Source of the DNA: an uncultured Bacteroidales bacterium
GTDB lineage: Bacteria > Bacteroidota > Bacteroidia > Bacteroidales > WCHB1-69
Assembly: GCA_900317715.1 (NCBI GenBank)
Contig: ONHS01000001.1
Location: 18,316-82,315, forward strand
DNA length: 64,000 bases
Direction of reading: 5' to 3'
In this document: one piece after another, positions 1-64,000 of the stretch
How positions within the stretch are numbered: the stretch's first letter is position 1
Layout: each line of letters begins with the position of its first letter
Program-made: the position numbers and the translations under genes
Notes under the pieces: model-generated
What the model was told of the DNA's origin: nothing
What the model saw: only the letters and a program-made list of their open reading frames with translations
Databases searched by the model: none

Positions 1-22
1 GTTCATAAACTCGAAAGAGTAT

Positions 23-481
23 ATGTCCAGAGAGTACGGGCACTCCCGATTAGACAAAGACGCTCCGTTCAAAATCACAGGTGTGACTGCCGACACCTTG
101 ATGCAGTCGGATGAAGGCGTATCCTACATAATCCAAGGGAAAGTGGTCAATCATACGGGGAAATCCATCAGTCACGCCAATATGAGCGGTAGTTTAAAGG
201 TGATTTTCGAGAACAAGACCGAGGAGGTTTCCAACAGTTACTCCAAGAACCATAAGGTTCTGAAAAAAGAGGTGTCGGAATCGCATCCTTGGAAAGACGG
301 AGAGGCCATTGATTTCACCGTGATTACGAGCGAAATCAAGCAAATCTATTTGGATTACGACCCGCAATACGTGTTTTTCACCATAGAGATGTCGGCGAGC
401 GACCCTATCGGATATTCGTATAACAAGGCGATTTATGAGGTGGATATGAAGGGCAGGTGGAATGCCATCAGAAAAAAGTAA
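23..481 (+). CDS. hypothetical protein, 152 aa
   Basis: Complete ATG-to-TAA ORF with ordinary composition, same strand and 33 nt upstream of the next gene. No motif recognised. Confidence 0.4.
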   Translation: MSREYGHSRLDKDAPFKITGVTADTLMQSDEGVSYIIQGKVVNHTGKSISHANMSGSLKVIFENKTEEVSNSYSKNHKVLKKEVSESHPWKDGEAIDFTVITSEIKQIYLDYDPQYVFFTIEMSASDPIGYSYNKAIYEVDMKGRWNAIRKK

Positions 482-513
482 CTGACAGAGATTCAAAGAG
501 AAAATACACCAAT

Positions 514-882
514 ATGAAAAAATTATTGTTTATTGCCAGCATTATTGTTGTGTCATTGTGTTTCCTGACGGGTTGCGACAAACCAAGCAACCGCTATTAC
601 ATCAAATACGAAGTGAGTATTGACGGTATGGAGAATGGCGAAACACACGTCACGGTCAACACCGAAAATGGTGAACAGTCCTTTGTCACACCGAGAGAAT
701 TTTCCGAGACCTTTGGTCCGGTAAAGAAGAACTTTGTGGCAAAAATATCTGCATACAATACCGCTCTATATGGCACTCTCAATGTTCGCATTTATGCGTG
801 TAAAGGAGAGGAGGCTTTTGTATTGAAAGCATCAACTTCCAAGAAAGGTGAAGCGGATGCGGAATACCGAATAGATTTTTGA
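514..882 (+). CDS. putative lipoprotein, 122 aa
   Basis: MKKLLFIASIIVVSLCFLTGC is a signal peptide plus lipobox Cys. Start moved from track position 457 to ATG 514 so the signal peptide is N-terminal. Confidence 0.55.
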   Translation: MKKLLFIASIIVVSLCFLTGCDKPSNRYYIKYEVSIDGMENGETHVTVNTENGEQSFVTPREFSETFGPVKKNFVAKISAYNTALYGTLNVRIYACKGEEAFVLKASTSKKGEADAEYRIDF

Positions 883-939
883 AAATGTTGTAGATAGAAG
901 GGGAGACAAAATCGATTAGTTGTTAAAACTGAAAGTAGT

Positions 940-3900
940 ATGAACGAGAACGATCTGAAGGAAAGAAACTTTGAGGCCGACATTGAACGATGGCTCTTGG
1001 AAAAAGGGGGCTATATCAAAGGCGCTCAGAAAACCTACGACAGGGAACGGGCCATTGACATGGCTGTACTTACCGCCTTTCTGGATACGACCCAGCACAA
1101 GCAGTGGGAACGCTACGTGCGCAAGTATGGGGACAAAGCAGAAAGCCGCCTCTATCAAGTTTTTCAAGAAAATGTGGTGCGCTACGGTCTGATTTGGGTG
1201 CTCCGTAACGGCATCGATGATTTGGGCATCAAACTCAAACTCTGCTATTTCCGTCCAGCTTCAGAACTGAACGAGGAATTGATGCTGAAATACCGTCAAA
1301 ACATCCTTCAGGAAACTCGTCAATTTGCTTACTCCACACTTAACCGCAACACCATCGACATGGTGCTCTCCCTCAATGGTATTCCCGTAGTGGCTATGGA
1401 ACTGAAAAACCAACTCACCGGACAGAATGTGGAGAATTCCCGTTACCAGTGGATGAACAACCGCGACCCAGAGGAGTTGATCTTCCATTCCAACACTCGC
1501 ATACTGGCCTATTTTGGAGTGGATCTCTACGAGGCAATCATGGCTACGGAACTAAAAAAGGAGAATACCTATTTCATGCCGTTCAATCAGGGTAGCGGAG
1601 GAGCAGGAAACGTGGGTGGAGCAGGGAATCCGGAATGTGAAGACAAGGACGACTACGCCACTTCCTATTTGTGGAAGCACGTGCTGCAACGCGATATGCT
1701 GTTGAGTATCTTGCAACGTTATATTTCCCGACAGGAGGAAGAAAAAATCAAACTGTTTCGTGACAAACACGGCAAGATACGGGAAAAGAAGGAGACTTCT
1801 GTGAAGATTATCTTTCCGCGTTACCACCAGTTGGACGTGGTTGAGAAATTAATTGCCGATACGGAGGAGAAGGGCTGCGGTCAAAACTATCTGATACAGC
1901 ATTCGGCAGGTTCCGGCAAGTCGAATTCCATTGCCTGGCTCACCTACCGGCTGGCTTCGCTGCACGATGCTGAACAAAGGAGTGTCTTTGATGGCGTTTT
2001 TGTAATCACGGACCGCCGTGTGCTCAACGCACAGTTACAGACCACTATTCTTGGTTTCGACCACATAGAGGGGCAAATCGAGACTATCACGGACAAAGAC
2101 CCCTCAACGAAACTGCGCGATGTGATCAACGACGGTGCCGCCCGCATTGTCATCTGCACCCTGCATCGTTTCCCCTTCATTTATAAGGAAGTCTCCTCAC
2201 GAAGTGGCAAACGCTACGCCATCATTGTGGATGAAGCGCACAGCAGTCAGAGCGGAAAAAGTGCAGAGAAAGTGAAAACAGCTTTGGCCGACACCGACGA
2301 GGCGTTGCGTGAGATGGCCGAACTGGAAGAAAAAACTGAGGATGAACTGGAAAAGGAGCGCGATGCCATGATGGAAGACTTGCTTGCACAAGGCAAACAT
2401 AACAATCTGTCATTCTACGCATTTACGGCTACTCCCAAACCCAAAACCCTCCAGACTTTCGGAGTGTTAGTGGAGAAAGGAAACACCCCCGAAGAGGACA
2501 AATACCGTGCTTTTCATATTTATTCCATGCTTCAGGCTATTGAAGAAGGCTTTATCAAAGACGTGCTGTTGCAATATACCCCATACAGCGTGACTTACGA
2601 GATACAGAAGCGCATTGAACACGATCCGACATACGAGGAGACACCGGCCACCCGTGCGGTGAAAGCCTATCACGACAATCACCAGCACGTTATCAATCAG
2701 AAAACGGAAATTATTGTGGAGAAATTCCGGCAAGTCACGCTGAATGCCATCAAAGGACAGGCAAAAGCTATGGTGGTGACTTCAAGCCGGGCCCATGCGT
2801 TGCGCTATTTCTTGCAAATCCAAAAATATTGTGAGGACAAGGGTTATACCGATGTTCGTCCAATGGTGGCATTCTCCGGTAAGGTACAATATGGTGATTC
2901 GGAATACACTGAAAGCAAGTTGAACAGCCATGATGATTTCCACATTAGTGAGGAGCGGTTGCCGTTATACTTCGCCAGCGATATGTTCAACATGCTGGTG
3001 GTGGCCGACAAATACCAGACGGGATTTGACGAACCGTTGCTGCACACCATGTTTGTGGACAAAAGACTGAAAAATGTGAAGGCCGTGCAGACACTTAGTC
3101 GCTTGAACCGTTCACTGAAGGACAAGAAGGACACTTACGTGCTGGATTTCGTGAACGAGCCCGATTCCATCAAAAAAGCTTTTGAACCATTCTACACTGC
3201 CACAGAGTTGATTCGCCCTGTGGATGTGAACGGTGTTTACAACTTCCGTAACGACATCGCCCAATATCACCTTTGGACAGTTGCCGATGAAGAAGCCATC
3301 TACAAACTGGCTACCGACACGAAGGGCGACAAAAGCCGTTTGGCCAAGCTGAGCAACGCTTTCAAGCCTGTGGTGGACCGGTTTTCTGAACTTGATGAAG
3401 AAACGCGTTTCAAAGTGCGTTCGCTGATTAAGAATTTTGTGCGTTTTTACGCCTATATGGCGCAAGTGGAACGCACTTACGACCGCTCGTTGTATAAAAC
3501 TTACACTTTTTGTGATTTGCTTTACCGCTTGTTACCAAAGACCCCACATGAGAAAGTGGATTTGAACAAACAGATTCAGCTCATCAATTCGCGCATAGAG
3601 GAGGGACAAACGCAGAGCATAATACTGGATAAAGGGCAAGGCGGCATCAAGGGTGAGAACGTGAAAGGTGGCAGCAAGCCAGACGACAACACCGATTTAC
3701 TGTCAAACATCATCAACAAGGTGAACCTGATGTTCAAAGGCAATTTCTCGCCAGCTGACCGTGTGATTGTGGAAGCCATTTACGATAAGTTGAGTACGGC
3801 TTCGGCGAAGAAGAAGCTGGCCAAGCAGGCTCAAAATAACGATCCAAAGCAGTTCGCAGAAAGCATCTTCCCGGAGGTGTTCGAGAAAGCTGCCCAAAAG

Positions 3901-4677
3901 TGTTACGATGAGAGTGTGGGTGCATTTGACCGCTTATTCCAAAATAAGGAGTTGTACAACAGCATTATGACCCAGATGGCCGACTTGATGTATCAGAACT
4001 ATCGAGCAGAGGGCGAAACACTCATCTTTAATCCTGAACGTTTTAAGGAGAAGATTTTGCCGACAATTGAGCAGGAATTTGCTGTTTATAGGACGATGCC
4101 AAAAGCCAAGGAAAAGATTGCGGATGATTTGGTAGCACTCATCGCGGCCCAAACCACAGATGACATTGATGGAGCCAACGATGTTATTCAAAATGCTTTC
4201 AATCGTCTCTATTGTAGTCCTTCAAAGGTTTCATTAGTTGACAAAAAACAGCATTTCAACACTCTTGTCAGTCGGTTTGAGGTGTTCCTAAAGAAAGTGT
4301 TTTATCTAAACAATCTTTCAGAGATTGTATGTACCAAGCCCGGTCAGGAGGGCATGAAAGCCACTTTGGCTGATTGCATTTTCCAAACACCCTGCTTGAA
4401 ACGCTTAAAGTACTCGGAGGACGAAGCAGACCAGAAATTCAGTAACTATTTGACTATGGTGCGGGATTGGAGAAATGATAACGCCCACAAAGCCCCCATC
4501 ACCAAAGAGCAAGAATGTGACGTAGCAATTAACGTGCTGACCGCCATGTATCTCTATGTGGTGGCTTTTGGCATCAAAAGATGGCAAATTGACCATGTAA
4601 ATCCTGCAGTCTATCAATTAGGAATTGACAGAGATCAACCGATTAGATTGGCAGCAGAACCGGGACCAGATGAATAA
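940..4677 (+). CDS. hsdR: type I restriction enzyme R-subunit-like nuclease/helicase (HsdR-like), 1245 aa, with extra C-terminal HEPN-like domain
   Basis: N-terminal PD-ExK-type nuclease signature (DMVLS...AMELK, ELK at 1399-1407). SF2 Walker A QHSAGSGKS (1909-1923) and DEAH box IIVDEAHSSQSG (2230-2241). Long alpha-helical C-terminal region typical of HsdR, then WRNDNAHK (RNDNAH at 4471-4488). Confidence 0.85.
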   Translation: MNENDLKERNFEADIERWLLEKGGYIKGAQKTYDRERAIDMAVLTAFLDTTQHKQWERYVRKYGDKAESRLYQVFQENVVRYGLIWVLRNGIDDLGIKLKLCYFRPASELNEELMLKYRQNILQETRQFAYSTLNRNTIDMVLSLNGIPVVAMELKNQLTGQNVENSRYQWMNNRDPEELIFHSNTRILAYFGVDLYEAIMATELKKENTYFMPFNQGSGGAGNVGGAGNPECEDKDDYATSYLWKHVLQRDMLLSILQRYISRQEEEKIKLFRDKHGKIREKKETSVKIIFPRYHQLDVVEKLIADTEEKGCGQNYLIQHSAGSGKSNSIAWLTYRLASLHDAEQRSVFDGVFVITDRRVLNAQLQTTILGFDHIEGQIETITDKDPSTKLRDVINDGAARIVICTLHRFPFIYKEVSSRSGKRYAIIVDEAHSSQSGKSAEKVKTALADTDEALREMAELEEKTEDELEKERDAMMEDLLAQGKHNNLSFYAFTATPKPKTLQTFGVLVEKGNTPEEDKYRAFHIYSMLQAIEEGFIKDVLLQYTPYSVTYEIQKRIEHDPTYEETPATRAVKAYHDNHQHVINQKTEIIVEKFRQVTLNAIKGQAKAMVVTSSRAHALRYFLQIQKYCEDKGYTDVRPMVAFSGKVQYGDSEYTESKLNSHDDFHISEERLPLYFASDMFNMLVVADKYQTGFDEPLLHTMFVDKRLKNVKAVQTLSRLNRSLKDKKDTYVLDFVNEPDSIKKAFEPFYTATELIRPVDVNGVYNFRNDIAQYHLWTVADEEAIYKLATDTKGDKSRLAKLSNAFKPVVDRFSELDEETRFKVRSLIKNFVRFYAYMAQVERTYDRSLYKTYTFCDLLYRLLPKTPHEKVDLNKQIQLINSRIEEGQTQSIILDKGQGGIKGENVKGGSKPDDNTDLLSNIINKVNLMFKGNFSPADRVIVEAIYDKLSTASAKKKLAKQAQNNDPKQFAESIFPEVFEKAAQKCYDESVGAFDRLFQNKELYNSIMTQMADLMYQNYRAEGETLIFNPERFKEKILPTIEQEFAVYRTMPKAKEKIADDLVALIAAQTTDDIDGANDVIQNAFNRLYCSPSKVSLVDKKQHFNTLVSRFEVFLKKVFYLNNLSEIVCTKPGQEGMKATLADCIFQTPCLKRLKYSEDEADQKFSNYLTMVRDWRNDNAHKAPITKEQECDVAINVLTAMYLYVVAFGIKRWQIDHVNPAVYQLGIDRDQPIRLAAEPGPDE
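4207..4584 (+). other. HEPN-like C-terminal domain of the HsdR-like protein (approx. aa 1090-1215)
   Basis: R-N-D-N-A-H (Rx4H, canonical RNxxAH form) sits in a predicted helical segment after the normal HsdR C-terminal region. Boundaries are approximate. Confidence 0.5.
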
Positions 4678-4731
4678 TCGGTGTGTGTTCGACAGGCAGA
4701 TATTAGATTCATTTCGAGGATATTGTGTTCG

Positions 4732-4758
4732 GACAGGTTCAACATGACTGAACCTGTC
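4732..4758 (+). terminator. 10-bp perfect stem-loop after hsdR-like gene (gacaggttca / tgaacctgtc, 7-nt loop)
   Basis: Read directly from the sequence. The following T-tract is weak (tgttgtatcttt), so terminator function is uncertain. Confidence 0.4.
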
Positions 4759-4763
4759 TGTTG

Positions 4764-4771
4764 TATCTTTG
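4764..4771 (+). promoter_or_regulatory. Bacteroidota -7 box TATCTTTG upstream of rmuC
   Basis: Matches TAnnTTTG, 41 nt before ATG 4812. Confidence 0.55.
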
Positions 4772-4811
4772 CCGTCGAAAATCAACAGTATTAATCAAAA
4801 CCAAAACCATT

Positions 4812-6533
4812 ATGAACTCATTCACATACATCATTTTAGCATTGGTAGTAATCTGCACTATCTGTACCATCATTTTGATGGTCAAGGTTTTCTCCAGACA
4901 AGAAACCACATCGGATGTTTCATCAAAAGACTTTGACCGCTTGGAGAGCAAAATCTTGGAAGAGAACAGAAATGCCCGGCAAGAGCTGTCAGACAATATG
5001 GGTAAAATGCGTGACGAACTGTCAGGTAACGTTGGGAAGATGCGAGAGGAGATTTCCGGTACGGTGGACAAATTACGTTCTGAATTCACTGAAAATGTGA
5101 GCCAGTTAAGGAAAGAATCATCGGAAACTTCCAAAAGCCAGCGAGAGGAGACACAGAAAGTGTTCACGGACTTTCAGACTGCATTCGGCGACAATGTCGC
5201 AAAGCTCAATTCCTTCCAAAAGGAAGGCTTCGATGACATGGGTAAGCGCAATAAAGTGTTTGCGGACACCATGGAGTCGAAACTTGAAAACTTGAAGGAT
5301 ACAACCAACATGACGCTGACAAAATCGTTCGAGCAATTCTTCAAAACATTCGATGCCAACACTGACAAATCGGTTGAGGCGCAGAATGCCGGTTTTGAGA
5401 AGATGGAGAAACGTCAGTCGGACTTGATCAAGACTACGGAAACCAAACTTGATGCGCTGCGTTCCATCGTCGAGGAAAAGCTGACCACGATGTCCGAGAA
5501 GTTTCAGGAAGGGTTCGAGAAGAACACCGAAAAGATGGTGGAGGCTCAGAAGGAGCGGTTTGCCGAAATGGACAAGCGGCAGTCGGACTTGATCCAAACG
5601 ACAGAGAAACGGTTGGATGAGATGCGGGCGACCGTGGATGAGAAGCTGCAGAAGACCCTGAACGACCGTCTCGGGCAGTCTTTCAAGCTGGTCAGCGAGC
5701 AACTCGAAAGCGTCCAAAAAGGGTTGGGCGAGATGAAGAACCTCGCTTCCGATGTCGGAGGTTTGAAGAACGCGTTAACCAATGTCAAAGTGCGTGGCAA
5801 TTTCGGGGAGCTGCAACTCAAGGCGTTGTTGGAGCAGATGCTGTCTCCTGAGCAATACGATGAGAATGTGGCCACCGTGCCCGGCAGCTCGGAACGCGTG
5901 GAGTTCGCCATCAAGTTGCCCGGTAAGGATGATCCCCATGGGTCGGTGTATCTGCCTGTCGATTCCAAGTTCCCCAAGGATGTCTATGACCAGTATGTCG
6001 ATGCCATAGACACGGGAGATGCTGCGGCGATCAAATCGAAATCCAGCCAGTTCGAGAACACGATATTGGCCATGGCAAAGGACATCAGCACCAAATACAT
6101 ATCCGTTCCCGACACGACCAATTTCGCCATCATGTTTGTGCCCGTTGAGAACATCTACGCCGAGGTCATACGCCGTTCCAAACTCACCCAAGAGCTTAGA
6201 GACAAATGGAACGTGCTCGTCACGGGACCGACCACCTTGGGCGCCTTGCTCAGCAGTTTGCAGATGGGCTTTCGCACATTGGCCATTGAGAAACGTAGCA
6301 ACGATGTCTGGACCACGTTGGGCGCGGTCAAGACGGAGTTTTCCAAATTCGGCGACCTGCTTGAGAAGGCCAAGAAGAACATTGATACGGCTTCCGCGAC
6401 CATCGAACAACTTCAAGGTACACGTACAAAAGCCATCAACCGTAAACTTCGGGAGGTTGAAGCCCTCCCGACGGATCAAGCGGCTGCACTGTTGCCGGAT
6501 ATGAATGATGAGGGTGTTTTGGATGAGGAGTGA
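4812..6533 (+). CDS. rmuC: DNA recombination protein RmuC, 573 aa, with N-terminal TM helix and expanded coiled coil
   Basis: N-terminal TM segment (FTYIILALVVICTICTIILMV) and a long E/K/Q-rich coiled coil. Conserved RmuC C-terminal core (VRGNFGELQLKALLEQ..., FAIKLPG..., VDSKFP..., IMFVPVENIY). Start moved to ATG 4812. Confidence 0.85.
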   Translation: MNSFTYIILALVVICTICTIILMVKVFSRQETTSDVSSKDFDRLESKILEENRNARQELSDNMGKMRDELSGNVGKMREEISGTVDKLRSEFTENVSQLRKESSETSKSQREETQKVFTDFQTAFGDNVAKLNSFQKEGFDDMGKRNKVFADTMESKLENLKDTTNMTLTKSFEQFFKTFDANTDKSVEAQNAGFEKMEKRQSDLIKTTETKLDALRSIVEEKLTTMSEKFQEGFEKNTEKMVEAQKERFAEMDKRQSDLIQTTEKRLDEMRATVDEKLQKTLNDRLGQSFKLVSEQLESVQKGLGEMKNLASDVGGLKNALTNVKVRGNFGELQLKALLEQMLSPEQYDENVATVPGSSERVEFAIKLPGKDDPHGSVYLPVDSKFPKDVYDQYVDAIDTGDAAAIKSKSSQFENTILAMAKDISTKYISVPDTTNFAIMFVPVENIYAEVIRRSKLTQELRDKWNVLVTGPTTLGALLSSLQMGFRTLAIEKRSNDVWTTLGAVKTEFSKFGDLLEKAKKNIDTASATIEQLQGTRTKAINRKLREVEALPTDQAAALLPDMNDEGVLDEE

Positions 6534-6603
6534 TAGCGTTCGTTAATCTCTGCAACTGTCTGAAGAAATATGTTAATTGTCATATTATACAAACTGTAAT
6601 TTT

Positions 6604-7383
6604 ATGGAATACATTGATACTGGGAAATGTATTTGGTGTAAACTTGAAAAGCCCGTTGTTTCTTTCGGGAAAAAGCCACATATTATCCCGCATGCACTTA
6701 ATGCAAATTATATTGGAACGGATATTTGTAATAAGTGCAATACTTTTTTTGGCACGAGCACTTCCAACAAACCATCTGTTGACTTGGTTTTCAAAGAAGT
6801 ATTCAATGCTTTTCGGTTTTTTGGACAAAAATTGACGATCAATTCGTATAAAACATTTAAATCAGTCTATTTTAAATATGAACACAGCAAAAACATAATT
6901 ACAGTCAAGAATTCTTTTTTAACAACAACACTTACAAGGCAGTTTAAGAGAGGTTTGTTTGAGATTTTTCTTCAATATTACCATGACCAAACTCATGGAG
7001 GTAATAATCCGATTTTTGATCCGATAAGGGATTTTGCTCGGTATGATAAAGGCAATTTACGTGTCTACTACCTAAAAGCTGACTATATTCTCAAACCTGT
7101 ACGTGAAGAAGATATGTTTGTTTTGCCTATGTCAGAAGTGGCTATTGCAGAAGTCTTTTCTTTAGGCATTTATCGTTTTCACTTCTTTGGTCATTTTTTC
7201 TATTTAGAGATAATTCCAGAGTTGTTTAACATTAATTCAAAAAAATATTTTCAAGAACAAACAGAGCTTTTGGTAAAAGCACCTAATCTTATGGGTGAGA
7301 TCATAGAACTAACTGATATTCTTGAAGTCGATATGTTTATGCAACGCTTTCATAAAAGGAAAATTTGTTTCAAAACATCATAA
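6604..7383 (+). CDS. HNH-type (HNH_5-like) endonuclease-domain protein, about 259 aa, AT-rich
   Basis: N-terminal CIWCKLEKPVVSFGKKPHIIPHALNANYIGTDICNKCNTFFG has the CxxC...H-I-I-P...CxxCN layout of HNH nucleases. The remaining ~200 aa are unassigned. The start could also be 6577. Confidence 0.5.
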   Translation: MEYIDTGKCIWCKLEKPVVSFGKKPHIIPHALNANYIGTDICNKCNTFFGTSTSNKPSVDLVFKEVFNAFRFFGQKLTINSYKTFKSVYFKYEHSKNIITVKNSFLTTTLTRQFKRGLFEIFLQYYHDQTHGGNNPIFDPIRDFARYDKGNLRVYYLKADYILKPVREEDMFVLPMSEVAIAEVFSLGIYRFHFFGHFFYLEIIPELFNINSKKYFQEQTELLVKAPNLMGEIIELTDILEVDMFMQRFHKRKICFKTS

Positions 7384-7621
7384 CCCATTCAAAAACAGAA
7401 TGATAATAAGTCAAAATAACCTTCGAATTGTTGACGATCGCTCAATCCGTACTCAGATACCTGAATAAGACTATCAAACTACTTATGGTTATCCGAGAGC
7501 TATATGCGTGAATCACTTCTCTCTTATTGGACAAGTTTTGAATCTCCCACTATGCCAACGAATGGGAGTAGCCCTCAAAAAAATATTTTTATGATTAGAC
7601 GATCTGTATTGAAAATTTCCG

Positions 7622-7629
7622 TAATTTTG
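7622..7629 (+). promoter_or_regulatory. -7 box TAATTTTG upstream of abiEi-like gene
   Basis: Matches TAnnTTTG, 41 nt before ATG 7670. Confidence 0.5.
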
Positions 7630-7669
7630 CAAAAATTTCGGTGTAAAATTAATGTGAAAAACTAACTAT

Positions 7670-8272
7670 ATGACTATAGCTCAAATATTTGAAGAGGAAT
7701 ATCAGAAAGCAGAGAAAGGTTCGCTAATTTTTGCCTCTGACTTTGCGGATTACAATCAGGATTACATAGGCGACTTGCTTGCTCGTTATTCTAAGGATGG
7801 ACGGTTGGAACGGCTGGCCAATGGTGTCTATCTGAAGACAACTATCACAAAGTTCGGTCCAGTGTATCCGACTCCTGCAAAGATAGCAGAGGCGATAGCG
7901 CGTAGGGACCATTGTCAGGTCCTGATGGCTGGCCTGGCTGCTGAAAACCATTTCGGTCTTTCAACGCAGGTTCCGATGAAAGTGGTGTTCCTGACCAGTG
8001 GATCGGCCCGAAAGTTGAATGTAGGCAACACGACCATTGAGTTCAAGCGCGGTGTGCCTAAAAACTTCGCTTTCAAAGACGAAACGATGGCCACGCTTTG
8101 TCTCGCCCTGAAAAGCATCGGCAACGGACACGTAACGGATGAACAACGTGCTGTGTTGAAGCGTTTCCTAAAGAACTATCTCCTTGATCACGATATCAAG
8201 GATGACTTGAAATTGATGCCACAGTGGATCCAGCGTCTGTTAAACGGGATTGTGAAGGAGGTGGAATTATGA
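7670..8272 (+). CDS. AbiEi-like / DUF6088-type antitoxin-transcriptional regulator, 200 aa
   Basis: Size, position immediately upstream of and overlapping (ATGA) an AbiEii toxin gene, and an N-terminal wHTH-like segment. The family call rests mostly on context. Confidence 0.6.
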   Translation: MTIAQIFEEEYQKAEKGSLIFASDFADYNQDYIGDLLARYSKDGRLERLANGVYLKTTITKFGPVYPTPAKIAEAIARRDHCQVLMAGLAAENHFGLSTQVPMKVVFLTSGSARKLNVGNTTIEFKRGVPKNFAFKDETMATLCLALKSIGNGHVTDEQRAVLKRFLKNYLLDHDIKDDLKLMPQWIQRLLNGIVKEVEL

Positions 8273-9279
8273 CAGCTTGGAAAGATTTGAGCAGGGATGA
8301 GCAGGTGGCTGCTTTACAACAGGTTGCTGGAATGATGCATATCTCCCCACAGGCCGTGGAGAAAGACCTATGGGTGACTATCATTCTGCAAATGGTGTTC
8401 GCCTTGCCGTTTGCTGACAAATTAGTATTCAAAGGAGGCACTTCGCTGAGCAAGGTATTCGGGATGATTGAGCGTTTTTCAGAGGATATTGACTTGGCAA
8501 TTGACCGATCATATTTCGGGATAGAAGGTGATCTGACGAAAAAGCAACTTAAACGTTTGAGGAAACTGTCATCAACTTTTGTTCGTGATACTTTATTCAG
8601 CGAATTGAGGGATTCGTTGCATCATAATGGATTTGATGAGCTTGAGGTGAAAGCGGAACCAGACGGGGAGGGCGATGCCACCTATCCCGAACCCCGAAAG
8701 ATATTCATTGAATATCCGAGTTTATTTGGCGAGAGAAATGACTATCTCAAACCGAGAGTGATGTTAGAAGTGGGAGCTCGTTCCCTGTTTGAACCCACGA
8801 CAAAAGCACAAGTGAGCAGTTTGGTGGAACAGGCATTCCCTGATGTATGTTCTTCCGTGGTGAATCCGATGATAACCACAGCCGTTATAGAGAAAACGTT
8901 TTTGGAGAAGGCGTTCCTCTTGCACGAGCTGTTTTCCACCAATGCGGGAATACTGGCGAACAGGAAATCGAGACATCTCTATGATTTGGAGAAGATGATG
9001 GATCAGCCCTTTGCTGCGAAAGCTATTGGAAATGATGCGCTTTGGGAGACAATAAGCCATCACTGGCAGGTATTCACGAGTATGAGAGATGTGGACTATA
9101 CGCCGGATATTCGTGAACGCATAATGTTGGTGCCTCCCCAGAACTTAATGAAAGAATGGAAGGATGACTATGAAGCGATGCGGGGAACAATGGTTTTTGG
9201 TGCCTCGCTTGATTTTGAGGCACTGATGGAACGGATGGAGGAGTTGCAGAGGCGATTCAGAGTGAAAAACTCACTGTGA
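8269..9279 (+). CDS. nucleotidyltransferase AbiEii/AbiGii-family toxin, 336 aa
   Basis: EKDLWVTIILQ...FKGGTSLSKVFGMIERFSEDIDL is the characteristic AbiEii N-terminal nucleotidyltransferase signature. ATG 8269 overlaps the upstream TGA (ATGA). Confidence 0.85.
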   Translation: MTAWKDLSRDEQVAALQQVAGMMHISPQAVEKDLWVTIILQMVFALPFADKLVFKGGTSLSKVFGMIERFSEDIDLAIDRSYFGIEGDLTKKQLKRLRKLSSTFVRDTLFSELRDSLHHNGFDELEVKAEPDGEGDATYPEPRKIFIEYPSLFGERNDYLKPRVMLEVGARSLFEPTTKAQVSSLVEQAFPDVCSSVVNPMITTAVIEKTFLEKAFLLHELFSTNAGILANRKSRHLYDLEKMMDQPFAAKAIGNDALWETISHHWQVFTSMRDVDYTPDIRERIMLVPPQNLMKEWKDDYEAMRGTMVFGASLDFEALMERMEELQRRFRVKNSL

Positions 9280-9280
9280 G

Positions 9281-9349
9281 TGTAAATAACCATCCAAAGT
9301 GGTATACTTTTGAATGGCACTTTGGTATATTTTAACGTGGTTATTTACA
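9281..9349 (+). other. compound stem-loop directly after abiEii stop
   Basis: Outer 12-bp perfect stem tgtaaataacca (9281-9292) pairs with tggttatttaca (9338-9349). Inner 8-bp stem ccaaagtg (9294-9301) pairs with cactttgg (9318-9325). Confidence 0.55.
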
Positions 9350-9366
9350 ACCCATCACTTAACTCA

Positions 9367-9396
9367 TCATTTAGTTTATCATTTAGTTTATCATTT
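9367..9396. repeat. 12-nt tandem repeat tcatttagttta x2.5
   Basis: Read directly: tcatttagttta tcatttagttta tcattt. Confidence 0.7.
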
Positions 9397-9560
9397 CGAC
9401 TATCAGAAAATTCTTGAGTGAGGTGTTCTATATGTTGAGTCGGGCGACAAGATTGATACGGTCAGCAGCGGCATTCAAACCGTTTTCTACAAACAAAAAG
9501 AGCGACATTTTGAACAGATTGGGCAGACTCGGTGCATTTTTGGTGCATTTTTTTAGGTAT

Positions 9561-9600
9561 AAAAAAATCTCATAAGTCTGTTTGTCAATGACTTATGAGA
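9561..9600 (-). terminator. rho-independent terminator of tRNA-Ser
   Basis: 11-bp perfect stem tctcataagtc (9568-9578) pairs with gacttatgaga (9590-9600). A T7 run follows on the minus strand (9561-9567). Confidence 0.75.
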
Positions 9601-9609
9601 AAATGTCAG

Positions 9610-9694
9610 CGGAGAGAGAGGGATTCGAACCCCCGGAGGTGTGACCCTCAACGGTTTTCAAGACCGCCGCATTCGACCGCTCTGCCATCTCTCC
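9610..9694 (-). tRNA. tRNA-Ser (anticodon TGA)
   Basis: Reverse complement GGAGAGATGGCAGAGCGG...GGTCTTGAAAACC...GGTTCGAATCCCTCTCTCTCCG. It has a 7-bp acceptor stem, CT-TGA-AA anticodon loop, long variable arm and GTTCGAATC T-loop. Confidence 0.9.
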
Positions 9695-9706
9695 GTTTTG
9701 AGGCGG

Positions 9707-9714
9707 CAAAAATA
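9707..9714 (-). promoter_or_regulatory. -7 box TATTTTTG for tRNA-Ser
   Basis: The plus strand reads CAAAAATA, 13 nt from the tRNA 5' end. The spacing matches that of tRNA-Met. Confidence 0.6.
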
Positions 9715-9789
9715 GTATTTTTTTCGATACGAAACGCATGGGTGATTCGGAATTTCATTTTTCATCCCAATTTTGTTTAGATTGCTTTT

Positions 9790-9877
9790 GGCTGTTGGCT
9801 TTTAGCTATTGGCTTTCGGCTATAAGTGGCTAATAGTCAACGGGAAAAGGCAATAGGGAATAGGCAATAGGGAATTG
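9790..9877 (-). repeat. heptamer STR block R1 (families D and E)
   Basis: Plus strand reads ggctgttggcttttagctattggctttcggctataagtggctaatag ... gcaatagggaataggcaatagggaat. The 7-nt period is visible. Confidence 0.75.
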
Positions 9878-9883
9878 CTAAAG

Positions 9884-10651
9884 TTATTGCTTTTTTGTGA
9901 TAAATCCTGCTTCGGAGATGTCGTAAACGTCCGATAAGTTGAAACAATTTCGGATATTTTCTTCGGTTAAGACCGCATTGCTGTCACCAAAATGGAGCGC
10001 ATTTCCACTCTTCAGCAATAGCACCTGCTTGGAGTATGATTTCGCAATCGGCAGGTCGTGCAGAATGATGAGCACCGTGACCTGCTGCTCCTCATTCAAC
10101 TGCTGCAAAATGTCCATGATCTCGAATTTGTGCGTGACATCGATGTTCGACAACGGTTCGTCCAACAGCATGATACCCGTCTGTTGCGCCATAGCACGGG
10201 CGATCATCACCCGCTGGCGCTCACCGCCGCTCAACGACTGCAACAAGGTGTCTCTGTAGTGCCATACGTTGCATTTTTGTAACATTTCCTCCACAATCTC
10301 CTTGTCTTCAGCACGTTGCATTTCCCACGGAGTCTGATATGGATTGCGCCCCAACATCACATAGTCGAACACGGAAATGTCGAACACAATATCCTGATAC
10401 TGCGGTACATACGCAATCTTTCTCGCCAAATCCATCATCTTGTACTCTGGCAGAGATTTCCCGTCCAGTATGATTGTGCCGCCGCTCGGTTGTAACAACC
10501 CCACGATACACTTCAGCAATGTGGTCTTGCCGGAACCGTTCGGACCTAATATCGAACAGAAGCCGCCTTGCGGGAAGCTAACAGACAAGTCGTTGAAAAT
10601 CATGCGGTTGTCGTAGGCGAATGTCAGATCGTTTATGCTGATACAGTCCAT
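9884..10651 (-). CDS. ABC transporter ATP-binding protein (FecE/FepC/BtuD-like), 255 aa
   Basis: Walker A GPNGSGKTT, signature LSGGERQR and Walker B MLLDEPLSNID. The overall pattern is that of iron-siderophore/cobalamin importer ATPases. Confidence 0.9.
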   Translation of the reverse strand: MDCISINDLTFAYDNRMIFNDLSVSFPQGGFCSILGPNGSGKTTLLKCIVGLLQPSGGTIILDGKSLPEYKMMDLARKIAYVPQYQDIVFDISVFDYVMLGRNPYQTPWEMQRAEDKEIVEEMLQKCNVWHYRDTLLQSLSGGERQRVMIARAMAQQTGIMLLDEPLSNIDVTHKFEIMDILQQLNEEQQVTVLIILHDLPIAKSYSKQVLLLKSGNALHFGDSNAVLTEENIRNCFNLSDVYDISEAGFITKKQ

Positions 10652-10810
10652 GTTTCAAGTTTCAAGTTTCAGGTTTCAGGTTTCAAGTTTCAGGTTTCAA
10701 GGATCAAGGATCAAAGTTCAAAGTTCAAAGTTAATGGTTTTTAGGTATCAAGTTTTAAGTCTCAAGTCTCACGTCTTAAGTCTCAAGTCTTACGTCTTAC
10801 GTCACACGTC
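10652..10810 (-). repeat. heptamer STR block R2 (sense order A then B)
   Basis: Fills the whole mutL-stop to ABC-start spacer. Plus strand reads gtttcaa/gtttcag x7, ggatcaa x2, agttcaa x2 ... gtctcaa/gtcttac/gtcacac units. Confidence 0.9.
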
Positions 10811-12676
10811 TCACTCGAAATAACGCCGTAATTCTTCTGCGCTGAAGATATGTAACGTGGTTTTTCCCGAGGGCGATAGAGTGGGCATGTCGCTTTCGAA
10901 CAATCTGCGTATCAGCGCTTTCACCTCTTCTTGCGTGCTTGGGACACGCTGGCGGGAGCGTTTTTGACGGGCCAGGCTTTGCGCGATGCCGGAGATTTTG
11001 TCGCCTTTGTGTATCACTTGGTTGGTTTGGTATGCGGAAAGTACGTTTTCGATAAGTGCTTGGACGTCACCTTCTTCCTCTTCGTCGTTAGGGGTGGCGT
11101 TGACCGCAATATGGGTGCTGTCCATCTTCTCCAAATCGTAACCTAATCGCAGGAAATCCTCCTTCAGCGACATGGCCAAATCCGTTTGTGCAGCGGTGAG
11201 GGTGACGGTTTGCGGGAATAGACTCTGCTGAGGTCGTATCGGGGTGTTTTTCAGCGCGTTGACATAAGATTCGTACAAGATACGCTCTTGTACATTGGGT
11301 AGGTCGGCTGTCATTACCTGACCGTTCAGTTCGAAGAAGAGATAGCGGCCACCGAAGACGAAGAAGGGAATGTTTTCGGGGATTTCGAGCTCGTTTTTCT
11401 CACTTTCCGTCTGGAAATCAACCGTTTGCTGTTTTTCTTTCGGGTATTCCACCTTCTCCACATTCAACTCTTTCAGGAAGTTCTCCCAATCGTTGGAGGT
11501 GGGTGTCTCGCGACGGAAATTGCCGCCGCCAAACTGCTGGAACGGGGAACTATGCTTCTTTTCCGGCACTTTGTCGAAGGGATTGTAGTTCGGGTTCGTT
11601 CGGATGGTGGGAGCAATAATCTCCTTGTTTTCAGGACGATCCGTGATGATGTCGGGGAAGGAGTCGTCGAAGTCGATCATCGGGGTGAGCGACATGGTGC
11701 CGAGGGCTTTCTTCACCGTGGAGTTGAGGAAACCAAAGAAGAGGCGTTCGTCTTGCAGTTTCACTTCCACTTTGGTGGGACTGACGTTCACGTCGATGTT
11801 GGCGGGGTCTATTTCCAGAGCGATGAAGTAGGCGGGGTGGGAGCCTTGTGGGATGAGGTCGGCGTAGGCCTTCTCGACGGCGAAATTGAGCAGGTTGTGG
11901 CGCACATAACGGTGGTTGACGAACATGTATTGTTCGCTTTTCCGTTTGGCGTTTTCGGGCTTGGCGATGAAGCCGGTGATGCGCATCAGTTCGTGGTCGA
12001 GTTCCACGGGGAAGAGTTTGTCGTTGAAATGCTGGCCGAAGATGTTGACGATGCGTTGCCGCATGTTGGAGGCGGGTAGCATGAGGATGAGCTTGCCATT
12101 GTGGTAGTATTGGAAGGAGATGTCGTAATGGATGAGAGCAACGCGGTAGAGCTCCTCCTCAATATGGGTGAGTTCCACCTTGTCGGATTTGAGGAAGTTG
12201 CGACGGGCGGGCACGTTGAAGAAGAGGTTTTGAACGGCAATGGAGGTGCCGTCAGACGCAGTGACGGGCGCATGTTCTTTGATGTCAGCCCCTTCAATGC
12301 GGACGAGGGTGCCCATTTCGTCGGCGGCGGGCTTGGTTTTGAGCTCCACGTGCGCGATCGCCGCGATGGAGGCGAGGGCTTCGCCGCGGAATCCTTTGGT
12401 GGAGATGTGGAACAGGTCGTCGGCTTTCCTCAGCTTAGAGGTGGCGTGCCGTTCGAAGCAGAGACGCGCGTCGTTGAATGACATGCCCTTGCCGTTGTCG
12501 ATGACTTGGATCAGGGTCTTGCCGGCGTCTTTCACCACCAGTTGGATGTTGGTTGCCCCAGCATCGATGGCGTTCTCCAGTAATTCTTTCACGACGGAGG
12601 CGGGGCGTTGCACCACTTCACCGGCCGCGATTTGGTTCGCCACCGCATCGGGCAGCAGTCGGATAATGTCTTCCAT
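10811..12676 (-). CDS. mutL: DNA mismatch repair protein MutL, 621 aa
   Basis: N-terminal GHKL ATPase signature LPDAVANQIAAGEVVQRPASVVKELLENAIDAGA with a typical C-terminal dimerisation region. Confidence 0.95.
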   Translation of the reverse strand: MEDIIRLLPDAVANQIAAGEVVQRPASVVKELLENAIDAGATNIQLVVKDAGKTLIQVIDNGKGMSFNDARLCFERHATSKLRKADDLFHISTKGFRGEALASIAAIAHVELKTKPAADEMGTLVRIEGADIKEHAPVTASDGTSIAVQNLFFNVPARRNFLKSDKVELTHIEEELYRVALIHYDISFQYYHNGKLILMLPASNMRQRIVNIFGQHFNDKLFPVELDHELMRITGFIAKPENAKRKSEQYMFVNHRYVRHNLLNFAVEKAYADLIPQGSHPAYFIALEIDPANIDVNVSPTKVEVKLQDERLFFGFLNSTVKKALGTMSLTPMIDFDDSFPDIITDRPENKEIIAPTIRTNPNYNPFDKVPEKKHSSPFQQFGGGNFRRETPTSNDWENFLKELNVEKVEYPKEKQQTVDFQTESEKNELEIPENIPFFVFGGRYLFFELNGQVMTADLPNVQERILYESYVNALKNTPIRPQQSLFPQTVTLTAAQTDLAMSLKEDFLRLGYDLEKMDSTHIAVNATPNDEEEEGDVQALIENVLSAYQTNQVIHKGDKISGIAQSLARQKRSRQRVPSTQEEVKALIRRLFESDMPTLSPSGKTTLHIFSAEELRRYFE

Positions 12677-12769
12677 AGGTTAAAAGGTTTAGAGTTTAAG
12701 GTTTAGGGTTTAGAGTTTAGAGTTTAGAGTTTAGGGGATAAAGGTTGGAAGGTTAGGGGTTAGGGGTTA
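12677..12769 (-). repeat. heptamer STR block R3 (family C only, G-free on sense strand)
   Basis: Plus strand reads ggtttag/agtttag/ggttagg units from the mutL ATG to, and including, the upstream stop codon. Confidence 0.9.
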
Positions 12770-13009
12770 GAAGAATTTCCAGAGGATGAGGGCGAGTACG
12801 ATGGCAAAGAAAATCATGAAGAGAATGGTGATGGAAGAGTTGTTCTTCTTGTCGGAGGTGTGGTTGCGTTTGCTTTGCCATTCCTCGTGCAGGTTGCGGG
12901 CGAAATCGCGGCGTGCGTCGCCTGTGGATTCCTCCTTCTTCGGGTCGTAGAAGCGAGGTTTGTAGTTGAACTGTCTGGGTTCTCTGTTGTTGAAAAACGT
13001 GAATGCCAT
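12767..13009 (-). CDS. small C-terminally membrane-anchored protein, about 80 aa
   Basis: ORF with C-terminal TM helix ITILFMIFFAIVLALILWKFF. Start set to the second ATG (13009) because a -7 box lies at 13028-13035. Confidence 0.4.
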   Translation of the reverse strand: MAFTFFNNREPRQFNYKPRFYDPKKEESTGDARRDFARNLHEEWQSKRNHTSDKKNNSSITILFMIFFAIVLALILWKFF

Positions 13010-13027
13010 AACTTTGAATTTTGTTTG

Positions 13028-13035
13028 CAAAAGTA
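13028..13035 (-). promoter_or_regulatory. -7 box TACTTTTG
   Basis: Plus strand reads CAAAAGTA, 19 nt upstream of ATG 13009. Confidence 0.45.
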
Positions 13036-13090
13036 CTATTTTTTTCGGTTAGTGTGAGGTGAAGAAAAAACTTATCGTTCCTTGGGTTCT

Positions 13091-14167
13091 TTATCTAGTG
13101 AAGTAGATGTTGATTTTTCCTGTTATGCCCTCTGGAGACTGTATACATTCGCCTACCTTGAACGAAGACCATTCAACAGAGTGAAAATATGTAAGACCGA
13201 CCAATGGCGTCCGATTTTGTTCGTCGGGAACTATCCATATATCGATAGTTTTTACTTCGTCCACCAACCACGCTGGAATGGTGCACCGTGTTTTCCACTT
13301 ATCGTAGGACATGTCACAGACGATTTCAAAAGCATCACGCTGTTCCTTGATATGCAGTTCTTTCAAAGGAATAGGATGCCCGCAAAACCTTACTTCACTG
13401 ACTTTTTCAGAGAAAGGGACGGGCTCGGATGGTATGTCGGCCAGTTTCCGCCAGTCGGCAATCACCGTTCGGATGATGGGCATCTTATCGACAATAAGAC
13501 GTATGTTACGTTCCCGAACAGCCTTTTCTACAGTTTTGTGGATAGCGTAGAAGTGCTGTACATTGCGGATGGTGTCATCAGAGCAGTTACAATGATAACC
13601 ACTGGAAAATGGATAGTGGCTTACATCGAAGAATTCCCTGATGGGAGCGTCTAGGACAGGCGGTACATCACTCACGGTGGTGTCCATGCGGGCGGTCAGG
13701 ATCGCCAAACGGTACATCTCCGACAAGGCAATTCCGATGCTGTCGGGCAAGCGGAGCGTAAATTGTTGCATTTTCACCTTGCCTATTGGCTCAAAGAATA
13801 AGCAACCGTTTTTATCCTTCATGGGGGAACCGTCCGGATTATGACGGACTTTCCAAAGCGGGAACGGGGCTTTGCACTCTCGGAGCACGAGCTTGTGGGT
13901 CTTATGGTGATAGGAATATCCATAGTCGGTGCCTTCAATGCCTGGTGTGAAAAGGAATGCGAAATCGTAGTCTTGGTCCCCAAAAATCCGCGCCTGTCTG
14001 ATAGAATCCCATCGGAAAAACAACACCTCAGGGTCTCCTTGCTTCCATTCACGAGTCTTGAAGGCTCGCTGCGCGTAAAGTGTCTGTGCTACAGTGAGGA
14101 TCAAGCAGGTGATAACCAGCGCGACGCAAAGTGCAGGACTGTTCGGACGTTTTTCGGTAGGCTCCAT
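13091..14167 (-). CDS. hypothetical exported/membrane-anchored protein, 358 aa
   Basis: Long intact ORF with an N-terminal hydrophobic segment LCVALVITCLILTVAQTLYAQ. No family recognised. Confidence 0.55.
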   Translation of the reverse strand: MEPTEKRPNSPALCVALVITCLILTVAQTLYAQRAFKTREWKQGDPEVLFFRWDSIRQARIFGDQDYDFAFLFTPGIEGTDYGYSYHHKTHKLVLRECKAPFPLWKVRHNPDGSPMKDKNGCLFFEPIGKVKMQQFTLRLPDSIGIALSEMYRLAILTARMDTTVSDVPPVLDAPIREFFDVSHYPFSSGYHCNCSDDTIRNVQHFYAIHKTVEKAVRERNIRLIVDKMPIIRTVIADWRKLADIPSEPVPFSEKVSEVRFCGHPIPLKELHIKEQRDAFEIVCDMSYDKWKTRCTIPAWLVDEVKTIDIWIVPDEQNRTPLVGLTYFHSVEWSSFKVGECIQSPEGITGKINIYFTR

Positions 14168-14187
14168 TGTTTTGTCAAAAGAAAATG

Positions 14188-14195
14188 CAAAGATA
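14188..14195 (-). promoter_or_regulatory. -7 box TATCTTTG
   Basis: Plus strand reads CAAAGATA, 21 nt upstream of ATG 14167. Confidence 0.55.
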
Positions 14196-14305
14196 CATTT
14201 TTAGCGATATGCTTTGTCTGATTCTGTGATGAGAGTTGCCAGTGGCACGCAACTACCAAACAAAATCAATAAAATTCAAAACTTGACTTATATATCAATT
14301 ATTTG

Positions 14306-14313
14306 TACCTTTG
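14306..14313 (+). promoter_or_regulatory. -7 box TACCTTTG upstream of the XRE gene
   Basis: Matches TAnnTTTG, 52 nt before ATG 14365. Confidence 0.5.
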
Positions 14314-14364
14314 CCGCGTCGATGAGAAAGAACTTCACGGCGCCGACCAAATTACTTTCGAGAT

Positions 14365-14634
14365 ATGAACAACAAACAAGAATGGTTTAAGTCAAAGGTG
14401 GAAAAAGTTTCACCTGAAATCATGGCTGAAGTGCAGTTGTCGGCGGGCATCATTGCACGAATAGACAAGATTCTCAAAGAAAAGCACATGTCCCAGCGGG
14501 ATCTCGCCCGTAAAATGGGAAAAGATGAAGCTGTGGTATCACGCTGGATTACAGGATTCCCGAACTTCACCCTGCGCACACTTTCTCAAATATCCGTAGC
14601 TCTCGGCGAACCCCTTATCCGGCTGGCAGAATAA
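14365..14634 (+). CDS. XRE-family helix-turn-helix transcriptional regulator, 89 aa
   Basis: HMSQRDLARKMGKDEAVVSRWITG is a classic HTH_3/Cro-C1 motif. Confidence 0.75.
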   Translation: MNNKQEWFKSKVEKVSPEIMAEVQLSAGIIARIDKILKEKHMSQRDLARKMGKDEAVVSRWITGFPNFTLRTLSQISVALGEPLIRLAE

Positions 14635-14789
14635 CTGTAAAGCGCTTTTTAAGTGGTTATTCCTCAAAACATTCTCAACACTTAAGCATTGGATCAACCC
14701 ATTCTTACTTTGGTTTGTTGTATATTTCTTTGATAACTATACACTTATATAAAATTTTCACTTTCTGGTCGCACTATCAAAAAAAAGTG

Positions 14790-14797
14790 TATTTTTG
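14790..14797 (+). promoter_or_regulatory. -7 box TATTTTTG for tRNA-Met
   Basis: 14 nt upstream of the tRNA 5' end. Confidence 0.6.
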
Positions 14798-14810
14798 CAA
14801 CCTCAAAAAA

Positions 14811-14884
14811 GGCGGGGTAGCTCAGTTGGTTAGAGCGTCGGATTCATAACCCGGAGGTCTCGAGTTCAACTCTCGATCCCGCCA
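14811..14884 (+). tRNA. tRNA with CAT anticodon (elongator Met, or Ile2-lysidine; not an initiator)
   Basis: GGCGGGGTAGCTCAGTTGGTTAGAGC...TT-CAT-AA...GAGTTCAACTCTCGATCCCGCCA. G1-C72 is paired, so it is not an initiator. Confidence 0.85.
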
Positions 14885-14888
14885 CTGA

Positions 14889-14919
14889 AAGCGGTACAGA
14901 ATTCTGTGCCGCTTTTTTT
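14889..14919 (+). terminator. rho-independent terminator after tRNA-Met
   Basis: 11-bp stem aagcggtacag / ctgtgccgctt (one G-U pair), 4-nt loop, then T7. Confidence 0.75.
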
Positions 14920-14937
14920 GTCCTTTTGAAAAAAATG

Positions 14938-14945
14938 TATTTTTG
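14938..14945 (+). promoter_or_regulatory. -7 box TATTTTTG upstream of the SpoIIE-type gene
   Basis: Matches TAnnTTTG, 38 nt before GTG 14983. Confidence 0.55.
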
Positions 14946-14982
14946 CACTTGATAAAAGGGTGTCAAATCAAAATTAGCTTCT

Positions 14983-17037
14983 GTGTCGCATAAAATCAAT
15001 AAGCAGACTTTTGCAAAACGTGAACTTCTGAAGATATTTGTTGCCATCTCCGTGTTGTTGGTGTGCAGTGTTATTTACTATTTCTACATCAGGCAAGATG
15101 CTTTGCACTCGGCAGAGAAACGGGCGGAGGCCACCTTGAAGGGAACAGAAAAAATGATTCTCATCCGCATGGGGAAAATCGAAACTACTGTGAATGCTAT
15201 GCGACCAATGGCAGAATACGCCATTGACGATCCCGATGCGATGTACGAAATTGCGCAACACATTACAGAGTCAAGTTCGCGTGTCATGGGTACGTGTCTT
15301 GCTTTCATAGAGAACTACTTTCCTGGAAAAGGATACTGGTTTGAACCCTATTATGGATATCAGGAAGGATCTGACACATTGATCTCCAAACAATTGGGTT
15401 GCAAGGAGCACGATTACTTCCAAATGGATTGGTTCAAGCAAGGCTTGGTTTCGCCAAACGGTTTTTGGTGTGATCCTTATTATGACAACGCCGGGGGAAA
15501 AACGAGCATGATCTCCTACACTATCCCCATTCGTGACACTATGGGCCAAGTAGTGGGGGTAATCAGTGCTGATATCTCCCTCGACACACTCGCCAGTATT
15601 ATCAAAAGTGTCAATATTTATCCAAATAGTTTCTGCACCTTGGTATCTACAGACGGGAAAGTGCTGGTGGGACCCAAAGCTCATAAAAAAAAGGGCAAAT
15701 TTCATGTCTTCTCAAAGCAGATTGAAGATAAAAACATGATACTCGCACTGACGATTTACGACTCAGACATGTACAAGCGGTTACGGACGTCCAGTCTTTT
15801 TTTCTTACTCATGGCGTTCTCAGGCATTTTCGCGGTTCTCTTTATCTCTTACCAATCCTTGCAGAACCTTTGGAAGCTCAATGAAGTGCGAATGAAGGAG
15901 CAACATATCGAAGACGAACTCGCGATCGCCCGTAAAATCCAGCAATCATTACTTCCGTCAGATTTAACAAACAAGAACGCTAAAATAATAGACATCAAAG
16001 GTTTGCAAATGCCAGCCAAGTATGTTGGCGGCGACCTGTTCGACTACTATGTGCGTGATAACAAGTTGCTGTTCTGCATCGGGGATGTGTCCGGAAAAGG
16101 TGTTCCCGCCGCGCTTCTGATGGCAATTTCCCACAGTCTGTTCCGCACGCTGTCGGCACAAGACGACCGTCCTGAACACATCATGACGGCTCTTAACAAT
16201 GCCATCAGCGACAACAACCCCGACATCATGTTCATCACTCTGTTTTTGGGAGTCATGGACTTGGATACGGGAACGGTGAGCTATTGTAACGCTGGGCACA
16301 ACCCTCCGATTATCGTCCGGAGCGGTCGCGCGGAATATTTGGACACGGAACCTTCTCTGATTTTGGGCGTGGAACTTTCTGCGGAATATACCGTAAAAGA
16401 GTTGACATTGGCTTCAGGTGATGCGTTGTTCCTTTACACCGACGGCCTGACGGAGGCTGAAAACGCGGAAAAAGAAGTTTTCGGAGAGGGTCGGGCGTTG
16501 GAAGCCGCCGCTACTTTCGGCACCCAAACGGCTGAGCAGCAGATAGAGCAAATGCACCAGGCGGTGCGTGTATTCGTCAATCATGCCGAACAGAGCGATG
16601 ATCTCACCATGCTCTCCATCCGCTATGTTCATGCCGACAACACACTCGTTATGGAAAACCGCATCGAGGAGCTCGACAAACTAGAGCCTTTTTTGAGCCG
16701 TTTCTTTGAGCAGGAAAGCGTGGATATGTCGCTGTTGCCGCAACTCGACCTCGCATTGGAGGAGGCGGTCACCAACGTCATCATGTACGCCTATCCCGAA
16801 GGCGAAAAGGGCACAACGGAACTCACATTAGATATGGTGGATGGTCGTATTCATGCGACCCTCTGCGACTCTGGTCTGCCGTTCGACCCTCTGCAGCGTC
16901 CGGAGGTCAATCTTGATGTTTCATTGGAAGAACGGCAAATCGGCGGTCTCGGCATCCACCTTATCAAAGAGATTATGAGCGAGGTCAGCTATGAATATAA
17001 AGACGGCAAGAATGTGTTGAAAATGACGTATTGCTAA
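14983..17037 (+). CDS. sensor Ser/Thr phosphatase, 684 aa: TM - Cache-like periplasmic domain - TM - PP2C/SpoIIE domain - C-terminal RsbW-like HATPase domain
   Basis: Two TM segments flank a ~230-aa extracytoplasmic region. SpoIIE/PP2C motifs are GGDLFDY, CIGDVSGKGVPAALLM, LYTDGLTEA and SDDLTML. The C-terminal LEEAVTNVIMYAY...GGLGIHLI resembles an anti-sigma kinase ATP-binding domain. Only a GTG start precedes the first TM. Confidence 0.85.
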   Translation: MSHKINKQTFAKRELLKIFVAISVLLVCSVIYYFYIRQDALHSAEKRAEATLKGTEKMILIRMGKIETTVNAMRPMAEYAIDDPDAMYEIAQHITESSSRVMGTCLAFIENYFPGKGYWFEPYYGYQEGSDTLISKQLGCKEHDYFQMDWFKQGLVSPNGFWCDPYYDNAGGKTSMISYTIPIRDTMGQVVGVISADISLDTLASIIKSVNIYPNSFCTLVSTDGKVLVGPKAHKKKGKFHVFSKQIEDKNMILALTIYDSDMYKRLRTSSLFFLLMAFSGIFAVLFISYQSLQNLWKLNEVRMKEQHIEDELAIARKIQQSLLPSDLTNKNAKIIDIKGLQMPAKYVGGDLFDYYVRDNKLLFCIGDVSGKGVPAALLMAISHSLFRTLSAQDDRPEHIMTALNNAISDNNPDIMFITLFLGVMDLDTGTVSYCNAGHNPPIIVRSGRAEYLDTEPSLILGVELSAEYTVKELTLASGDALFLYTDGLTEAENAEKEVFGEGRALEAAATFGTQTAEQQIEQMHQAVRVFVNHAEQSDDLTMLSIRYVHADNTLVMENRIEELDKLEPFLSRFFEQESVDMSLLPQLDLALEEAVTNVIMYAYPEGEKGTTELTLDMVDGRIHATLCDSGLPFDPLQRPEVNLDVSLEERQIGGLGIHLIKEIMSEVSYEYKDGKNVLKMTYC

Positions 17038-17048
17038 CCCCGCAATCG

Positions 17049-17769
17049 TCACGCGCACACGGGCTCGGGGCGCAGCGTGGCACAGCGGTTGATGATGTCG
17101 TTGGCGCGTGCGAAACCGGCATCGCACACATTTCTCTCTTTAGCGCCGTCATAGCCCATAAACAAGTGCATGGTTTCGTAGCCGGCATTTATGAAGTTCA
17201 ACAGTGTGCGGTCGCGTTTGCCGGCTGCTTCTCTGTATTTCTCAATTGAGGGTCTGCTCACTGGAATAAGCCATCGCGCCCGCGACGGGAGTGCGCAAGT
17301 TCTGCTTGGTCCAGCAGTGACCGGAAACTCCCAACACCTCATAAGAGATGTTCGCCTGGTCGCCCAAATGATGCGGACAGACAATCAGGAAGAGCTTCCG
17401 AAGCAAATCGTAATTGTAGATGCCACCGTTCACGAGGTAAATATACTCCACATGTGATTTCGTTTGAGGTCCGAGGACAAAATCGTGATCGGCTTGCGGC
17501 GGGTTGTTTTCCAGATAAGGTGCATTATAGGTAACCACGTCATACACGGAGTCAACCATTAACTGCGCCTGCTCCACGCCAAGGGAGAGCTCATAGTTGC
17601 CGGTTGCAAAACGTTCGGCAAACGGTTGCCCCATGACGGCTGAAAGATGGCCGTCCGCCGTGGTGACGCCTGAGGAAAACAGTGTGCGTACGGTCTGCGG
17701 CTGCGCACACAAAGTAGCCGCAGACATACCGCACAATAATAAAAAAGTAACAATAAAAAAGCGTTTCAT
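17049..17769 (-). pseudogene. probable frameshifted/truncated secreted protein with degenerate Fibrobacter-paralogous (FISH)-like domain
   Basis: ORF 17242-17769 has a signal peptide and ends ...GHCWTKQNLR...SSEQTLN*. The adjacent frame (17049-17384) continues with protein-like sequence (LLNF, VCDAGF) that loosely matches the next FISH-domain motifs. Confidence 0.35.
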
Positions 17770-17922
17770 AAAGGTATATAAATATAAATCTTCTTTACGA
17801 TTTTTTTGAAAAATATCAACAGCGTTTTGTATGAGATGTTGAAAAACAAGGGGATGTTCTTTTTTTCTCTTTTAATGGTCAAATTTATTAAACATATTCT
17901 ATGCTTTTCGAATAAAAAATTG

Positions 17923-17930
17923 TATCTTTG
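17923..17930 (+). promoter_or_regulatory. -7 box TATCTTTG upstream of the STAS gene
   Basis: Matches TAnnTTTG, which implies a ~110-nt leader. Confidence 0.55.
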
Positions 17931-17954
17931 CAGCTTAAAAAAATCTGTAGAGAA

Positions 17955-17992
17955 TGGGGCGATGAGGGGGCGATGAATTGATGAAAGATGAT
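17955..17992. repeat. decamer-family (G) repeat remnant ggggcgatgagggggcgatgaattgatgaaagatgat
   Basis: Reverse complement of the ttcatcgcc units seen at 33475-33558. Confidence 0.55.
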
Positions 17993-18048
17993 AATATTAA
18001 TATAATATAGGTGAAAGTTGACAATATTAATACAAAACCCCAAAGAAT

Positions 18049-18351
18049 ATGGACATTACAATTACAGAAGCAGGCAATCAAATCAATGCCACATTTGACG
18101 GGAGATTAGACACCGTTGCTGCACAGCAGATTTCTGAGACCATCACCCCGCTGCTTGAACATGCGGATCAAACCATCGTTCTCGATTGTGAGAAAATGCC
18201 GTTTATCAGCAGTTCAGGACTTCGTATCTTTTTGAAAATCAGAAAGGAAGTGGAAGCGAAGGGCGGCAAAATGCTGTTGAAGAATATCTGTCCCGATGTG
18301 ATGCAGGTCTTCAAGATGACCAAATTAGATGGTGTTTTTGAAATCCAGTAA
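18049..18351 (+). CDS. STAS-domain anti-sigma-factor antagonist, 100 aa
   Basis: Small protein with FISSSGLRIFL (conserved phosphorylatable Ser context) and the typical SpoIIAA/RsbV length. Confidence 0.85.
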   Translation: MDITITEAGNQINATFDGRLDTVAAQQISETITPLLEHADQTIVLDCEKMPFISSSGLRIFLKIRKEVEAKGGKMLLKNICPDVMQVFKMTKLDGVFEIQ

Positions 18352-18353
18352 CA

Positions 18354-19703
18354 ATGCATAAGTTTCATTTTAACGCTGCACGGTGGTTATTCCTGTTAGC
18401 CGCCGTGTGTGCGTATTCCGGATTATTGGCACAGGTGGCGGACAATGAATTCACGATTGACGCCAAATTGAACACCCGTGGAGAGATTCGCGTGGGTGGA
18501 TATGACGACGCGGATGGCGAAGGACAGGAAGGAAGAGCCCATTTTATCATGGGGCAGTATCGGCTCAACCTCGGATACAAGCGGTCCGACTGGTTGGAGA
18601 TACGTCTCTCACCGCAGTTCTCCGGCGTATGGGGACAGGCGGGCGGCACTTTGAATCTCTCTGAAGGCTGGCTCACGATGAAACACAACAAGACCGGTCT
18701 TTTCACCAAAATAGGTCGTCAAACTCTTGAATACGACGACGAGCGTATCTTGGGTTACGATGACTGGACCATGACCGCGCCCACCCACGACGCCATCAAA
18801 CTAGGTTTCGAGGGTTACGGTCACAAAGTGCATCTGATCCTCGCCTACAACCAAAATGCAGAAAACATTTCCTCCGGTATCACCTACTATTCCGATGGAA
18901 TACAGCCCTACAAGACCATGCAGACCCTTTGGTACCACTACAACACTCCGAAAAACTTCTTCGGCATCTCCTTGCTCGGCATGAATATCGGAGTGCAAAG
19001 CAAGAAATATGATGAGCCTAACAAAACTTTCTTCCAACAAATTTTCGGCACATACCTGAACTTGAACCCCAGCATTGTCAATGTGGAAGGCTCCTTCTAC
19101 TACCAAATGGGCAGAGAGGAACACGGAATCAAGCTGAACGCCTTCATGGGAAGCGCTAAGGCCACCGTCACCCCCAATGACATCTACAACCTTTACACTG
19201 GTTATGATTACCTGAGCGGTGACAATTACCCCGTCACGACAAATGGCAATTTGGGCCTTATTTTCCATAAAGAGGCGCGGGCATTCACCCCCTTGTTCGG
19301 TTCTCACCACGATTTTTACGGTGCCATGGAATTTTTCTATTTTGACAACTATGCGCACAACTTCTCCCCCGGTTTGCAAAACCTCTATGTCGGTGGCAAC
19401 GTCAGCCCCGTCCCGGGATTGACCATCAACGCCGCCTACCACTTCTACGCCATCGCCGCCGACCTTCAATACGCTCAAAAAGAATTGAACAAAGCATTGG
19501 GCCATGATGTTGACCTCGGCGTGTCCTACTCTTTCGCGAATTTTGTCAAACTGTCGGCAGGCTACTCCTACATGCGCGGCACCGAGACGATGGAAATCCT
19601 CCAAAACACCACCGACAAGCGCCGTCTGCATTGGGGCTGGTTGATGCTGACCGTCACCCCGACTTTCTTCACCACCACGTGGAATGATAAGAAGAAGGTT
19701 TAA
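18354..19703 (+). CDS. outer-membrane beta-barrel protein (porin-like, possibly alginate-export family), 449 aa
   Basis: Signal peptide LFLLAAVCAYSGLLAQ, alternating amphipathic strands rich in Y/G, and a C-terminal aromatic-rich strand. The family name is tentative. Confidence 0.6.
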   Translation: MHKFHFNAARWLFLLAAVCAYSGLLAQVADNEFTIDAKLNTRGEIRVGGYDDADGEGQEGRAHFIMGQYRLNLGYKRSDWLEIRLSPQFSGVWGQAGGTLNLSEGWLTMKHNKTGLFTKIGRQTLEYDDERILGYDDWTMTAPTHDAIKLGFEGYGHKVHLILAYNQNAENISSGITYYSDGIQPYKTMQTLWYHYNTPKNFFGISLLGMNIGVQSKKYDEPNKTFFQQIFGTYLNLNPSIVNVEGSFYYQMGREEHGIKLNAFMGSAKATVTPNDIYNLYTGYDYLSGDNYPVTTNGNLGLIFHKEARAFTPLFGSHHDFYGAMEFFYFDNYAHNFSPGLQNLYVGGNVSPVPGLTINAAYHFYAIAADLQYAQKELNKALGHDVDLGVSYSFANFVKLSAGYSYMRGTETMEILQNTTDKRRLHWGWLMLTVTPTFFTTTWNDKKKV

Positions 19704-19792
19704 GGTTGAGGGTTTAAGGTTGAGGGTTTAAGGTTGAGGGTTTAAGGTTGAGGGTTTAAGGTTTAAGGTTTAAGGTTGAGGGTTTAAGGTTT
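19697..19792. repeat. heptamer STR block R4 (ggtttaa/ggttgag 14-nt double units)
   Basis: Begins inside the last codons (aag gtt taa) of the porin gene and runs ~95 nt. Confidence 0.9.
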
Positions 19793-19884
19793 CAAATTTC
19801 ACGGATTTGGAGGCTGAGAAGAAAAAATTCATCGAACCTTTCCAACTGCATGGTGGCAGGCTGTTTCATACCAAAGTGATGCGT

Positions 19885-19910
19885 GCGCGGCGTACCGCGT
19901 CTTTTTTTTT
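19885..19910 (+). terminator. rho-independent terminator of the STAS-porin unit
   Basis: gcgcgg cgta ccgcgt hairpin followed by c + T9. Confidence 0.65.
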
Positions 19911-20067
19911 GTTAAAAACTTTTTTTATGAAAATAGGGGAAAAAGTGTATTTTGGCAACTGCTTCTTTGACAAGAAGCTTATTCAATATTAACAATTAAA
20001 AATACTGGAAAAAGGTGAAAAAAATATTTTGTAAATCTAAGAAATAAACGCTTGTCAGATACAAAAA

Positions 20068-20105
20068 ATACCGCTTCATTCGAAAATGAAGCGGTATTTT
20101 TTTTG
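20068..20105 (-). terminator. bidirectional rho-independent terminator after the 1507-aa gene
   Basis: 13-bp perfect stem ataccgcttcatt / aatgaagcggtat with a 4-nt loop. It is flanked by an A-run and a T-run. Confidence 0.85.
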
Positions 20106-20128
20106 TACAAAAAGGTAAGCTCACCGGA

Positions 20129-23100
20129 TTATTTCCGGATGATGGGCATGGAGACCACGCCGTTGGCGGTGAACACCTTCGCGAAGTAGGTGCCCGTGGC
20201 GAGTGCGCTCACGGAAACTTCTGTACGGCTGTCGTTCACGGTCACCGTGTTCATCAACTGTCCGTAAATGTTGAACAACTCCACTTTCTCAATCATGAGA
20301 TTTTCGTCTTTTGCACTGATAGTGACGTTGTTGACGGCAGGATTCGGATAGACGATGAGGTTGTCGCGCAGCTCGTATTGGTTGATACCCACAGGATCGT
20401 AGTCATACATGGCAATGGCACTGTTGTTCATGCCCTCTTTCATGGCGATGGCCTTGACGAGGTAGTGAACGTTCAAATGGAACGGAACGCCAGAAGTATA
20501 TTCATAGCTGCTCTCATCAGGATCTGTGCCGTCAATAGAGTAGTAGATGGAAGCACCTTCCGTTTCGCAAGTAATGGTCATGCGGTAGAATTCGCCGTCA
20601 CGTTGCATGTGGATGACAGGCGTAGCAACAGTTTCTAACGTGCTGATAATAATGTCGTTGTTGTCGCGAGGATAAATCTGATAACCATAAGAGGTTGAAT
20701 AGCTGACAAAACCAATGACATCAGCGTGGTCGCCGGCAGAAATCTCCAAATCAACCGTGTTGAAACGGTCGCGGATGGACATGGTGTCACCGTTTTGCAC
20801 AAAGGTCTCAGCATCAATGAATTCCACATCATTCAGGCGCACTAACTTGGATTCATAAACTGTAGCATAATCGTTGATGACGTTGGAAACGGTAGCAACG
20901 GTAGGCATGACCGTCACTGGCGTACCCGTGGCTGCGTTGGCGTTGTGAGACGGGATCAGTTCCACCATGCCGTTGTAAAGTTGGTAGCTGCCGAAGATGC
21001 CTCCCTCAATGACATCGCCCTCGTTGTAAGTGGTGGTGATGACCCCGGCGTTGTCGTAAATCAGCAATGCGGCGGAGTTGTCCTCCACAAACATATAGTG
21101 TTCGCTACGGAAAACAAAGGTGACATCGCTCATAATCTGTTGTGCGCTGTTGGAGGCATTGGTCTTGAATGCGGCAATGTTGGCCACTTGCTCGGGGAAG
21201 GAGATGGTGGCGCTGGACACGAAGCTCGGGGTCATACCCGTCTTCCACGCTTTGGCCTTGATGGTCGTCGTATTGCTCACTGTGAACGGTGCACTGTAAA
21301 TCGTTGAATTCTCGGTAGGTACGCTGCCATCGGTGGTATAGCGGATCACAGCATCGGCATCGTCACAGGAGATGCTCACTGTCTGCGGCTCGTAATAGAT
21401 TCCTTCGTTCGGGGTAATCACCGGAGCACTGACGGTCGTGGGTGTGATACCCAGAATACCATAGACCACCACGCTGTCGATCACCACACGGGAATTAGCC
21501 GTCGGAATGGGGTCTGGAACCACAATCGTGAATTTCAGACGGACATAGTCGTAAGCGCCGGCCTCATCTACCACATAGTCGAAGTTCTGTGCCACAGAAG
21601 ACAAAGCGAACGTCTCGCCGGCAGAATAGGTGCTGCCACCGTCAACGGAGTGTGAAACCTTGACGTTCAAACCGTTAGAATTAGTGGCTGTAAACGTGAC
21701 ATGCGTCACATTGCGCAGGTCGAAGTTGCTATAGGTATAACCGATATTGTCTGGGTTAGCTTTGTACCAACGCATCTGCATAGATTGCGCATCGACGATA
21801 GCATTGTTGGTGGACGGTGTGCCGTAGTAGGTGCCCCATTGCATGTTGTCCGGACCGGTGAATGCAACCGTTGTATTATTGTAAACCGTGGAGGCAACAA
21901 AGCCTTCTTCAGCCTCAAAACCAACCGTATAGATGACAGTGTCGAGAGGTTGAGGTGCCGGCGGTTCATTGATGATGTAAGTACCCGTCGTTATCTCACT
22001 GTTTTCCCAATCTGCTTTCACGGCGATAGCCTTCACTGTGTAAGTTCCGGGGATGTTGAGGGCGACAGGCATGGTGTAAGCGGCTGATGCAGCGGTGGGT
22101 TCGGTGCCGTCGGTCGTGTAGTGGATGGTGGCACCGGCCACGGAGCAGCTCATGGTCACCGTGACAAGTGTGTCCTCGCCGTTAGCAGGATCCAAAACCG
22201 GTGCGGGCAGTTGCGCAGTGGCAGTCAACTGAACGATTTCATCGATCGTTCCTACAAGAACATGCAGAGATGCTGTCGTAGGCTCAGTACCGTCGAAAGT
22301 GACCGTGACCACGGTGTTGGTGTTGGTCGGGACTGTTTCAGGGCTGACAGTGAAATGCGTGTTGGTATTAGAGAGGGTAATGGTGGGATCGGAGAAGTTG
22401 GCACTGCTGACGGTGAACTGTTGCGTCAGTTGGGTGCTGGTGAAGTTCAATGCGTTCGTGCTGACGGACAAAATCGGTTCGGAAGAGACCGTATAGACTG
22501 CCGTAGCGGTTTCGCTTGCGAACCAGTCTGTCTTGAACGCTTTTGCTATTACGGTCGTGGTGGTGGTCAATGTGACAGGTGCCGTGTAGAGTGTGGAATT
22601 CTCAGTCGGATTGGAGCCGTCAAGGGTGTAACGGATTTCCGCACCTTCGGTCGCACAAGCAATGCTGAATGCAACACTGTCGGCGTAAGCACCTGAAGCG
22701 GGGGTGAATACGGGTGTCGCCACGGTCGGGGCGGTGATGGTCACCTCCAAAGTGCTCACGTTGCTGTTCTGATAGTACGGTTTCACCGCGATAGCCTTGA
22801 TAGTGCTGGTGGTCGTGACATTGAACGGGGCGGTGTAGAGTGTGGAAGCGTCTGTGGGCTCGGTACCGTCTGTGGTGTAATAGATGCTTGCGTCTTCATC
22901 GGCGGTGATGGTCACTTCGGCATTGAAGTAGAAAGTGTTGTCGCCTTCGGCTTCGGAACCGGCAGCGGTGATAGTGGGTGCACTCTGTTCAGGCGCCACA
23001 ACGGTGAAAGCTGCACTCACACTCACTGCGGGAGAAAGTGCGTTGGAGTCCATGTCCACCAAGGAAGCGGTGAAAGTATATTCACCGGCAGGCATCGGTG

Positions 23101-24652
23101 AGAGCGGGAAAAGCGGAATGATGTTCATTAAACTCTGATTCAGATACATGACCTCCACTCCAGGTATGAAAGCAGAGAGGAAATTGGATTCGACTTTCAG
23201 GTAGCCATCCGTGTCCAATGTGAAGTTTTGGATGTCAATGCCAATGTGAAGGGTGTCTAAAGTGCTGTAAACGGCACCGCTTGCGGGCTCATTGATAGTG
23301 AGGGAAGGAGTGAGCACCGGGGCTTGCGTCGTCAAATCCTGATTGTTTCGAGGATAAATCTGGATAGTTCCATCATGGATAGCCACAAATCCCGTGAGAT
23401 TCAAAGTTGAACCAGCAGCGATGGTTGTGTCAATGCTAAAACGGTTGAATAATTTAACCGAATCATTACCTTGGAAAACAAACACCTCAGAACCGGAAAA
23501 ACCGTACGGGAAAGTGACATTTTCAAATGTGACCAATTGCGCATCGTAAGCAGCATAGTTGTTTATCAGTTGGCTAAAGGTCAAAAGCGTAGGAACAACC
23601 GTACCGGTGTTAGGTGCTTGAGAAGCCTCGTACACAATGTTCTGCATCTCAACCTGATCATGGTACACTGATTTCGTTCCCATCAAGTTGGCAATTTGGT
23701 CGCCCTCTACAAAAGCATTAGGGATATTGGAATTGCCATACAGAAGAAGGCTAGCAGAAGCGTCTTTTACATAGGTGTATCCGCCGGAGCCAAACACGAA
23801 GGTCACATCATTATCAATCATATAAGAAGTTGATCCATTGGGTAACGCTTTGAATGCTGCCAAGTTAGCCACCGTCTCAGGAAATGTGTAGGTGGCGGAA
23901 GTGATCAAACTGTTGGCATGGCCGTTCGCCGTAGCCATAGCCTTCACTGTGGTATTCTGACTGATAGAGATGGGCGAAGTGTAGAGGGTGGAAGAAGTAG
24001 TGGGCGTAGTGCCATCCAGTGTGTAGTAGATGGAAGCATTATCGGTAGAGGAAGAGATCTCTACGTTAATAGGGGAGGTATAGAGTCCTGCGGCGGGAGA
24101 AAAAGTAGGTTGCGCCGTGGAAGGCAGACCACCTGCCTGTGTGATCGTTACATTGTCCAAAAAGAAGCGGCCTCTTGAGGCTTGTTTGCCTTCAAATCTG
24201 ATATGAGAAGAACTCGTACCGCCGCTCAATGGTAAAGTGAAATGATTGTAACTGCCGTAGCTACCATCGTTTTGAAGTCCAGAGACCGGATAACTTGTAT
24301 CGTCTAAGTAAACAATAAAGGTAGTGGAATCGTGATACCAAGCTTCAGCATCAAATTCCAAAATAAAGTTGCCACCGTCGCCAGACAGATCAATGTTAGG
24401 AGTCTGGATCCAGCCTTTAGTAGTACTTGTACCAATCCTAACTTTTCCATAGCAAGCAAAAACTTTATTGCCTGTCCAACCAGGTTGTTGTGTAAAATTA
24501 TCCAACGAGGTTTGAATGGCTTGGTTAGTTGAAGAATCTGCGAATCCAGAAAAATCTTCACTAAAAACAATGGTTTGTGCGTTCACGCCAATAATACAGT
24601 AGAAGAGCATCATCAGCACGAAGCAACTTTTCATAAGTAAATTCTTTTTCAT
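20129..24652 (-). CDS. T9SS-secreted multidomain surface protein, 1507 aa
   Basis: Signal peptide; six copies of a (I/V)(Y/R)YT.DG..P......Y..P module (chitobiase/hexosaminidase C-terminal-like); two copies of a ~190-aa VAN(L/I)AAFK...IYPR(N/D)N module. C-terminal sorting domain VYPNPA...GTYFAKVFT...MPIIRK. Confidence 0.85.
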   Translation of the reverse strand: MKKNLLMKSCFVLMMLFYCIIGVNAQTIVFSEDFSGFADSSTNQAIQTSLDNFTQQPGWTGNKVFACYGKVRIGTSTTKGWIQTPNIDLSGDGGNFILEFDAEAWYHDSTTFIVYLDDTSYPVSGLQNDGSYGSYNHFTLPLSGGTSSSHIRFEGKQASRGRFFLDNVTITQAGGLPSTAQPTFSPAAGLYTSPINVEISSSTDNASIYYTLDGTTPTTSSTLYTSPISISQNTTVKAMATANGHANSLITSATYTFPETVANLAAFKALPNGSTSYMIDNDVTFVFGSGGYTYVKDASASLLLYGNSNIPNAFVEGDQIANLMGTKSVYHDQVEMQNIVYEASQAPNTGTVVPTLLTFSQLINNYAAYDAQLVTFENVTFPYGFSGSEVFVFQGNDSVKLFNRFSIDTTIAAGSTLNLTGFVAIHDGTIQIYPRNNQDLTTQAPVLTPSLTINEPASGAVYSTLDTLHIGIDIQNFTLDTDGYLKVESNFLSAFIPGVEVMYLNQSLMNIIPLFPLSPMPAGEYTFTASLVDMDSNALSPAVSVSAAFTVVAPEQSAPTITAAGSEAEGDNTFYFNAEVTITADEDASIYYTTDGTEPTDASTLYTAPFNVTTTSTIKAIAVKPYYQNSNVSTLEVTITAPTVATPVFTPASGAYADSVAFSIACATEGAEIRYTLDGSNPTENSTLYTAPVTLTTTTTVIAKAFKTDWFASETATAVYTVSSEPILSVSTNALNFTSTQLTQQFTVSSANFSDPTITLSNTNTHFTVSPETVPTNTNTVVTVTFDGTEPTTASLHVLVGTIDEIVQLTATAQLPAPVLDPANGEDTLVTVTMSCSVAGATIHYTTDGTEPTAASAAYTMPVALNIPGTYTVKAIAVKADWENSEITTGTYIINEPPAPQPLDTVIYTVGFEAEEGFVASTVYNNTTVAFTGPDNMQWGTYYGTPSTNNAIVDAQSMQMRWYKANPDNIGYTYSNFDLRNVTHVTFTATNSNGLNVKVSHSVDGGSTYSAGETFALSSVAQNFDYVVDEAGAYDYVRLKFTIVVPDPIPTANSRVVIDSVVVYGILGITPTTVSAPVITPNEGIYYEPQTVSISCDDADAVIRYTTDGSVPTENSTIYSAPFTVSNTTTIKAKAWKTGMTPSFVSSATISFPEQVANIAAFKTNASNSAQQIMSDVTFVFRSEHYMFVEDNSAALLIYDNAGVITTTYNEGDVIEGGIFGSYQLYNGMVELIPSHNANAATGTPVTVMPTVATVSNVINDYATVYESKLVRLNDVEFIDAETFVQNGDTMSIRDRFNTVDLEISAGDHADVIGFVSYSTSYGYQIYPRDNNDIIISTLETVATPVIHMQRDGEFYRMTITCETEGASIYYSIDGTDPDESSYEYTSGVPFHLNVHYLVKAIAMKEGMNNSAIAMYDYDPVGINQYELRDNLIVYPNPAVNNVTISAKDENLMIEKVELFNIYGQLMNTVTVNDSRTEVSVSALATGTYFAKVFTANGVVSMPIIRK

Positions 24653-24719
24653 ATTTTTGATTTTTAATTATTTGAATTTCAGATATTTATTGTTTCTTAA
24701 AAGATGTACTTTGAAAGTG

Positions 24720-24727
24720 CAAAGATA
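24720..24727 (-). promoter_or_regulatory. -7 box TATCTTTG for the 1507-aa gene
   Basis: Plus strand reads CAAAGATA, 68 nt upstream of ATG 24652 and downstream of STR block R5. Confidence 0.55.
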
Positions 24728-24741
24728 CATTTTTTATATTT

Positions 24742-24860
24742 GGTTTAGGAGGTTAGAAGGTTCAAAGTTCAAGGTTCAAGGTTCAAGGTTCAAAGTTTCA
24801 GGTTTCAAGTTTCAAGTTTCAGGTTTCAAGTCTTAAATCATAAGTCACACGTCATACGTC
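24742..24860 (-). repeat. heptamer STR block R5 (sense order A, B, C)
   Basis: Sense strand reads gacgtatgacgtgtgacttatga... cttgaaa/cctgaaa x6, ccttgaa x3 ... ctaacctcctaaacc. The block overlaps the last 5 codons and the stop of the dus-like gene. Confidence 0.9.
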
Positions 24861-25762
24861 AAAAACTCCTTCAAGTCACAAATTCTCAACATCTGTTGCA
24901 GTTTTTCATCGGGCATTTGCATGAAAACGGCGAAATAGTGCCATAGTTCTTTCAGATTCGCCAGTGTGCCGGATTCTCCGCGGATGGGTAATAAATCATC
25001 GATAAGATTCTGATAGAAAGCGAGAAAACGACTGTTCTTGTCGCCAACTTCTTGACCTTTAATCTCTTCTGCCAAAAACGGATTTTGAAGCAACCCGCGA
25101 CCTAACATCCAAGCTTCCACATTAGGAAATCGTTCAGAGAGTGCCAGATAGTCTTCTTTGGTGAAAATATCGCCGCTATAGACGATTTTATGATGGGTTA
25201 TGCTGCAAAATTCCTCAAATATGTCCCAATGTGGTTTTCCTTCGTAGATTTCATCGCCCAAACGAGGATGGATGACCAGGAAATCCAATGGATAAGCGTT
25301 CAGCCGTTGCAGTAAAACGCGGCCTTCGTCGGGGTGATGCAGCCCGAGGCGCATCTTCAAGGAAACCTGAAACGATGTTTGTTCGGTGATGGCCGCCACC
25401 ATTCGTTCGATTGTGTCGGGGTGGGGCATGAGCCCGCACCCGCGCGTGTGTCGCACGACAGGGGACGAGGGACATCCGATGTTGATGTTAAAATGCTCGT
25501 ACCCAAACTGTTCGTGCAGCATGTTCATCGTGTCCACGAACTGTTGAGGTTGGTTGCCCATGAGTTGCGGGGTGAGTGGAAGGGCGGTGTTGTTTTCCGG
25601 AAGGATGTCCTGCCACACTTTCGGGCGGAATTTTCCGGCGGACTGCACGGGGAGGAATGGGGACATAAAAAAATCTATGCCGCCAAAATGACGGCATAGT
25701 GTGTTTCTGAATGTACGGGAAGTGATCCCGTGCAGAGGGGCTAACCAGAGTTCCGGTGCCAT
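24845..25762 (-). CDS. tRNA-dihydrouridine synthase family protein, 305 aa
   Basis: Dus-like TIM-barrel motifs (LAPLHGITS..FR, NIGCPS) and typical length. Confidence 0.8.
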   Translation of the reverse strand: MAPELWLAPLHGITSRTFRNTLCRHFGGIDFFMSPFLPVQSAGKFRPKVWQDILPENNTALPLTPQLMGNQPQQFVDTMNMLHEQFGYEHFNINIGCPSSPVVRHTRGCGLMPHPDTIERMVAAITEQTSFQVSLKMRLGLHHPDEGRVLLQRLNAYPLDFLVIHPRLGDEIYEGKPHWDIFEEFCSITHHKIVYSGDIFTKEDYLALSERFPNVEAWMLGRGLLQNPFLAEEIKGQEVGDKNSRFLAFYQNLIDDLLPIRGESGTLANLKELWHYFAVFMQMPDEKLQQMLRICDLKEFLTYDV

Positions 25763-26727
25763 TAGCGAATCACCACTTTCCGGGTCTTTTCAGAACCGTT
25801 CACGTTGAAAGTCAGCATATAAACGCCGGCAGGATACTTTTTGACGTCCAAGCTGGTTTTGCCTACCGACTTGCCGGAATCCAGCGTTCTGCCCGTCAAA
25901 TCGCGCAACGACCACTGGTATTGTTTGTCGGTGTTTGCTTGGAAATAAAGCACGTCAGAAGCCGGGTTGGGATATACGGTTTCGCGCTCCGTCTCCACAA
26001 CAGGAACGGCCACCTCTTGCATCAGTTTGACATCATCCACATACAGAATTGAACCACCGCCCATGCTGGTGGAAGAAATTATCACAATCATGATGGAGTC
26101 GCAAGCGGTGCCGGGATCGTCAAAATTGAGTGCGATTTGCTGATAACCGTCAGGATTCAGAGAACCGTAAGTGTTATAAGCATAGCTCACGGGAGTGCCG
26201 TTTTGCTTGGTCATAGCCAAGACTAGCATTTCATCCTCATCCACAGGTTGATACTTGACCCACATCGTCACGGCTCCTGGCGTTTGTGTGCAAGGAATAC
26301 CGGGCGCGAAGATTTTAGCCAAGGATGTCAGTGATGACAGGTTATCGGGATCGAAGCCTGCGCCTGTGGTGTCCTGGATGGCTTGTATGATGGCCATAAT
26401 ATCCTCTAAAGGAATAGAAAAGCCTTCAGATTCGCCGACTTGCAGAATACCGGGAAGCGGAATGGTGTATCCGAGGTTAGGAATCGTGAAATCGGCAGAT
26501 TCTAACTTTATAGCGTAATTGCCATTATGGGAGTCAGTGGTTTGGGACCCGAAATTCACCTCTACGGGAATATTGACGAAGGAGGTGATGTAGCCATGAA
26601 GACCAGCTGTCCAACCCACCGCTTTTCCGTATGACCACGTTTCAAAATCTCCGTTGGTGATGATGTTTTGTGCGTTCAGAGTCGCAAAACTGCTTAAAAT
26701 CAATAAAAATGCTAAAACTTTTTTCAT
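25762..26727 (-). CDS. T9SS-secreted protein, 321 aa (possible PCMD-like beta-sandwich)
   Basis: Signal peptide MKKVLAFLLILSSFATLNAQ, N-terminal NGDFETW motif, and C-terminal sorting domain VYPNPASDVLYF...GVYMLTF...RKVVIR. Confidence 0.7.
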   Translation of the reverse strand: MKKVLAFLLILSSFATLNAQNIITNGDFETWSYGKAVGWTAGLHGYITSFVNIPVEVNFGSQTTDSHNGNYAIKLESADFTIPNLGYTIPLPGILQVGESEGFSIPLEDIMAIIQAIQDTTGAGFDPDNLSSLTSLAKIFAPGIPCTQTPGAVTMWVKYQPVDEDEMLVLAMTKQNGTPVSYAYNTYGSLNPDGYQQIALNFDDPGTACDSIMIVIISSTSMGGGSILYVDDVKLMQEVAVPVVETERETVYPNPASDVLYFQANTDKQYQWSLRDLTGRTLDSGKSVGKTSLDVKKYPAGVYMLTFNVNGSEKTRKVVIR

Positions 26728-26753
26728 ATTCTTGAACTTATATCATCATGAAT

Positions 26754-28955
26754 TTACAACACCGTTATAGATCCCTTATGCGAGGAGGATACGCCCTCGT
26801 AGTCGGTGATATGGAGCGTGTAAGTGAAGGTGGAGCCGACCATCAGCTTGCCGTTGACAGAACCGTTCCATTCGAAATCTTTGTTGGTGGTATGGTAAAC
26901 CACTTCGCCATTGCGGTTGAAAACCGTGAACTCCAGCTCTTTGATGAGGCTTCTTTGCGGAATGTAGAAGTAGTCGTTCATGCCATCTAAGTTGCTGGGC
27001 GTTATGGTGTTGGGAAGATTCAGGAAGGGTTTGCAAGCTGGGATGGTGATGGTGTTGGTCGCGGAACATCCGTCTTCATTTTGAATCTCCACAGAATAGG
27101 TGCCAGGGGCTGTGATGGTAATGGAAGGCGTCGTTTCGCCGGTGCTCCATTTGTATTGGGCGATGTCGTCTTCTGATTCGGCGGAGAGGGTGGTGGTGAA
27201 GGCATCACAATAGTCCAAATCGAAGGCGATTTCCACCTTGGGCTTGCGCACAATCAAGGTGACATCGACAAGGCTGTCGCAGCCGTTCCAAGCCAGTGTT
27301 TCGTAATTGACACGGCGGGTGCCTTCTGTGGACCAGGTCTGAGTTTCTCCAAAATATTGGGAATCATAAACGAACGGCAGTTTTTCCTCGCAAGTGGAAA
27401 CTGTATCCGTCGCAGAGGAGTTCTCCGTAGCCGTCATGTCCAGGTGGATGACTTTTTCTATCGTATCGACGCAGATTCTGGCGGAGTCTTGGATAATGAT
27501 CCTAATAGTAGCCTCGCCAGTTTCTGATATCGTGCTGTTGTCAAAGGTCAAGACGGGATCGAGGGTGTTTTCTGCGAAGGGAATGAACGCATTGTTGTCA
27601 CGTCTTTTCACCAGCCACTGGATGAGTTGCGTTTGTTGTCGGACGGTGTCTTCCGTGCCACCTTGTTGTGTGGGCGGGGTGATGACGAAAATATCACTGG
27701 AGTCCATAAAGTGAACCGTCAGGTCGCAATTGTTGAACAACTGCTCATATCCGAAGTCGGCATCCAAGTAATAGGATTTGATGTGTGCTTCGTAAACGAA
27801 GGGGACGCCCGTGTAGGATTTCATCTCGCAACGGTAATAAGGCCAGATTCTAGCCAGGTTACGATCCAAGGAGACTTTATAAATGGTGCCGCTGATACCC
27901 GGTTGGTCGAAGTCGAGAATGCGGTTGCAGGCATCCAGAGAGTCGTAGCCGTAGTGCCATTCGTAGGTCTGTTCCAGGAAGCCCCACGGCACGGAAAGTT
28001 GTACAGGTTCTTCACCACATGCATCCACGTGGATGTCGCCGGGGATCATTTTGGCGGCGAAGAGGCAGTAAGCCCAGTGATACATAGCGCCGCATGCTCT
28101 GACGCGGATACGCAACTTTACGGATTTTCCTTGAGCGGCATAGTCGCTCAAATCGAAAGCGACAGGCTTGTATTCAAACCAACCCACATCGTAAGAGGAA
28201 AGTCCGCTGCTCTGGCTGGGCGGGCATTTACGGAACGGGAAGGTCGTGGGAGTAGCTTCAGGGAATGCCCAATAATAGGTGGTGATACCATTTTCGTCAG
28301 GAGCCGTGTGCGTGTCTTGAGCGGAATTACTACCACTGGGCACAGCCAGGAAACGATTGTACGGCCAAGCCGTGTTGATAGTGCCGTTAGCCCGTTTGTA
28401 GTAACCACTCGGAATCAGTTGCCCCGTCACACCATCAATCACCTCGATGTAAAATCTGGGGTTGTAACTGGCTTCATGGTAGGAGACATCTTCCTCAGCA
28501 AAAGAGAAATAGACCAGCAACGTGCTCTCCCCGGGTTGAGGATAGAACCAGTATTCCAGCTGAGAGTTGTCGGCGCAAGGGGTGCAACCGTTGGAACAGT
28601 TGTTGCATCCCACCATGATTACCGTGTCCAAAGTCTCGCTTGAATTACCTGACCAAGAGATAGGCAGGTAGTTTTCGTGCGGGTAGGTGTTGCCCACTTG
28701 GTAGCAACGACAAGGGTCGGCGGCCTGAGTGGTGATCAGTTTGTGTGAGTAGTATCCGTTATAGGAACTGATGCCTGACGAAGATTCAAAACTGCTCAGG
28801 GAAGAGGAGGTGGAGGCCCGGACGTAGTGGTGGTTCTGGAAGTCCAACGTCATGAAGTTCAGTGGCCCTTGGGCGGGTGTCCATGGGGCATATTGTGCCA
28901 TGCCTAAACTGACAGATAAAAAGCAAATGACTGCGAAAAAAGCTATCTTTTTCAT
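26754..28955 (-). CDS. secreted protein with T9SS type-B (gliding-motility-associated) C-terminal domain, 733 aa
   Basis: Signal peptide plus C-terminal PNTITPSNLDGMNDYFYIP...FTVFNRNGEVVY...WNG...G.....TFTY signature. Confidence 0.75.
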   Translation of the reverse strand: MKKIAFFAVICFLSVSLGMAQYAPWTPAQGPLNFMTLDFQNHHYVRASTSSSLSSFESSSGISSYNGYYSHKLITTQAADPCRCYQVGNTYPHENYLPISWSGNSSETLDTVIMVGCNNCSNGCTPCADNSQLEYWFYPQPGESTLLVYFSFAEEDVSYHEASYNPRFYIEVIDGVTGQLIPSGYYKRANGTINTAWPYNRFLAVPSGSNSAQDTHTAPDENGITTYYWAFPEATPTTFPFRKCPPSQSSGLSSYDVGWFEYKPVAFDLSDYAAQGKSVKLRIRVRACGAMYHWAYCLFAAKMIPGDIHVDACGEEPVQLSVPWGFLEQTYEWHYGYDSLDACNRILDFDQPGISGTIYKVSLDRNLARIWPYYRCEMKSYTGVPFVYEAHIKSYYLDADFGYEQLFNNCDLTVHFMDSSDIFVITPPTQQGGTEDTVRQQTQLIQWLVKRRDNNAFIPFAENTLDPVLTFDNSTISETGEATIRIIIQDSARICVDTIEKVIHLDMTATENSSATDTVSTCEEKLPFVYDSQYFGETQTWSTEGTRRVNYETLAWNGCDSLVDVTLIVRKPKVEIAFDLDYCDAFTTTLSAESEDDIAQYKWSTGETTPSITITAPGTYSVEIQNEDGCSATNTITIPACKPFLNLPNTITPSNLDGMNDYFYIPQRSLIKELEFTVFNRNGEVVYHTTNKDFEWNGSVNGKLMVGSTFTYTLHITDYEGVSSSHKGSITVL

Positions 28956-29105
28956 AATTTCAAATTTTTCATCTTTTACACCCTAACGAAAAAAACGCCT
29001 GAACGTTGCAAACAATTTTCATTTTTTTCTTAGGTCAAAAATCATTTTTCTTCTCCGCCGCGAAATTACAATTTTTATTCTTATGCTTCGCAAAAAAATA
29101 TTTTA

Positions 29106-29113
29106 TACCTTTG
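29106..29113 (+). promoter_or_regulatory. -7 box TACCTTTG
   Basis: Matches TAnnTTTG, 26 nt before ATG 29139. No further box appears before 33623. Confidence 0.55.
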
Positions 29114-29138
29114 CCGCCGCAAAATCTAAACCTAAAGT

Positions 29139-29831
29139 ATGAAAAAACCAGATATTCTTGTCATCATTATTATTGTTCTTTGCTTGCTGCCATTCTTCTT
29201 GTTTGACAGCGTTTATGATGCGTATTGCACAGCAAATCAGCGTTTTCCGTTATGGATGGCCTTTTTGAAATTCGGCATATTGGCTACGTTTGGGGAGATG
29301 TTGGGATGCCGTGTGAGAACGGGCGAATATTACCATAAAGGTTTCGGCATTGCTCCGAAATTTGTCATTTGGGGACTTTTGGGTATGTGGATTGCCTTGG
29401 CGATGAGTGTTTTCCGTCTCGGCATCCCTGCGTTCATGGAGCGTTATGCAGCCTTCAGCGGTGTTTCCGCCGCCATGGCAGGCCCGATGTCGTGGCTGAA
29501 ACTCCTCGGCGCCTTCTGCATCAGCGTGATGATGAACACCTCCTTCGCGCCCGTCTTCATGACCGTGCACAAGATCTCCGACATGCACATCAGCGAGCAC
29601 GGCGGCGCCTTCTCCGCGCTCTTCAAGCCCGTTGATGTGAAACGTCACATCTGCGAAATGGACTGGGGTGTGCAATGGGGCTTCGTCTTCAAGAAGACCA
29701 TCCCGATGTTCTGGATTCCTGCCCATACGCTCACTTTCTGTCTGCCGCAAGACCTCCAAGTGCTCTTCGCCGCCTTCTGTAGCGTCATCCTCGGACTGTT
29801 CCTGTCCATCGCTGCGAAAAAAGGGAACTAG
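29139..29831 (+). CDS. polytopic membrane protein, 230 aa
   Basis: About six hydrophobic helices. No family recognised. Confidence 0.6.
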   Translation: MKKPDILVIIIIVLCLLPFFLFDSVYDAYCTANQRFPLWMAFLKFGILATFGEMLGCRVRTGEYYHKGFGIAPKFVIWGLLGMWIALAMSVFRLGIPAFMERYAAFSGVSAAMAGPMSWLKLLGAFCISVMMNTSFAPVFMTVHKISDMHISEHGGAFSALFKPVDVKRHICEMDWGVQWGFVFKKTIPMFWIPAHTLTFCLPQDLQVLFAAFCSVILGLFLSIAAKKGN

Positions 29832-30023
29832 CTGTTGGCCGTTAGTCGTTCGCTTGCGAGAAACTAATGCTTTGAGACGTGTGACGTATGACGTGTGATG
29901 TGTGATGTGTGACTTGTGACCCTCGACACCTTGACCCTTGACCCTATACTATTAACCTTCTAACCTTCAACCCCTTAAACCTTCAACCCTAAACCCTAAA
30001 CCTTAAACCAACCCCAAACCAAC
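29832..30023 (+). repeat. heptamer STR block R6 (E-like, A 29874-29920, B 29921-29946, C 29953-30020)
   Basis: Fills the entire stop-to-ATG spacer. The last 78 nt contain no G. Confidence 0.9.
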
Positions 30024-30713
30024 ATGTATTTTATCATTTTCATCGTATTAATGGTCGCGAGCATGGTCATCCAAAAGACCTTGACCTCGCGCATGGAAAA
30101 ATATTCCAAAGTCCCGCTCAGCAGCGGGCTCTCCGGCAAGCAAGTGGCCGAGAAGATGCTGCGTGACAACGGTATTTATGACGTGCAGGTGACCTGCACC
30201 GGCGGTTATCTCACCGACCACTACGACCCGACCAAGAAGACGGTCAACCTGAGTGAAGGTGTCTATGAGGGTCGCAACATCTCCGCCGCTGCCGTCGCTG
30301 CGCACGAGTGCGGACACGCCGTGCAGCACGCCACTGCCTACCGCTGGCTCACCATGCGTTCCAAGCTGGTGCCCGCCGTGCAATTCGGTTCGCAATTCTC
30401 GACATGGATTCTGCTGGCAGGTATCGTCCTCTTAGGATTTACCCAGTATTTAGGACAATGGGTGCTGCTGATTGGCATTGCTCTTTTTGCATTGACCACC
30501 ATCTTCTCCATCATTACCCTGCCTGTGGAGTACAATGCTTCCGAACGTGCCGTCGCTTGGCTCGACGAGCAGGCCATCACCACTGGCGAAGAGACCGTTA
30601 TGGCCAAGGACGCCCTCAAGTGGGCCGCCCGCACCTACCTCATCGCCGCTATTTCCTCGCTGGCCACCTTGTTGTACTATATCTCCATTTACATGGGAGG
30701 AAGAAGGGATTAA
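30024..30713 (+). CDS. YugP-family zinc metallopeptidase, 229 aa
   Basis: HECGHAVQH zinc motif with N- and C-terminal TM helices, typical of the neutral zinc metallopeptidase (YugP) family. Confidence 0.85.
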   Translation: MYFIIFIVLMVASMVIQKTLTSRMEKYSKVPLSSGLSGKQVAEKMLRDNGIYDVQVTCTGGYLTDHYDPTKKTVNLSEGVYEGRNISAAAVAAHECGHAVQHATAYRWLTMRSKLVPAVQFGSQFSTWILLAGIVLLGFTQYLGQWVLLIGIALFALTTIFSIITLPVEYNASERAVAWLDEQAITTGEETVMAKDALKWAARTYLIAAISSLATLLYYISIYMGGRRD

Positions 30714-30743
30714 TTCATAATTCACAATTCATAATTCATAATT
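30711..30743 (+). repeat. heptamer STR block R7 (family F, ttcataa)
   Basis: taattcataattcacaattcataattcataatt spans from the stop codon to 3 nt before the next ATG. Confidence 0.85.
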
Positions 30744-30746
30744 GGA

Positions 30747-31835
30747 ATGAAAAGAATCGTAACATTATTAGTTGTTAACCTGTTGGTTTTAAGTGTGTTT
30801 GCGCAGGTGCAGGTTTATCCTTTGGGAAATTTGCCGGAGAAGGTGAAATATACGGGTTCCGTGACATATGCGCTTCCTTCCACTACGTTGAAAGTGACGG
30901 TTTCCGTCTCCAAAGTGCAGGATGTGCGCGGCTATTTCGCGGATTATGCCGAAAGTCTGCTTGGATTGACCAATATCATCCAGCAGAACAGCACCCATTA
31001 CTTGATCAATTCTGTGGAGATCGAACCTTTGAAAACGCCTGATATGACTGAAGTTTACAGGGCTTTCACCTCCAACGCTGTACTTGCTGAATCTATGAAC
31101 AAAGCTCCTCTCACTGCTCATGTGGCTTTCCCAGATGGGTATTTAACAGCCTATCAAACGCATACGGCATCGCTCCCTGAGTTCTTCAAAAACTATGCGG
31201 ACATTTCGTACACACAACAGCAGGAGACGTTTGTAGATACTAAAATCATTGACGGTGTCGTGACGCAAGTGCCTGCCAATCATACGAAAACGGTCTCCAA
31301 GAGTTTTGAGAACAAAGCTCGTGAGGCTGCCGATGCCATCATGAAGAGCCGTAAAGATCAATACAATCTGGTTGCGGGCGAGCAGGAAACTCCCTATACG
31401 GGAGAGGCGTTGGCCATCATGCTTTCGGAACTTAAAAATTGGGAAAGCAACTACATGAGCCTTTTCACTGGTGTCTCCATCGCCGACACGATCCAGTATG
31501 TGTTCTATTTTACGCCAAACAGCAAATTGGAGCAGATGACGGCGTTCTATTTTAGTGAGAACAAAGGACTTAACCCGACGGAAGGTGCCGCTGCGAATGC
31601 TTATACGCTGAACTTTAATCCTCGCTACCCAAAGATGTTTGAAGTGGCGGAATGGTATTTTCCGCAATCAGGTTTTTTGACGCGCAACAGGCAACCCGTG
31701 CACGTCACCCTGTCGCACGACAAAAAGGTTCACGATTTCGGTGTTGTGAACATGTACCAAGCGGGAAGCACTTTTGTGGTACAACCTTCCGCAAAAGAGC
31801 CCTTCGACATAAACCAAGTTGGCATTGTGTTTTAG
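30747..31835 (+). CDS. secreted hypothetical protein (DUF4831-like), 362 aa
   Basis: Signal peptide MKRIVTLLVVNLLVLSVFAQ. The family name is from memory of similar Bacteroidota proteins and is tentative. Confidence 0.55.
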   Translation: MKRIVTLLVVNLLVLSVFAQVQVYPLGNLPEKVKYTGSVTYALPSTTLKVTVSVSKVQDVRGYFADYAESLLGLTNIIQQNSTHYLINSVEIEPLKTPDMTEVYRAFTSNAVLAESMNKAPLTAHVAFPDGYLTAYQTHTASLPEFFKNYADISYTQQQETFVDTKIIDGVVTQVPANHTKTVSKSFENKAREAADAIMKSRKDQYNLVAGEQETPYTGEALAIMLSELKNWESNYMSLFTGVSIADTIQYVFYFTPNSKLEQMTAFYFSENKGLNPTEGAAANAYTLNFNPRYPKMFEVAEWYFPQSGFLTRNRQPVHVTLSHDKKVHDFGVVNMYQAGSTFVVQPSAKEPFDINQVGIVF

Positions 31836-31975
31836 CTTGACGTATGACGTATGATTTGTGACTTGTGACTTATGACTTATGACTTATGATTAGTGATATA
31901 GACTAGATTCTTGACCCTTGACCTTCGACCCTAAACATTAAACTCTAAACCCTAAACCCCAAACCTTAAACCTTC
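31836..31975 (+). repeat. heptamer STR block R8 (A 31836-31897, B 31910-31931, C 31930-31975)
   Basis: cttgacgtatgacgtatga...gacttatgacttatgacttatga ... cttgacccttgaccttcgaccc taaacattaaactctaaaccctaaaccccaaaccttaaaccttc, then ATG. Confidence 0.9.
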
Positions 31976-32482
31976 ATGCAAAGAACCCTAATTTCCATCC
32001 TTGCCCTCGTCCTCGTTTTCTTCACTGGATGCCAGAAGATGGAGCAGAATAAGCTCAATCGCCAGATGAAGAAGATGGCCAAAGTCTATTTAGAGCAAGA
32101 GGAGGTAAAAAATTATAAAGATTTGGCCATTACGTGTGTCGATACCATCACGGAGTTCAGTTATGCCAAGTTGACCTCCGAATTGTTGGGGAATATGGAA
32201 GTGATGTACGAACAGATGTATTGGGACGAGTCGGAAGATTCGACCAAGCGCGAAGTTATTGGTTTGTACCTCAATGAGATACGTCGGACAAAAGCGGATT
32301 TTGAGGATTTGATGGACAACGGTGATTTGCAGACCGAGGGCATTCTGCTGTATATGGTTACGGGTACTTTCCAGCTGGATGGCCAAAAGCAGGATATGAT
32401 GTTCTTGGTGAACCCGGATAAGAAATCGCTGCATGAGCTGGATCCGTTCGGCAACAATCTGTTATATAAGGACGAAGAGTGA
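31976..32482 (+). CDS. lipoprotein, 168 aa
   Basis: MQRTLISILALVLVFFTGC is a lipobox. Confidence 0.6.
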   Translation: MQRTLISILALVLVFFTGCQKMEQNKLNRQMKKMAKVYLEQEEVKNYKDLAITCVDTITEFSYAKLTSELLGNMEVMYEQMYWDESEDSTKREVIGLYLNEIRRTKADFEDLMDNGDLQTEGILLYMVTGTFQLDGQKQDMMFLVNPDKKSLHELDPFGNNLLYKDEE

Positions 32483-33423
32483 TGTTTCCCTGGGGCGATG
32501 AGCGGCGGTTTAACGCCTATAGCCGCTATTGCAGAGCGCATTACGGCGGCAGAATCCAGAAACTGCCGGTGGATGCGGGTTTCTCCTGTCCCAACCGTGT
32601 GAGTCGCACGCAAGGCGGTTGCACCTATTGTGCCAACAGTGCCTTTTCTCCATCTTATCTTGCTGATAAAGAAGATGTTGCTTTTCAATTGGAGCGCGGT
32701 AAAACCTTCTTTCAGAAAAGGTATCCCAAGAATAAAGGTTATTTTGCTTATTTTCAGGCATATACTAATACAAATGCACCTGTTGAGGTCCTTCGGCGAA
32801 AGTTCGAGGCGGCTTTGACCGTGGCTGATATTAAGGGACTTGTCATTTCCACCCGTCCTGATTGTCTGCCGGAAGAGGTGTTGGATTACCTTTCCGAGCT
32901 GAACGAGCGCACACACCTGACGATGGAAATAGGCGTGGAAAGTTTTCATAATGAGACGCTTACGCATATCCATCGCGGACATACGGTGGAATGCACTTTC
33001 GAAGCGTTTGAAAAACTGCATCAGCGGAATATTTCCACCAGTGCGCATCTGATTTTCGGTCTGCCCGACGAGAAACCCGAGCAATGGTTGGAGGATGTGC
33101 GGATCCTCAATAGATTGCGGTCCCAGTTCGTGAAATTCCATCAGCTGCAGATTTTCAAGAACACCGCCATGGAAACCGAATATGCGCAACATCCCGAGCG
33201 TTTCCATTCTTTTTCCGCCGATGATTACGTGCAGTTTCTGTGCGATTATCTGGAGCGGATGTCCCCCGAAATTGTCATTGAGCGCTTCTCGGCCGAGGTG
33301 CCACCCCGCTATCTCGCTGTCTCCCAGTGGAATTTGCTGCGCCATGATGCGTTGGTGCGTAAGGTAGAGGAGGAAATGGAGCGGAGGGGAAGCTGGCAGG
33401 GAGGTTCAATTCATAATTCATAA
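32482..33423 (+). CDS. TIGR01212-type radical SAM protein, 313 aa
   Basis: QKLPVDAGFSCPNR.....GGCTYC cluster motif. ATG 32482 overlaps the upstream TGA (TGATG). The last codons lie in the F repeat. Confidence 0.8.
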   Translation: MFPWGDERRFNAYSRYCRAHYGGRIQKLPVDAGFSCPNRVSRTQGGCTYCANSAFSPSYLADKEDVAFQLERGKTFFQKRYPKNKGYFAYFQAYTNTNAPVEVLRRKFEAALTVADIKGLVISTRPDCLPEEVLDYLSELNERTHLTMEIGVESFHNETLTHIHRGHTVECTFEAFEKLHQRNISTSAHLIFGLPDEKPEQWLEDVRILNRLRSQFVKFHQLQIFKNTAMETEYAQHPERFHSFSADDYVQFLCDYLERMSPEIVIERFSAEVPPRYLAVSQWNLLRHDALVRKVEEEMERRGSWQGGSIHNS

Positions 33424-33432
33424 TTCATAATT
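33407..33432 (+). repeat. heptamer STR block R9a (family F)
   Basis: caattcataattcataattcataatt encodes the last 5 residues (IHNS plus stop) of the radical SAM gene. Confidence 0.85.
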
Positions 33433-33474
33433 GGCGCGCTACGTACCAAGGATTTCGTTTCTGTAACGCATAAG

Positions 33475-33558
33475 GTTCATCGATTATTCATCGTCTTTCA
33501 TCCTCTTTCATCGCCTTTCGTCGCCTTTCATCGCCTTTCCTCGTATTTCATCGTATTT
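33475..33558 (+). repeat. decamer tandem repeat R9b (ctttcatcgc x ~8)
   Basis: 10-nt period: ctttcatcct ctttcatcgc ctttcgtcgc ctttcatcgc ctttcctcgt atttcatcgt. Confidence 0.85.
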
Positions 33559-33622
33559 TTAACAAATAATAGTTAAAATTAAAAATATTTTAATCAATAT
33601 GTTATTGTATTGAAAATTTTTC

Positions 33623-33630
33623 TATTTTTG
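33623..33630 (+). promoter_or_regulatory. -7 box TATTTTTG upstream of comM
   Basis: Matches TAnnTTTG, 26 nt before ATG 33656. Confidence 0.55.
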
Positions 33631-33655
33631 CCGCGAAGACAAAAACAGAAATAAC

Positions 33656-35200
33656 ATGTTGATAAGAACGAATAATTGTGCATTGATGGGGGTGGCCGCT
33701 ATACCCATCACAGTGGAAGTCAATGTGGACAACGGCATTGGTTTCTTTTTGGTCGGGTTGCCCGACAGTGCGGTGAAGGAGAGTCAGCAACGCATAGACA
33801 CGGCCTTGCATATTTATGGATACAAGATACCGGGGCGGAAAATCGTGGTGAACATGGCGCCGGCAGATATTCGCAAAGAGGGCTCTGCGTATGACTTGAC
33901 GTTGGCCATCGGCATTTTGGCCGCGTCGGAGCAGATTGCCGGTGCGGATATGCTGGAAGACTACTATATTATGGGTGAGTTGTCGCTAGATGGCTCGCTG
34001 CAACCCGTGCGCGGCGCGTTGCCTATTGCGTTGGAGGCGCGGCGGCACAAGAAAAAAGGGTTGATTTTGCCGATTCAGAACGCTCGGGAGGCTGCCATCG
34101 TGCAGGGAATAGATATTCTCGGAGCAACTGATATCAAGCAAGTTATTGACTTTTTTGATAAGAAAATACCGATTGAACCTACGCGCATAGACGTGGCCAA
34201 CGCCTTCCGCGACAGTCTGGATCATTACGAATATGATTTTGCAGACGTGAAGGGTCAGGAGAACATCAAGCGGGCGATGGAGATTGCGGCCGCAGGTTCC
34301 CATAACGTGATTTTGATCGGTCCCCCTGGCTCAGGTAAGACCATGTTAGCCAAGCGGTTGCCGTCGATTTTGCCGCCATTGTGCTTGGAGGAAGCCTTGG
34401 AAACGACCAAGATTCATTCCGTGGCGGGTAAGATGAGCCGTTATGCATCCATTATCTCCACCCGGCCGTTCCGAGCCCCTCATCATACGATTAGCGATGT
34501 TGCGCTCGTGGGTGGCGGCACGCATCCGCAGCCTGGGGAAATCTCACTCGCGCATAATGGGGTGCTCTTTTTGGATGAGTTGCCGGAATTTAAGCGTCAG
34601 GTGTTGGAGGTGATGCGTCAGCCGTTGGAAGAACGGCGCGTAACCATCTCGCGATCAAAGTATTCCGTGGAGTTTCCAGCCTCTTTCATGTTCATCGCGG
34701 CGATGAATCCTTGTCCGTGCGGCAACTACAACCACCCGACCATCCGCTGTACCTGTAAACCCAACGAGGTGCAGAATTACTTGAGTAAGATCTCGGGCCC
34801 TTTAATGGACAGGATCGATCTGCATGTAGAGGTCGTGCCGGTCAGTCACGAGGAATTGGCCTCCAACAAGCCCACGGAGCGCAGTGCCGACATCCGCAAA
34901 CGGGTGGTGGCGGCGCGCGAAATCCAGAAACAGCGGTTCGAAGGATGTACGGGGTTGTTCGCGAATGCGCAGATGAGCAGCCGGATGGTGCGCGAATATT
35001 GCCAGATAGACGCGACGGGGCAGATGCTGCTGAAGCAGGCGATGGACCGTCTCGGACTCTCCGCCCGCGCTTACGACCGCATCCTGAAGGTGGCCCGCAC
35101 CATCGCCGACCTCGACGGCAGCCCGAACATCGAAATCGGGCATTTGAGCGAGGCGATTAATTTCCGGAATCTGGATAGGGATAATTGGGGAAGGAGATAG
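33656..35200 (+). CDS. comM: YifB/ComM-family Mg-chelatase-like AAA+ ATPase, 514 aa
   Basis: N-terminal Lon-protease-like domain, Walker A GPPGSGKT, LFLDELPEF Walker B and a C-terminal ChlI-like region. Confidence 0.9.
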   Translation: MLIRTNNCALMGVAAIPITVEVNVDNGIGFFLVGLPDSAVKESQQRIDTALHIYGYKIPGRKIVVNMAPADIRKEGSAYDLTLAIGILAASEQIAGADMLEDYYIMGELSLDGSLQPVRGALPIALEARRHKKKGLILPIQNAREAAIVQGIDILGATDIKQVIDFFDKKIPIEPTRIDVANAFRDSLDHYEYDFADVKGQENIKRAMEIAAAGSHNVILIGPPGSGKTMLAKRLPSILPPLCLEEALETTKIHSVAGKMSRYASIISTRPFRAPHHTISDVALVGGGTHPQPGEISLAHNGVLFLDELPEFKRQVLEVMRQPLEERRVTISRSKYSVEFPASFMFIAAMNPCPCGNYNHPTIRCTCKPNEVQNYLSKISGPLMDRIDLHVEVVPVSHEELASNKPTERSADIRKRVVAAREIQKQRFEGCTGLFANAQMSSRMVREYCQIDATGQMLLKQAMDRLGLSARAYDRILKVARTIADLDGSPNIEIGHLSEAINFRNLDRDNWGRR

Positions 35201-35279
35201 TAATTCATAATTCATAATTCATAATTCATAATGCATAATGCATAATTACAATTCATAATTATTATTCACAATTCATAAT
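35201..35279 (+). repeat. heptamer STR block R10a (family F: ttcataa / tgcataa)
   Basis: taattcataattcataattcataattcataatgcataatgcataattacaattcataattattattcacaattcataatt. Confidence 0.9.
35216..35247. repeat. left arm of 32-nt inverted repeat flanking the four-helix-bundle gene
   Basis: aattcataattcataatgcataatgcataatt matches the reverse complement of 35652-35683 at 31 of 32 positions. Confidence 0.9.
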
Positions 35280-35290
35280 TAGGTAAAGGG

Positions 35291-35653
35291 ATGAAAGACA
35301 TTAAAGATAATATAATCGTAGTGAAGAGTACTGAGTTCGCAGTAGAGATTGTAAAAGCATGTAATTGGTTGCGAAAAGAAAAAAAAGAATGGGTGATGTC
35401 TGAGCAATTGTTGAAAAGTGGTACTAGCATTGGGGCTAACATTCGTGAGGGAATCAGGGGACAGAGCAGTGCTGATTTTTATGCTAAATTCAATGTTTCA
35501 CTCAAAGAAGCAAGTGAAACAGATTATTGGTTAGAACTATTATTTTTGAGTGGATATTTTGATAAAACTCTGTATGATGATCTGAATTTAAAATGCCAAG
35601 AATTAATACGATTGTTGATGTCCATAGTAAAACACAAAGATACCCCCAAATAA
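35291..35653 (+). CDS. four-helix-bundle protein (23S rRNA intervening-sequence protein / Avd-like family), 120 aa
   Basis: Length and motifs (SGTSIGANI.EG, F..K...SLKEA.ET.YWLELL) are typical of the TIGR02436-type family. Confidence 0.75.
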   Translation: MKDIKDNIIVVKSTEFAVEIVKACNWLRKEKKEWVMSEQLLKSGTSIGANIREGIRGQSSADFYAKFNVSLKEASETDYWLELLFLSGYFDKTLYDDLNLKCQELIRLLMSIVKHKDTPK

Positions 35654-35683
35654 TTATGCATTATGCATTATGAATTGTGAATT
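35652..35683. repeat. right arm of the 32-nt inverted repeat (family F in inverted orientation)
   Basis: aattatgcattatgcattatgaattgtgaatt overlaps the TAA stop of the four-helix-bundle gene. Confidence 0.9.
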
Positions 35684-35692
35684 AATTTTCAG

Positions 35693-35700
35693 TATTTTTG
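35693..35700 (+). promoter_or_regulatory. -7 box TATTTTTG upstream of murG
   Basis: Matches TAnnTTTG, 21 nt before ATG 35721. Confidence 0.55.
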
Positions 35701-35720
35701 CGGCGCAAAACCAAACCATT

Positions 35721-36827
35721 ATGGAAAAGAGATATATCATCAGCGGCGGCGGTACTGGCGGGCACATTTTCCCCGCGTTGGCCATCGCTAACAAGATCAA
35801 AGCAGAAAACCCTGATGCCAAGATTCTCTTCATCGGGGCAAGCGATAAAATGGAAATGCGGCGCGTGCCGGAAGCTGGCTATCCTATTGAAGGACTGGAG
35901 ATTTACGGCATCCATCGCGACTTTTCACCTAGTGGCATTATGTGCAATTTGCGTCTGCCGGTGGTGATGATGAAGGCCATGAGTAAGGCCAAGAAAATCA
36001 TGCGCGAGTTCAAGCCCAATCTCGCCATCGGGGTTGGCGGATTCGCCAGCGGTCCCGCGCTAAAAGCTGCATCGCAACTCGGAATCCCGACACTTTTGCA
36101 GGAACAAAACTCCTACCCTGGGGTTACCAACAAGATGCTGGCCAAGAAAGCCAAGACCATCTGCGTGGCCTACGACGGTCTCGACCGCTTCTTCCCGCCC
36201 GAAAAAATCATCAAAACGGGCAACCCCATCCGCAAGGAAATCCTGCAGTTGGAGCGCAAATCGCCTGCCGCATACGAATATTTCAACTTTTCACCCGACA
36301 AGAAAACCGTGTTGGTGGTAGGCGGAAGTCTAGGTGCCCGCACCTTCAACCAGACCATGGCCGCCAACTTGGACGCTTTCCGTAAAGCAGACCTTCAACT
36401 GCTTTGGCAAACGGGCGAGCAATTCTACAAGAACATCGATCCTGAACTGCTTAAACAGCAGGACGAGCACATCCATATCGTGCCGTTTATCAAGAACATG
36501 AACGATGCCTACAGCATGGCTGATGTCATCATATCCCGTGCGGGTGCATTGGCGTTGGCTGAATTGACCATCGTGGGCGCACCTACCATCCTCGTGCCGT
36601 TCCCCTACGCCGCCGAAGACCACCAGACCTTCAACGCCAAGGCTCTCTCCACAAAAGATGCCGCCCTGCTCATTTCCGACAAGGAAGCCCCGGAGAAGCT
36701 GATACCCACGCTGTTACAACTTGTCAATGACCCGCACCGAATGGAAACCCTTGGCACGAACATCAAGACCTTCGCCCTGCCGAATGCGATTGATTTGATT
36801 TATGATGAGATTGTGAAGTTGGCGTGA
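35721..36827 (+). CDS. murG: UDP-N-acetylglucosamine--N-acetylmuramyl-(pentapeptide) pyrophosphoryl-undecaprenol GlcNAc transferase MurG, 368 aa
   Basis: GGGTGGHIFPALAIA N-terminal signature and GT28 C-terminal domain (GGSLGA, RAGA). Start moved to ATG 35721, because the track's N-terminal extension reads through the inverted F repeat. Confidence 0.9.
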   Translation: MEKRYIISGGGTGGHIFPALAIANKIKAENPDAKILFIGASDKMEMRRVPEAGYPIEGLEIYGIHRDFSPSGIMCNLRLPVVMMKAMSKAKKIMREFKPNLAIGVGGFASGPALKAASQLGIPTLLQEQNSYPGVTNKMLAKKAKTICVAYDGLDRFFPPEKIIKTGNPIRKEILQLERKSPAAYEYFNFSPDKKTVLVVGGSLGARTFNQTMAANLDAFRKADLQLLWQTGEQFYKNIDPELLKQQDEHIHIVPFIKNMNDAYSMADVIISRAGALALAELTIVGAPTILVPFPYAAEDHQTFNAKALSTKDAALLISDKEAPEKLIPTLLQLVNDPHRMETLGTNIKTFALPNAIDLIYDEIVKLA

Positions 36828-37030
36828 TGTGTGACGTGTGATGTGTGACGTGTGACGTGTGACGTGTGACGTGTGACGTGTGACGTGTGACGTGTGACGT
36901 GTGATAGTTGCTATAATCAAAAGTCATAAATCATAAATCAAAAGTCAAACGTCATAAGTCAAACTTCAAAAGTCAAACGTCATAAGTCAAACTTCATAAG
37001 TCAAACGTCAAAAAATAAACCTTAACCCCC
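36825..37030 (+). repeat. heptamer STR block R11 (A: tgtgacg x ~11 at 36825-36905; aagtcaa/acgtcat/acttcaa units at 36918-37010; short C)
   Basis: Starts with the murG stop TGA and ends 6 nt before ATG 37037. Confidence 0.9.
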
Positions 37031-37036
37031 AAAAAA

Positions 37037-37528
37037 ATGAACGGAGACCCGAAATTATACAAACTTCTTGACGAACTGCATATTCCATACGAATATCTGG
37101 AGCATCCGCCGGCACCGACCATTGAGATTGCCAAACAGTACTGGGCGGGGCACGATGCCAAGCATTGCAAGAACCTCTTTTTCCGCAATCACAAGGGCAA
37201 CCAGCACTATCTGGTCTGCCTTGATTGCGACCAAGACATGAACATCCACGATATCGAGAAACAGTTGCATCAGGGCAAGCTGAGCTTTGCCTCCGAGAAG
37301 CGGCTGATGAAGTATTTGGGTGTAATGCCTGGTTCTGTGACACCGTTCGGACTCATCAATGACACGGATCATCACGTGCATCTTTTCTTGGACAAGCAGT
37401 TGCATAATGCCGATCGTGTGAGCTTCCACCCGTGCGAAAACACCGCCTCGCTCATCGTGAAGCGCGAGGATTTCGAACGATTCTTGCAATATATGGGCAA
37501 TCCGTACGAATGGATAGACCTGTATTAA
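37037..37528 (+). CDS. YbaK/ProX-like aminoacyl-tRNA deacylase domain protein, 163 aa
   Basis: YLGVMPGSVTPFGLIND and overall length are typical of prolyl-tRNA-synthetase-associated editing domains. Confidence 0.75.
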   Translation: MNGDPKLYKLLDELHIPYEYLEHPPAPTIEIAKQYWAGHDAKHCKNLFFRNHKGNQHYLVCLDCDQDMNIHDIEKQLHQGKLSFASEKRLMKYLGVMPGSVTPFGLINDTDHHVHLFLDKQLHNADRVSFHPCENTASLIVKREDFERFLQYMGNPYEWIDLY

Positions 37529-37554
37529 TCGGAAGTTTTTTTATCTGTTTTTAT

Positions 37555-38187
37555 TTAGCGAGACGAGGCTGCCGTCTCAGAGCCATCGTTGGTTGCGGGA
37601 ATTGCATGATAACATCCGTGGCGCTTGCTGCCGACGTATTTGACGAGCTTGCGCTTGCGGAGCTCGGAAAGGCAACGCTCGACCGTGCACAGCGAAATCT
37701 CGGTCTGGGCGACGATATCCGTGGTGTTGCAGCCCGGATTCGCCTGAATGCAGGAATGAACCATGTCGAGTTTCTGCTGTGGGGGAACGACGGGCTTCCG
37801 TTTGGACTTCGACCGGGGCTTGCTCTTCGGAGCTTGTTCCCTTGCTGTTTCGGCCTTGCATCGCTGAAGACCCTCGGCAACCTGGTCGGCAATCGGGCCG
37901 CTGTTTTTGGGATCCAACGTGAATGTGAGCGGTTCCTTCGTCCACGGCATCTTTTTCAGGGACACTTCGCTGCCGTTGCACGACCAGATGTACTGATACG
38001 GAATCAAAACGGTGGGCGAAATGCGGACAAAGTCTTCTTCCCCAAACAGTTGCACAAGATGTTTCATAGAGCCGAGCCGGGTAAACCAACGGTCATCCAC
38101 TGTATAGATGCGGGTGAAGTTCCCGTCCTGAACACAATAGTAGATGTCGTTTTTGGGAATCATGAGCAGGTTGCTGGTCAACGACAT
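37555..38187 (-). CDS. LytTR DNA-binding domain protein with C-terminal wHTH-like domain, 210 aa (possibly the 3' part of a frameshifted gene)
   Basis: LLMIPKNDIYYCVQDGNFTRIYT...FVRISPTVLIPYQYI is a LytTR fold signature. A basic linker is followed by DIVAQTEISLCTVERCLSELRKRKLV, an HTH-like segment. Confidence 0.65.
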   Translation of the reverse strand: MSLTSNLLMIPKNDIYYCVQDGNFTRIYTVDDRWFTRLGSMKHLVQLFGEEDFVRISPTVLIPYQYIWSCNGSEVSLKKMPWTKEPLTFTLDPKNSGPIADQVAEGLQRCKAETAREQAPKSKPRSKSKRKPVVPPQQKLDMVHSCIQANPGCNTTDIVAQTEISLCTVERCLSELRKRKLVKYVGSKRHGCYHAIPATNDGSETAASSR

Positions 38188-38653
38188 CCACCATCAGAGT
38201 GTCACGATAGACCACCTGCACTTCTGCGTCCAGAGCCTTTCGCAGTTCCTGCCGTTCGCGGAACATAAATGGGAAGAAGTTGAATGCCAAGGTACGGGCA
38301 GCTACAACTCTCCCATGATGGGTAAACATTCTGAAGGCGCCAAATTGTTCTATAACCCCCGCATTACAATATTTGATCCATTTCCAGGCGATAATCATTT
38401 CAATCAATCCTGCCACAATGGAAACGAAAACCACCACCACCCAATAGACAACCGGATGCTTTTTATGAAGCAAGGGGTAAAACAGGAAATAGTTGGCATA
38501 TACTGTGGCCAACAACAACAGTCCCACAAGCACCTCATTGGTGACACTGCCCGCCCATGGACGAAGATAGGAGTTGTTGACAAAGAAGTAGAGCAGCACG
38601 GCGCAGAACAAGACGTTCAGCAAAACGATAACGATAGTTCTTTGATGTTTCAT
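38093..38653 (-). CDS. 4-TM membrane module, 186 aa, of the type normally fused N-terminally to LytTR regulators
   Basis: MKHQRTIVIVLLNVLFCAVLLYFF... has four hydrophobic helices followed by RERQELRKALDAEVQVVYRD. It overlaps the LytTR ORF by 95 nt in another frame. Start set to ATG 38653. Confidence 0.5.
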   Translation of the reverse strand: MKHQRTIVIVLLNVLFCAVLLYFFVNNSYLRPWAGSVTNEVLVGLLLLATVYANYFLFYPLLHKKHPVVYWVVVVFVSIVAGLIEMIIAWKWIKYCNAGVIEQFGAFRMFTHHGRVVAARTLAFNFFPFMFRERQELRKALDAEVQVVYRDTLMVDVVDQQPAHDSQKRHLLLCSGRELHPHLYSG

Positions 38654-38713
38654 AATCGGACTTCTATATTTGTTTATTAATATGATTCTTGTTTTCGGGT
38701 CCATAAGTCGCGG

Positions 38714-38721
38714 CAAAGATA
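38714..38721 (-). promoter_or_regulatory. -7 box TATCTTTG for the membrane/LytTR gene
   Basis: Plus strand reads CAAAGATA, 61 nt upstream of ATG 38653. Confidence 0.5.
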
Positions 38722-38881
38722 GTGAATTAATCCAAATGAGACTCCAAATAAAGCCCCATTCCCTCACAGAAAAGCCCTCTAAACCCCTCACAACAGCACA
38801 AAAAAACCGATATAGTTATAATGTATTGAAAATCAGTATTTTACCCCCCCCGAAATAACAGCGTAAAAACAGTAATCTGGT

Positions 38882-38921
38882 CATATTTTTGCTGTGAAGG
38901 AACATATTTTTCGTGTGAGGG
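38882..38921 (+). promoter_or_regulatory. two 19-nt direct repeats phased 21 nt apart (candidate LytTR operator)
   Basis: catatttttgctgtgaagg (38882-38900) and catatttttcgtgtgaggg (38903-38921) are 16/19 identical. They end 24 nt before the -7 box. Confidence 0.35.
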
Positions 38922-38944
38922 ATAAAAAGTATGGCAGAAGATAG

Positions 38945-38952
38945 TATCTTTG
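38945..38952 (+). promoter_or_regulatory. -7 box TATCTTTG upstream of the giant-protein cluster
   Basis: Matches TAnnTTTG, 35 nt before ATG 38987. Confidence 0.55.
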
Positions 38953-38986
38953 CCGCCAAAAACTGATATAATTAAATGATTTCGTC

Positions 38987-41698
38987 ATGAAAAATTTGTT
39001 TATTATCCAATGGTTGATGTTGATTTCAATTCTGACTGTTGTGGCACAGGAGCCTACTCTTCCCTACACGGCCACTTTTTCCACGTCGGAAGGTTGGGTG
39101 CTGAACAATGGTGATGCTCAGAATTACTGGATATTAGGTACCTCTGGCAGTAACAATGCACTCCTTGTGACCAACAACGGTGCCACCCCCACCTATTCCT
39201 ACACCCGGAGTAATGTTGCTGCGGAAAAGACATTTGTGGTCGGGGATGCGGACAAGATTATTGTCTCTTTCGATCTGAAATGCGGCGGCAAGTACAACAA
39301 AGACTTTCTGAAGATGTTTTTGGCGCCTCCTTCCCAGATCTACGAGGGTGGAATCGCCTACTCGTGGGGTGTCAGTACGAATTCCCTCTATGCAGCCAAC
39401 TTCAGCGACCACTTCGACATGACCAACACGCCAAACTATCCTTACATTATCAATTTGACAGATGGCAAAACTATCCATTTGGATGTTCGGATGAACAATC
39501 CGATTGCCAATCCCGATACCAACTCAATTGCAAAACTGGTTTTTGGATGGGTTAATGACTACGGCAGCACCTACGATCACGGAATCCAGCCCGCACCTAC
39601 AATCACCAATTTGCGTTTGAAAAGAGAGACCTGTACCCCTCTTACGGGATTGTCCGTCTCCAACATCCAGAGCCATTCAGTAGAGTTGTCGTGGGATATG
39701 CCTGAGGGTGGCGCCTCTGACTATATTGTCCAATATGCTAAAGATGGCCAGAATTGGAACGATGCCTATATTACCACCGTGAACGTGCAGGACACGTCTG
39801 TGACACTGACAGGTTTGCAGTCTATAACGAAATATTGGGTAAGGGTGGCGCGCAATTGCGGTAGCGATACCAGTGTCTGGATCAAACAATCCTTCACTAC
39901 ACTTTGTGAATATATTGACACCCTTCCGTACATCTGCGACTTATCTCATGTCTCAAGCACTATGCATCCGATTCCTGTTTGTTGGGAAAGAGGCCCAGGA
40001 AGCTGCTGCGACCCTGTTATTAGCTATGGTGCTATCAATCTTTGGATTCCCAACACCATCTCGATGCCGCATTTGAACAGACAGCTCATTGATATAAATA
40101 CTGTGGAGGTCTCCTTCTCCGCCAGAAGTGAAGCGAACAATGGCACTTTGATCATTGGTGTGATGTCCGATGCCAGCGAAGACTCCACGTTTGTGGCTGT
40201 TGACACGCTAAGCCTGACTACATCATACGAGACTTATTTGGTTCCGATAAACGGTTACACTGGAGTTGGGGACAGAGTCTCTTTCAAATGTATCGACCAC
40301 AGCGACATATACGTGAAAGATGTGATTCTTGACCATACGCTTTCGTGCCCAAGGCCATACAATTTGGAATCGTCAGATCCAACGCATAACAGCATCAAAT
40401 TGAGTTGGACGGGAACAGAATCATCCTGTAACCTATACTACCGAATCAAGGGGGACAATGCATTTACGGTTGTGCCGAACGTATCGTTGAATAACAATGG
40501 CGTTTACACTTTGTCGGGACTGACCTCGGGTACAATTTACCAATGGTATGTGGCGGCACGATGCGATGACGGCACCGAAGCGGCAAGTCACGAACTCCAC
40601 GATTTTTCTACTCTTTGCGATCCAATTGTTGAGCTTCCCGCGACTTGGGACTTTGAATATTATAACAATGAGACCATGTTGCCTGTATGTTGGAAAACAT
40701 TATCCGCATCTGCTACCATTAGGACGGACGAGTCTCACAGTGGTACACACGTGCTGCGGCTGTACTACATAGATAACGGATCAAATATTGTCGTACTCCC
40801 CAAAGTGGAGGACAATCTCTATCCGATTGATAATTTGCAAATTAAGTTCTATGCCAAGAATATGGGAACTTATAGCGATTGGCATGTTCAGGTCATCGGT
40901 GGACTGATTACGAATCCAGAGAACAGTTCCACCTTTATTCCTAACGACACAATTGATGTGATTGGTGCGGCAGGCGGAAGTTTCCAGGAATATACGCTTC
41001 GCGTGGCGGATTATCATTGGGCGGATGGCTATCCCGCCATAAGGTTTGTGAGAGTTAATGGCCCAATGTGGCTTCACATTGACGACCTGACATTAGAGGT
41101 CGTTGATACCGCAATTCTCCCGGTGCGCCCATCTGTGATGACTGTTGGCGCAGACCCCATCGGACAGACAACCGCGACACTGAACGCCACCATCAACAAT
41201 CCGGACAATCTGCTTGTTTCTGCAGCGGGATTTGAATGGCGTGATATTTCGGACAGCGCGTTTACGCAGGTCGATTGTTCCGTCTCGAATGACGCTTTCA
41301 TGACCGAACTGACCAGCTTGACCGCAAACATGACTTACGCCTACAGGGCATTCATCACCTATTTTGGTATAACCGACTATAGTGAGGAAACATTCTTTGC
41401 CACTTTGCCTAATAATAATGACTCGGTCCATGTTGACGAGTATTTGCTTAGCAGCATCAAACTCTATCCCAATCCGGCAAATGAGTACGTCAATCTACAA
41501 TGTACAATGAGCGATGTACAATTGGAAAGTGTTGAGGTGATAGATGTTTACGGCAAGGTAGTCCGTACCGTTGTAGGGGCGAATAATCATTCACCCCTAC
41601 AGACCCGCATTAATGTTTCGGGATTGGCCGGTGGCATCTATTTTGTGCGCGTGACTACCGACAAGGGAATGGTGATGAAGAAATTCGTGAAGAAATAA
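38987..41698 (+). CDS. T9SS-secreted FN3-repeat surface protein, 903 aa
   Basis: Signal peptide, LPYTATF... beta-sandwich-like module, several FN3-like units (..W....G....Y.V.Y...W..), and C-terminal LYPNPANEYV...GIYFVRVTTDKGMVMKKFVKK. Confidence 0.8.
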   Translation: MKNLFIIQWLMLISILTVVAQEPTLPYTATFSTSEGWVLNNGDAQNYWILGTSGSNNALLVTNNGATPTYSYTRSNVAAEKTFVVGDADKIIVSFDLKCGGKYNKDFLKMFLAPPSQIYEGGIAYSWGVSTNSLYAANFSDHFDMTNTPNYPYIINLTDGKTIHLDVRMNNPIANPDTNSIAKLVFGWVNDYGSTYDHGIQPAPTITNLRLKRETCTPLTGLSVSNIQSHSVELSWDMPEGGASDYIVQYAKDGQNWNDAYITTVNVQDTSVTLTGLQSITKYWVRVARNCGSDTSVWIKQSFTTLCEYIDTLPYICDLSHVSSTMHPIPVCWERGPGSCCDPVISYGAINLWIPNTISMPHLNRQLIDINTVEVSFSARSEANNGTLIIGVMSDASEDSTFVAVDTLSLTTSYETYLVPINGYTGVGDRVSFKCIDHSDIYVKDVILDHTLSCPRPYNLESSDPTHNSIKLSWTGTESSCNLYYRIKGDNAFTVVPNVSLNNNGVYTLSGLTSGTIYQWYVAARCDDGTEAASHELHDFSTLCDPIVELPATWDFEYYNNETMLPVCWKTLSASATIRTDESHSGTHVLRLYYIDNGSNIVVLPKVEDNLYPIDNLQIKFYAKNMGTYSDWHVQVIGGLITNPENSSTFIPNDTIDVIGAAGGSFQEYTLRVADYHWADGYPAIRFVRVNGPMWLHIDDLTLEVVDTAILPVRPSVMTVGADPIGQTTATLNATINNPDNLLVSAAGFEWRDISDSAFTQVDCSVSNDAFMTELTSLTANMTYAYRAFITYFGITDYSEETFFATLPNNNDSVHVDEYLLSSIKLYPNPANEYVNLQCTMSDVQLESVEVIDVYGKVVRTVVGANNHSPLQTRINVSGLAGGIYFVRVTTDKGMVMKKFVKK

Positions 41699-41727
41699 CT
41701 CTGTTTATAAGTAAATAAAAATTCGCT

Positions 41728-44700
41728 ATGAAAAAGTCTTGTATAATAGGATGTTTGGTTTTAATGGCCGCACTGTCTATGCAGACAGGAAAGTTGGAGG
41801 CGCAATCCCCTTGTCCTCCGGTAAGTGGCATCACATTGTTGTCAGTGACGGAGCACACGGCCGAAATCACGTGGACAGCCGGTGGGAGTGAAAATTACTG
41901 GTTTTATTGCTTTACCACAGATTTCACAACACCCGCCCCGGCACCAGCTAACGAGGGTTGGATGCATACGGACAATCCTCTTCTGTTGGACTCTCTTGCT
42001 GATGGTCGTTGTTACAGACTTTGGATCAGGGCCGGATGCGGTGCGGGAAATGTCAGTTCTGCCCAACCCTTTGAGTTTTGGACGGAGTGCCAAGAGATAA
42101 CCTTGCCTTACACAGAGGATTTTGACCATCCAGACAGCATATTCTACCTCGGTTTCCAAAATTCAGGGCCGCTGCCACACTGCTGGCAGAAACTGAGCCC
42201 TTACCTCAATTCGGGTCCCTATTGTACCGGCGACAGCTGTCTCACGTTTTACAGCACCAACAACGAGTACAAGGTAGCCATTCTACCGCGCCTTTCCAAC
42301 GACCTGCTGATTTCCCACCTCAAGATGAGCTTTGATTGCAAGAAGTTGCAATATTACTATCCATCCTCTTTGATAGTAGGTGTGATGGACAACCCCACCG
42401 ATCTTTCTTCGTTCACGCCTGTGGATACGGTTTACACTCCTGATGTCAACTATTGGGATTGGCATCACAGGGAGGTTTTTTTCGAAAACTACACGGGAAC
42501 GGGACATTATATTGCTTTGAAATGTCAGTATTCCTCACCAAATTATTTCAAGGTGGACAACTTGACGATTGACACTGCGTTCACCTGCCATACACCTACA
42601 AATCTGATGGCTACGGGTATTTCACCCTCATCCATGTATGTGACTTGGGAGGGTGAGGCCGGTGAGAATGAGTGGCAGGTGGCGATTGTGCCCGATTATT
42701 CTACACTTCCCGATAGCAGCAGTGTCGTCACCGTGCATGAGAAGCATCATCTCTTCACAAACCTCACAGACAGCAATTATGTGTTTTTTGTGCGCACCCA
42801 CTGTTCCAACGGCTGGGGTTACAGCGATTGGGTCTCCATACCCGTGACCTCTTTTGCTTATCAGCCCGCCACGGTTCCCTATTCCCATAATTTCGAAGCT
42901 GGGAGCGAGAATGCCGCGTGGCGAATGGAGACCGGAAATCCCGTGAGTCGGTGGCAAATCGGCATTCCTAACGGTTACAGCGACTCATTGCTCTTTATTA
43001 CCAACAACGGTGCGGATGCCACCTACGGCAGCACGATAGCCGAGGCTTGGGCGTACCGGGACTTCCAGCTAAGCGGTGCCACCGAGTACGAGGTCAGGTT
43101 CAGATGGCTGTGTAACGGGCATCCCTCCTACGCTTATTTGCAGGCAATGATCGGGAAGCCCGCTCCGATATTGGTTTCCACAAACTATTTCGATGATGTT
43201 TATCCCGAGGGTTCTGTTCTGATAGGTAAATATGCACGACAGAATGATTGGAAGACAACCCGTTACGTGTTAGGAAGCGAGAATGACAATACGGTGCAAC
43301 GTCTTTACTTCCGATGGCGTAATGTGTATAATTCCGTGTATCCGCCCGGTGCGATTATCGACCACGTGGAAATCATCCCTTACCATTGCGTCCGACCGAC
43401 TGACCTTACGTTGGATTTTGTGGACGATCACAATGCCATCATCTCCTTTTCCCCTGCATTGAATGATATAACCACTTGGGAGTATGTTGTTTTGGAAGGC
43501 GACAGTTTCCCGAATGATTCCCTCCCCGTCCTCACCACTTCAAACACGTCTGTTTTTCTCTCCGGGCTGTCAGAAAAAACCTCCTACACGCTCTATATTC
43601 GCGGTGTCTGCAGCAACGGTTATCACTCCTCGTGGGCTGAGTTCAAGTTCAGGACAGAATGCTCCCCCCTTGTGCTGCCATACGTGGAGACATTCGACGT
43701 GGCAGGTGGCAGCAAGTTTGACTGTTGGTCGTTCCCCGCTCCCGAGACAGGCATACAACATCCATCCATCTATACACCAACTCATGATTGGGAGGTGGAC
43801 ACCAATCCTGTTCTCCGTTTTGCGGGTATCTACTCCACAGAAGCTTTGGCCATACTTCCCGAAGTGCCTTCCGATTATTCGCTCAACAGCCTGCGACTAT
43901 CATTTTTAATGCGCTCGAATACTGACAGCATCCACTTGATTGTGGGAGTGATGTCTGACCCAGATGATTTCTCGACTTTTATCCCAGTGGACAGTGTTCA
44001 AATAGTCGAGCCATTTTATATTGACCGTAAGGAGATTTTCTTTGACCATTACCAGGGCTCGGGAACGTACATTGCCATTCTCTCCGATTATGTAGGAGAC
44101 AACACTTGCCACCTCGATGTTGACGATCTGGTATTGGAAATCGCGCCCTCATGTCTTGCTCCGTCTGGATTAAAGGCAATCAACATGGGCCAAAACTCGG
44201 TAACGCTCTTGTGGACGCCTGCCAATGGCGAACAAGCTTGGGAAATCGCATACGGCACGAACAATTTCGATCCAGATTCAACGGAAAACATCTGTGTGGT
44301 CAATACGAGCCCATTCACGCTGACAGGGCTTTCTGACGGGACTTTCTACGGCTTCTACGTGCGTGCCGTGTGCTCGCCAGGGGAATACAGCGAATGGAGC
44401 CCGCTCGGCTACGCTTTCACTCGTTGTGCCCCGGTTTCAGTGCTTGGTCAGCCGTACCAGGAATCTTTCGACAGCTATACAACAGGGATTTCCACATCGC
44501 TTTACACGCCTATAGAATACCCCTATATCTCGTACCCGGACTGCTGGTCGTTCTTGAATCTCCATGCCCTTGTCGGATATCCTGACTGGACTCTTCCCGC
44601 GGCGTTTTTGTCCAACAAAAGCACTTTAATTGTTTGGGGCAACAGTCTGCACCTCGTAAACAGCAAGGTCACACCCTTGTATGCGGTTCTTCCGGAATTT

Positions 44701-45534
44701 GTGGAGCATCTCCGTTTTTTGAAGCTGACCTTCTCCTACAAATACTCACCCCAGAGACCTCATCTTTCAGTAGGATATATGACCGATTCCTCTGACGGAA
44801 GCACCTATCATGAGGTGCAATTATGTCAGACGTCAAACACAAACAATTTTACGACCCTGACCATCGACTACAGTACACTCGGCCTTGATCCAGACAGTAA
44901 CTATTACATTGCGTTCCGGGCGTATGACTCCGTTTCTGGGTGGTTGAATGTTGCCCTCGAGAATGTGAAGGTGGAGCTTATCCCGAATGCTTTTCCAGCA
45001 CCCACGCAGTTGAATGTCAGTGATATCACCACGCACTCGGCTGTGCTGGATTGGACCAATGGGAATGACGAAGACCATTGGGTGGTACAGTATAGAGTTG
45101 CCAATAGATCCGGATGGACGGACAGCATGGAAGTTCTTGAGCATCCCATCCTCCTCGACAGTCTGGCAGCCAACACGGAATACGAGGTTCGGGTAAAGTC
45201 GGTTTATGGGAAGAACAACAATACCATGTGCAGTGCCTACACCACCACGGCGTTCACCACCCTCGACGACACTTGGGTGCCCGAATACGGTGGTTTTGAC
45301 CAGCACGTCACCATCCGACCCAATCCTGCCAAACAATATATCGACGTGATTTTGGAGGAGGAATCAGGGCCTTGCCAGATCGAGTTGTACGACAGCCAAA
45401 GCCGGAAGGTCAGAGAGATGTCTATGGCGGGAAAGAGTGTGAGAATCCCTCTCGGGCATCTTGCCTCAGGCGTTTATTTCATCCAAATCAAGGGCGATGA
45501 TCTAAAGGTCACCAAGAAATTCATCAAAAAATAG
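41728..45534 (+). CDS. T9SS-secreted FN3-repeat surface protein, 1268 aa (paralog of neighbours)
   Basis: Signal peptide, alternating FN3-like units and LPY(T/V)E(D/T)FD...CW modules, and a C-terminal RPNPAKQYI...GVYFIQIKG...KKFIKK. Lies only 29 nt after the previous gene. Confidence 0.8.
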   Translation: MKKSCIIGCLVLMAALSMQTGKLEAQSPCPPVSGITLLSVTEHTAEITWTAGGSENYWFYCFTTDFTTPAPAPANEGWMHTDNPLLLDSLADGRCYRLWIRAGCGAGNVSSAQPFEFWTECQEITLPYTEDFDHPDSIFYLGFQNSGPLPHCWQKLSPYLNSGPYCTGDSCLTFYSTNNEYKVAILPRLSNDLLISHLKMSFDCKKLQYYYPSSLIVGVMDNPTDLSSFTPVDTVYTPDVNYWDWHHREVFFENYTGTGHYIALKCQYSSPNYFKVDNLTIDTAFTCHTPTNLMATGISPSSMYVTWEGEAGENEWQVAIVPDYSTLPDSSSVVTVHEKHHLFTNLTDSNYVFFVRTHCSNGWGYSDWVSIPVTSFAYQPATVPYSHNFEAGSENAAWRMETGNPVSRWQIGIPNGYSDSLLFITNNGADATYGSTIAEAWAYRDFQLSGATEYEVRFRWLCNGHPSYAYLQAMIGKPAPILVSTNYFDDVYPEGSVLIGKYARQNDWKTTRYVLGSENDNTVQRLYFRWRNVYNSVYPPGAIIDHVEIIPYHCVRPTDLTLDFVDDHNAIISFSPALNDITTWEYVVLEGDSFPNDSLPVLTTSNTSVFLSGLSEKTSYTLYIRGVCSNGYHSSWAEFKFRTECSPLVLPYVETFDVAGGSKFDCWSFPAPETGIQHPSIYTPTHDWEVDTNPVLRFAGIYSTEALAILPEVPSDYSLNSLRLSFLMRSNTDSIHLIVGVMSDPDDFSTFIPVDSVQIVEPFYIDRKEIFFDHYQGSGTYIAILSDYVGDNTCHLDVDDLVLEIAPSCLAPSGLKAINMGQNSVTLLWTPANGEQAWEIAYGTNNFDPDSTENICVVNTSPFTLTGLSDGTFYGFYVRAVCSPGEYSEWSPLGYAFTRCAPVSVLGQPYQESFDSYTTGISTSLYTPIEYPYISYPDCWSFLNLHALVGYPDWTLPAAFLSNKSTLIVWGNSLHLVNSKVTPLYAVLPEFVEHLRFLKLTFSYKYSPQRPHLSVGYMTDSSDGSTYHEVQLCQTSNTNNFTTLTIDYSTLGLDPDSNYYIAFRAYDSVSGWLNVALENVKVELIPNAFPAPTQLNVSDITTHSAVLDWTNGNDEDHWVVQYRVANRSGWTDSMEVLEHPILLDSLAANTEYEVRVKSVYGKNNNTMCSAYTTTAFTTLDDTWVPEYGGFDQHVTIRPNPAKQYIDVILEEESGPCQIELYDSQSRKVREMSMAGKSVRIPLGHLASGVYFIQIKGDDLKVTKKFIKK

Positions 45535-45542
45535 TATTTTTG
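45535..45542 (+). promoter_or_regulatory. -7 box TATTTTTG upstream of the 3714-aa gene
   Basis: Matches TAnnTTTG immediately after the upstream stop codon and 87 nt before ATG 45629. STR block R12 lies between the box and the ATG. Confidence 0.5.
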
Positions 45543-45552
45543 CACCCAAAAC

Positions 45553-45617
45553 CTTGAAACTTGAACTTTGAATCTTGAAACTTGAATCTTGAATCTTGAA
45601 ACCTTAAAACCTTAAAA
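45553..45617 (+). repeat. heptamer STR block R12 (B: cttgaaa/ctttgaa/tcttgaa x7; then ccttaaaa x2)
   Basis: ccttgaaacttgaactttgaatcttgaaacttgaatcttgaatcttgaaaccttaaaaccttaaaaa. Confidence 0.9.
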
Positions 45618-45628
45618 ATCATATTATT

Positions 45629-48600
45629 ATGAAAAACCTCATCTCCTTATTCGTGATTTTAGCGACGCTGGTGGCAGGGCTGAACGCACAGACCCTCACG
45701 GTGGCCAATGATCCGAATGGTGTTGCTATGCAGGATCGATACATCCCTGTATATGGTTATTACATGGATGCGGCACAACGGTCCCAAACCATTTACCCCA
45801 ATACCATGTTGACAGCGATGACGGGGAAATACATCACCGAACTCACCTATTATTTCGCCACCGCGCCTAACGGGACTTGGGGCGGTACCCAGACGGTAAA
45901 GATCGGGGTGACGACGGCCTCGGATTTGGAGAATGGGTTTGTCGCATCGCCTGCCACGCTGGTATGGACCGGCACGCTGTCGGCCAACATCTCCAACAAC
46001 CAGATGCACATCGTGTTGGACCAGCCATTCCTGTATAGTGGAGGCAATCTGCTGATTGAGATTGAAAATCCGACGGCGGCTACCTGGAAAGATTCCTATT
46101 TTGCCGGTCAGAGCCAGTCTGATCAGCTGTCGTATATGACTTGGTCGAACTATGGTACACCCCAGACCCATGCGGCGAACTTTCTGCCAAGACTGACGTT
46201 TGCGTATTCCTCCACCCCGGGATGTGCCACGCCTAACAACTTAGTTTCCTCAGTCAATGGCGATTTCGCCCTGCTGACCTGGTCTCCATCTCCATACAGC
46301 ACTGTCTCAAGTTACACCGTGGGATACAAGTCTTCATTAGACACTGCCTACACGGATGTGACGACAACGGACACCTTCCTCACCATCAGCAACTTGATAC
46401 CTAACACAGACATCCAATGGCGGGTTCGCGCCAACTGCGGCGATTCCGAACAGAGTTCTTGGAGAGCGGCCTCTCTGCACGTGCCGCAAGTCATAGGTAA
46501 TCTACCCTATCATTGCGACTTCGAGGATTTGGTCGAAAACCAGCAGTGGATGCTGCAAAACGGAAGCTACCCGAACAAATGGTGCATCGGGGAAGCCACA
46601 CACAGCAGCGGCAGCCATGCCTTGTACATCTCCAACAACGATGGCGCCAGCAACCAGTACTCCACCGGCAACTCAAGTTCCACTTCGACGGTTTGGGCTT
46701 ATCGGGACATTTATTTCGACACCACCTACAATGAATACGACATTTCGTTGGATGTCAAAGGGATGGGACATATAGATGCCGGCTTTATGCGTATGTATCT
46801 CGGTTCTCCGGCAACCCCTTCGGGAATGTCGGTTCCCGGCAACGCCATCCAAATGAGGACATTTTATTTTATAGAGAACTGGCAGCATTTCCATTTCGTT
46901 GTAGATAGCACACACCGGGGCTTGCAACGAATCTATTTTGTGTGGAACAACGGCTCTACCTTTGGTGTCAACCCTCCTGCCGCCATCGACAATCTTACAG
47001 TGACCGGTGTCAACATTCCAGCCCCTACAGGATTGACCGCCACAGACATCACCACCTCGTCCGCGACGCTTTCCTGGAATGGCGGTGCCTCGTCTTCCTA
47101 CACCCTCTCCTACCGTATTGCCTCTGACACCGCCAGCACAGAAGTGACACTCAGCGACACCTTTTTCGTGGCCACGGGATTGGATGTGTCACAGACCTAT
47201 TTGTGGAAGGTCAAGGTGAACACAGGTACAGGAAGTGCATGGAGCGGCGAAAGCAGTTTCAAAACCCTGGCAAATATAGCGCAAGTGCCCTACCAGTGCG
47301 ATTTTGAGGACAATTTGGAGAACCAGCAATGGCAGCTCGTTAACGGCAACTACCCCAACCGCTGGTTCATTGGAAGTGCCGTGAACCATGGCGGCGAAAA
47401 AGCGCTGTTCGTCTCCGACAACAATGGGGTGTCATACAGTTACAACACCAATGTTTCCTACATTTGGGCATACCGCGACATTGACTTTGACACCATTTAC
47501 GCCGGCCACCGTCTCTCCTTCGACTGTAAAAACCACACCTTCTACAGCAGCAGTTACCATGGCACTTTCCGAGTGTATATTGGCGACCCTGTTGATCCGA
47601 ACGGCGGATATATTCCGGCTGGAGCTGTGCAGTTAGGCAGTGACATTTACAACCAGAACAACTGGACACGACCCACTTTCCTGTTAGATTCCACCTACAG
47701 AGGAGTGAAACGCCTCTATTTCTATTGGCACACGCCCGGCTCCTATTCCCGTGTGAACCCACCTGCCGCAGTAGATAATGTCACCATCGAGAGCTTCACC
47801 TGCGCGACACCCGAGGGGCTTGCCACCCAACCCGACAGCACCTCCGCTGTCCTCACCTGGAACGCGCCTGTTTTCGGCACAGCTTCCTCTTATACGCTGG
47901 CTTACAAGACATTGTCTGACCTTGAATACACGGAAGTGACGGTAACCGACACTTTCTATCTTCTAACAGAATTGACGGCCTCCACCGAATACGAATGGAA
48001 GGTTCGCGCCCACTGTTCTGCAAACGATGAGAGTGACTGGAGCGAGTCGGTTTCGTTCATCACCGCGCCCTTGTTAGCGCAGCTGCCCTACTTCTGTGGG
48101 TTCGAAGATGCGTTGGAGAACCAGCAGTGGCGTTTCGTGAGACTGGCGGACGAGGGCTGGTTCATCGGGACCGCCACAGCCCACACGGGAGAACATTCGC
48201 TGTATAATTCCAACGACGGAGGGGTAAGCTATGCGGTGAACCAAGCGGACTACGGATCCAATGTACACGAGTTTTGGGCCTACCGCGACGTTAACTTCAC
48301 TCCCGGGTATGCCGACTACCAGATTTCTTTCGACTACAAAGGCATAGAAAACGCGTGGAGCAATTTGGTGCTGTTTATTGGCAACACTGGGGTAAGTGAG
48401 CCAGCCACATACACTTACACACCGGCAGGGACCCTTTTCTCCCAATATTTATCCGCCCAAGACACCGCTTGGCATCACTTCTCCCTTACGATTGACTCGA
48501 CTTATCAGGGAGTGAAGCGGATCTACTTTCATTTCAGCAACTCGTACGACCCGTGCGAAGCGCCTGCCGCCATTGACAACCTCACCATTACGGGAAACGC

Positions 48601-51600
48601 CTGTCAGAGCGTCCGCAACTTGCAGATTCTCAGCGTTTCCGACACCTTTGCGATACTCGCTTGGAATCCTGTTGAGGCCGAGAATTACACAGTGGCTTAT
48701 AAAACCGCTGACGAAACAGGGTTTACGGAAGTGCAAACCAGCGACACGACCCTTCAGCTCAATGGTCTGCTCCCGTCCACATCCTACGAATGGAAGGTGC
48801 GGGCGCATTGTTCGGATTCAACGGAGAGTTACTGGAGCGAACCGCTTACCTTCACCACGATACAGCTGCTTTCACATCTGCCTTACTTCTGCGATTTTGA
48901 AAACGCTGACGAAAACGCCCATTGGGAAACAACCGTTATCAACGGCAACAACCAGTGGTTCATCGGCAACGCTGCCAACAACGGCGGAACATCGTCCATC
49001 TACATCTCGCAGGATAATGGTCTTACCAACACCTTTGACGTCAGCAGCACCTCTCAGGCAGGCGCATACCGCGACATCTACTTCGACCCCGAATACAAGG
49101 AATACCTCCTTTCCTTTGACGTGCGTTGCCAAGGCGGAGCATTGTCCATGGCAGCGGTTCTAATCGGGAGTTCCAGTAACTTCGACTATGACGCGGTACA
49201 GCTTGGCGGCGAGATATACGGACTGCCCGAATGGACACACTACGAAGTTATCCTTGACTCCACCTTTGCCGGCAACCGCCGCCTCTACCTGAACTGGAAC
49301 AATATCTATTGGAGCTCCTTCAATCCGGGGGAGAATCCGCCTGCCGCTTTCGACAACATCTCCATCTCGGGTGTAAGTTGCAGTAAACCTGTTGATTTAG
49401 CCATGTCTGACATTGACCTGCACACCGCCACGGTTTCCTGGTCGAGCGGAAATGCGGGGACAGCCGCCTCTTACACCGTGTCTTACCGCAAAAACACAGA
49501 CACCGCATACGCCGAGGTGACCGTTTCCGACACCGCCCTGCAAATCACAGAGCTCCAATCCGGCAGCCAATATTTCTGGAAAGTGCGCGCAAACTGTCAA
49601 GAGGGGGAGACGAGCGACTGGAGCGCGGAAAAAGAGTTCTACACTTTTGCGGAACTGCCCTATTCCTGTGGATTTGAGACTGCGGAAGAAAGTGATTTGT
49701 GGGTGTCGCATTACCAAGCCACGTATGATAACGTAGCTGTTTATGAGAACCGCTGGTCAGTGGGTGAAGCGACTCACAGCACGGGAACTTCCGCCATGTA
49801 TATTTCCAGCGATAACGGATTGTCCAACACCTATTCCTTTGATTACGGCTGTACAGCATGGACGACGTTAAGTCTGTATCTTGATCCCGCCTACCCCGAA
49901 TACCAGATTTCGTTTGACTTCAAAGGTGTCGGCGAGCAGGGACAAGACTACATGCGGGTCTATTGCGGCGACCCGACCTACACTTCCGACCAATCTTCTT
50001 TCCCCAATAATGTGGAACAGATAGGAGGGGACTTCAACCTCACGGAAGATTGGACGACCTTCACTTTCACGCTCGACTCCACGCACGCTGGTTATAAACA
50101 GCTGTATTTTAGCTGGACAAACAATTATTACGATGGGGTGAATCCGCCCGCCGCCGTTGATAACATCATCATCATCGGCAATTCATGCGGCATCCCGACC
50201 AATATGACCCAACAGATTGCGGATTCAACGGCCATGCTGAAATGGTCAGCCAATATCGGTGAGCCCGAATCCTACATTTTGGCTTACAAGAAAACTTCTG
50301 ACAGTGTGTTCACAGAAATCAACACCACAGACACTTCCCTCCTGCTCACCTCGCTCCTCCCGCTGACCGACTATGTCTGGAAAGTGCGGGCCGTATGCGA
50401 TGACGACTCACAAAGCTTCTGGAGCAACACATTAGGTTTCACCACCACGCAGCCACTGAAACACCTGCCGTATCTCTGTTCCTTCGATGATGCGGAAGAG
50501 AACGGACAATGGACGATGGTGAATGGAGATGCTGAGAACCAGTGGGTCATCGGCAATGCCACCGGCTACGGCGACAACAGCGCCCTCTACATCTCCAACG
50601 ACGACGGCACGACCAACGCCTACGAGGTTTACTCCGCCGCCACGGTTTGGGCTTACCGCGATGTCTATTTTGACGAGAATTTCCAAGCATACCAGCTGTC
50701 CTTCGACTATAAGAGCATGGGACAGAACACTGCTGACTACATGCAGGTGTTCGTGGGCACTCCCGCCGCTCCTTCCGGCACGGCTATTCCGAGCGGAGCG
50801 GTACAACTCGGCGGACAGTTCTCCTACATCAACAATTGGGCTCACTATTCCTTCCTTGTGGATTCCACACACGTCGGGGCGCAGCGCATCTATTTCCTGT
50901 GGGTCAACAACAACTCCACAGGAGTGCAGCCGCCCGCCGCAGTCGATAATCTCTCCATCCTCGGACTGACTTGTGTCACCCCTTCAGAGCCGGTGGTAAC
51001 GGACATGACGGACAACACCGTGACACTCAGCTGGTTACCGAATCCGATCGGCACTGCCGCTTCCTACACGGTGAGCGTGCGTCAGGCGGAGAGCACCACA
51101 ACCTCCGAATATACTACCACTGACACGTTCTTGACCATTAGCGGACTCACTCCTTCTACCGCCTACTTCTGCAAAGTGCGCGCCAACTGCTCCACCAACG
51201 ACCATAGTGGATGGACCAGCGACTTCAGCGTCCAGATGCCAGCGGTTTTGCCCTACGTCTGTGACTTTGAAGATGCCAACGAGCGCAATGCCTGGCAGTT
51301 CGTGAATGGATCCTATACCAACCAATGGTACGTTGGCAACGCAGTCAGCTTGAGCGGGGACTATTCCTTGTATATATCTAACGATGGAGGAGTAACTTAC
51401 GCATACTCTTACCCTTATAACAGTTCCTACGTTTGGGCTTACCGGGACATCTATTTTGATCCGTCCGATTCCGTCTATACCCTTTCCTTTGACATGCGAG
51501 GGGTGGGAGGAACCAGCTACCAAATTTCTGCTTACACAAATGTTTACATCGGAAGTCCTGCCACACCTAACGGCACCACCACCCCCGCTGGAGCCACCGA

Positions 51601-54600
51601 ACTAGGAAACGGCCTTTGCGGGATGTCGGCGTGGACAACCAAAACCTACACGTTGAACCACTCCTACGCCGGTCTGCAACGACTCTATTTCCTGTGGCGC
51701 AACACCGGCTGGACAGTCTCCAATCCGCCAGCAGCTATCGACAACCTCACCATCGACGGTACCCCGTGTACCGATGTCCCTTACGAACTGACGGCGCAGG
51801 CGATGGACACGCTCGCCAATCTGTTGTGGTCTATGCACAACGGCAGTGCCGAATCCTACACTGTTGCCTACAAACTGCAATATGACACCGCCTTCACCTA
51901 CATCACCGTACAGGACGAACATCTCACCATTGGCAACCTCACCCCGCTGACCACCTACGTTTGGAAAGTGCGGGCCAACTGCACCGCCACCGACCACAGC
52001 CAATGGTCTGCGGAATCCACCTTCCAGACCCCGGCGATTACCGCTCGTCTGCCATACGTATGTGATTTCGAAGATGCGGATGAGAACAGCCGATGGACGT
52101 TCGTGAACGGGAGTTACGCCAACAAATGGCATATCGGAAACGCTGTGAACAACGGAGGCACCTCATCGTTGTATGTTTCCAATGACAATGGTGCCACCAA
52201 CACCTACACAACCAACTATTCGATGATTTGGGCTTACCGCGATGTCTATCTGGATCCCAGCTATACAGATTACGTGATTTCATTCGACTGCAGAGCTTTC
52301 GGCGAGCTGTATAACAACAATCCTGTTGACTACGCGAAGGTATTCTTAGGACCTCCCACGACACCAACTGTCACACCCGTCAGCTCAAATATTATTGTCC
52401 CTGACGGTGCAACCCAGATGGGCGATGTCATCTATTTGGATTCCACCTGGCACAATGTCACCATCAATTTAGACACCGCCTTCTCCGGTCTGCAGCGCAT
52501 CTACATCCTGTGGCGCAGCGATGTGTCATGGGGTACCAACCCGCCAGCGGCTTTCGACAACATCTCTATCACACCGGAGGGTTGCGGCATTCCACGCCAT
52601 CTGACCGCCAACCAAGTGTCGGAGAACGATGCAGTGCTGTCGTGGACTGCGGTTTACCAAGCCGACTCCTACACGGTGGCTTACCGCAGACAATCCGACA
52701 GCACCTACAGCTACGTAACAACCACCGATAACCATATTTTGCTGACCAACTTGTTGCCCAAGACCAACTATTTGGCGAAAGTCAAAACCAATTGTGACTC
52801 TTCACAGGGCGCATGGAGCGACGAGTTCCAGTTCAGTACGACTACTTTGCCCTATTTCTGCGGCTTTGAGGAAGCGGATGAGAACGCTTGTTGGATTTTG
52901 GATGACGGCATGAACAACCACAAGTGGTACATCGGCCATGCGGTGCACTATGAAGGTGATACAGCTCTGTACGTCTCCAATAACAACGGTGTTTCCAATA
53001 CCTTTTCTGATAATGTGAACGCCCAAACTTGGGCTTACCGCGACATCTACTTCGATCCGCAATATTCCGAATATCTGATGGAGTTCGACATCCGCTCATA
53101 CGGTTATCCTGGAGCGTCAGTAGACTATGTGAGAGTATTTCTCGGGCCGCCGGCAACTCCTTCTGGCAATTACACTCCAGCAAACGCAGAAGTCATCGGC
53201 GACTTCTATGGTATGACTAATTGGAACCATTCCCGTTTCGTAGTCAACGGTTCGCATGCGGGCATGCAACGTCTGTATTTCCTTTGGACACAGCAGATTG
53301 TCGGGACAAACAACAACCTTCCGGGTGCTGTTGACAACATCTCCATCGTCGGTTCGCCGTGCAGCATCCCGACGGAGTTGACCGTTTCCGACCTTGCAGA
53401 CAACACGGCGGTGGTCTCTTGGAGCCCCGGCGCGTGCGGCATCACCAACGACTACACGGTCGGCTATCGGATGAGCAGTGACACGGGATGGTACGAACTT
53501 TCCACCATCGATACATTCCTCCTGCTGGTGAATTTGCAGTCCTCCACGCAATACACATGGCGGGTACGTAAGAGTTGCGTGCCGTCATACTCCAGCCAAT
53601 GGAGCGAAGAAAGCACCTTCTTCACGGAGGCCACCGAGGCGCAGCTGCCCTATTTCTGCGGCTTCGAAGAGAGTGACGAGAATCGTGACTGGCGTCTGTT
53701 GGGTGTGAGCGATAACCGCTGGTATATCGGGCAGGCTGCGCAACAAGCTGGTCAATACGCCCTCTATGTCTCCAACGACAGCGGTGCCACCAATGCCTAC
53801 AATGTTTACGGCTCTATGACTAATTCCTGGGCGTACCGCGACATCTATTTCACCCCTGGTTACTCAGAATACCAGATAGCTTTTGATTTCCGAGGGCTTG
53901 GACAGAGCGGTGATGACCGTACTCGTATCTTCCTCGGACCTCCGGTCCAGGTAGAGCCTAACGCGACCTATTCCATCACCATCCCTTCCGGATTGGAAGA
54001 ACTTGGCAATGGATTGAACTCGGATGCTACATGGACCAGCCATTCGTTCACGGTTGATTCCACGCACGCAGGGCACCAGCGCCTCTACTTCCTCTGGAGC
54101 AACGGCTTCTATGAAGGGACGAACCCGCCGGGTGCTGTCGATAACATCATGATTTACGGCGGAACCTGTGCGGCACCGCATAGTCTGACGGTGACCGCAA
54201 CCTCCACGACCAGCATCAGCATCCAATTCACCCCCGCCAACAACGGCGACCAGAATTGGGAGGCAGTCATCGTGGAAGACGGCCAACCTATAGATACTAC
54301 GCAGATTGTTGCGCTGACAAGTACCGCCTATACTTTCAATAACCTGCACAAAGACAGGCTTTACGTCATCTATGTGCGCACCAACTGCGGGAACAGCCAA
54401 AGTGCTTGGAGCTCCACTTCCCAGAGAACGGATTGCGGCACCATTACCGATATTCCTTATCAAGAATCCTTTGACACCTACGGCACTGGCTCCAACTTGG
54501 ACGGTTATTCAGCCTTCCCGAGATGCTGGAGCCGCCTCTACAGCTCGTACATTGTCGCGCCTTACCCGTTTATTTTCCAAAACGGATATTTCAGCGCACC

Positions 54601-56773
54601 CGGTTCTCTCTATTTTCAAGCCTCTAACGGCTACAACGTTGCTATAACCCCTGAATTTGACCCGAGCATTTCGTTGAATACCTTGCAGGCATCGTTCAAG
54701 TTCAAAGCCAACACAACGGCACCCAACTCCTTTTTAGTGGTTGGTGTGATGACTGATCCTAACGAATATGCCACTTTCACGGCTATTGATACGGTCTTCC
54801 CGAACCCTTACGCGCTGACATCTTGGATTGACAGGACCGTCAGTTTGGCCTCCTATACCGGCAACGGTCACTACCTCGCCTTCATGCAGGAGAACTTCTC
54901 CAATCCGCTCACACCGGTTAGCATGGATAATCTGATAGTGGATTACCTCTCCACCTGTCCGCTGCCCACGAATGTGACCGCTGAACCCATCACCCACGAC
55001 AGCGTGTTGGTGGATTGGCAACCCGGCGGGTCGGAGACCGCTTGGCGCGTGGTGGTCGTCCCCAACGGCAATGGACCTGAGAGCGGCACACCTGTGCAGA
55101 CGGGAACTCATCCGATCGTTATCGGCGGTTTGGCCGACAACACGATGTACGATGTCTTCGTGCAGTCCGATTGCGGCAGCTCGAGCAGTTCGTGGTGTAC
55201 CCCCGCCACCTTCATGACAACTTGCGCCCCCGTGGTGGATCTGCCCTATTCGGAGAATTTCGACGACTACCCGTGGATGAGCTCCTATATTGTGAGACCC
55301 GACTGCTGGATCTTCCCCGTCACCCACGCCAGCTGTCCCAGAATAGACTGGAACACCTACGGCTATTACGGCATGGAGAGCAAAGCCCTGCTCTTCCACT
55401 CCGACACGTCAACGACTGCCACCGCTGTCACCCAGCCGTTCGGGGTGGACATCCATTCGCTGCGGGCGCAGTTCCGGTTGTCTGCTGACCACGAATATAT
55501 TGCCGGCTGTATGGAAGTGGGGGTGATGAGCGACCCGTACGACCTTTCGACTTTTGAATCCGTGCAGGTTATTTCCATCGCCCATTTTGATACCTGGCAG
55601 GATGTCACGGTGGATTTCCGCAACACGGCGATGACGGGCACCAACCGCCATATCGCCTTCCGACAGGTGGGATTACACTCCTCCAATATGGCCATGTGGC
55701 TTGACGATTTGGTTGTCTATCAGGCAGATGATTGCGATGCGCCCTCCGCTTTGACTGCCCACGGCCTCACCTCCACCTCGGCTACCATCTCGTTCGAGCC
55801 CTCGCATAGTAGTGCTTCACAATGGGAATACGTGGCCTGCGCCCCGGGTGTTTCTCCCAACACCCAAACCCCGGTGGCCACCGCCAGCGCCTCGTTTGTC
55901 GTGGACAACCTGACTCCCGGACAAACGTACCGCATATTCGTGCGGACCGTCTGTGGCTCGAACAGCCATTCGGAATGGTCAGAGCCGTTAGAAATCACCC
56001 CAGACTGTGGAATTATCAGCCAATTGCCCTACACGGAGACGTTCGACACCTACGGAACAGACAGTGAGACGGCCTTCCCCGATTGTTGGCGCCGCATTCT
56101 GACCCCTGCATCCTACTCCTACTACCCCATCGTTTCGTCTGAAGTTTCCGCCAGCGGCGTCGGGTCGATGCTCTTCCTCGCCAACTCTTTCAGCGACGAT
56201 TGGGCCATCACTCCCGCATTCGTCCCGAATCTCTCCTTCGACAGCATCCAACTGGATTTCAGCTACTTCCAGGAAGCTGGTGCGGTTCCGGGTTGGGACA
56301 CGATGTTTATCGGGGTGATGAGCAGTCCTTACGAAGAGACCTCCTTTGTGCCGGTTGATACCATTACCCTCCAGAACCGTGGTGTTTGGGAACCACACAC
56401 TGTGCTCTTCGACAGCTATCACGGTGATGGAAGATACGTGGCCTTCCGGTATCACTGTCCTGCATATTTAGGAAAGGTGAACATCGACGACGTGGTCTTC
56501 TCCGTAAGAACTGATGTCGGAATTGATGATCACGACTTGAGCCAACTGTTGCACCTCTATCCCAACCCCACGACGGGTAAGTGCACTATCCGCAACGATC
56601 AGTATGTGATGGAACGCATCGAAGTGTACGATGTATTTGGAAAACGATTAGAAGTATTGCAAATAAATGATTATCAAATAGATATTGATTTATCCTCCCG
56701 TGCTTCTGGCATCTACTTCGTGCGTGTCACCACCGAACAAGGAATGGTTACCAAACGGGTAGTGAAACGATAG
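45629..56773 (+). CDS. giant T9SS-secreted surface protein, 3714 aa
   Basis: Signal peptide, a ~195-aa N-terminal domain, 10 x (FN3-like + LPY.CDFE...WAYRD.YFD...PPAA.DN module), 3 x (FN3-like + (I/L)PY.E.FD...CW module), and C-terminal LYPNPTTGKC...GIYFVRVTTEQGMVTKRVVKR. Confidence 0.85.
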   Translation: MKNLISLFVILATLVAGLNAQTLTVANDPNGVAMQDRYIPVYGYYMDAAQRSQTIYPNTMLTAMTGKYITELTYYFATAPNGTWGGTQTVKIGVTTASDLENGFVASPATLVWTGTLSANISNNQMHIVLDQPFLYSGGNLLIEIENPTAATWKDSYFAGQSQSDQLSYMTWSNYGTPQTHAANFLPRLTFAYSSTPGCATPNNLVSSVNGDFALLTWSPSPYSTVSSYTVGYKSSLDTAYTDVTTTDTFLTISNLIPNTDIQWRVRANCGDSEQSSWRAASLHVPQVIGNLPYHCDFEDLVENQQWMLQNGSYPNKWCIGEATHSSGSHALYISNNDGASNQYSTGNSSSTSTVWAYRDIYFDTTYNEYDISLDVKGMGHIDAGFMRMYLGSPATPSGMSVPGNAIQMRTFYFIENWQHFHFVVDSTHRGLQRIYFVWNNGSTFGVNPPAAIDNLTVTGVNIPAPTGLTATDITTSSATLSWNGGASSSYTLSYRIASDTASTEVTLSDTFFVATGLDVSQTYLWKVKVNTGTGSAWSGESSFKTLANIAQVPYQCDFEDNLENQQWQLVNGNYPNRWFIGSAVNHGGEKALFVSDNNGVSYSYNTNVSYIWAYRDIDFDTIYAGHRLSFDCKNHTFYSSSYHGTFRVYIGDPVDPNGGYIPAGAVQLGSDIYNQNNWTRPTFLLDSTYRGVKRLYFYWHTPGSYSRVNPPAAVDNVTIESFTCATPEGLATQPDSTSAVLTWNAPVFGTASSYTLAYKTLSDLEYTEVTVTDTFYLLTELTASTEYEWKVRAHCSANDESDWSESVSFITAPLLAQLPYFCGFEDALENQQWRFVRLADEGWFIGTATAHTGEHSLYNSNDGGVSYAVNQADYGSNVHEFWAYRDVNFTPGYADYQISFDYKGIENAWSNLVLFIGNTGVSEPATYTYTPAGTLFSQYLSAQDTAWHHFSLTIDSTYQGVKRIYFHFSNSYDPCEAPAAIDNLTITGNACQSVRNLQILSVSDTFAILAWNPVEAENYTVAYKTADETGFTEVQTSDTTLQLNGLLPSTSYEWKVRAHCSDSTESYWSEPLTFTTIQLLSHLPYFCDFENADENAHWETTVINGNNQWFIGNAANNGGTSSIYISQDNGLTNTFDVSSTSQAGAYRDIYFDPEYKEYLLSFDVRCQGGALSMAAVLIGSSSNFDYDAVQLGGEIYGLPEWTHYEVILDSTFAGNRRLYLNWNNIYWSSFNPGENPPAAFDNISISGVSCSKPVDLAMSDIDLHTATVSWSSGNAGTAASYTVSYRKNTDTAYAEVTVSDTALQITELQSGSQYFWKVRANCQEGETSDWSAEKEFYTFAELPYSCGFETAEESDLWVSHYQATYDNVAVYENRWSVGEATHSTGTSAMYISSDNGLSNTYSFDYGCTAWTTLSLYLDPAYPEYQISFDFKGVGEQGQDYMRVYCGDPTYTSDQSSFPNNVEQIGGDFNLTEDWTTFTFTLDSTHAGYKQLYFSWTNNYYDGVNPPAAVDNIIIIGNSCGIPTNMTQQIADSTAMLKWSANIGEPESYILAYKKTSDSVFTEINTTDTSLLLTSLLPLTDYVWKVRAVCDDDSQSFWSNTLGFTTTQPLKHLPYLCSFDDAEENGQWTMVNGDAENQWVIGNATGYGDNSALYISNDDGTTNAYEVYSAATVWAYRDVYFDENFQAYQLSFDYKSMGQNTADYMQVFVGTPAAPSGTAIPSGAVQLGGQFSYINNWAHYSFLVDSTHVGAQRIYFLWVNNNSTGVQPPAAVDNLSILGLTCVTPSEPVVTDMTDNTVTLSWLPNPIGTAASYTVSVRQAESTTTSEYTTTDTFLTISGLTPSTAYFCKVRANCSTNDHSGWTSDFSVQMPAVLPYVCDFEDANERNAWQFVNGSYTNQWYVGNAVSLSGDYSLYISNDGGVTYAYSYPYNSSYVWAYRDIYFDPSDSVYTLSFDMRGVGGTSYQISAYTNVYIGSPATPNGTTTPAGATELGNGLCGMSAWTTKTYTLNHSYAGLQRLYFLWRNTGWTVSNPPAAIDNLTIDGTPCTDVPYELTAQAMDTLANLLWSMHNGSAESYTVAYKLQYDTAFTYITVQDEHLTIGNLTPLTTYVWKVRANCTATDHSQWSAESTFQTPAITARLPYVCDFEDADENSRWTFVNGSYANKWHIGNAVNNGGTSSLYVSNDNGATNTYTTNYSMIWAYRDVYLDPSYTDYVISFDCRAFGELYNNNPVDYAKVFLGPPTTPTVTPVSSNIIVPDGATQMGDVIYLDSTWHNVTINLDTAFSGLQRIYILWRSDVSWGTNPPAAFDNISITPEGCGIPRHLTANQVSENDAVLSWTAVYQADSYTVAYRRQSDSTYSYVTTTDNHILLTNLLPKTNYLAKVKTNCDSSQGAWSDEFQFSTTTLPYFCGFEEADENACWILDDGMNNHKWYIGHAVHYEGDTALYVSNNNGVSNTFSDNVNAQTWAYRDIYFDPQYSEYLMEFDIRSYGYPGASVDYVRVFLGPPATPSGNYTPANAEVIGDFYGMTNWNHSRFVVNGSHAGMQRLYFLWTQQIVGTNNNLPGAVDNISIVGSPCSIPTELTVSDLADNTAVVSWSPGACGITNDYTVGYRMSSDTGWYELSTIDTFLLLVNLQSSTQYTWRVRKSCVPSYSSQWSEESTFFTEATEAQLPYFCGFEESDENRDWRLLGVSDNRWYIGQAAQQAGQYALYVSNDSGATNAYNVYGSMTNSWAYRDIYFTPGYSEYQIAFDFRGLGQSGDDRTRIFLGPPVQVEPNATYSITIPSGLEELGNGLNSDATWTSHSFTVDSTHAGHQRLYFLWSNGFYEGTNPPGAVDNIMIYGGTCAAPHSLTVTATSTTSISIQFTPANNGDQNWEAVIVEDGQPIDTTQIVALTSTAYTFNNLHKDRLYVIYVRTNCGNSQSAWSSTSQRTDCGTITDIPYQESFDTYGTGSNLDGYSAFPRCWSRLYSSYIVAPYPFIFQNGYFSAPGSLYFQASNGYNVAITPEFDPSISLNTLQASFKFKANTTAPNSFLVVGVMTDPNEYATFTAIDTVFPNPYALTSWIDRTVSLASYTGNGHYLAFMQENFSNPLTPVSMDNLIVDYLSTCPLPTNVTAEPITHDSVLVDWQPGGSETAWRVVVVPNGNGPESGTPVQTGTHPIVIGGLADNTMYDVFVQSDCGSSSSSWCTPATFMTTCAPVVDLPYSENFDDYPWMSSYIVRPDCWIFPVTHASCPRIDWNTYGYYGMESKALLFHSDTSTTATAVTQPFGVDIHSLRAQFRLSADHEYIAGCMEVGVMSDPYDLSTFESVQVISIAHFDTWQDVTVDFRNTAMTGTNRHIAFRQVGLHSSNMAMWLDDLVVYQADDCDAPSALTAHGLTSTSATISFEPSHSSASQWEYVACAPGVSPNTQTPVATASASFVVDNLTPGQTYRIFVRTVCGSNSHSEWSEPLEITPDCGIISQLPYTETFDTYGTDSETAFPDCWRRILTPASYSYYPIVSSEVSASGVGSMLFLANSFSDDWAITPAFVPNLSFDSIQLDFSYFQEAGAVPGWDTMFIGVMSSPYEETSFVPVDTITLQNRGVWEPHTVLFDSYHGDGRYVAFRYHCPAYLGKVNIDDVVFSVRTDVGIDDHDLSQLLHLYPNPTTGKCTIRNDQYVMERIEVYDVFGKRLEVLQINDYQIDIDLSSRASGIYFVRVTTEQGMVTKRVVKR
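46223..54160 (+). repeat. 10 tandem, diverged ~0.79-kb coding repeats inside the 3714-aa gene
   Basis: The PPAA(I/V/F)DN-type motif recurs at about 46972, 47758, 48562, 49337, 50144, 50930, 51725, 52541, 53319 and 54125, a spacing of 777-816 nt. Confidence 0.85.
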
Positions 56774-56804
56774 CCCTATATTGGATTTGTTGCGAACTCC
56801 ATTT

Positions 56805-56842
56805 TGTAGAGACGTGTCATGGCGCGTCTCTACATTTCGTTT
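56805..56842 (+). terminator. stem-loop after the giant gene
   Basis: 10-bp perfect stem tgtagagacg / cgtctctaca with a 10-nt loop, followed by the T-rich tttcgttt. Confidence 0.55.
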
Positions 56843-56849
56843 AAAAATG

Positions 56850-56857
56850 TACTTTTG
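56850..56857 (+). promoter_or_regulatory. -7 box TACTTTTG upstream of hydE
   Basis: Matches TAnnTTTG, 27 nt before ATG 56884. Confidence 0.55.
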
Positions 56858-56883
56858 CCGATGATAAATAATCATGCAATAGG

Positions 56884-57933
56884 ATGGATAACAAGGCCCT
56901 AATCTCCCAACTGGAAGAAACACAAATCCTTAATAAACAGGAATTTGCCACTCTCATTGCGCACCATACGGAAGAGGATGCGCAGTTCCTGTTCGAGCGG
57001 GCGCGTGTCGTGCGCGAACGCTATTTCGGCAAGTCTGTTTATTTGCGCGGACTCATCGAAATTTCCAACTTTTGCGCCAACGACTGCTACTACTGCGGCA
57101 TACGTCGCAGCAACGAGACTGCAGACCGTTACCGTCTCACCGAAGAGGACATTCTTGCCTGTTGTGAAGAGGGTTATCAGCTGGGATTCAGGACGTTCGT
57201 GATGCAAGGCGGCGAGGACGCGCATTTCACCGATGAGGTGCTGGTGCGTTTGATTCGCAACATCAAATCGCGCTTTCCTGACTGCGCGATCACGCTTTCG
57301 TTGGGTGAGCGCGCGAAGGATCGTTATCAGAAACTCTTTGATGCCGGCGCAGACCGTTACTTACTGCGTCACGAGACGGCTAACGCACAGCATTACGCGC
57401 AGTTGCATCCCGCGTGGATGTCGCACGCGCGGCGCATACAGTGCTTGTGGGATTTGAAAGAGATTGGCTATCAGGTGGGTACGGGCTTTATGGTGGGCAC
57501 ACCGTTCCAAACGCCAGAATTGTTGGCTGAGGACATGCTCTTTATCAAGGAGTTGCAGCCGCAAATGGTGGGCATCGGGCCGTTTGTGCCGCATCACGCC
57601 ACGCCGTTTGCCAACGAAACGGGCGGCACCGTGGAACAGACGCTCTTCATGCTGGGCCTGTTACGTTTGATGATGCCGCAACTGCTGCTGCCTTCCACGA
57701 CGGCTTTAGGCACCATCGACAAAACAGGTCGTGAGAAAGGGTTGATGGCCGGTGCTAACGTGGTGATGCCGAACCTGTCGCCTGTGTCCGTGCGCAAAAA
57801 GTACGACCTTTACGACAACAAAATCTGCACGGGCGACGAATCCGCGCAATGTGTTAACTGTTTGGGCGTTAGAATTGCATCCACGGGCTATCGAATCGAA
57901 GAATCACGCGGCGATGCCCCAGGGTGGAAATAA
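56884..57933 (+). CDS. hydE: [FeFe]-hydrogenase H-cluster radical SAM maturase HydE, 349 aa
   Basis: VYLRGLIEISNFCANDCYYCGIRRSN...RYRL...FVMQGGED has the HydE-type Cx3CxxC context and length. A BioB/ThiH-like alternative is not fully excluded. Confidence 0.75.
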   Translation: MDNKALISQLEETQILNKQEFATLIAHHTEEDAQFLFERARVVRERYFGKSVYLRGLIEISNFCANDCYYCGIRRSNETADRYRLTEEDILACCEEGYQLGFRTFVMQGGEDAHFTDEVLVRLIRNIKSRFPDCAITLSLGERAKDRYQKLFDAGADRYLLRHETANAQHYAQLHPAWMSHARRIQCLWDLKEIGYQVGTGFMVGTPFQTPELLAEDMLFIKELQPQMVGIGPFVPHHATPFANETGGTVEQTLFMLGLLRLMMPQLLLPSTTALGTIDKTGREKGLMAGANVVMPNLSPVSVRKKYDLYDNKICTGDESAQCVNCLGVRIASTGYRIEESRGDAPGWK

Positions 57934-57947
57934 ACTCAGTATTCCAG

Positions 57948-59621
57948 CTACTTGACTTGTATCTTTCTTATTACCTTCTGCCCGTTAATCGTGATTTCCA
58001 GAATGTAACTTCCGGCGGGGAGAGTGGAAACATCGAGCGTGGTCTGTTGCAGAGACTCGATGAATCGCGTCTCTATCATCCGGCCTTGAAGGTCGTATAA
58101 GGTGATTGATTGGAGCGATTCGCTGCCGGAAAAATCGATATTGATGACATCCCAGGCGGGGTTAGGGTAAATCTTGACATGACTATCATAATAGTCTATA
58201 CCTACACTTCTCGACAGCTGCACGTTTTGGATAAGTTGTTCACCATCATTGATTTGCGTGATGATGGTCTTCGGCAGATAGCCTTCGGCGGAGTAGGTGA
58301 CCGCGTATTGTCCAGCTTTGATGGGACGGTGGTAGTCGCCGTAGGGCAGGGCTGTTTCCACGTAGGAGTGGTCGAGGTCGTGATTGGCGATATAGATCAG
58401 CGCCTGCAGCGGCTCGCCCGTCAAAGAATCGGTCACGGTGCCGTGGATGCCGTGTTTAGCTTCCGCCATAAAATTCAGAAATGAGCGGTAGATGTATCCC
58501 CAATAGGTTGATAAACGATTGTTAGATAGTATCTTATCTTCGCTAACTTCAATGGTTACGTGGCGCGTTCCAACATAGAAGTTGTGCCAGTCTTGGAAAG
58601 AACCGGTGATGACGTACCAGTCGCCGCCTTCTGTCACGCCATTGTCCTCTTCGGTCATGTAGTGAGACGTGGATTTGTGGCAAGTGTCGGCAAACTGACG
58701 GCCCATCAGATACCACCAATCGGCATCGGCGTGACTATGCTGATAGCTTGTCCATGTATCCCACGGGTAGTTGAACACTTCCGCGCCGCCATGTAGATTT
58801 GCTGCCAACGTGAAGTTGTGTGCAGAAGTGAAGTTGATCATGGCCTCCACTTCCGGTTCGTATGAAGGCTTTGCGGGAATGCTAACTTCTGGAAATGAGC
58901 GGTTTAGGTCTTCTCCATGCATGTTTGCACGAATGGAATAAGGCCAGGTGTTGATTTGGTTGTTAGAAGAATAGTAGGTGCCATCGGGATTGTGCAAAGG
59001 ACAAATCCAAATGTCAATAGTGTTTACCAACTCAGTTGCGTAACTATTTGTGCCATAATTTGATAACAAGTAATCTATTAGTCGGAGCATCATGTAATAC
59101 CCCGTTACTTCATCGCCATGGATGGTGGAGGTGTAGAGTATGGACGGCTTCCCTTCGTTATCGTTGAGGTTGTTGCTGATGTGTGCGACGAGGATGCTGT
59201 GGTTGGCGGGCGTAGTCGCCAAAATCGTGTCGATTTTGCACAGTTGGGGGTAGCGTGTCTGGAAGGTGTCCATCATCGCTAAATAAGTGCTGTAAGTCGG
59301 GTAGCGGTTCCAATTGGCGGTCATCTGTTCGTAGTTTTGCGCCATTTGGATTTGGGCTTTGCTGGCCGACATGGTCTGATAAGGGATGTTCAGCGCTTGA
59401 AATTGGTCTATGTCTTTGTACGATAGCCAAATACGCACATCGAAGGTGTTGTCGGCATTGCGTTTCACTCGGTCGATGGAGAAATCGTGCGACAACGAGT
59501 TCAGTGTGGCGGCATCCAACACGGTCTCCACGTAGGTTCCGGGGATGTTGGGTGCTGAGGTCTGCGCCATAGCCGTGAAAGCTATGAGAGTGGCGGCGAT
59601 GAAGAGGATGGTGTTTTTCAT
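57948..59621 (-). CDS. M14-family zinc carboxypeptidase with T9SS C-terminal sorting domain, 557 aa
   Basis: Signal peptide, IHGDEVTG (HxxE zinc site) and a later LHGG, with C-terminal IYPNPAWDVI...GSYILEITI...RKIQVK. Confidence 0.85.
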   Translation of the reverse strand: MKNTILFIAATLIAFTAMAQTSAPNIPGTYVETVLDAATLNSLSHDFSIDRVKRNADNTFDVRIWLSYKDIDQFQALNIPYQTMSASKAQIQMAQNYEQMTANWNRYPTYSTYLAMMDTFQTRYPQLCKIDTILATTPANHSILVAHISNNLNDNEGKPSILYTSTIHGDEVTGYYMMLRLIDYLLSNYGTNSYATELVNTIDIWICPLHNPDGTYYSSNNQINTWPYSIRANMHGEDLNRSFPEVSIPAKPSYEPEVEAMINFTSAHNFTLAANLHGGAEVFNYPWDTWTSYQHSHADADWWYLMGRQFADTCHKSTSHYMTEEDNGVTEGGDWYVITGSFQDWHNFYVGTRHVTIEVSEDKILSNNRLSTYWGYIYRSFLNFMAEAKHGIHGTVTDSLTGEPLQALIYIANHDLDHSYVETALPYGDYHRPIKAGQYAVTYSAEGYLPKTIITQINDGEQLIQNVQLSRSVGIDYYDSHVKIYPNPAWDVINIDFSGSESLQSITLYDLQGRMIETRFIESLQQTTLDVSTLPAGSYILEITINGQKVIRKIQVK

Positions 59622-59779
59622 GAAGGTTTAGGGTTTAGGGGGAAAATAAAGTTAGCAGTTAGCAGATAGTAGTTAGTAGTTAGCGGGGAGTAGGGAGAAG
59701 GGAATAGGGAATAGTCATACGTCAAAAGTCTAAGTTTAAGTTTATGTCTATGTCTAGGTTCAAAGTTCAAAGTCAAAGT
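59622..59779 (-). repeat. heptamer STR block R13 (sense order B, A-like, D, E, C)
   Basis: Fills the whole uvrC-stop to peptidase-ATG spacer. The sense strand ends ...ccccctaaaccctaaaccttcATG. Confidence 0.9.
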
Positions 59780-61552
59780 CTAAGTTTTATCCAGGTATTT
59801 TTTAAGGTCGGCGGCTTTTTTGGGGCCGAGGATGGCGGCGAGTTCGGGTTCGGTGGCGGCGGTGATTTTGGAGACGCTTTTGAATTCTTTTAACAGTTTG
59901 GTTTTGAGCACTTTGCCGATGCCGGGCGCGTCGTCTAGGATGGAGGCGATGCTGGTTTTGCTGCGGCGCTTGCGATGGTGGGTGATGCCGAAACGGTGTA
60001 CCTCGTCGCGCACGTGTTGCAGCAATTTTTGTGCTTCGGAGCGTTTGTCGATATAGACGGGCACGTCGTCGCCGACCTTGAAGATGTCCTCCAGTCGTTT
60101 TGCAATGCCGACCATCATCAGCCGGTCTTCGATGTGCAACGCTTGGATGGCGTTCCAGGCGGCGTGCAGTTGCCCTTTGCCGCCGTCGATGACCACCAAG
60201 TCGGGCAGCGGCTTGTTCTCTTCGAGCAGCCGGTGGTAGCGACGGTAGATGACCTCCTCCATGGAGGCGAAGTCGTCGGCCCCGACCACGGTTTTGATGT
60301 TGAAGTGGCGGTACTCGTTCTTGGCGGGTTTGCCGTCGATGAAGCAGCTCATGGCCGCCACGGGTTCCTCACCTTGCGTGTTGGAGTTGTCGAAACATTC
60401 GATACGGCGCGGTAACGTCTTCATTCCCAGCGCTTCCTGTAAGGCTTGCAGCACGCGCATGTTACGTCGCTCGGGATCCGCCAAGTCCTGACGTTTCTTC
60501 TTCTCCAACATGTAGAAATGGGCGTTGTGGGTGGCCAACTCCAGCAGTTTGCGTTTGTCACCGCGCTGCGGCACCTGCAAATCCCAGTCTTCGGGTGCGA
60601 GACTCGGCATGAACGGCACTAAAAGGGTGGGGGAGAGTCCTCCCAGACGCTCTTTCATTTCCAAGATGCCGGTCCAAAGCGCGTCTTCCGCGGTGGTCTC
60701 CAACCGATTGTCGATTTCCAAGGTGTGCGCTTGCACGACAGCCCCGTCTATTACACGCAAGAAGCTGATATACGTGCAGTTATCGTCTTCTTCCATGCCG
60801 AAGACATCCATATTGGTCAATGCGGGATTCACCACCACCGATTTACCGATGAAGTTCTCCAACGCTTCGATTTTCTGCTTGACTTCCGCTGCCTGCTCAA
60901 ATTTCCATTCTTCGGCGTACTGCATCATCTCCTCTTTCAGTTGCCGGATCACCTCTTTGCGGTTGCCTTTGATGATTTGGATGGCCTTCTCGATGTTTTC
61001 CTGATACTTTTCCGCCGTGATGAGACCGCAGCAGGGCGCGGCACACTTCTTGATTTGGTATTGCATGCACGGACGGTCGTTGTTGCGCAGGATTTTGCAG
61101 GTGCGCAACGGAAACATGTCGTTGAGGAGCTCAAGGAGTATATTCATCTGGCGGACAGAGGAATAGGGACCGAAAAGATGCATCTTGGCGGGGTCGGGGC
61201 GGCGTGTCGGAAATATCCGCGCAAACGGCTCCCTCGTAACCGCAATCCACGGGTAGGTCTTGTCGTCCTTCAGCATGATGTTGTACTTGGGCTTGAACTC
61301 CTTGATCATGCTGTTTTCCAGCAACAAAGCGTCCCATTCCGTATCCACCACCACGGTCTGGATGTCACGAATCTTCGTGACCAGCATCCGCACCTTCGCC
61401 GAATCGTGATCCTTGTTGAAATAGGAGGAAACCCTCCGCTTCAACCGCTTCGCCTTACCCACATAGATAACCGTGCCTTTATCGTCGTAGAAACGATAAA
61501 CGCCGGGCTTCTCGGGCAGGGTCTTGAGGATCAGTTTGATGTGGTCGGACAT
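59780..61552 (-). CDS. uvrC: excinuclease ABC subunit C (UvrC), 590 aa
   Basis: GIY-YIG N-terminus (PGVYRFYD..G.VIYVGKA), UVR domain, endonuclease V-like domain and C-terminal (HhH)2. Confidence 0.95.
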   Translation of the reverse strand: MSDHIKLILKTLPEKPGVYRFYDDKGTVIYVGKAKRLKRRVSSYFNKDHDSAKVRMLVTKIRDIQTVVVDTEWDALLLENSMIKEFKPKYNIMLKDDKTYPWIAVTREPFARIFPTRRPDPAKMHLFGPYSSVRQMNILLELLNDMFPLRTCKILRNNDRPCMQYQIKKCAAPCCGLITAEKYQENIEKAIQIIKGNRKEVIRQLKEEMMQYAEEWKFEQAAEVKQKIEALENFIGKSVVVNPALTNMDVFGMEEDDNCTYISFLRVIDGAVVQAHTLEIDNRLETTAEDALWTGILEMKERLGGLSPTLLVPFMPSLAPEDWDLQVPQRGDKRKLLELATHNAHFYMLEKKKRQDLADPERRNMRVLQALQEALGMKTLPRRIECFDNSNTQGEEPVAAMSCFIDGKPAKNEYRHFNIKTVVGADDFASMEEVIYRRYHRLLEENKPLPDLVVIDGGKGQLHAAWNAIQALHIEDRLMMVGIAKRLEDIFKVGDDVPVYIDKRSEAQKLLQHVRDEVHRFGITHHRKRRSKTSIASILDDAPGIGKVLKTKLLKEFKSVSKITAATEPELAAILGPKKAADLKKYLDKT

Positions 61553-61727
61553 GGAGGGTGAGGGTTTAAGGTTGAGGGTTTAGGGGGTTAATAGGTTAGG
61601 GTCGAGGGTCGAGGGAAAAGGGAGTAGGGAATAGTTCAAGGTTCAAAGTTCAAAGTTCAAAGTTCAAGGTTCAAAGTCAAAAGTCAAAGTTCAAAGTTCA
61701 AAGTCAGCTAACAGCTAACAGCCAGTT
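61553..61727 (-). repeat. heptamer STR block R14 (sense order E, B, D, B-like, C)
   Basis: Sense strand reads ctggctgttagctgttagctga ctttgaa units x ~10, ctattccctactccc, cctcgaccctcgaccc, ...ccctaaaccctcaaccttaaaccctcaccctccATG. Confidence 0.9.
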
Positions 61728-63254
61728 TTACGGTTCTCTTGGTACGGGGTTCACGTATAAATCTTCGGGTTTGCGGGGGCGATAGAGGTCCATCCAGCGG
61801 AAGTCTTGGAGTTTGCGGTTTTTGTCTTCGAGCTTTTCGTCGGGGTAGATTTGGCCGTTGGGGGCGTCAAAGTAGCGGATTTGCTGTATGTGGTTGCTGT
61901 CCAGGTAGATGCGCATCTCGCTGGTGATGGAGGTGTTGATTCCTATGAGTTCTTCGTTGTCTTCCTGCACATAATACACACATTCTGCATTCCCGATAAT
62001 ATCGACCCTATTCAGATTCTTTCTTTCCATGAATCCTTTGATTTTCAGACCTTTAATCTGGTTGAATTCCGTGTTTTCAAAGAGACCGCCCACAATGAAT
62101 CCCGATTTGCAAAGTTCTATGATGGAGTGGATGGAGTCTAGGGCTTGGCATCGGACGGTGTCGCCGGTGAGTTGGTAATTATCAGACCAGAAAACAGGGT
62201 TGTAGTAGAGCGTGAGTAGCGAATCTTCAACATTGTAAACCATTGAGTCACAAGCACCTTGAATGTCTTTGTGAAGGAATTTGGTATGGAAGTAAGCTCT
62301 GAAAAGGGTAGGGTTTGAAGCGGAGTCAATATCCATCTTTAGGGTGTCGCAATGGAGAAAGAGGGTGTCGTGGTTATCGTCAATGTACATGAGCAGGTTG
62401 CTGTCGGTAGCGATAGAGGTGCCGTTTTTCTCATAATGCTCAAGGTAATTCCCTTTGACAATGAAGTTGTTGGCGGAATCTATGAGGCAGGCGTTGTTCC
62501 ATGCCCTGCCGAATCGGAATTGCTTGTCGTAAAAGAGACTGTCGGCTGACAAGTATTGGCCATCCCCAAAAAGCTCTACGTTGCCGTAAAGGACAGAAAC
62601 ATCCGCCTCTGTGTTGTAGAGACCGTGGTCTGTCCAGATGGCGTTTTCATCGCTGACGAGGTGAGTGCGGGAAATGAAGTAGGCAATTTTGGAGGATGCG
62701 TTGTAACGAAGTGAATCACAGTCCATTTTGTAGCTGGGACTGCGCAATTGCACCTCTTCGTACAGGAAGGCATCGTCGGTGTTGGTATAATATTTCCCGA
62801 TGATGCTGCTGAGCGTATCGGCATCACTGTAGATGTGGCTCAGGGAGGTGTAATAGCCGCAATCGATATTCAGATCGTAGAACAAGCTGTCCGTCAACAA
62901 GTAAGCTCTTCCGTTGTCCAGTCGGACGTCGCCCGCGATGGAGGCCTGCCGGATATTTCCGTCATAGTTGGCGCGTTTGCCGTAGAGATTCACCGAATCG
63001 CTGACGACGATGCGCACAGGGGAACCGAAAGCCTGGATGTAGTTTTCTGATTCATAGAGGTATGCGCTGTCGCAGTAGCCTACCACATTATCCTGTTTGA
63101 ACTTGACGTGTCCAACGAGTCGTTGCGCCCCGTTGAGCACCTCTTCGTCATAATATCCCATATCCGCCCGATAGAGAATCTTTCGGTCGTTTTGTGCGTT
63201 TAGAACACTAACACACAAGCAGATAAGGATGATATTACAGAAGAGTCGTTTCAT
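61728..63254 (-). CDS. OstA-like (LptA/LptD N-terminal-type beta-jellyroll repeat) periplasmic protein, 508 aa
   Basis: Signal peptide and repeated D..Y......F.G.V-type strands. The family call is tentative. Confidence 0.45.
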   Translation of the reverse strand: MKRLFCNIILICLCVSVLNAQNDRKILYRADMGYYDEEVLNGAQRLVGHVKFKQDNVVGYCDSAYLYESENYIQAFGSPVRIVVSDSVNLYGKRANYDGNIRQASIAGDVRLDNGRAYLLTDSLFYDLNIDCGYYTSLSHIYSDADTLSSIIGKYYTNTDDAFLYEEVQLRSPSYKMDCDSLRYNASSKIAYFISRTHLVSDENAIWTDHGLYNTEADVSVLYGNVELFGDGQYLSADSLFYDKQFRFGRAWNNACLIDSANNFIVKGNYLEHYEKNGTSIATDSNLLMYIDDNHDTLFLHCDTLKMDIDSASNPTLFRAYFHTKFLHKDIQGACDSMVYNVEDSLLTLYYNPVFWSDNYQLTGDTVRCQALDSIHSIIELCKSGFIVGGLFENTEFNQIKGLKIKGFMERKNLNRVDIIGNAECVYYVQEDNEELIGINTSITSEMRIYLDSNHIQQIRYFDAPNGQIYPDEKLEDKNRKLQDFRWMDLYRPRKPEDLYVNPVPREP

Positions 63255-63257
63255 GGA

Positions 63258-63929
63258 TTAGCGGATCAGCGAGGAGTCGGTTTTTTGGTCGATGATGCGG
63301 TCTTCTTTGAAAGTGATTTCGCGGAAAATCTCTCCGGTGGGAGTATAATAAACCTCTGCACCCTCTTTTTTGTTGTTTTTGTAATGGGTCGTACGAGCTG
63401 GGTGACCGTTTTTGTCATAAAAAGTGACTTCTCCGTCACCATTTTGGAACTTACCTTCTCCAACAACCACACCGCGTTCATCGTAGTAGGTCCATGGTCC
63501 GTCGAACAGGTCGTTTTTGAAACCGCCTTCCACTTTGATGCTGCCGTCAATGTGATAGGCTTTATGCGGACCGTCCTTACGACCATGTAAATAAGTGAAT
63601 TCCTGACTTTTACATCCATTTGGCAGATACATCACCTCCAAACCTTCGATGGAATCATTCACGTAAACGCAATAGGTGTCCAGCAAGCCGTTTTTGAAAT
63701 ATCTGCGGAATTCGCCGTTACGTTTGCCGTTTTTCATGTCCACCTCGATTTCCACCGTGTTGGGGCTGCTGAAGAAGTAGGTGGTACGTCCGTGTTCCTT
63801 CTTCCCTTTGTAATGGATGATAGACTGGGTGGCTCCGTTCGGATAGTAGGTGGTCTCCACATGGGAGCAGGCGGCGGCCAAGAGTAGGAGCGCGCCCATG
63901 ACAACTATTAGATATGTCTCTTTTCTCAT
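63258..63929 (-). CDS. MORN-variant repeat (YwqK-like) lipoprotein, 223 aa
   Basis: LLLLAAAC lipobox and repeated Y(Y/F).NG......Y..G...G motifs. Start moved to ATG 63929, 19 nt downstream of a -7 box. Confidence 0.7.
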   Translation of the reverse strand: MRKETYLIVVMGALLLLAAACSHVETTYYPNGATQSIIHYKGKKEHGRTTYFFSSPNTVEIEVDMKNGKRNGEFRRYFKNGLLDTYCVYVNDSIEGLEVMYLPNGCKSQEFTYLHGRKDGPHKAYHIDGSIKVEGGFKNDLFDGPWTYYDERGVVVGEGKFQNGDGEVTFYDKNGHPARTTHYKNNKKEGAEVYYTPTGEIFREITFKEDRIIDQKTDSSLIR

Positions 63930-63947
63930 AATTTTCAAATTAGCCCG

Positions 63948-63955
63948 CAAAAATA
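63948..63955 (-). promoter_or_regulatory. -7 box TATTTTTG
   Basis: Plus strand reads CAAAAATA, 19 nt upstream of ATG 63929. Confidence 0.5.
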
Positions 63956-63975
63956 CACTTTTTAGAACAAAAAAA

Positions 63976-64000
63976 TACACGGCAGTCGCCGTGTATTTTT
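63976..64000. terminator. hairpin tacacggc agtc gccgtgta flanked by an A-run and a T-run
   Basis: 8-bp perfect stem with a T5 tail at the window edge. Probably the terminator of the gene beyond the window. Confidence 0.5.

What the first reader, a model, noticed from the sequence alone, without database searches (positions are those of the whole stretch)
29946..30023. G-free tracts of 20-93 nt immediately upstream of start codons
On the sense strand the C-type blocks contain no guanine at all: 78 nt before ATG 30024, 46 nt before ATG 31976, about 93 nt before the mutL ATG (12677-12769, minus) and 21 nt before ATG 59621 (minus). The 82 nt before uvrC contain only two G. An RNA lacking G cannot form G-C or G-U pairs and so is essentially unstructured. 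Bacteroidota initiate translation largely without Shine-Dalgarno pairing and are thought to depend on open, A-rich leaders. These tracts could therefore be built-in unstructured ribosome landing pads for internal cistrons. That function is my inference.
Basis: partly seen in the sequence, partly recalled or inferred. Interest (0 to 1): 0.7.

Follow-up and report, generated by a model that had tools for sequence, protein, structure and literature searches.

The report
G-free repeat spacers before start codons
The guanine-free stretches in front of several genes are real, but they are the start-codon ends of fast-changing 7-base tandem repeats that fill the gaps between same-direction genes in this rumen Bacteroidales lineage, and are more likely tolerated open leaders than purpose-built ribosome landing pads.

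Summary
The G-free run before ATG 30024 is 83 nt, before ATG 31976 it is 48 nt, before mutL 102 nt and before ATG 59621 34 nt. The 82 nt before uvrC contain two G. No Markov simulation reached these lengths.

The tracts are not stand-alone elements. They are the C/A-rich, start-proximal blocks of composite period-7 tandem arrays. In 11 loci of this uncultured rumen Bacteroidales clade, arrays cover 27% of co-directional intergenic DNA but only 2% of divergent intergenic DNA. The arrays are polar on the mRNA strand:
- Blocks next to a stop codon are G/T-rich.
- Blocks next to a start codon are G-poor. Among long tracts that abut a start, 13 are G-free on the sense strand and 2 are C-free.

The focal tract is predicted to be completely unstructured (MFE 0). 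Its length, however, is not conserved. The mutL leader is 17, 32, 34, 43, 90 or 209 nt in relatives with 91-100% identical MutL, and it is almost always G-free. Some orthologues of the focal gene use their own promoter and a short A-rich leader. One carries the arrays in inverted polarity.

Best reading: these are slippage-generated repeats, filtered by selection so that only G-free, unstructured versions can sit next to a start codon in a phylum that does not use Shine-Dalgarno pairing. The closest precedents are the heptamer repeats of Xanthomonas/Nostoc and of Beggiatoaceae. The function is unproven.

The parts
29941..30023 (+). Focal G-free C/A-rich tract. It has degenerate units CTAAACC/CTTAAAC/CTTCAAC and abuts the ATG of a Zn_peptidase_2 gene (30024-30713).
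   Evidence: Searches show an 83-nt G-free run. TRF finds period 7-8 arrays at 29953-30009. The fold has MFE 0 kcal/mol.
29876..29945 (+). Stop-proximal G/T-rich array (GACGTGT, 6.4 copies, 38% G), followed by a CTTGACC array (29917-29945). Together they form the 5' part of the same composite spacer.
   Evidence: An RNA contig (X25) spans 29810-29968 without a break, so the spacer is transcribed together with the upstream gene.
29841..29868 (+). Small hairpin just after the stop codon of gene 29139-29831. Relatives L001 and L166 carry the GTAGAGACG...CGTCTCTAC hairpin at the same place.
   Evidence: It is the only element kept in the centroid fold. Orthologous hairpins are shown.
31838..31975 (+). 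Paralogous composite spacer with the same block order: GACGTAT/GACTTAT array, then CTTGACC, then a G-free CTAAACC tract (31928-31975, 48 nt) abutting ATG 31976.
   Evidence: It aligns to the focal spacer with a local score of 74, against a shuffle maximum of 22.
12677..12778 (-). G-free CCCTAAA/CTCTAAA/CCTTAAA array between an 80-aa ORF (12767-13009) and mutL (10811-12676). The spacer proper is 12677-12766.
   Evidence: Orthologous spacers are 17-209 nt and G-free or nearly so. RNA contig X26 covers 12732-12854.
59622..59655 (-). G-free tract ending ...CCCTAAACCCTAAACCTTC before the ATG of an M14 carboxypeptidase gene. The junction with the start codon is the same as at ATG 31976.
   Evidence: Pfam.
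61553..61634 (-). C-rich tract before uvrC. It holds 2 G in 82 nt, and the last 50 nt are G-free. CTTTGAAC arrays lie upstream at 61633-61704.
   Evidence: Pfam.
10652..10810 (-). Spacer from mutL to the ABC ATPase gene, made entirely of arrays. GACGTGT/GACTTGA units follow the stop codon; CTTTGAA/CCTGAAAC units run up to the ATG, with one G per unit.
   Evidence: Orthologues show copy-number changes and, in one case, replacement of a block.
36829..37036 (+). Two arrays in inverted orientation, (GTGACGT)n and (ACGTCAT/AAGTCAA)n, predicted to form a hairpin of about 190 nt. A 29-nt G-free leader (37008-37036) follows.
   Evidence: Fold gives -76.1 kcal/mol, z -7.6. Inverted arms are 77 nt and 74% complementary.
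45553..45628 (+). CTTGAAA/CTTAAAAC arrays that form the leader of the 3714-aa gene. They lie downstream of a TATTTTTG promoter-like motif at the start of the spacer. The last 30 nt are G-free.
19697..19791 (+). Exception in reverse polarity. (GGTTTAAGGTTGAG)6.8 sits directly after the stop codon of a + strand porin-like gene, G-rich and C-free on its sense strand, and is predicted to be structured.
   Evidence: Fold gives -19.7 kcal/mol, z -5.5.
24757..24830 (-). CCTTGAA/CTTGAAAC arrays between a stop codon and the promoter motif of the next gene. This array lies upstream of a promoter, not in a leader.
30711..30746 (+). TAATTCA array that fills the 33-nt spacer between the Zn-peptidase gene and the DUF4831 gene. 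The same unit recurs at 33408-33432 and 35201-35281.
   Evidence: It is conserved in L001.

Best explanation
The G-free tracts are the start-proximal blocks of lineage-specific intergenic tandem repeats. These are long simple-sequence repeats with units of mostly 7 nt, sometimes 8. They arise and change length by replication slippage in the transcribed spacers between co-directional genes.

Selection on the mRNA then decides which repeat can sit where. This phylum does not use Shine-Dalgarno pairing, and its start codons must be single-stranded and free of competing AUG, GUG or UUG. Next to such a start codon, only units without G survive on the sense strand. G/U-rich units, often self-pairing, are tolerated next to the preceding stop codon.

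The tract therefore works passively. It keeps the initiation region open, free of extra start codons, and separated from upstream structure. Its length beyond about 17-30 nt has no function.

Shown here: repeat nature, polarity, lack of predicted structure, transcription, length hypervariability.
Inferred: slippage as the generator, and selection against G as the filter.
For: - Every tract lies in a TRF array, and period 7 dominates.
- Arrays occupy 27% of co-directional, 14% of convergent and 2% of divergent intergenic bases in 11 clade loci.
- The polarity is significant. Start-proximal arrays have G<C in 21 of 28; stop-proximal arrays have G>C in 15 of 19; Spearman rho is -0.37, p=0.002. 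Among long tracts abutting a start, 13 are G-free and 2 are C-free on the sense strand.
- G content is 6-7% in the first 30 nt upstream of the ATG and rises to about 20% beyond -110.
- The mutL leader is 17, 17, 43, 32, 34, 90 or 209 nt in relatives with 91-100% identical MutL. It has 0 G in all but one form, which has 1. Its units differ only by C<->T, never A->G.
- The period is not conserved. Units of 8 nt occupy the same spacers in L001 and L163, which argues against a 7-nt-specific reader.
- The fold of the focal tract has MFE 0, and pairing probability in the initiation region is halved.
- RNA contigs cross from upstream genes into the arrays.
- Literature: low structure and AUG avoidance near Bacteroidetes starts (PMC6847099); heptamers are the commonest long simple-sequence repeat class, with slippage proposed as the cause (Mrazek 2007, as cited in PMC4679880); the same positional and strand rule holds for Xanthomonas/Nostoc heptamers (PMC4692102).
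Against: - G-freeness could simply reflect the youth of arrays amplified from a G-free seed, rather than selection.
- The polarity has exceptions: L168 has inverted arrays before the same gene, and 19697-19791 in the window is reversed.
- Unlinked genes share nearly the same consensus and the same junction, CCCTAAACC(C/T)TAAACCTTC-ATG.
- Spacers within one genome resemble each other more than orthologous spacers do between genomes. This hints at something more than independent slippage, such as gene conversion, spreading, or a trans-acting reader.
- The statistics pool orthologous spacers, so the counts are not independent.
- There is no expression, ribosome-profiling or transcription-start data for this organism.
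Confidence: 0.55

Rival explanations
1. Adaptive ribosome landing or standby pad. The long G-free, C/A-rich tract is selected because it recruits 30S subunits, probably through protein bS1, to internal cistrons that have no Shine-Dalgarno sequence. It would raise or set their translation rate.
For: - The tracts are unstructured, lie on the sense strand, and precede promoter-less internal cistrons.
- bS1 is proposed to read upstream single-stranded regions in Bacteroidetes (PMC6847099).
- From my own knowledge, not checked here: the tobacco mosaic virus omega leader is a G-poor CAA-rich enhancer that also works in bacteria.
Against: - Length varies 17-209 nt among near-identical strains, while the standby effect saturates at 16-18 nt.
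- Orthologues of the focal gene work with a promoter plus a 20-nt A-rich leader, or with arrays in inverted, G-rich polarity.
- Only about 9% of genes have such tracts. These include low-expression repair genes (mutL, uvrC) that lack the favourable A at -3.
- The composition differs from native leaders.
Confidence: 0.2
2. Binding platform for a trans-acting single-strand RNA-binding protein, such as a cold-shock protein, an RRM or KH protein, or bS1. The repeated CCCUAAA-like units upstream of many unrelated genes would form a post-transcriptional regulon, as proposed for the TAACTGA repeats of Beggiatoaceae.
For: - Five unlinked tracts in 64 kb align to one consensus, and two share an identical junction with the start codon.
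- Each genome has its own unit repertoire: within-genome similarity exceeds orthologous similarity.
- A near-TAACTGA array, (TAACTGC/TAACTAC)5, sits at 59650-59684.
- MacGregor 2015 reports heptamer repeats a few nt upstream of starts and notes that CspB binds one heptamer per protein.
- The arrays are abundantly transcribed in rumen metatranscriptomes.
Against: - Unit sequence and even the period (7 vs 8 nt) change between sister species at the same spacer.
- Copy number ranges from 0 to about 30 for the same gene.
- The genes served are functionally unrelated.
- No candidate protein was identified.
Confidence: 0.1
3. Rho-utilisation (rut) sites. The C-rich, G-free, untranslated and unstructured RNA of 50-100 nt loads the Rho termination factor. 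This would terminate read-through transcription, or make transcription of the downstream gene depend on its translation.
For: - Composition and length match the textbook description of rut sites as C-rich, G-poor, unstructured and about 70-80 nt (my own knowledge). The focal tract is 83 nt with about 40% C and 0% G.
- The tracts lie in untranslated spacers after stop codons.
Against: - The tract abuts the next start codon, with no promoter between. Termination there would silence the downstream gene.
- RNA contigs enter the arrays from upstream genes.
- Orthologous spacers of 17-43 nt are too short for Rho loading.
- Many start-proximal arrays are A/T-rich rather than C-rich, for example TAATTCA.
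Confidence: 0.07
4. A DNA-level role. The G-rich template strand, (GGGTTTA)n-like and resembling plant telomere repeats, would form G-quadruplexes, or the C-rich strand i-motifs. These would modulate transcription or replication, as suggested for the GGGNATC repeats of Xanthomonas and Nostoc.
For: - The positional and strand rule is the same as for the G4-forming heptamers of Xanthomonas/Nostoc.
- G4-like motifs with loops up to 12 nt occur opposite the uvrC tract (61556-61629), at 59685-59709 and at 19710-19754.
Against: - No G4 motif lies opposite the focal tract, the 31928-31975 tract or the mutL tract.
- Most units carry only CC/GG.
- There is no preference for four units.
- Polarity follows gene direction in both + and - clusters of the same window. 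This points to the transcript rather than to replication.
Confidence: 0.05

Closest known systems
Intergenic G-rich heptamer repeats GGGNATC of Xanthomonas and GGGGA(C/T)T of Nostoc (cyanobacterial STRR-type repeats); Rehm et al. 2015, PMC4692102
   Same: - The unit is a heptamer.
- The repeats are concentrated between co-directional ORFs and rare between divergent ORFs.
- Within 50 bp upstream of an ORF the G-rich strand is the non-coding strand, so the mRNA is C-rich. Right after a stop codon the G-rich strand is the coding strand.
- The repeats are transcribed.
- Length and sequence vary widely between close relatives at the same spacer.
- Neighbouring genes fall in no particular functional class, and the function is unknown.
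   Different: - The units differ: CCCTAAA, CTTGAAA, GTGACGT, TAATTCA and others.
- Several unit types are chained in a fixed 5'-to-3' order within one spacer.
- There is no preference for four units, and most tracts have no G4 motif.
- The host phylum lacks Shine-Dalgarno use.
- Tracts reach 100-209 nt with no G at all.
TAACTGA heptamer direct repeats of marine Beggiatoaceae, some Cyanobacteria and five Bacteroidetes; MacGregor 2015, PMC4679880
   Same: - Heptamer direct repeats lie in forward orientation within a few nt of start codons of unrelated genes.
[quoted passage not shown]
- Occasional reverse-orientation sets occur just after stop codons.
- A translational role involving S1, Csp or CsrA-like proteins has been proposed.
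- A one-mismatch relative, TAACTGC/TAACTAC, is present at 59650-59684. True TAACTGAA arrays occur in a Chitinophagaceae locus, L027.
   Different: - That case has one dominant heptamer with 2-6 copies. Here many unit families occur, with up to 30 copies.
- TAACTGA contains G, whereas the tracts here are G-free.
- No sign of the horizontal transfer proposed there was seen here.
Long simple sequence repeats of prokaryotes (Mrazek, Guo and Shah 2007), as summarised in PMC4679880
   Same: - They are tandem repeats of 5-11-nt units, far longer than chance allows.
- Heptanucleotide units are the commonest class.
- They are mostly intergenic.
- Polymerase slippage is proposed as their origin.
- Period 7 is also the commonest period in 80 unrelated Bacteroidota loci.
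   Different: - That class is defined by form only.
- The density here is about 14 times the median of other Bacteroidota loci: 21 vs 1.5 bp per kb.
- The polar G-to-C architecture is additional.
Ribosome standby sites and unstructured CA-repeat 5' tails (Sterk et al. 2018, PMC5934652). Also the tobacco mosaic virus omega leader (my own knowledge).
   Same: They are single-stranded, C/A-rich, G-poor RNA upstream of a start codon that supports initiation without relying on Shine-Dalgarno strength.
   Different: - The standby effect saturates at 16-18 nt and was shown next to a structured ribosome-binding site.
- Here there is no structured site to override, the tracts are 3-12 times longer, and no activity has been measured.

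Membership tests
Long simple sequence repeats (5-11-nt units) | Head-to-tail tandem copies of a 5-11-nt unit | tested here: met
   TRF finds period 7 (some 8 and 10) with 3-19 copies at all five tracts and 11 further spacers.
Long simple sequence repeats (5-11-nt units) | Length beyond chance expectation for the genome | tested here: met
   The Markov simulation maximum is 57-67 nt, against 85-114 nt observed. Array density is 14 times the median of 80 Bacteroidota loci.
Long simple sequence repeats (5-11-nt units) | Copy-number change between close relatives (slippage signature) | tested here: met
   The mutL leader is 17-209 nt at 91-100% MutL identity. The mutL-ABC spacer is 152 vs 159 nt at 99% identity. 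A 10-nt unit indel separates strains at 33521.
G4-forming intergenic heptamers (Xanthomonas/Nostoc type) | Enriched between co-directional ORFs, depleted between divergent ORFs | tested here: met
   Arrays cover 27% of co-directional vs 2% of divergent intergenic bases. Arrays are present in 42/88 vs 3/16 spacers.
G4-forming intergenic heptamers (Xanthomonas/Nostoc type) | G-rich strand is non-coding near starts and coding near stops | tested here: met
   Start-proximal arrays have G<C in 21/28; stop-proximal arrays have G>C in 15/19. Long tracts abutting a start: 13 vs 2.
G4-forming intergenic heptamers (Xanthomonas/Nostoc type) | Four or more G3 tracts (quadruplex potential), with a preference for four units | tested here: not met
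   No G3+ x4 motif (loops up to 12 nt) lies opposite the focal, 31928-31975 or mutL tracts. Motifs occur only opposite the uvrC tract and at two other sites. Copy numbers range from 3 to 30.
TAACTGA repeats (Beggiatoaceae type) | Unit sequence TAACTGA | tested here: not met
   Units here are CCCTAAA, CTCTAAA, CCTTAAA and others. Only 59650-59684 (TAACTGC/TAACTAC) comes close.
TAACTGA repeats (Beggiatoaceae type) | Forward orientation within a few nt of a start codon | tested here: met
   The tracts end 0-3 nt from the ATG.
Ribosome standby site / unstructured translational enhancer | Single-stranded RNA adjacent to the initiation region | tested here: met
   MFE is 0 for 29941-30030. Pairing probability is 0.13-0.23 for tract genes, against about 0.5 for others. 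These are predictions only.
Ribosome standby site / unstructured translational enhancer | Increases initiation or protein output; 30S or S1 binding | not testable with these tools
   No ribosome-profiling, proteomic or reporter data are available. The metatranscriptome contigs are too fragmentary.
Rho utilisation (rut) site | C-rich, G-poor, unstructured, untranslated RNA of about 70-80 nt | tested here: inconclusive
   This is met by the focal tract (83 nt) and the mutL tract (90 nt). Orthologous spacers of 17-43 nt are too short.
Rho utilisation (rut) site | Rho-dependent 3' ends downstream | not testable with these tools
   No 3'-end mapping data are available.
Phase-variable contingency repeats | Repeats in promoter spacers or 5' coding regions of surface or adaptation genes, switching expression on and off | tested here: not met
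   The arrays avoid divergent promoter regions and lie outside ORFs. They flank housekeeping genes such as mutL, uvrC, a radical SAM gene and murG-like.
REP/BIME-type palindromic extragenic elements | Imperfect palindrome forming a stem-loop | tested here: not met
   There are no inverted repeats in the focal spacer or in four other tract-bearing spacers. Only 36828-37036 and 9792-9882 have inverted arrays.
Known RNA families (Rfam 15) | Match at gathering score | tested here: not met
   Only two tRNAs were found in the window.

The most novel reading that the evidence does not exclude
The arrays would be a modular system of spacers between cistrons that is read in trans and specific to each genome, in a phylum without Shine-Dalgarno use. 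A G/U-rich, often self-pairing module would close off the upstream cistron. A G-free C/A-rich module would be recognised by bS1 or a dedicated single-strand RNA-binding protein and start the next cistron. Slippage-driven changes in length (17 to 209 nt for mutL at 99% protein identity) would then heritably tune the expression of housekeeping genes, including the mismatch-repair gene itself.
Probability: 0.12. Interest if true: 0.8.

Novelty: new member of a known kind. Interest (0 to 1): 0.45.

Why it matters
It is not settled how internal cistrons are translated in Bacteroidota, which do not use Shine-Dalgarno pairing. The function of the heptamer repeats scattered through several bacterial phyla has also been open since the 1990s.

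This rumen lineage offers an unusually dense natural experiment. About half of its co-directional spacers are repeat arrays with a clear stop-to-start polarity. Close strains carry leaders of 17 to 209 nt in front of the same gene. These natural variants make it directly testable whether such tracts tune translation, load Rho, bind a protein, or are only tolerated.

On the practical side, the arrays break short-read assemblies of these abundant rumen organisms. Exact repeat words recur at many loci, which matters for genomes assembled from metagenomes.

Tried and rejected
- G-quadruplex explanation. No motif lies opposite three of the five tracts.
- Known RNA family. No Rfam hit was found.
- Hairpin or REP-like element. 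The focal spacers have no inverted repeats, and the fold of the whole focal spacer is no better than shuffles (z +1.0).
- Own promoter inside the focal spacer. The nearest candidate, TAATGCTTTG, has the wrong spacing for TAnnTTTG (reading), and an RNA contig reads through from the upstream gene.
- Phase variation. The genes are housekeeping, and arrays avoid promoter regions.
- A general translational requirement. Most genes have no tract.
- Replication-strand bias as the cause of polarity. Polarity follows gene direction in both + and - clusters of one 64-kb window.
- Stop codons in all frames as the selected property. The sense-strand excess is only modest, 52 vs 40 of 68 units.
- Avoidance of start-codon triplets at the unit level in start-proximal arrays. 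The result was not clearly different from the antisense strand (4 vs 7 of 26).
- Scans of metagenome contigs and genome contigs with the Zn-peptidase protein. They gave only one close syntenic relative (L001); more distant relatives have no arrays at this spacer.
- Rumen metatranscriptome contigs. They are too short to map transcript starts or ends.
- A phylum-wide strand test with crude ORF calls. It gave only a weak bias (24 vs 14) and miscalled some genes, so I rely on the clade loci that have proper gene calls.
Full report
**1. The observation**

All lie on the sense strand of the downstream gene.

| Gene start | G-free tract | Length | Reported |
|---|---|---|---|
| ATG 30024 | 29941-30023 | 83 nt | 78 |
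| ATG 31976 | 31928-31975 | 48 nt | 46 |
| mutL ATG 12676 (minus) | 12677-12778 | 102 nt | about 93 |
| ATG 59621 (minus) | 59622-59655 | 34 nt | 21 |

For mutL, 90 nt of the run are spacer. The rest is the end of an 80-aa ORF. The 82 nt before uvrC hold exactly two G, and the last 50 nt hold none.

First-order Markov simulations never reached these lengths. The maximum was 57 nt for the whole window and 67 nt with intergenic composition, against 85, 104 and 114 nt observed.

**2. What the tracts are part of**

Tandem Repeats Finder shows that all five tracts lie in tandem arrays, almost all of period 7. The window holds at least 16 array-bearing spacers. Printing every intergenic region on the sense strand of its flanking genes shows that most spacers between co-directional genes consist of little else.

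Several spacers are composites with a recurring 5'-to-3' order. The focal spacer 29832-30023 runs as follows:
- a small hairpin after the stop codon (29841-29868);
- (GACGTGT)n, with 38% G;
- (CTTGACC)n;
- the G-free CTAAACC-like tract, up to the ATG.

The spacer before ATG 31976 repeats the same order and aligns to the focal one.

Other unit families include:
- CTTGAAA/CTTTGAA;
- TAATTCA;
- CTATTCC;
- GCTAACT;
- AAGTCAT.

The flanking genes are unrelated housekeeping and surface genes. They include an Mpv17-like gene, a Zn peptidase, DUF4831, a radical SAM gene, comM-like, murG-like, ybaK-like, mutL, an ABC ATPase, uvrC, lptD-like and type IX secretion cargo proteins.

**3. Organism and relatives**

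The window comes from an uncultured rumen Bacteroidales lineage that is abundant in bovine metagenomes. I collected 14 loci from relatives:
- L001 is syntenic, with 89% Zn-peptidase identity.
- L161-L163 and L170-L174 cover mutL at 91-99% identity.
- L164-L169 cover the Zn-peptidase gene at 83-93% identity.

More distant relatives (70-75% identity) have no arrays at the focal spacer. They carry a TAnnTTTG promoter and a short A-rich leader instead.

Period 7 is also the commonest tandem-repeat period in 80 unrelated Bacteroidota loci. However, the window has 21 bp of such repeats per kb, against a median of 1.5.

**4. Rules the arrays obey in the clade**

These results come from 11 loci, about 230 kb, with gene calls taken from the tools.
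- Arrays cover 27% of co-directional, 14% of convergent and 2% of divergent intergenic bases. Spacers with arrays carry the TAnnTTTG promoter motif less often (13/42 vs 25/46, p=0.03).
- On the sense strand, arrays within 15 nt of a start codon have G<C in 21 of 28 (mean G 7%, C 22%). Arrays within 15 nt of a stop codon have G>C in 15 of 19. G minus C falls with relative position in the spacer (rho -0.37, p=0.002).
- Among long G- or C-free intergenic tracts that abut a start, 13 are G-free and 2 are C-free on the sense strand. Among those abutting a stop the ratio is 2 to 5.
- Of 172 genes, 15 have a G-free run of at least 30 nt at the start. The counts are 3 for C-free and 0 for A-free or T-free.
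- In array spacers G is 6-7% over -1..-30 and climbs to about 20% beyond -110. Ordinary leaders have 11-18% G, only 11% C and an A peak of 54% at -11..-20, against 26% C and 42% A in array leaders.

Polarity follows gene direction in both + and - gene clusters of the same window. It therefore tracks transcription, not replication.

These counts include orthologous spacers and are not fully independent.

**5. Structure**

The focal tract and the mutL tract are predicted to be unpaired, with MFE 0 and -3.3 kcal/mol. The mean pairing probability of -30..+15 is 0.26 for genes with tracts and 0.52 for the others (p=3e-8).

Some stop-proximal G/U-rich arrays self-pair:
- (GUGACGU)11 folds at -27.8 kcal/mol, z -2.7.
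- The reverse-polarity array 19690-19800 folds at -19.7 kcal/mol, z -5.5.
- In spacer 36828-37036, two arrays in inverted orientation form a hairpin of about 190 nt (-76 kcal/mol, z -7.6), followed by a 29-nt G-free leader.

Other G-type arrays do not fold better than shuffles. "Structured after the stop codon" is therefore a tendency, not a rule. The focal spacers contain no inverted repeats.

**6. Transcription**

Rumen metatranscriptome contigs run without a break from the upstream gene into the arrays. Examples are 29810-29968, 31734-31881, 31703-31929 and 12732-12854. The arrays are therefore transcribed, in line with co-transcription.

The contigs are too short to map transcript starts or ends.

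**7. Evolution**

This is the most informative result. The spacer between the small ORF and mutL varies as follows:

| Locus | MutL identity | Spacer length | G count |
|---|---|---|---|
| window | 100% | 90 nt | 0 |
| L170 | 99% | 209 nt | 0 |
| L171 | 96% | 17 nt | 0 |
| L161 | 95% | 17 nt | 0 |
| L172-L174 | 95% | 43 nt | 1 |
| L162 | 92% | 32 nt | 0 |
| L163 | 91% | 34 nt | 0 |

Within the arrays the units differ by C<->T only (CCCTAAA, CTCTAAA, CCTTAAA). The window and the 17-nt form share the last nine nt before the ATG.

The focal spacer behaves in the same way:
- The G-free run is 83 nt in the window, 70 nt in L164 and 49 nt in L001. In L001 the units are 8 nt long, and units containing G occur only further upstream.
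- L166 has a 16-nt run, with three G in its array.
- L165, L167 and L169 have a different upstream gene, their own promoter and a leader of about 20 nt, with no array.
- L168 keeps the same upstream gene but has arrays of the same unit family in inverted polarity (G 26%, C 8% on the sense strand).

Strains about 1% diverged keep the focal tract with one substitution and no indel. A 10-nt unit indel occurs in the period-10 array at 33521.

The two composite spacers of one genome resemble each other more than either resembles its orthologue in the sister genome. Local alignment scores are 74 and 119 within genomes, against 48 and 35 between genomes. Shared 8-mers are 33% and 58% within, against 14% and 0% between. 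This indicates homogenisation within a genome.

**8. Interpretation**

The arrays have the form and dynamics of slippage-generated long simple-sequence repeats. The heptamer class is the commonest in prokaryotes (Mrazek 2007, as summarised in PMC4679880).

Their placement and polarity match what Rehm et al. described for the G-rich heptamers of Xanthomonas and Nostoc. Those lie between aligned ORFs and are rare between divergent ORFs. Their G-rich strand is non-coding near a start and coding near a stop. They are transcribed and variable between close relatives, and their function is unknown (PMC4692102).

The placement also recalls the TAACTGA repeats upstream of start codons in Beggiatoaceae and a few Bacteroidetes (PMC4679880).

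In Bacteroidetes, initiation does not use Shine-Dalgarno pairing. It is tuned by low structure, and extra AUGs near the start are avoided (PMC6847099). A tract without G cannot form G-C or G-U pairs and cannot contain ATG, GTG or TTG.

The simplest account is that slippage produces arrays freely in transcribed spacers. Selection then removes those that put G close to a start codon. The G gradient with distance, the absence of A-to-G variants in 209 nt and the strand bias all fit this account.

The extreme length variation argues against a function that depends on length. So do the orthologues that have no array or an inverted one. A third argument is that CA-tail standby enhancement saturates at 16-18 nt in E. 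coli (PMC5934652), which equals the shortest natural leader, 17 nt.

The tracts are open leaders of internal cistrons in a phylum that needs open leaders. But "built-in landing pad" overstates the evidence.

**9. Rivals**

- Adaptive standby pad (0.2). See section 8.
- Trans-acting RNA-binding protein (0.1). The shared consensus and start junction at unlinked genes and the genome-specific unit repertoire favour it. The changing unit and period at the same spacer argue against it.
- Rho loading site (0.07). The composition fits. However, the tracts abut the next ATG with no promoter between, and the orthologous spacers are too short.
- Quadruplex or i-motif DNA (0.05). Three of the five tracts have no quadruplex motif.

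**10. Novelty and limits**

The kind is known: intergenic heptamer repeats with positional and strand bias. The new points are:
- the lineage;
- the density of arrays;
- the chained G-to-C architecture;
- wholly G-free tracts of up to 209 nt;
- the link to initiation without Shine-Dalgarno pairing.

I found no paper describing this in rumen Bacteroidales, but the library searched is incomplete.

No functional data exist. All structure statements are predictions. The comparative counts pool related loci. The generator (slippage) and the filter (selection against G) are inferred, not shown.

Noticed in passing
window 56806-56833; L001 9834-9861; L166 spacers A and B; L168 spacer B; half copy in L167: A perfect 9-10-bp hairpin, GTAGAGACG(C)-loop-(G)CGTCTCTAC, recurs after stop codons across the clade. 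It looks like a terminator or a REP-type element. In L001 and L166 it sits exactly where the window has the G-type array starting GAGACGTGTGACGT, so that array may have grown out of the hairpin's left arm.
   Followed up: partly
window 36829-37010: Two different heptamer arrays in inverted orientation are predicted to form a hairpin of about 190 nt (-76 kcal/mol, z -7.6) between a murG-like gene and a ybaK-like gene. Possible roles are a terminator, a processing site or an mRNA stabiliser.
   Followed up: partly
L027 (Chitinophagaceae bacterium 26-R-25), e.g. 3467-3620, 4787-4942, 10688-10839, 12492-12586; also L058 8062-8161 and L007: In distant Bacteroidota, heptamer or octamer arrays come as inverted pairs flanking 40-100 nt. 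One pair is TAACTGAA/TCAGTTAT, the Beggiatoaceae-type unit. This architecture differs from the polar arrays of the window.
   Followed up: no
window 29870-30023 vs 31836-31975; L001 9861-10000 vs 11830-11940: Two composite spacers 2 kb apart are more alike within a genome than either is to its orthologue in the sister species. In L001 both have switched to 8-nt CT(T/C)CTAA(A/G) units. This indicates concerted evolution of spacers by gene conversion, spreading, or a genome-wide determinant.
   Followed up: partly
window 30711-30743, 33408-33432, 35201-35281: TAATTCA arrays have a contig depth of 2,600-7,800 in rumen metagenomes, against about 10-20 for flanking DNA, and about 150 in metatranscriptomes. 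They have dozens of different flanks. This exact repeat word is therefore very widespread and transcribed in the rumen community. It also breaks short-read assemblies at these points.
   Followed up: partly
window 12677-12766 and L170 1292-1500: The leader of the mismatch-repair gene mutL differs by 119 nt (17 units) between strains with 99% identical MutL. If length affected expression, this would be a heritable modulator of mutation rate. That was not tested.
   Followed up: partly
window 12767-13009 (minus strand): A conserved 80-aa ORF with a C-terminal hydrophobic helix and its own TAnnTTTG promoter lies directly upstream of mutL in all relatives examined. It has no Pfam family.
   Followed up: no
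window 35291-35653: A 23S_rRNA_IVP (four-helix-bundle) gene is flanked on both sides by arrays, TAATTCA at 35201-35281 and AATTATG at 35652-35684. It is absent from the corresponding place in L164 and L166, which suggests a small inserted cassette.
   Followed up: no
window 33487-33558: A period-10 array (TTCATCGTCT, 7 copies) lies in the spacer upstream of the comM-like gene's promoter. One strain lacks one unit (10-nt deletion at 33521).
   Followed up: partly
window 45629-56773: A 3714-aa protein with at least 12 fibronectin type III repeats and a type IX secretion C-terminal sorting domain. Its leader consists of CTTGAAA arrays that begin right after a promoter-like TATTTTTG.
   Followed up: no
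L171 3367-3547: At 96% MutL identity, the mutL-to-ABC spacer has exchanged its CTTGAAAC-type block for a 180-nt C-type block of CTAACCTC/CTTCTAAA units. Whole blocks can therefore be replaced, not only resized.
   Followed up: no

What the first reader, a model, noticed from the sequence alone, without database searches (positions are those of the whole stretch)
36825..37030. Most families (A, B, C, E, F) have heptamers built as a stop triplet plus four bases, so arrays close all three frames on the sense strand
Aligned on the triplet, the sense-strand units read TGA-CGTG, TGA-CTTA, TGA-GACG, TGA-AACT, TGA-ACCT, TGA-CCCT, TAA-ACCC, TAA-ACCT, TAA-CTGC and TAA-TTCA. Because 7 is not a multiple of 3, three consecutive units place a stop in every frame within 21 nt. 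For families A and B the antisense strand has no stops at all. This is why the ORF track shows spurious ORFs such as 10635-10823 (+) and 36714-36920 (-) running through them. Family D carries its stop (TAG) only on the opposite strand, and the decamer family (33475-33558) has none on the sense strand, so the rule is not universal. Possible roles are an all-frame translational insulator between cistrons, or simply the only repeats tolerated next to genes.
Basis: seen in the sequence. Interest (0 to 1): 0.7.

Follow-up and report, generated by a model that had tools for sequence, protein, structure and literature searches.

The report
Stop-bearing heptamer repeats between genes
The spacers between same-direction genes in this uncultured rumen Bacteroidales genome are filled with fast-evolving 7-base tandem repeats whose units nearly all carry TGA or TAA on the mRNA strand, but this holds only for this lineage's related repeat family and is not a general rule or a shown translational insulator.

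Summary
At 36825-36904, (TGACGTG)n puts 4 stops in each + frame and none on the - strand. In the window, 22 of 24 amplified heptamer units between co-directional genes carry a sense-strand stop, against 11.5 expected from their own letters. Antisense is 10 against 14.6.

The rule does not generalise. It weakens in close relatives (17/22 vs 13.5). It vanishes in other Bacteroidales (17/29 vs 15.7) and other phyla (9/18 vs 8.3). (TGACGTG)n elsewhere lies 12 sense : 14 antisense. In relatives, 7 of 19 arrays directly behind stop codons show no stop at any offset in the two unit positions after the native stop. The second half of the cited locus is the inverted complement of the first, so its dense stops are antisense.

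The window's 24 units collapse into 4 related clusters with a T-R-A..AC core. Arrays are strand-oriented (43:7), G/T-rich behind stops and A/C-rich, nearly G-free in front of starts. Array leaders are almost unfolded (-1.6 vs -9.05 kcal/mol). Array-only spacers lack the promoter -7 box.

Best reading: slippage-born heptanucleotide repeats serve as intercistronic spacers in a Shine-Dalgarno-less bacterium. The stops are a lineage-specific, perhaps weakly constrained, property of one unit family. The all-frame stop property was already noted for TAACTGA repeats (PMC4679880).

The parts
35670..36827 (+). murG-like glycosyltransferase gene. Its TGA stop (36825-36827) is the first unit of the array, in register with it.
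   Evidence: Pfam Glyco_transf_28 and Glyco_tran_28_C. 98% identical to L001. Stop in register.
36824..36904 (+). Array A, (TGACGTG) x about 11.6 on the mRNA strand. Stops 4/4/4 in the + frames and none on the - strand.
   Evidence: TRF, sequence, frame counts.
36905..36916 (+). Short non-repeat linker at the tip of the hairpin (TGATAGTTGCTATAA region).
   Evidence: Sequence, fold.
36913..37013 (+). Array B, (GTCAAAC/GTCATAA/TTCAAAA...)n. It is the inverted complement of TGAC-type units. Dense stops are on the - strand (5/5/4); the + strand has 3/2/1 stops and an 84-nt open run. It pairs with array A.
   Evidence: TRF, frame counts. RNA fold -76.1 kcal/mol, z -7.6.
37014..37036 (+). G-free A/C-rich leader (AAATAAACCTTAACCCCCAAAAAA) directly before the ybaK start codon.
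   Evidence: Sequence. Composition of array leaders.
37037..37528 (+). YbaK/aminoacyl-tRNA-editing-domain gene downstream of the spacer. No -7 promoter box lies upstream.
   Evidence: Pfam tRNA_edit. TAnnTTTG scan.
10652..10810 (-). mutL to ABC-ATPase spacer, entirely heptamers on the - sense strand (TGACGTG, TAAGACG, TGAGACT, then TTGAACT, then TGAAACC/TGAAACT). Sense stops 8/6/8; antisense 1/0/3.
12677..12766 (-). Spacer made of (TAACCCC/TAAACTC/TAAACCC) units on the sense strand. The native TAA stop is in register with the array. Predicted MFE is 0.
24754..24861 (-). Array behind the dus-like gene, running from TGACTTA to TTGAAAC/TTGAACC units. It is followed by a -7 box (TATCTTTG) for the next gene.
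29832..30023 (+). Spacer with a unit gradient: CTGTTGG-type, then TGACGTG-type, then TTGACCC, then TAAACCC/TAAACCT, then ATG.
30711..30746 (+). (TAATTCA)n spacer that starts with the native TAA stop of the Zn-peptidase gene.
31836..31975 (+). Spacer with the same gradient: TGACGTA/TGACTTA, then TTGACCC, then TAAACCC/TAAACCT, then ATG. MFE z-score +4.3.
35201..35290 (+). (TAATTCA/TAATGCA)n array. It forms the left arm of the inverted repeat around the PF05635 gene.
35651..35684 (+). (TGAATTA/TGCATTA)n, the right arm of that inverted repeat. It overlaps the murG start region.
45535..45628 (+). A -7 box (TATTTTTG) followed by a (CTTGAAA/CTTGAAT)n array, forming the 5' leader of the 3714-aa T9SS FN3 protein gene.
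59622..59779 (-). uvrC to M14 peptidase spacer. Mixed units including TATTCCC (no sense stop) and a period-6 stretch. One sense frame stays open for 156 nt, so this is an exception to the rule.
61553..61727 (-). lptD/OstA-like to uvrC spacer: GCTGTTA, then TTTGAAC, then CCCTCGA, then TAAACCC-type units.

Best explanation
The locus is the murG-ybaK spacer of an uncultured rumen Bacteroidales. Like about a dozen other spacers in the window, it is built from heptanucleotide tandem arrays, i.e. long simple-sequence repeats that grow and shrink by replication slippage.

Shown:
- The arrays sit almost only between co-directional or convergent genes.
- They are hypervariable between species of about 85% DNA identity.
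- They are strongly oriented relative to transcription.
- They are G/T-rich behind stop codons and A/C-rich, nearly G-free, AUG-poor and structure-free in front of start codons.
- Array-only spacers lack the Bacteroidetes -7 promoter box.

Inferred: the arrays are transcribed as intercistronic spacers or leaders. Their orientation and composition are filtered by what a Shine-Dalgarno-independent ribosome needs, namely an open, AUG-poor landing site.

In this genome nearly all amplified units belong to one related superfamily with the core T-R-A(N0-2)AC. Each unit therefore carries TGA or TAA on the mRNA strand. Because 7 is not a multiple of 3, three copies close every frame. The all-frame closure is thus a real property of this unit family that is specific to the lineage. 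It may be weakly maintained here, but it is not a general design rule of heptamer arrays and is not shown to act as an insulator.

At 36825-37013 specifically, two mutually inverted arrays form a long imperfect RNA/DNA hairpin. Only the first arm follows the sense-stop rule.
For: Organism and genes.

Arrays and period specificity.

Location: arrays cover 12% of co-directional, 10% of convergent and 1.9% of divergent intergenic DNA in the clade.

Hypervariability of orthologous spacers: the murG-ybaK spacer is 36-139 nt with different units in L001-L005, against 209 nt here.

Orientation: 43:7 overall. This includes units with stops on both strands: AAACCCT 5:0, AAACCTT 4:1, AACCCCT 2:0. The AACCAAT duplex occurs in both orientations, 3:2. 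Its G/T-rich strand (TGGTTAT) lies directly behind stop codons in L005 and L081, which fits the composition gradient.

Composition: first 40 nt after stops, G 0.25, T 0.35, C 0.13. Last 40 nt before starts, A 0.41, C 0.33, G 0.04.

Structure:
- Leaders -50..+20 with arrays average -1.6 kcal/mol, against -9.05 without arrays (p 6e-6) and -14.5 for random windows.
- 9 of 10 array spacers fold no better than their own shuffles.
- Sense MFE is 0 in 10/11 array leaders, while their antisense folds at -0.2 to -8.8 in 10 of 11.

ATG: 0.09 per 40 nt in array leaders against 0.37 in non-array leaders.

Promoter box: array-only spacers lack TAnnTTTG apart from one chance-like match inside the 10652-10810 array; most non-array spacers have it.

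Literature: in Bacteroidetes, initiation is tuned by mRNA structure and AUG is avoided near starts (PMC6847099).

Relatedness of units: 4 clusters in the window, 24 links against 4.6 expected by chance.

Lineage specificity of the stop excess.

Hairpin.

Arrays appear in RNA-run contigs, including 36875-36964 with 3 mismatches.
Against: - Within the window, variants linked by one substitution keep a sense stop 46/47 times against 33.4 expected, while antisense stops are under-kept at 8/15 against 11.4. The T and A of TGA are among the best-conserved positions between neighbouring copies. Some strand-specific constraint on T-R-A therefore exists, and I cannot tell 'stop' from 'motif'.
- Array spacers close all frames far more often than ordinary spacers: 10/11 vs 42/121 before starts, and 15/24 vs 21/108 after stops.
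- Co-transcription is inferred from a missing motif only. No strand-resolved RNA or ribosome data were available.
- Gene models are home-made, samples are small and units are non-independent.
- Taken over all arrays, sense RNA is no less structured than antisense. The structure argument holds only for pre-start arrays.
Confidence: 0.6

Rival explanations
1. All-frame translational insulator. Units are kept stop-bearing on the mRNA strand by selection, so that read-through or frameshifted ribosomes, or ribosomes starting spuriously in the spacer, always terminate within 21 nt before the next cistron.
For: - Window excess 22/24 vs 11.5, with antisense depleted at 10 vs 14.6.
- Variants keep the stop 46/47 vs 33.4 expected.
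- The native stop is in register with the array in 3 of 4 window cases and in 6 of 19 in the clade, against 2.7 expected.
- Arrays close all frames more often than ordinary spacers.
- The same property was noted for forward TAACTGA repeats upstream of start codons (PMC4679880).
Against: - No excess in other Bacteroidales (17/29 vs 15.7), other Bacteroidota (10/33 vs 13.3) or other phyla (9/18 vs 8.3). These share the same SD-less or general translation logic.
- Orientation of (TGACGTG)n is 12:14 and of (TAATTCA)n 27:24 elsewhere.
- 7/19 arrays directly behind stop codons in close relatives have no stop in the two unit positions after the native stop.
- Array B of the cited locus and spacer 59622-59779 leave long open sense frames.
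- Between neighbouring copies TGA changes to TTA (18 times) more often than to TAA (12 times). AAC, GAA and GAC are conserved at least as well as TGA.
Confidence: 0.2
2. No selection on stops at all. A/T-rich composition makes about half of all heptamers stop-bearing, and the window's units share the triplet by common descent from a few founder units. Some founders were seeded by duplication of the native stop codon plus 4 nt. The apparent rule is then a small effective sample.
For: - Composition-only expectation is 47%.
- The effective number of independent unit clusters is 4 in the window (3 stop-bearing) and 9 in the clade (6 stop-bearing, p 0.32).
- The excess decays with phylogenetic distance.
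- Several arrays are in register with the native stop.
Against: - Retention of the stop across 46/47 single-substitution links against 33.4 expected, with antisense stops under-retained, is hard to get from neutral drift.
- Support for seeding is weak: 6 in register against 2.7 expected.
Confidence: 0.15
3. Tolerance filter. Stop-free arrays next to genes are deleterious, for example because slippage across the stop codon would extend the protein, so only stop-bearing arrays survive.
For: - Arrays inside ORFs always lie with their stop-free strand as the coding strand: 14/14 for TGACGTG in other phyla.
- Some arrays overlap the last codons of genes (33404-33436, 19697-19703, 24845).
Against: - Arrays lacking a stop in their first units directly abut stop codons in L004, L005, L006, L010, L024 and L081, 7 of 19 cases.
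- Array B at 36913-37013 and TATTCCC arrays are tolerated in the window.
Confidence: 0.05
4. Arrayed binding sites. The T-R-A(N0-2)AC core repeated every 7 nt is read on the mRNA by a single-strand RNA-binding protein (cold-shock/S1-like, one protein per heptamer, as proposed for TAACTGA repeats) or by Rho on the C-rich, G-poor pre-start arrays. Copy number would tune the expression of the downstream gene.
For: - Strand orientation 43:7.
- Conserved AAC/GAC/T..A core.
- C 0.33 and G 0.04 in unstructured pre-start arrays.
- Copy-number variation between relatives.
- The idea is discussed in PMC4679880. Heptanucleotide repeat number controls hmw expression in H. influenzae (titles and abstracts of PMC8262952 and PMC12721329).
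Against: - No protein partner was identified.
- Many different units coexist, so no single motif stands out.
- Flanking genes are unrelated housekeeping genes.
- Nothing here tests binding.
Confidence: 0.1

Closest known systems
Long simple sequence repeats with heptanucleotide units (Mrazek et al. 2007, as summarised in PMC4679880) and cyanobacterial STRR heptamer arrays (from my own knowledge: Mazel et al. 1990)
   Same: - Head-to-tail 7-nt units.
- Far more abundant than other periods.
- Sporadic phylogenetic distribution.
- Mainly intergenic.
- Variable between strains.
- Slippage origin proposed.
- The same units, (TGACGTG)n and (TAATTCA)n, recur in many phyla, cyanobacteria included.
   Different: - Here arrays fill whole intercistronic spacers, 12% of co-directional intergenic DNA.
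- They are strongly strand-oriented and show a G/T-rich to A/C-rich gradient from stop to start.
- I found no description of this for rumen Bacteroidales.
TAACTGA direct repeats of Beggiatoaceae, cyanobacteria and five Bacteroidetes (MacGregor 2015, PMC4679880)
   Same: - Heptamer direct repeats in 'forward' orientation immediately upstream of start codons lacking SD sequences.
- Explicitly noted to give stops in all three frames and to overlap upstream stop codons.
- Other heptamer repeats share the same intergenic regions in some Bacteroidetes.
   Different: - The TAACTGA unit is absent from the window.
- Here many related units occur rather than one.
- Arrays here are much longer, up to about 12-20 copies against mostly 2-6.
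Phase-variable heptanucleotide promoter/5'-UTR repeats (H. influenzae hmw1A/hmw2A; PMC8262952, PMC12721329)
   Same: 7-nt SSR in a non-coding region upstream of a gene. Copy number changes by slippage.
   Different: - Those sit at surface-adhesin genes and act as contingency loci. Here the neighbours are housekeeping genes (murG, mutL, uvrC, dus).
- The arrays here are a genome-wide spacer feature.
- Within-population length variation could not be measured.
REP/BIME-type intergenic stem-loops and intrinsic terminators (from my own knowledge)
   Same: The 36825-37013 inverted arrays give a strong intercistronic stem-loop (-76 kcal/mol, z -7.6).
   Different: - No U-tract follows it and no terminator-like hit was found.
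- No Rfam family matches.
- The stem is built from heptamer repeats.
- The other array spacers are unstructured.

Membership tests
Heptanucleotide long simple sequence repeats (LSSR / STRR-like) | Head-to-tail tandem copies of a 7-nt unit | tested here: met
   TRF finds 36824-36904 with period 7, 11.6 copies and 95% matches, plus about 20 further period-7 arrays.
Heptanucleotide long simple sequence repeats (LSSR / STRR-like) | Longer or more frequent than expected for the genome, with period 7 favoured over other periods | tested here: met
   17.3 nt/kb for period 7, against 0-1.2 nt/kb for periods 5, 6, 8, 9 and 10. Most other Bacteroidota loci show about 0.
Heptanucleotide long simple sequence repeats (LSSR / STRR-like) | Predominantly outside coding sequence | tested here: met
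   Of 68 clade arrays, 55 are co-directional, 6 convergent, 3 divergent and 3 genic.
Heptanucleotide long simple sequence repeats (LSSR / STRR-like) | Rapid change of copy number or unit between related genomes | tested here: met
   Orthologous murG-ybaK and mutL spacers differ in length (36-209 nt) and in units, while their flanks are 83-88% identical.
TAACTGA-type forward repeats upstream of start codons (PMC4679880) | Unit TAACTGA | tested here: not met
   No match to TAACTGATAACTGA with up to 2 mismatches in the window.
TAACTGA-type forward repeats upstream of start codons (PMC4679880) | Forward orientation, ending within a few nt of a start codon without an SD sequence | tested here: met
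   Eleven clade leaders end in arrays abutting the start codon. The organism belongs to the SD-less Bacteroidota.
TAACTGA-type forward repeats upstream of start codons (PMC4679880) | Stops in all three frames in the forward orientation | tested here: met
   10/11 array leaders are closed in all frames. In the window, 12 of 15 array spacers are closed.
All-frame translational insulator (proposed, not an established family) | Stop-bearing sense strand is a consistent property of equivalent arrays | tested here: not met
   Other Bacteroidales 17/29 vs 15.7 expected; other taxa 9/18 vs 8.3; other Bacteroidota 10/33 vs 13.3. In relatives, 7/19 post-stop arrays lack a stop in their first units.
All-frame translational insulator (proposed, not an established family) | Ribosomes actually terminate in the arrays | not testable with these tools
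   Only assembled contigs of metatranscriptomes were available. There are no ribosome profiling data.
Phase-variation (contingency) SSR | Within-population length polymorphism that switches a surface or virulence gene | tested here: inconclusive
   Logan contigs break at the arrays, so copy number cannot be read. Neighbouring genes are housekeeping genes.
Intrinsic terminator | G+C-rich stem-loop followed by a U-run | tested here: not met
   The hairpin is present, but no terminator-like site lies in 36825-37036 and an A-run follows the stem.

The most novel reading that the evidence does not exclude
In this rumen Bacteroidales lineage, slippage-prone heptamer arrays have been domesticated as modular intercistronic cassettes. 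T-R-A-core units behind a gene stop ribosomes in any frame. G-free A/C-rich units in front of the next gene give a structure-free, AUG-free landing pad for Shine-Dalgarno-independent initiation, or a Rho-loading site. Copy-number slippage would then tune the coupling between neighbouring cistrons.
Probability: 0.15. Interest if true: 0.6.

Novelty: new member of a known kind. Interest (0 to 1): 0.35.

Why it matters
If the arrays are only tolerated slippage products, the practical lessons are these:
- They create spurious antisense ORFs.
- They break short-read assemblies.
- They mark hypervariable spacers in rumen Bacteroidales MAGs.

If the strand orientation and the G-free, unfolded leaders are selected, the arrays would be a simple natural solution to making open translation-initiation regions in bacteria that ignore Shine-Dalgarno sequences. 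They would also offer a ready-made, copy-number-tunable spacer for operon design in Bacteroidota.

The stop-in-every-frame idea itself is arithmetic and was already noted for TAACTGA repeats. It does not hold outside this lineage.

Tried and rejected
- Rfam at gathering thresholds found only two tRNAs and nothing in the spacers.
- The sigma-70 promoter and intrinsic-terminator scan found no terminator in the cited spacer. The promoter-like hits inside TAATTCA arrays are consensus artefacts of the repeat.
- TAACTGA repeats are absent.
- Seeding of arrays from the native stop codon has only weak support: 6 in register against 2.7 expected.
- A purifying-selection test on neighbouring copies shows the stop triplet is not the best-conserved triplet, and TGA changes mostly to the non-stop TTA.
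- Comparing sense with antisense folding over all arrays shows no difference, p 0.46. Only pre-start arrays differ.
- Metatranscriptome and metagenome runs are held only as contigs that break at the repeats. Transcript ends, co-transcription and copy-number polymorphism therefore could not be read.
- The second genome scan (MutL) brought only two close relatives.
- Literature searches found no description of these arrays in rumen Bacteroidales.
Full report
**What is there.**
The window comes from an uncultured rumen Bacteroidales. Its MurG (35670-36827) is 98% identical to a MAG contig, L001. The finding lies in the 209-nt spacer between murG and a ybaK/tRNA-editing-domain gene at 37037-37528.

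Tandem Repeats Finder reports (GTGACGT) x11.6 at 36824-36904. It also reports a 7/14/28-nt array at 36913-37013 and about twenty more period-7 arrays across the window.

Reading every intergenic region shows that many spacers between co-directional genes are heptamers from the upstream stop codon to the downstream ATG. Examples are 10652-10810, 12677-12766, 29832-30023, 31836-31975, 59622-59779 and 61553-61727.

Period 7 is specific: 17.3 nt/kb, against 0-1.2 nt/kb for periods 5, 6, 8, 9 and 10. The same holds in relatives with at least 85% MurG identity, and only sporadically elsewhere in Bacteroidota.

**Check of the observation.**
- (TGACGTG)n at 36825-36904 has 4/4/4 stops in the three + frames, with a longest open run of 18 nt. 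It has none on the - strand.
- Array B (36913-37013) is the inverted complement of TGAC-type units. Its dense stops (5/5/4) are therefore on the - strand, and the + strand keeps an 84-nt open run.
- The two arrays pair into a long imperfect hairpin: -76.1 kcal/mol, z -7.6, with no shuffle folding as well.
- No U-tract or terminator-like site follows the hairpin.
- Of 15 array-bearing spacers, 12 are closed in all sense frames. Spacer 59622-59779, which contains a period-6 stretch, leaves one frame open for 156 nt.

**Is it more than chance?**
I took as units all heptamers with at least two perfect consecutive copies in arrays between co-directional genes. I oriented them to the gene strand and grouped them by rotation.
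- In the window plus 19 related loci, 39 of 46 classes carry a sense stop and 25 an antisense stop. A composition-only null gives 47%.
- I then permuted the letters of each unit. The window gave 22/24 against 11.5 expected, with antisense 10 against 14.6.
- Units seen only in relatives gave 17/22 against 13.5, with antisense 15 against 9.0.
- Other Bacteroidota gave 10/33 against 13.3.

Two collection scans provided out-of-sample tests.
- (TGACGTG)3 occurs in Streptomyces, Chloroflexota, Verrucomicrobiota, Acidobacteriota, Planctomycetota, Bacteroidia and others. Between co-directional genes it lies 12 times sense and 14 times antisense. All 14 copies inside ORFs use the stop-free strand as the coding strand.
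- (TAATTCA)3 also occurs in many phyla and lies 27 sense: 24 antisense.
- Neighbouring non-bait arrays in those loci show no excess: Bacteroidales 17/29 vs 15.7, other taxa 9/18 vs 8.3.
- The same rough gene calling still recovers the window signal, 16/18 vs 8.4.

The rule is therefore lineage-specific. It is partly met inside it. Seven of 19 arrays that begin directly behind a stop codon in close relatives have no stop at any offset in the two unit positions after the native stop. Their units are of the GCTGTTG, TGGTTAT/GGGTTAT, GACTGGA and GCAGTTG types.

**Non-independence, and a residual signal.**
The 24 window units form 4 single-substitution clusters (17, 4, 2, 1), with 24 links against 4.6 expected by chance. 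The 46 clade units form 9 clusters, 6 of them mostly stop-bearing (p 0.32). The largest cluster shares a core T-R-A(N0-2)AC.

Between neighbouring copies, AAC, GAA and GAC are at least as conserved as TGA. TGA changes to TTA (18 times) more often than to TAA (12 times).

Links between amplified units nevertheless keep a sense stop 46/47 times in the window against 33.4 expected. Antisense stops are kept 8/15 against 11.4. In the TAATTCA-bait loci there is no such effect, 44/50 against 41.0. Some strand-specific constraint on the T-R-A core therefore seems to act in this genome. I cannot separate 'stop codon' from 'sequence motif'.

**What better explains the anatomy.**
- *Orientation.* Unit classes are oriented 43:7 relative to the genes. 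Classes with stops on both strands are included: AAACCCT 5:0, AAACCTT 4:1, AACCCCT 2:0. Stops are therefore not what sets the orientation.
- *Both orientations of one duplex.* The AACCAAT duplex occurs in both orientations, 3:2. Its G/T-rich strand (TGGTTAT) lies directly behind stop codons in L005 and L081.
- *Composition.* The first 40 nt of array-bearing spacers have G 0.25, T 0.35 and C 0.13. The last 40 nt have A 0.41, C 0.33 and G 0.04. Non-array leaders have G 0.15.
- *Structure.* Leaders from -50 to +20 that end in arrays are almost unfolded. Their mean is -1.6 kcal/mol, against -9.05 for non-array leaders (p 6e-6) and -14.5 for random windows. Nine of ten array spacers in the window fold no better than their own shuffles; the cited locus is the one strong exception.
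- *Sense versus antisense.* For pre-start arrays the sense RNA has MFE 0 in 10 of 11 cases. In 10 of those 11 the opposite strand would fold at -0.2 to -8.8 kcal/mol.
- *AUG.* It is rarer in array leaders, 0.09 against 0.37 per 40 nt.
- *Promoters.* Apart from one chance-like match inside the 10652-10810 array, array-only spacers lack the Bacteroidetes -7 box TAnnTTTG. Most non-array spacers carry it 28-130 nt upstream of the start.
- *Location.* Arrays cover 12% of co-directional, 10% of convergent and only 1.9% of divergent intergenic DNA in the clade.

These features match what is known for Bacteroidetes. Ribosomes there ignore SD sequences, initiation is tuned by mRNA structure, and AUG is avoided near starts (PMC6847099).

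I therefore read the arrays as slippage-generated intercistronic spacers or leaders. Their orientation and composition are filtered at the mRNA level. Co-transcription and the filter are inferences; the sequence properties are shown.

**Dynamics and abundance.**
- Orthologous spacers keep arrays but change units and length. The murG-ybaK spacer is 36-139 nt of AACCTTA/AACCCCT/AACCTTG units in L001-L005, against 209 nt here, with flanks 83-88% identical.
- In rumen metagenomes, the word depth over (TAATTCA)n is 10,000-23,000 against about 18 for the flanks, with many different flanking sequences. It is about 340-560 over the 36796-36963 stretch, which spans (TGACGTG)n and the start of array B.
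- Metatranscriptome contigs contain the arrays, including 36875-36964 with 3 mismatches. These runs are held as contigs only and may contain DNA, so transcript ends could not be read.

**Comparison with what is known.**
Heptanucleotide units are the most abundant class of long simple sequence repeats in many prokaryotes, and a slippage origin has been proposed for them (Mrazek 2007, as summarised in PMC4679880; also PMC4692102).

MacGregor (PMC4679880) described TAACTGA heptamer repeats in forward orientation just upstream of SD-less start codons in Beggiatoaceae, cyanobacteria and five Bacteroidetes. That paper states that forward repeats give stops in all three frames and can overlap upstream stop codons. 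It also notes other heptamer repeats in the same Bacteroidetes spacers. TAACTGA itself is absent here.

I found no paper on such arrays in rumen Bacteroidales, and no Rfam family matches.

**Verdict.**
The interpretation as a general all-frame insulator, or as the only tolerated repeat type, is not supported.

The thing itself is a new, very dense example of a known kind of repeat. It has a strand-oriented stop-to-start composition gradient that deserves an experimental test.

Limits: home-made gene models, small and non-independent samples, assembly-derived copy numbers, and no ribosome or strand-specific RNA data.

Noticed in passing
35215-35248 and 35651-35684 (around gene 35291-35653): A small PF05635 gene ('23S rRNA intervening-sequence / four-helix-bundle protein') is bracketed by a 34-nt, 97% complementary inverted repeat made of heptamers. 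The variant units TAATGCA are mirrored, so this is a true inverted duplication. It could be a cassette or an invertible segment.
   Followed up: partly
36825-37013: The two arrays of the cited locus are mutually inverted and fold into a long imperfect hairpin (-76 kcal/mol, z -7.6) with no U-tail. Contigs of three DNA runs and two RNA runs from rumen samples carry the same array-loop-array architecture with a different loop (TTTCTTTA).
   Followed up: partly
35200-35283 and 36796-36963: In rumen metagenomes, the word depth over (TAATTCA)n is 10,000-23,000 and over the 36796-36963 stretch about 340-560, against about 18 for the unique flanks. Flanking sequences there are highly diverse. These units are massively multi-copy across rumen genomes, and assemblies break at them.
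   Followed up: partly
L161-L240 and L271-L350: Identical heptamer arrays, (TGACGTG)3 and (TAATTCA)3, occur in many unrelated phyla: Streptomyces, Chloroflexota, Verrucomicrobiota, cyanobacteria, Lentisphaerota, Treponema and others.
   Followed up: partly
window 35670-57933 vs L001-L005: Gene order differs from the closest relatives. There the giant FN3/T9SS protein gene (ortholog of 45629-56773) is followed directly by murG, ybaK and the ortholog of 56884-57933. Here murG-ybaK lies about 8 kb upstream of the giant gene. The breakpoints fall in repeat-bearing spacers.
   Followed up: partly
38987-41698, 41728-45534, 45629-56773, 20129-24652, 57948-59621: Five proteins carry a type IX secretion C-terminal sorting domain, among them a 3714-aa FN3-rich giant. 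The giant's 5' leader is a -7 box (TATTTTTG at 45535) followed by a (CTTGAAA)n array.
   Followed up: no
33487-33558: A decamer array (TTCATCGTCT x7.2) with no sense stop lies in a 232-nt spacer that also carries a -7 box 33 nt before the next gene.
   Followed up: no
12689-12771, 19697-19791, 61554-61608: On the strand opposite to the C-rich sense units, the repeats read (TTTAGGG)-like, the same as the plant telomere unit. In 19697-19791 this G-rich strand is the sense strand of the upstream gene. G-quadruplex potential was not examined.
   Followed up: no
59726-59785: A period-6 stretch (AAGTCT x9.7) inside a heptamer spacer keeps one sense frame open for 156 nt. It shows how a 6-nt period defeats the all-frame closure.
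   Followed up: yes
10811-12676: A complete MutL gene lies between two heptamer-filled spacers, so the abundance of arrays is not obviously linked to loss of this mismatch-repair gene.
   Followed up: no
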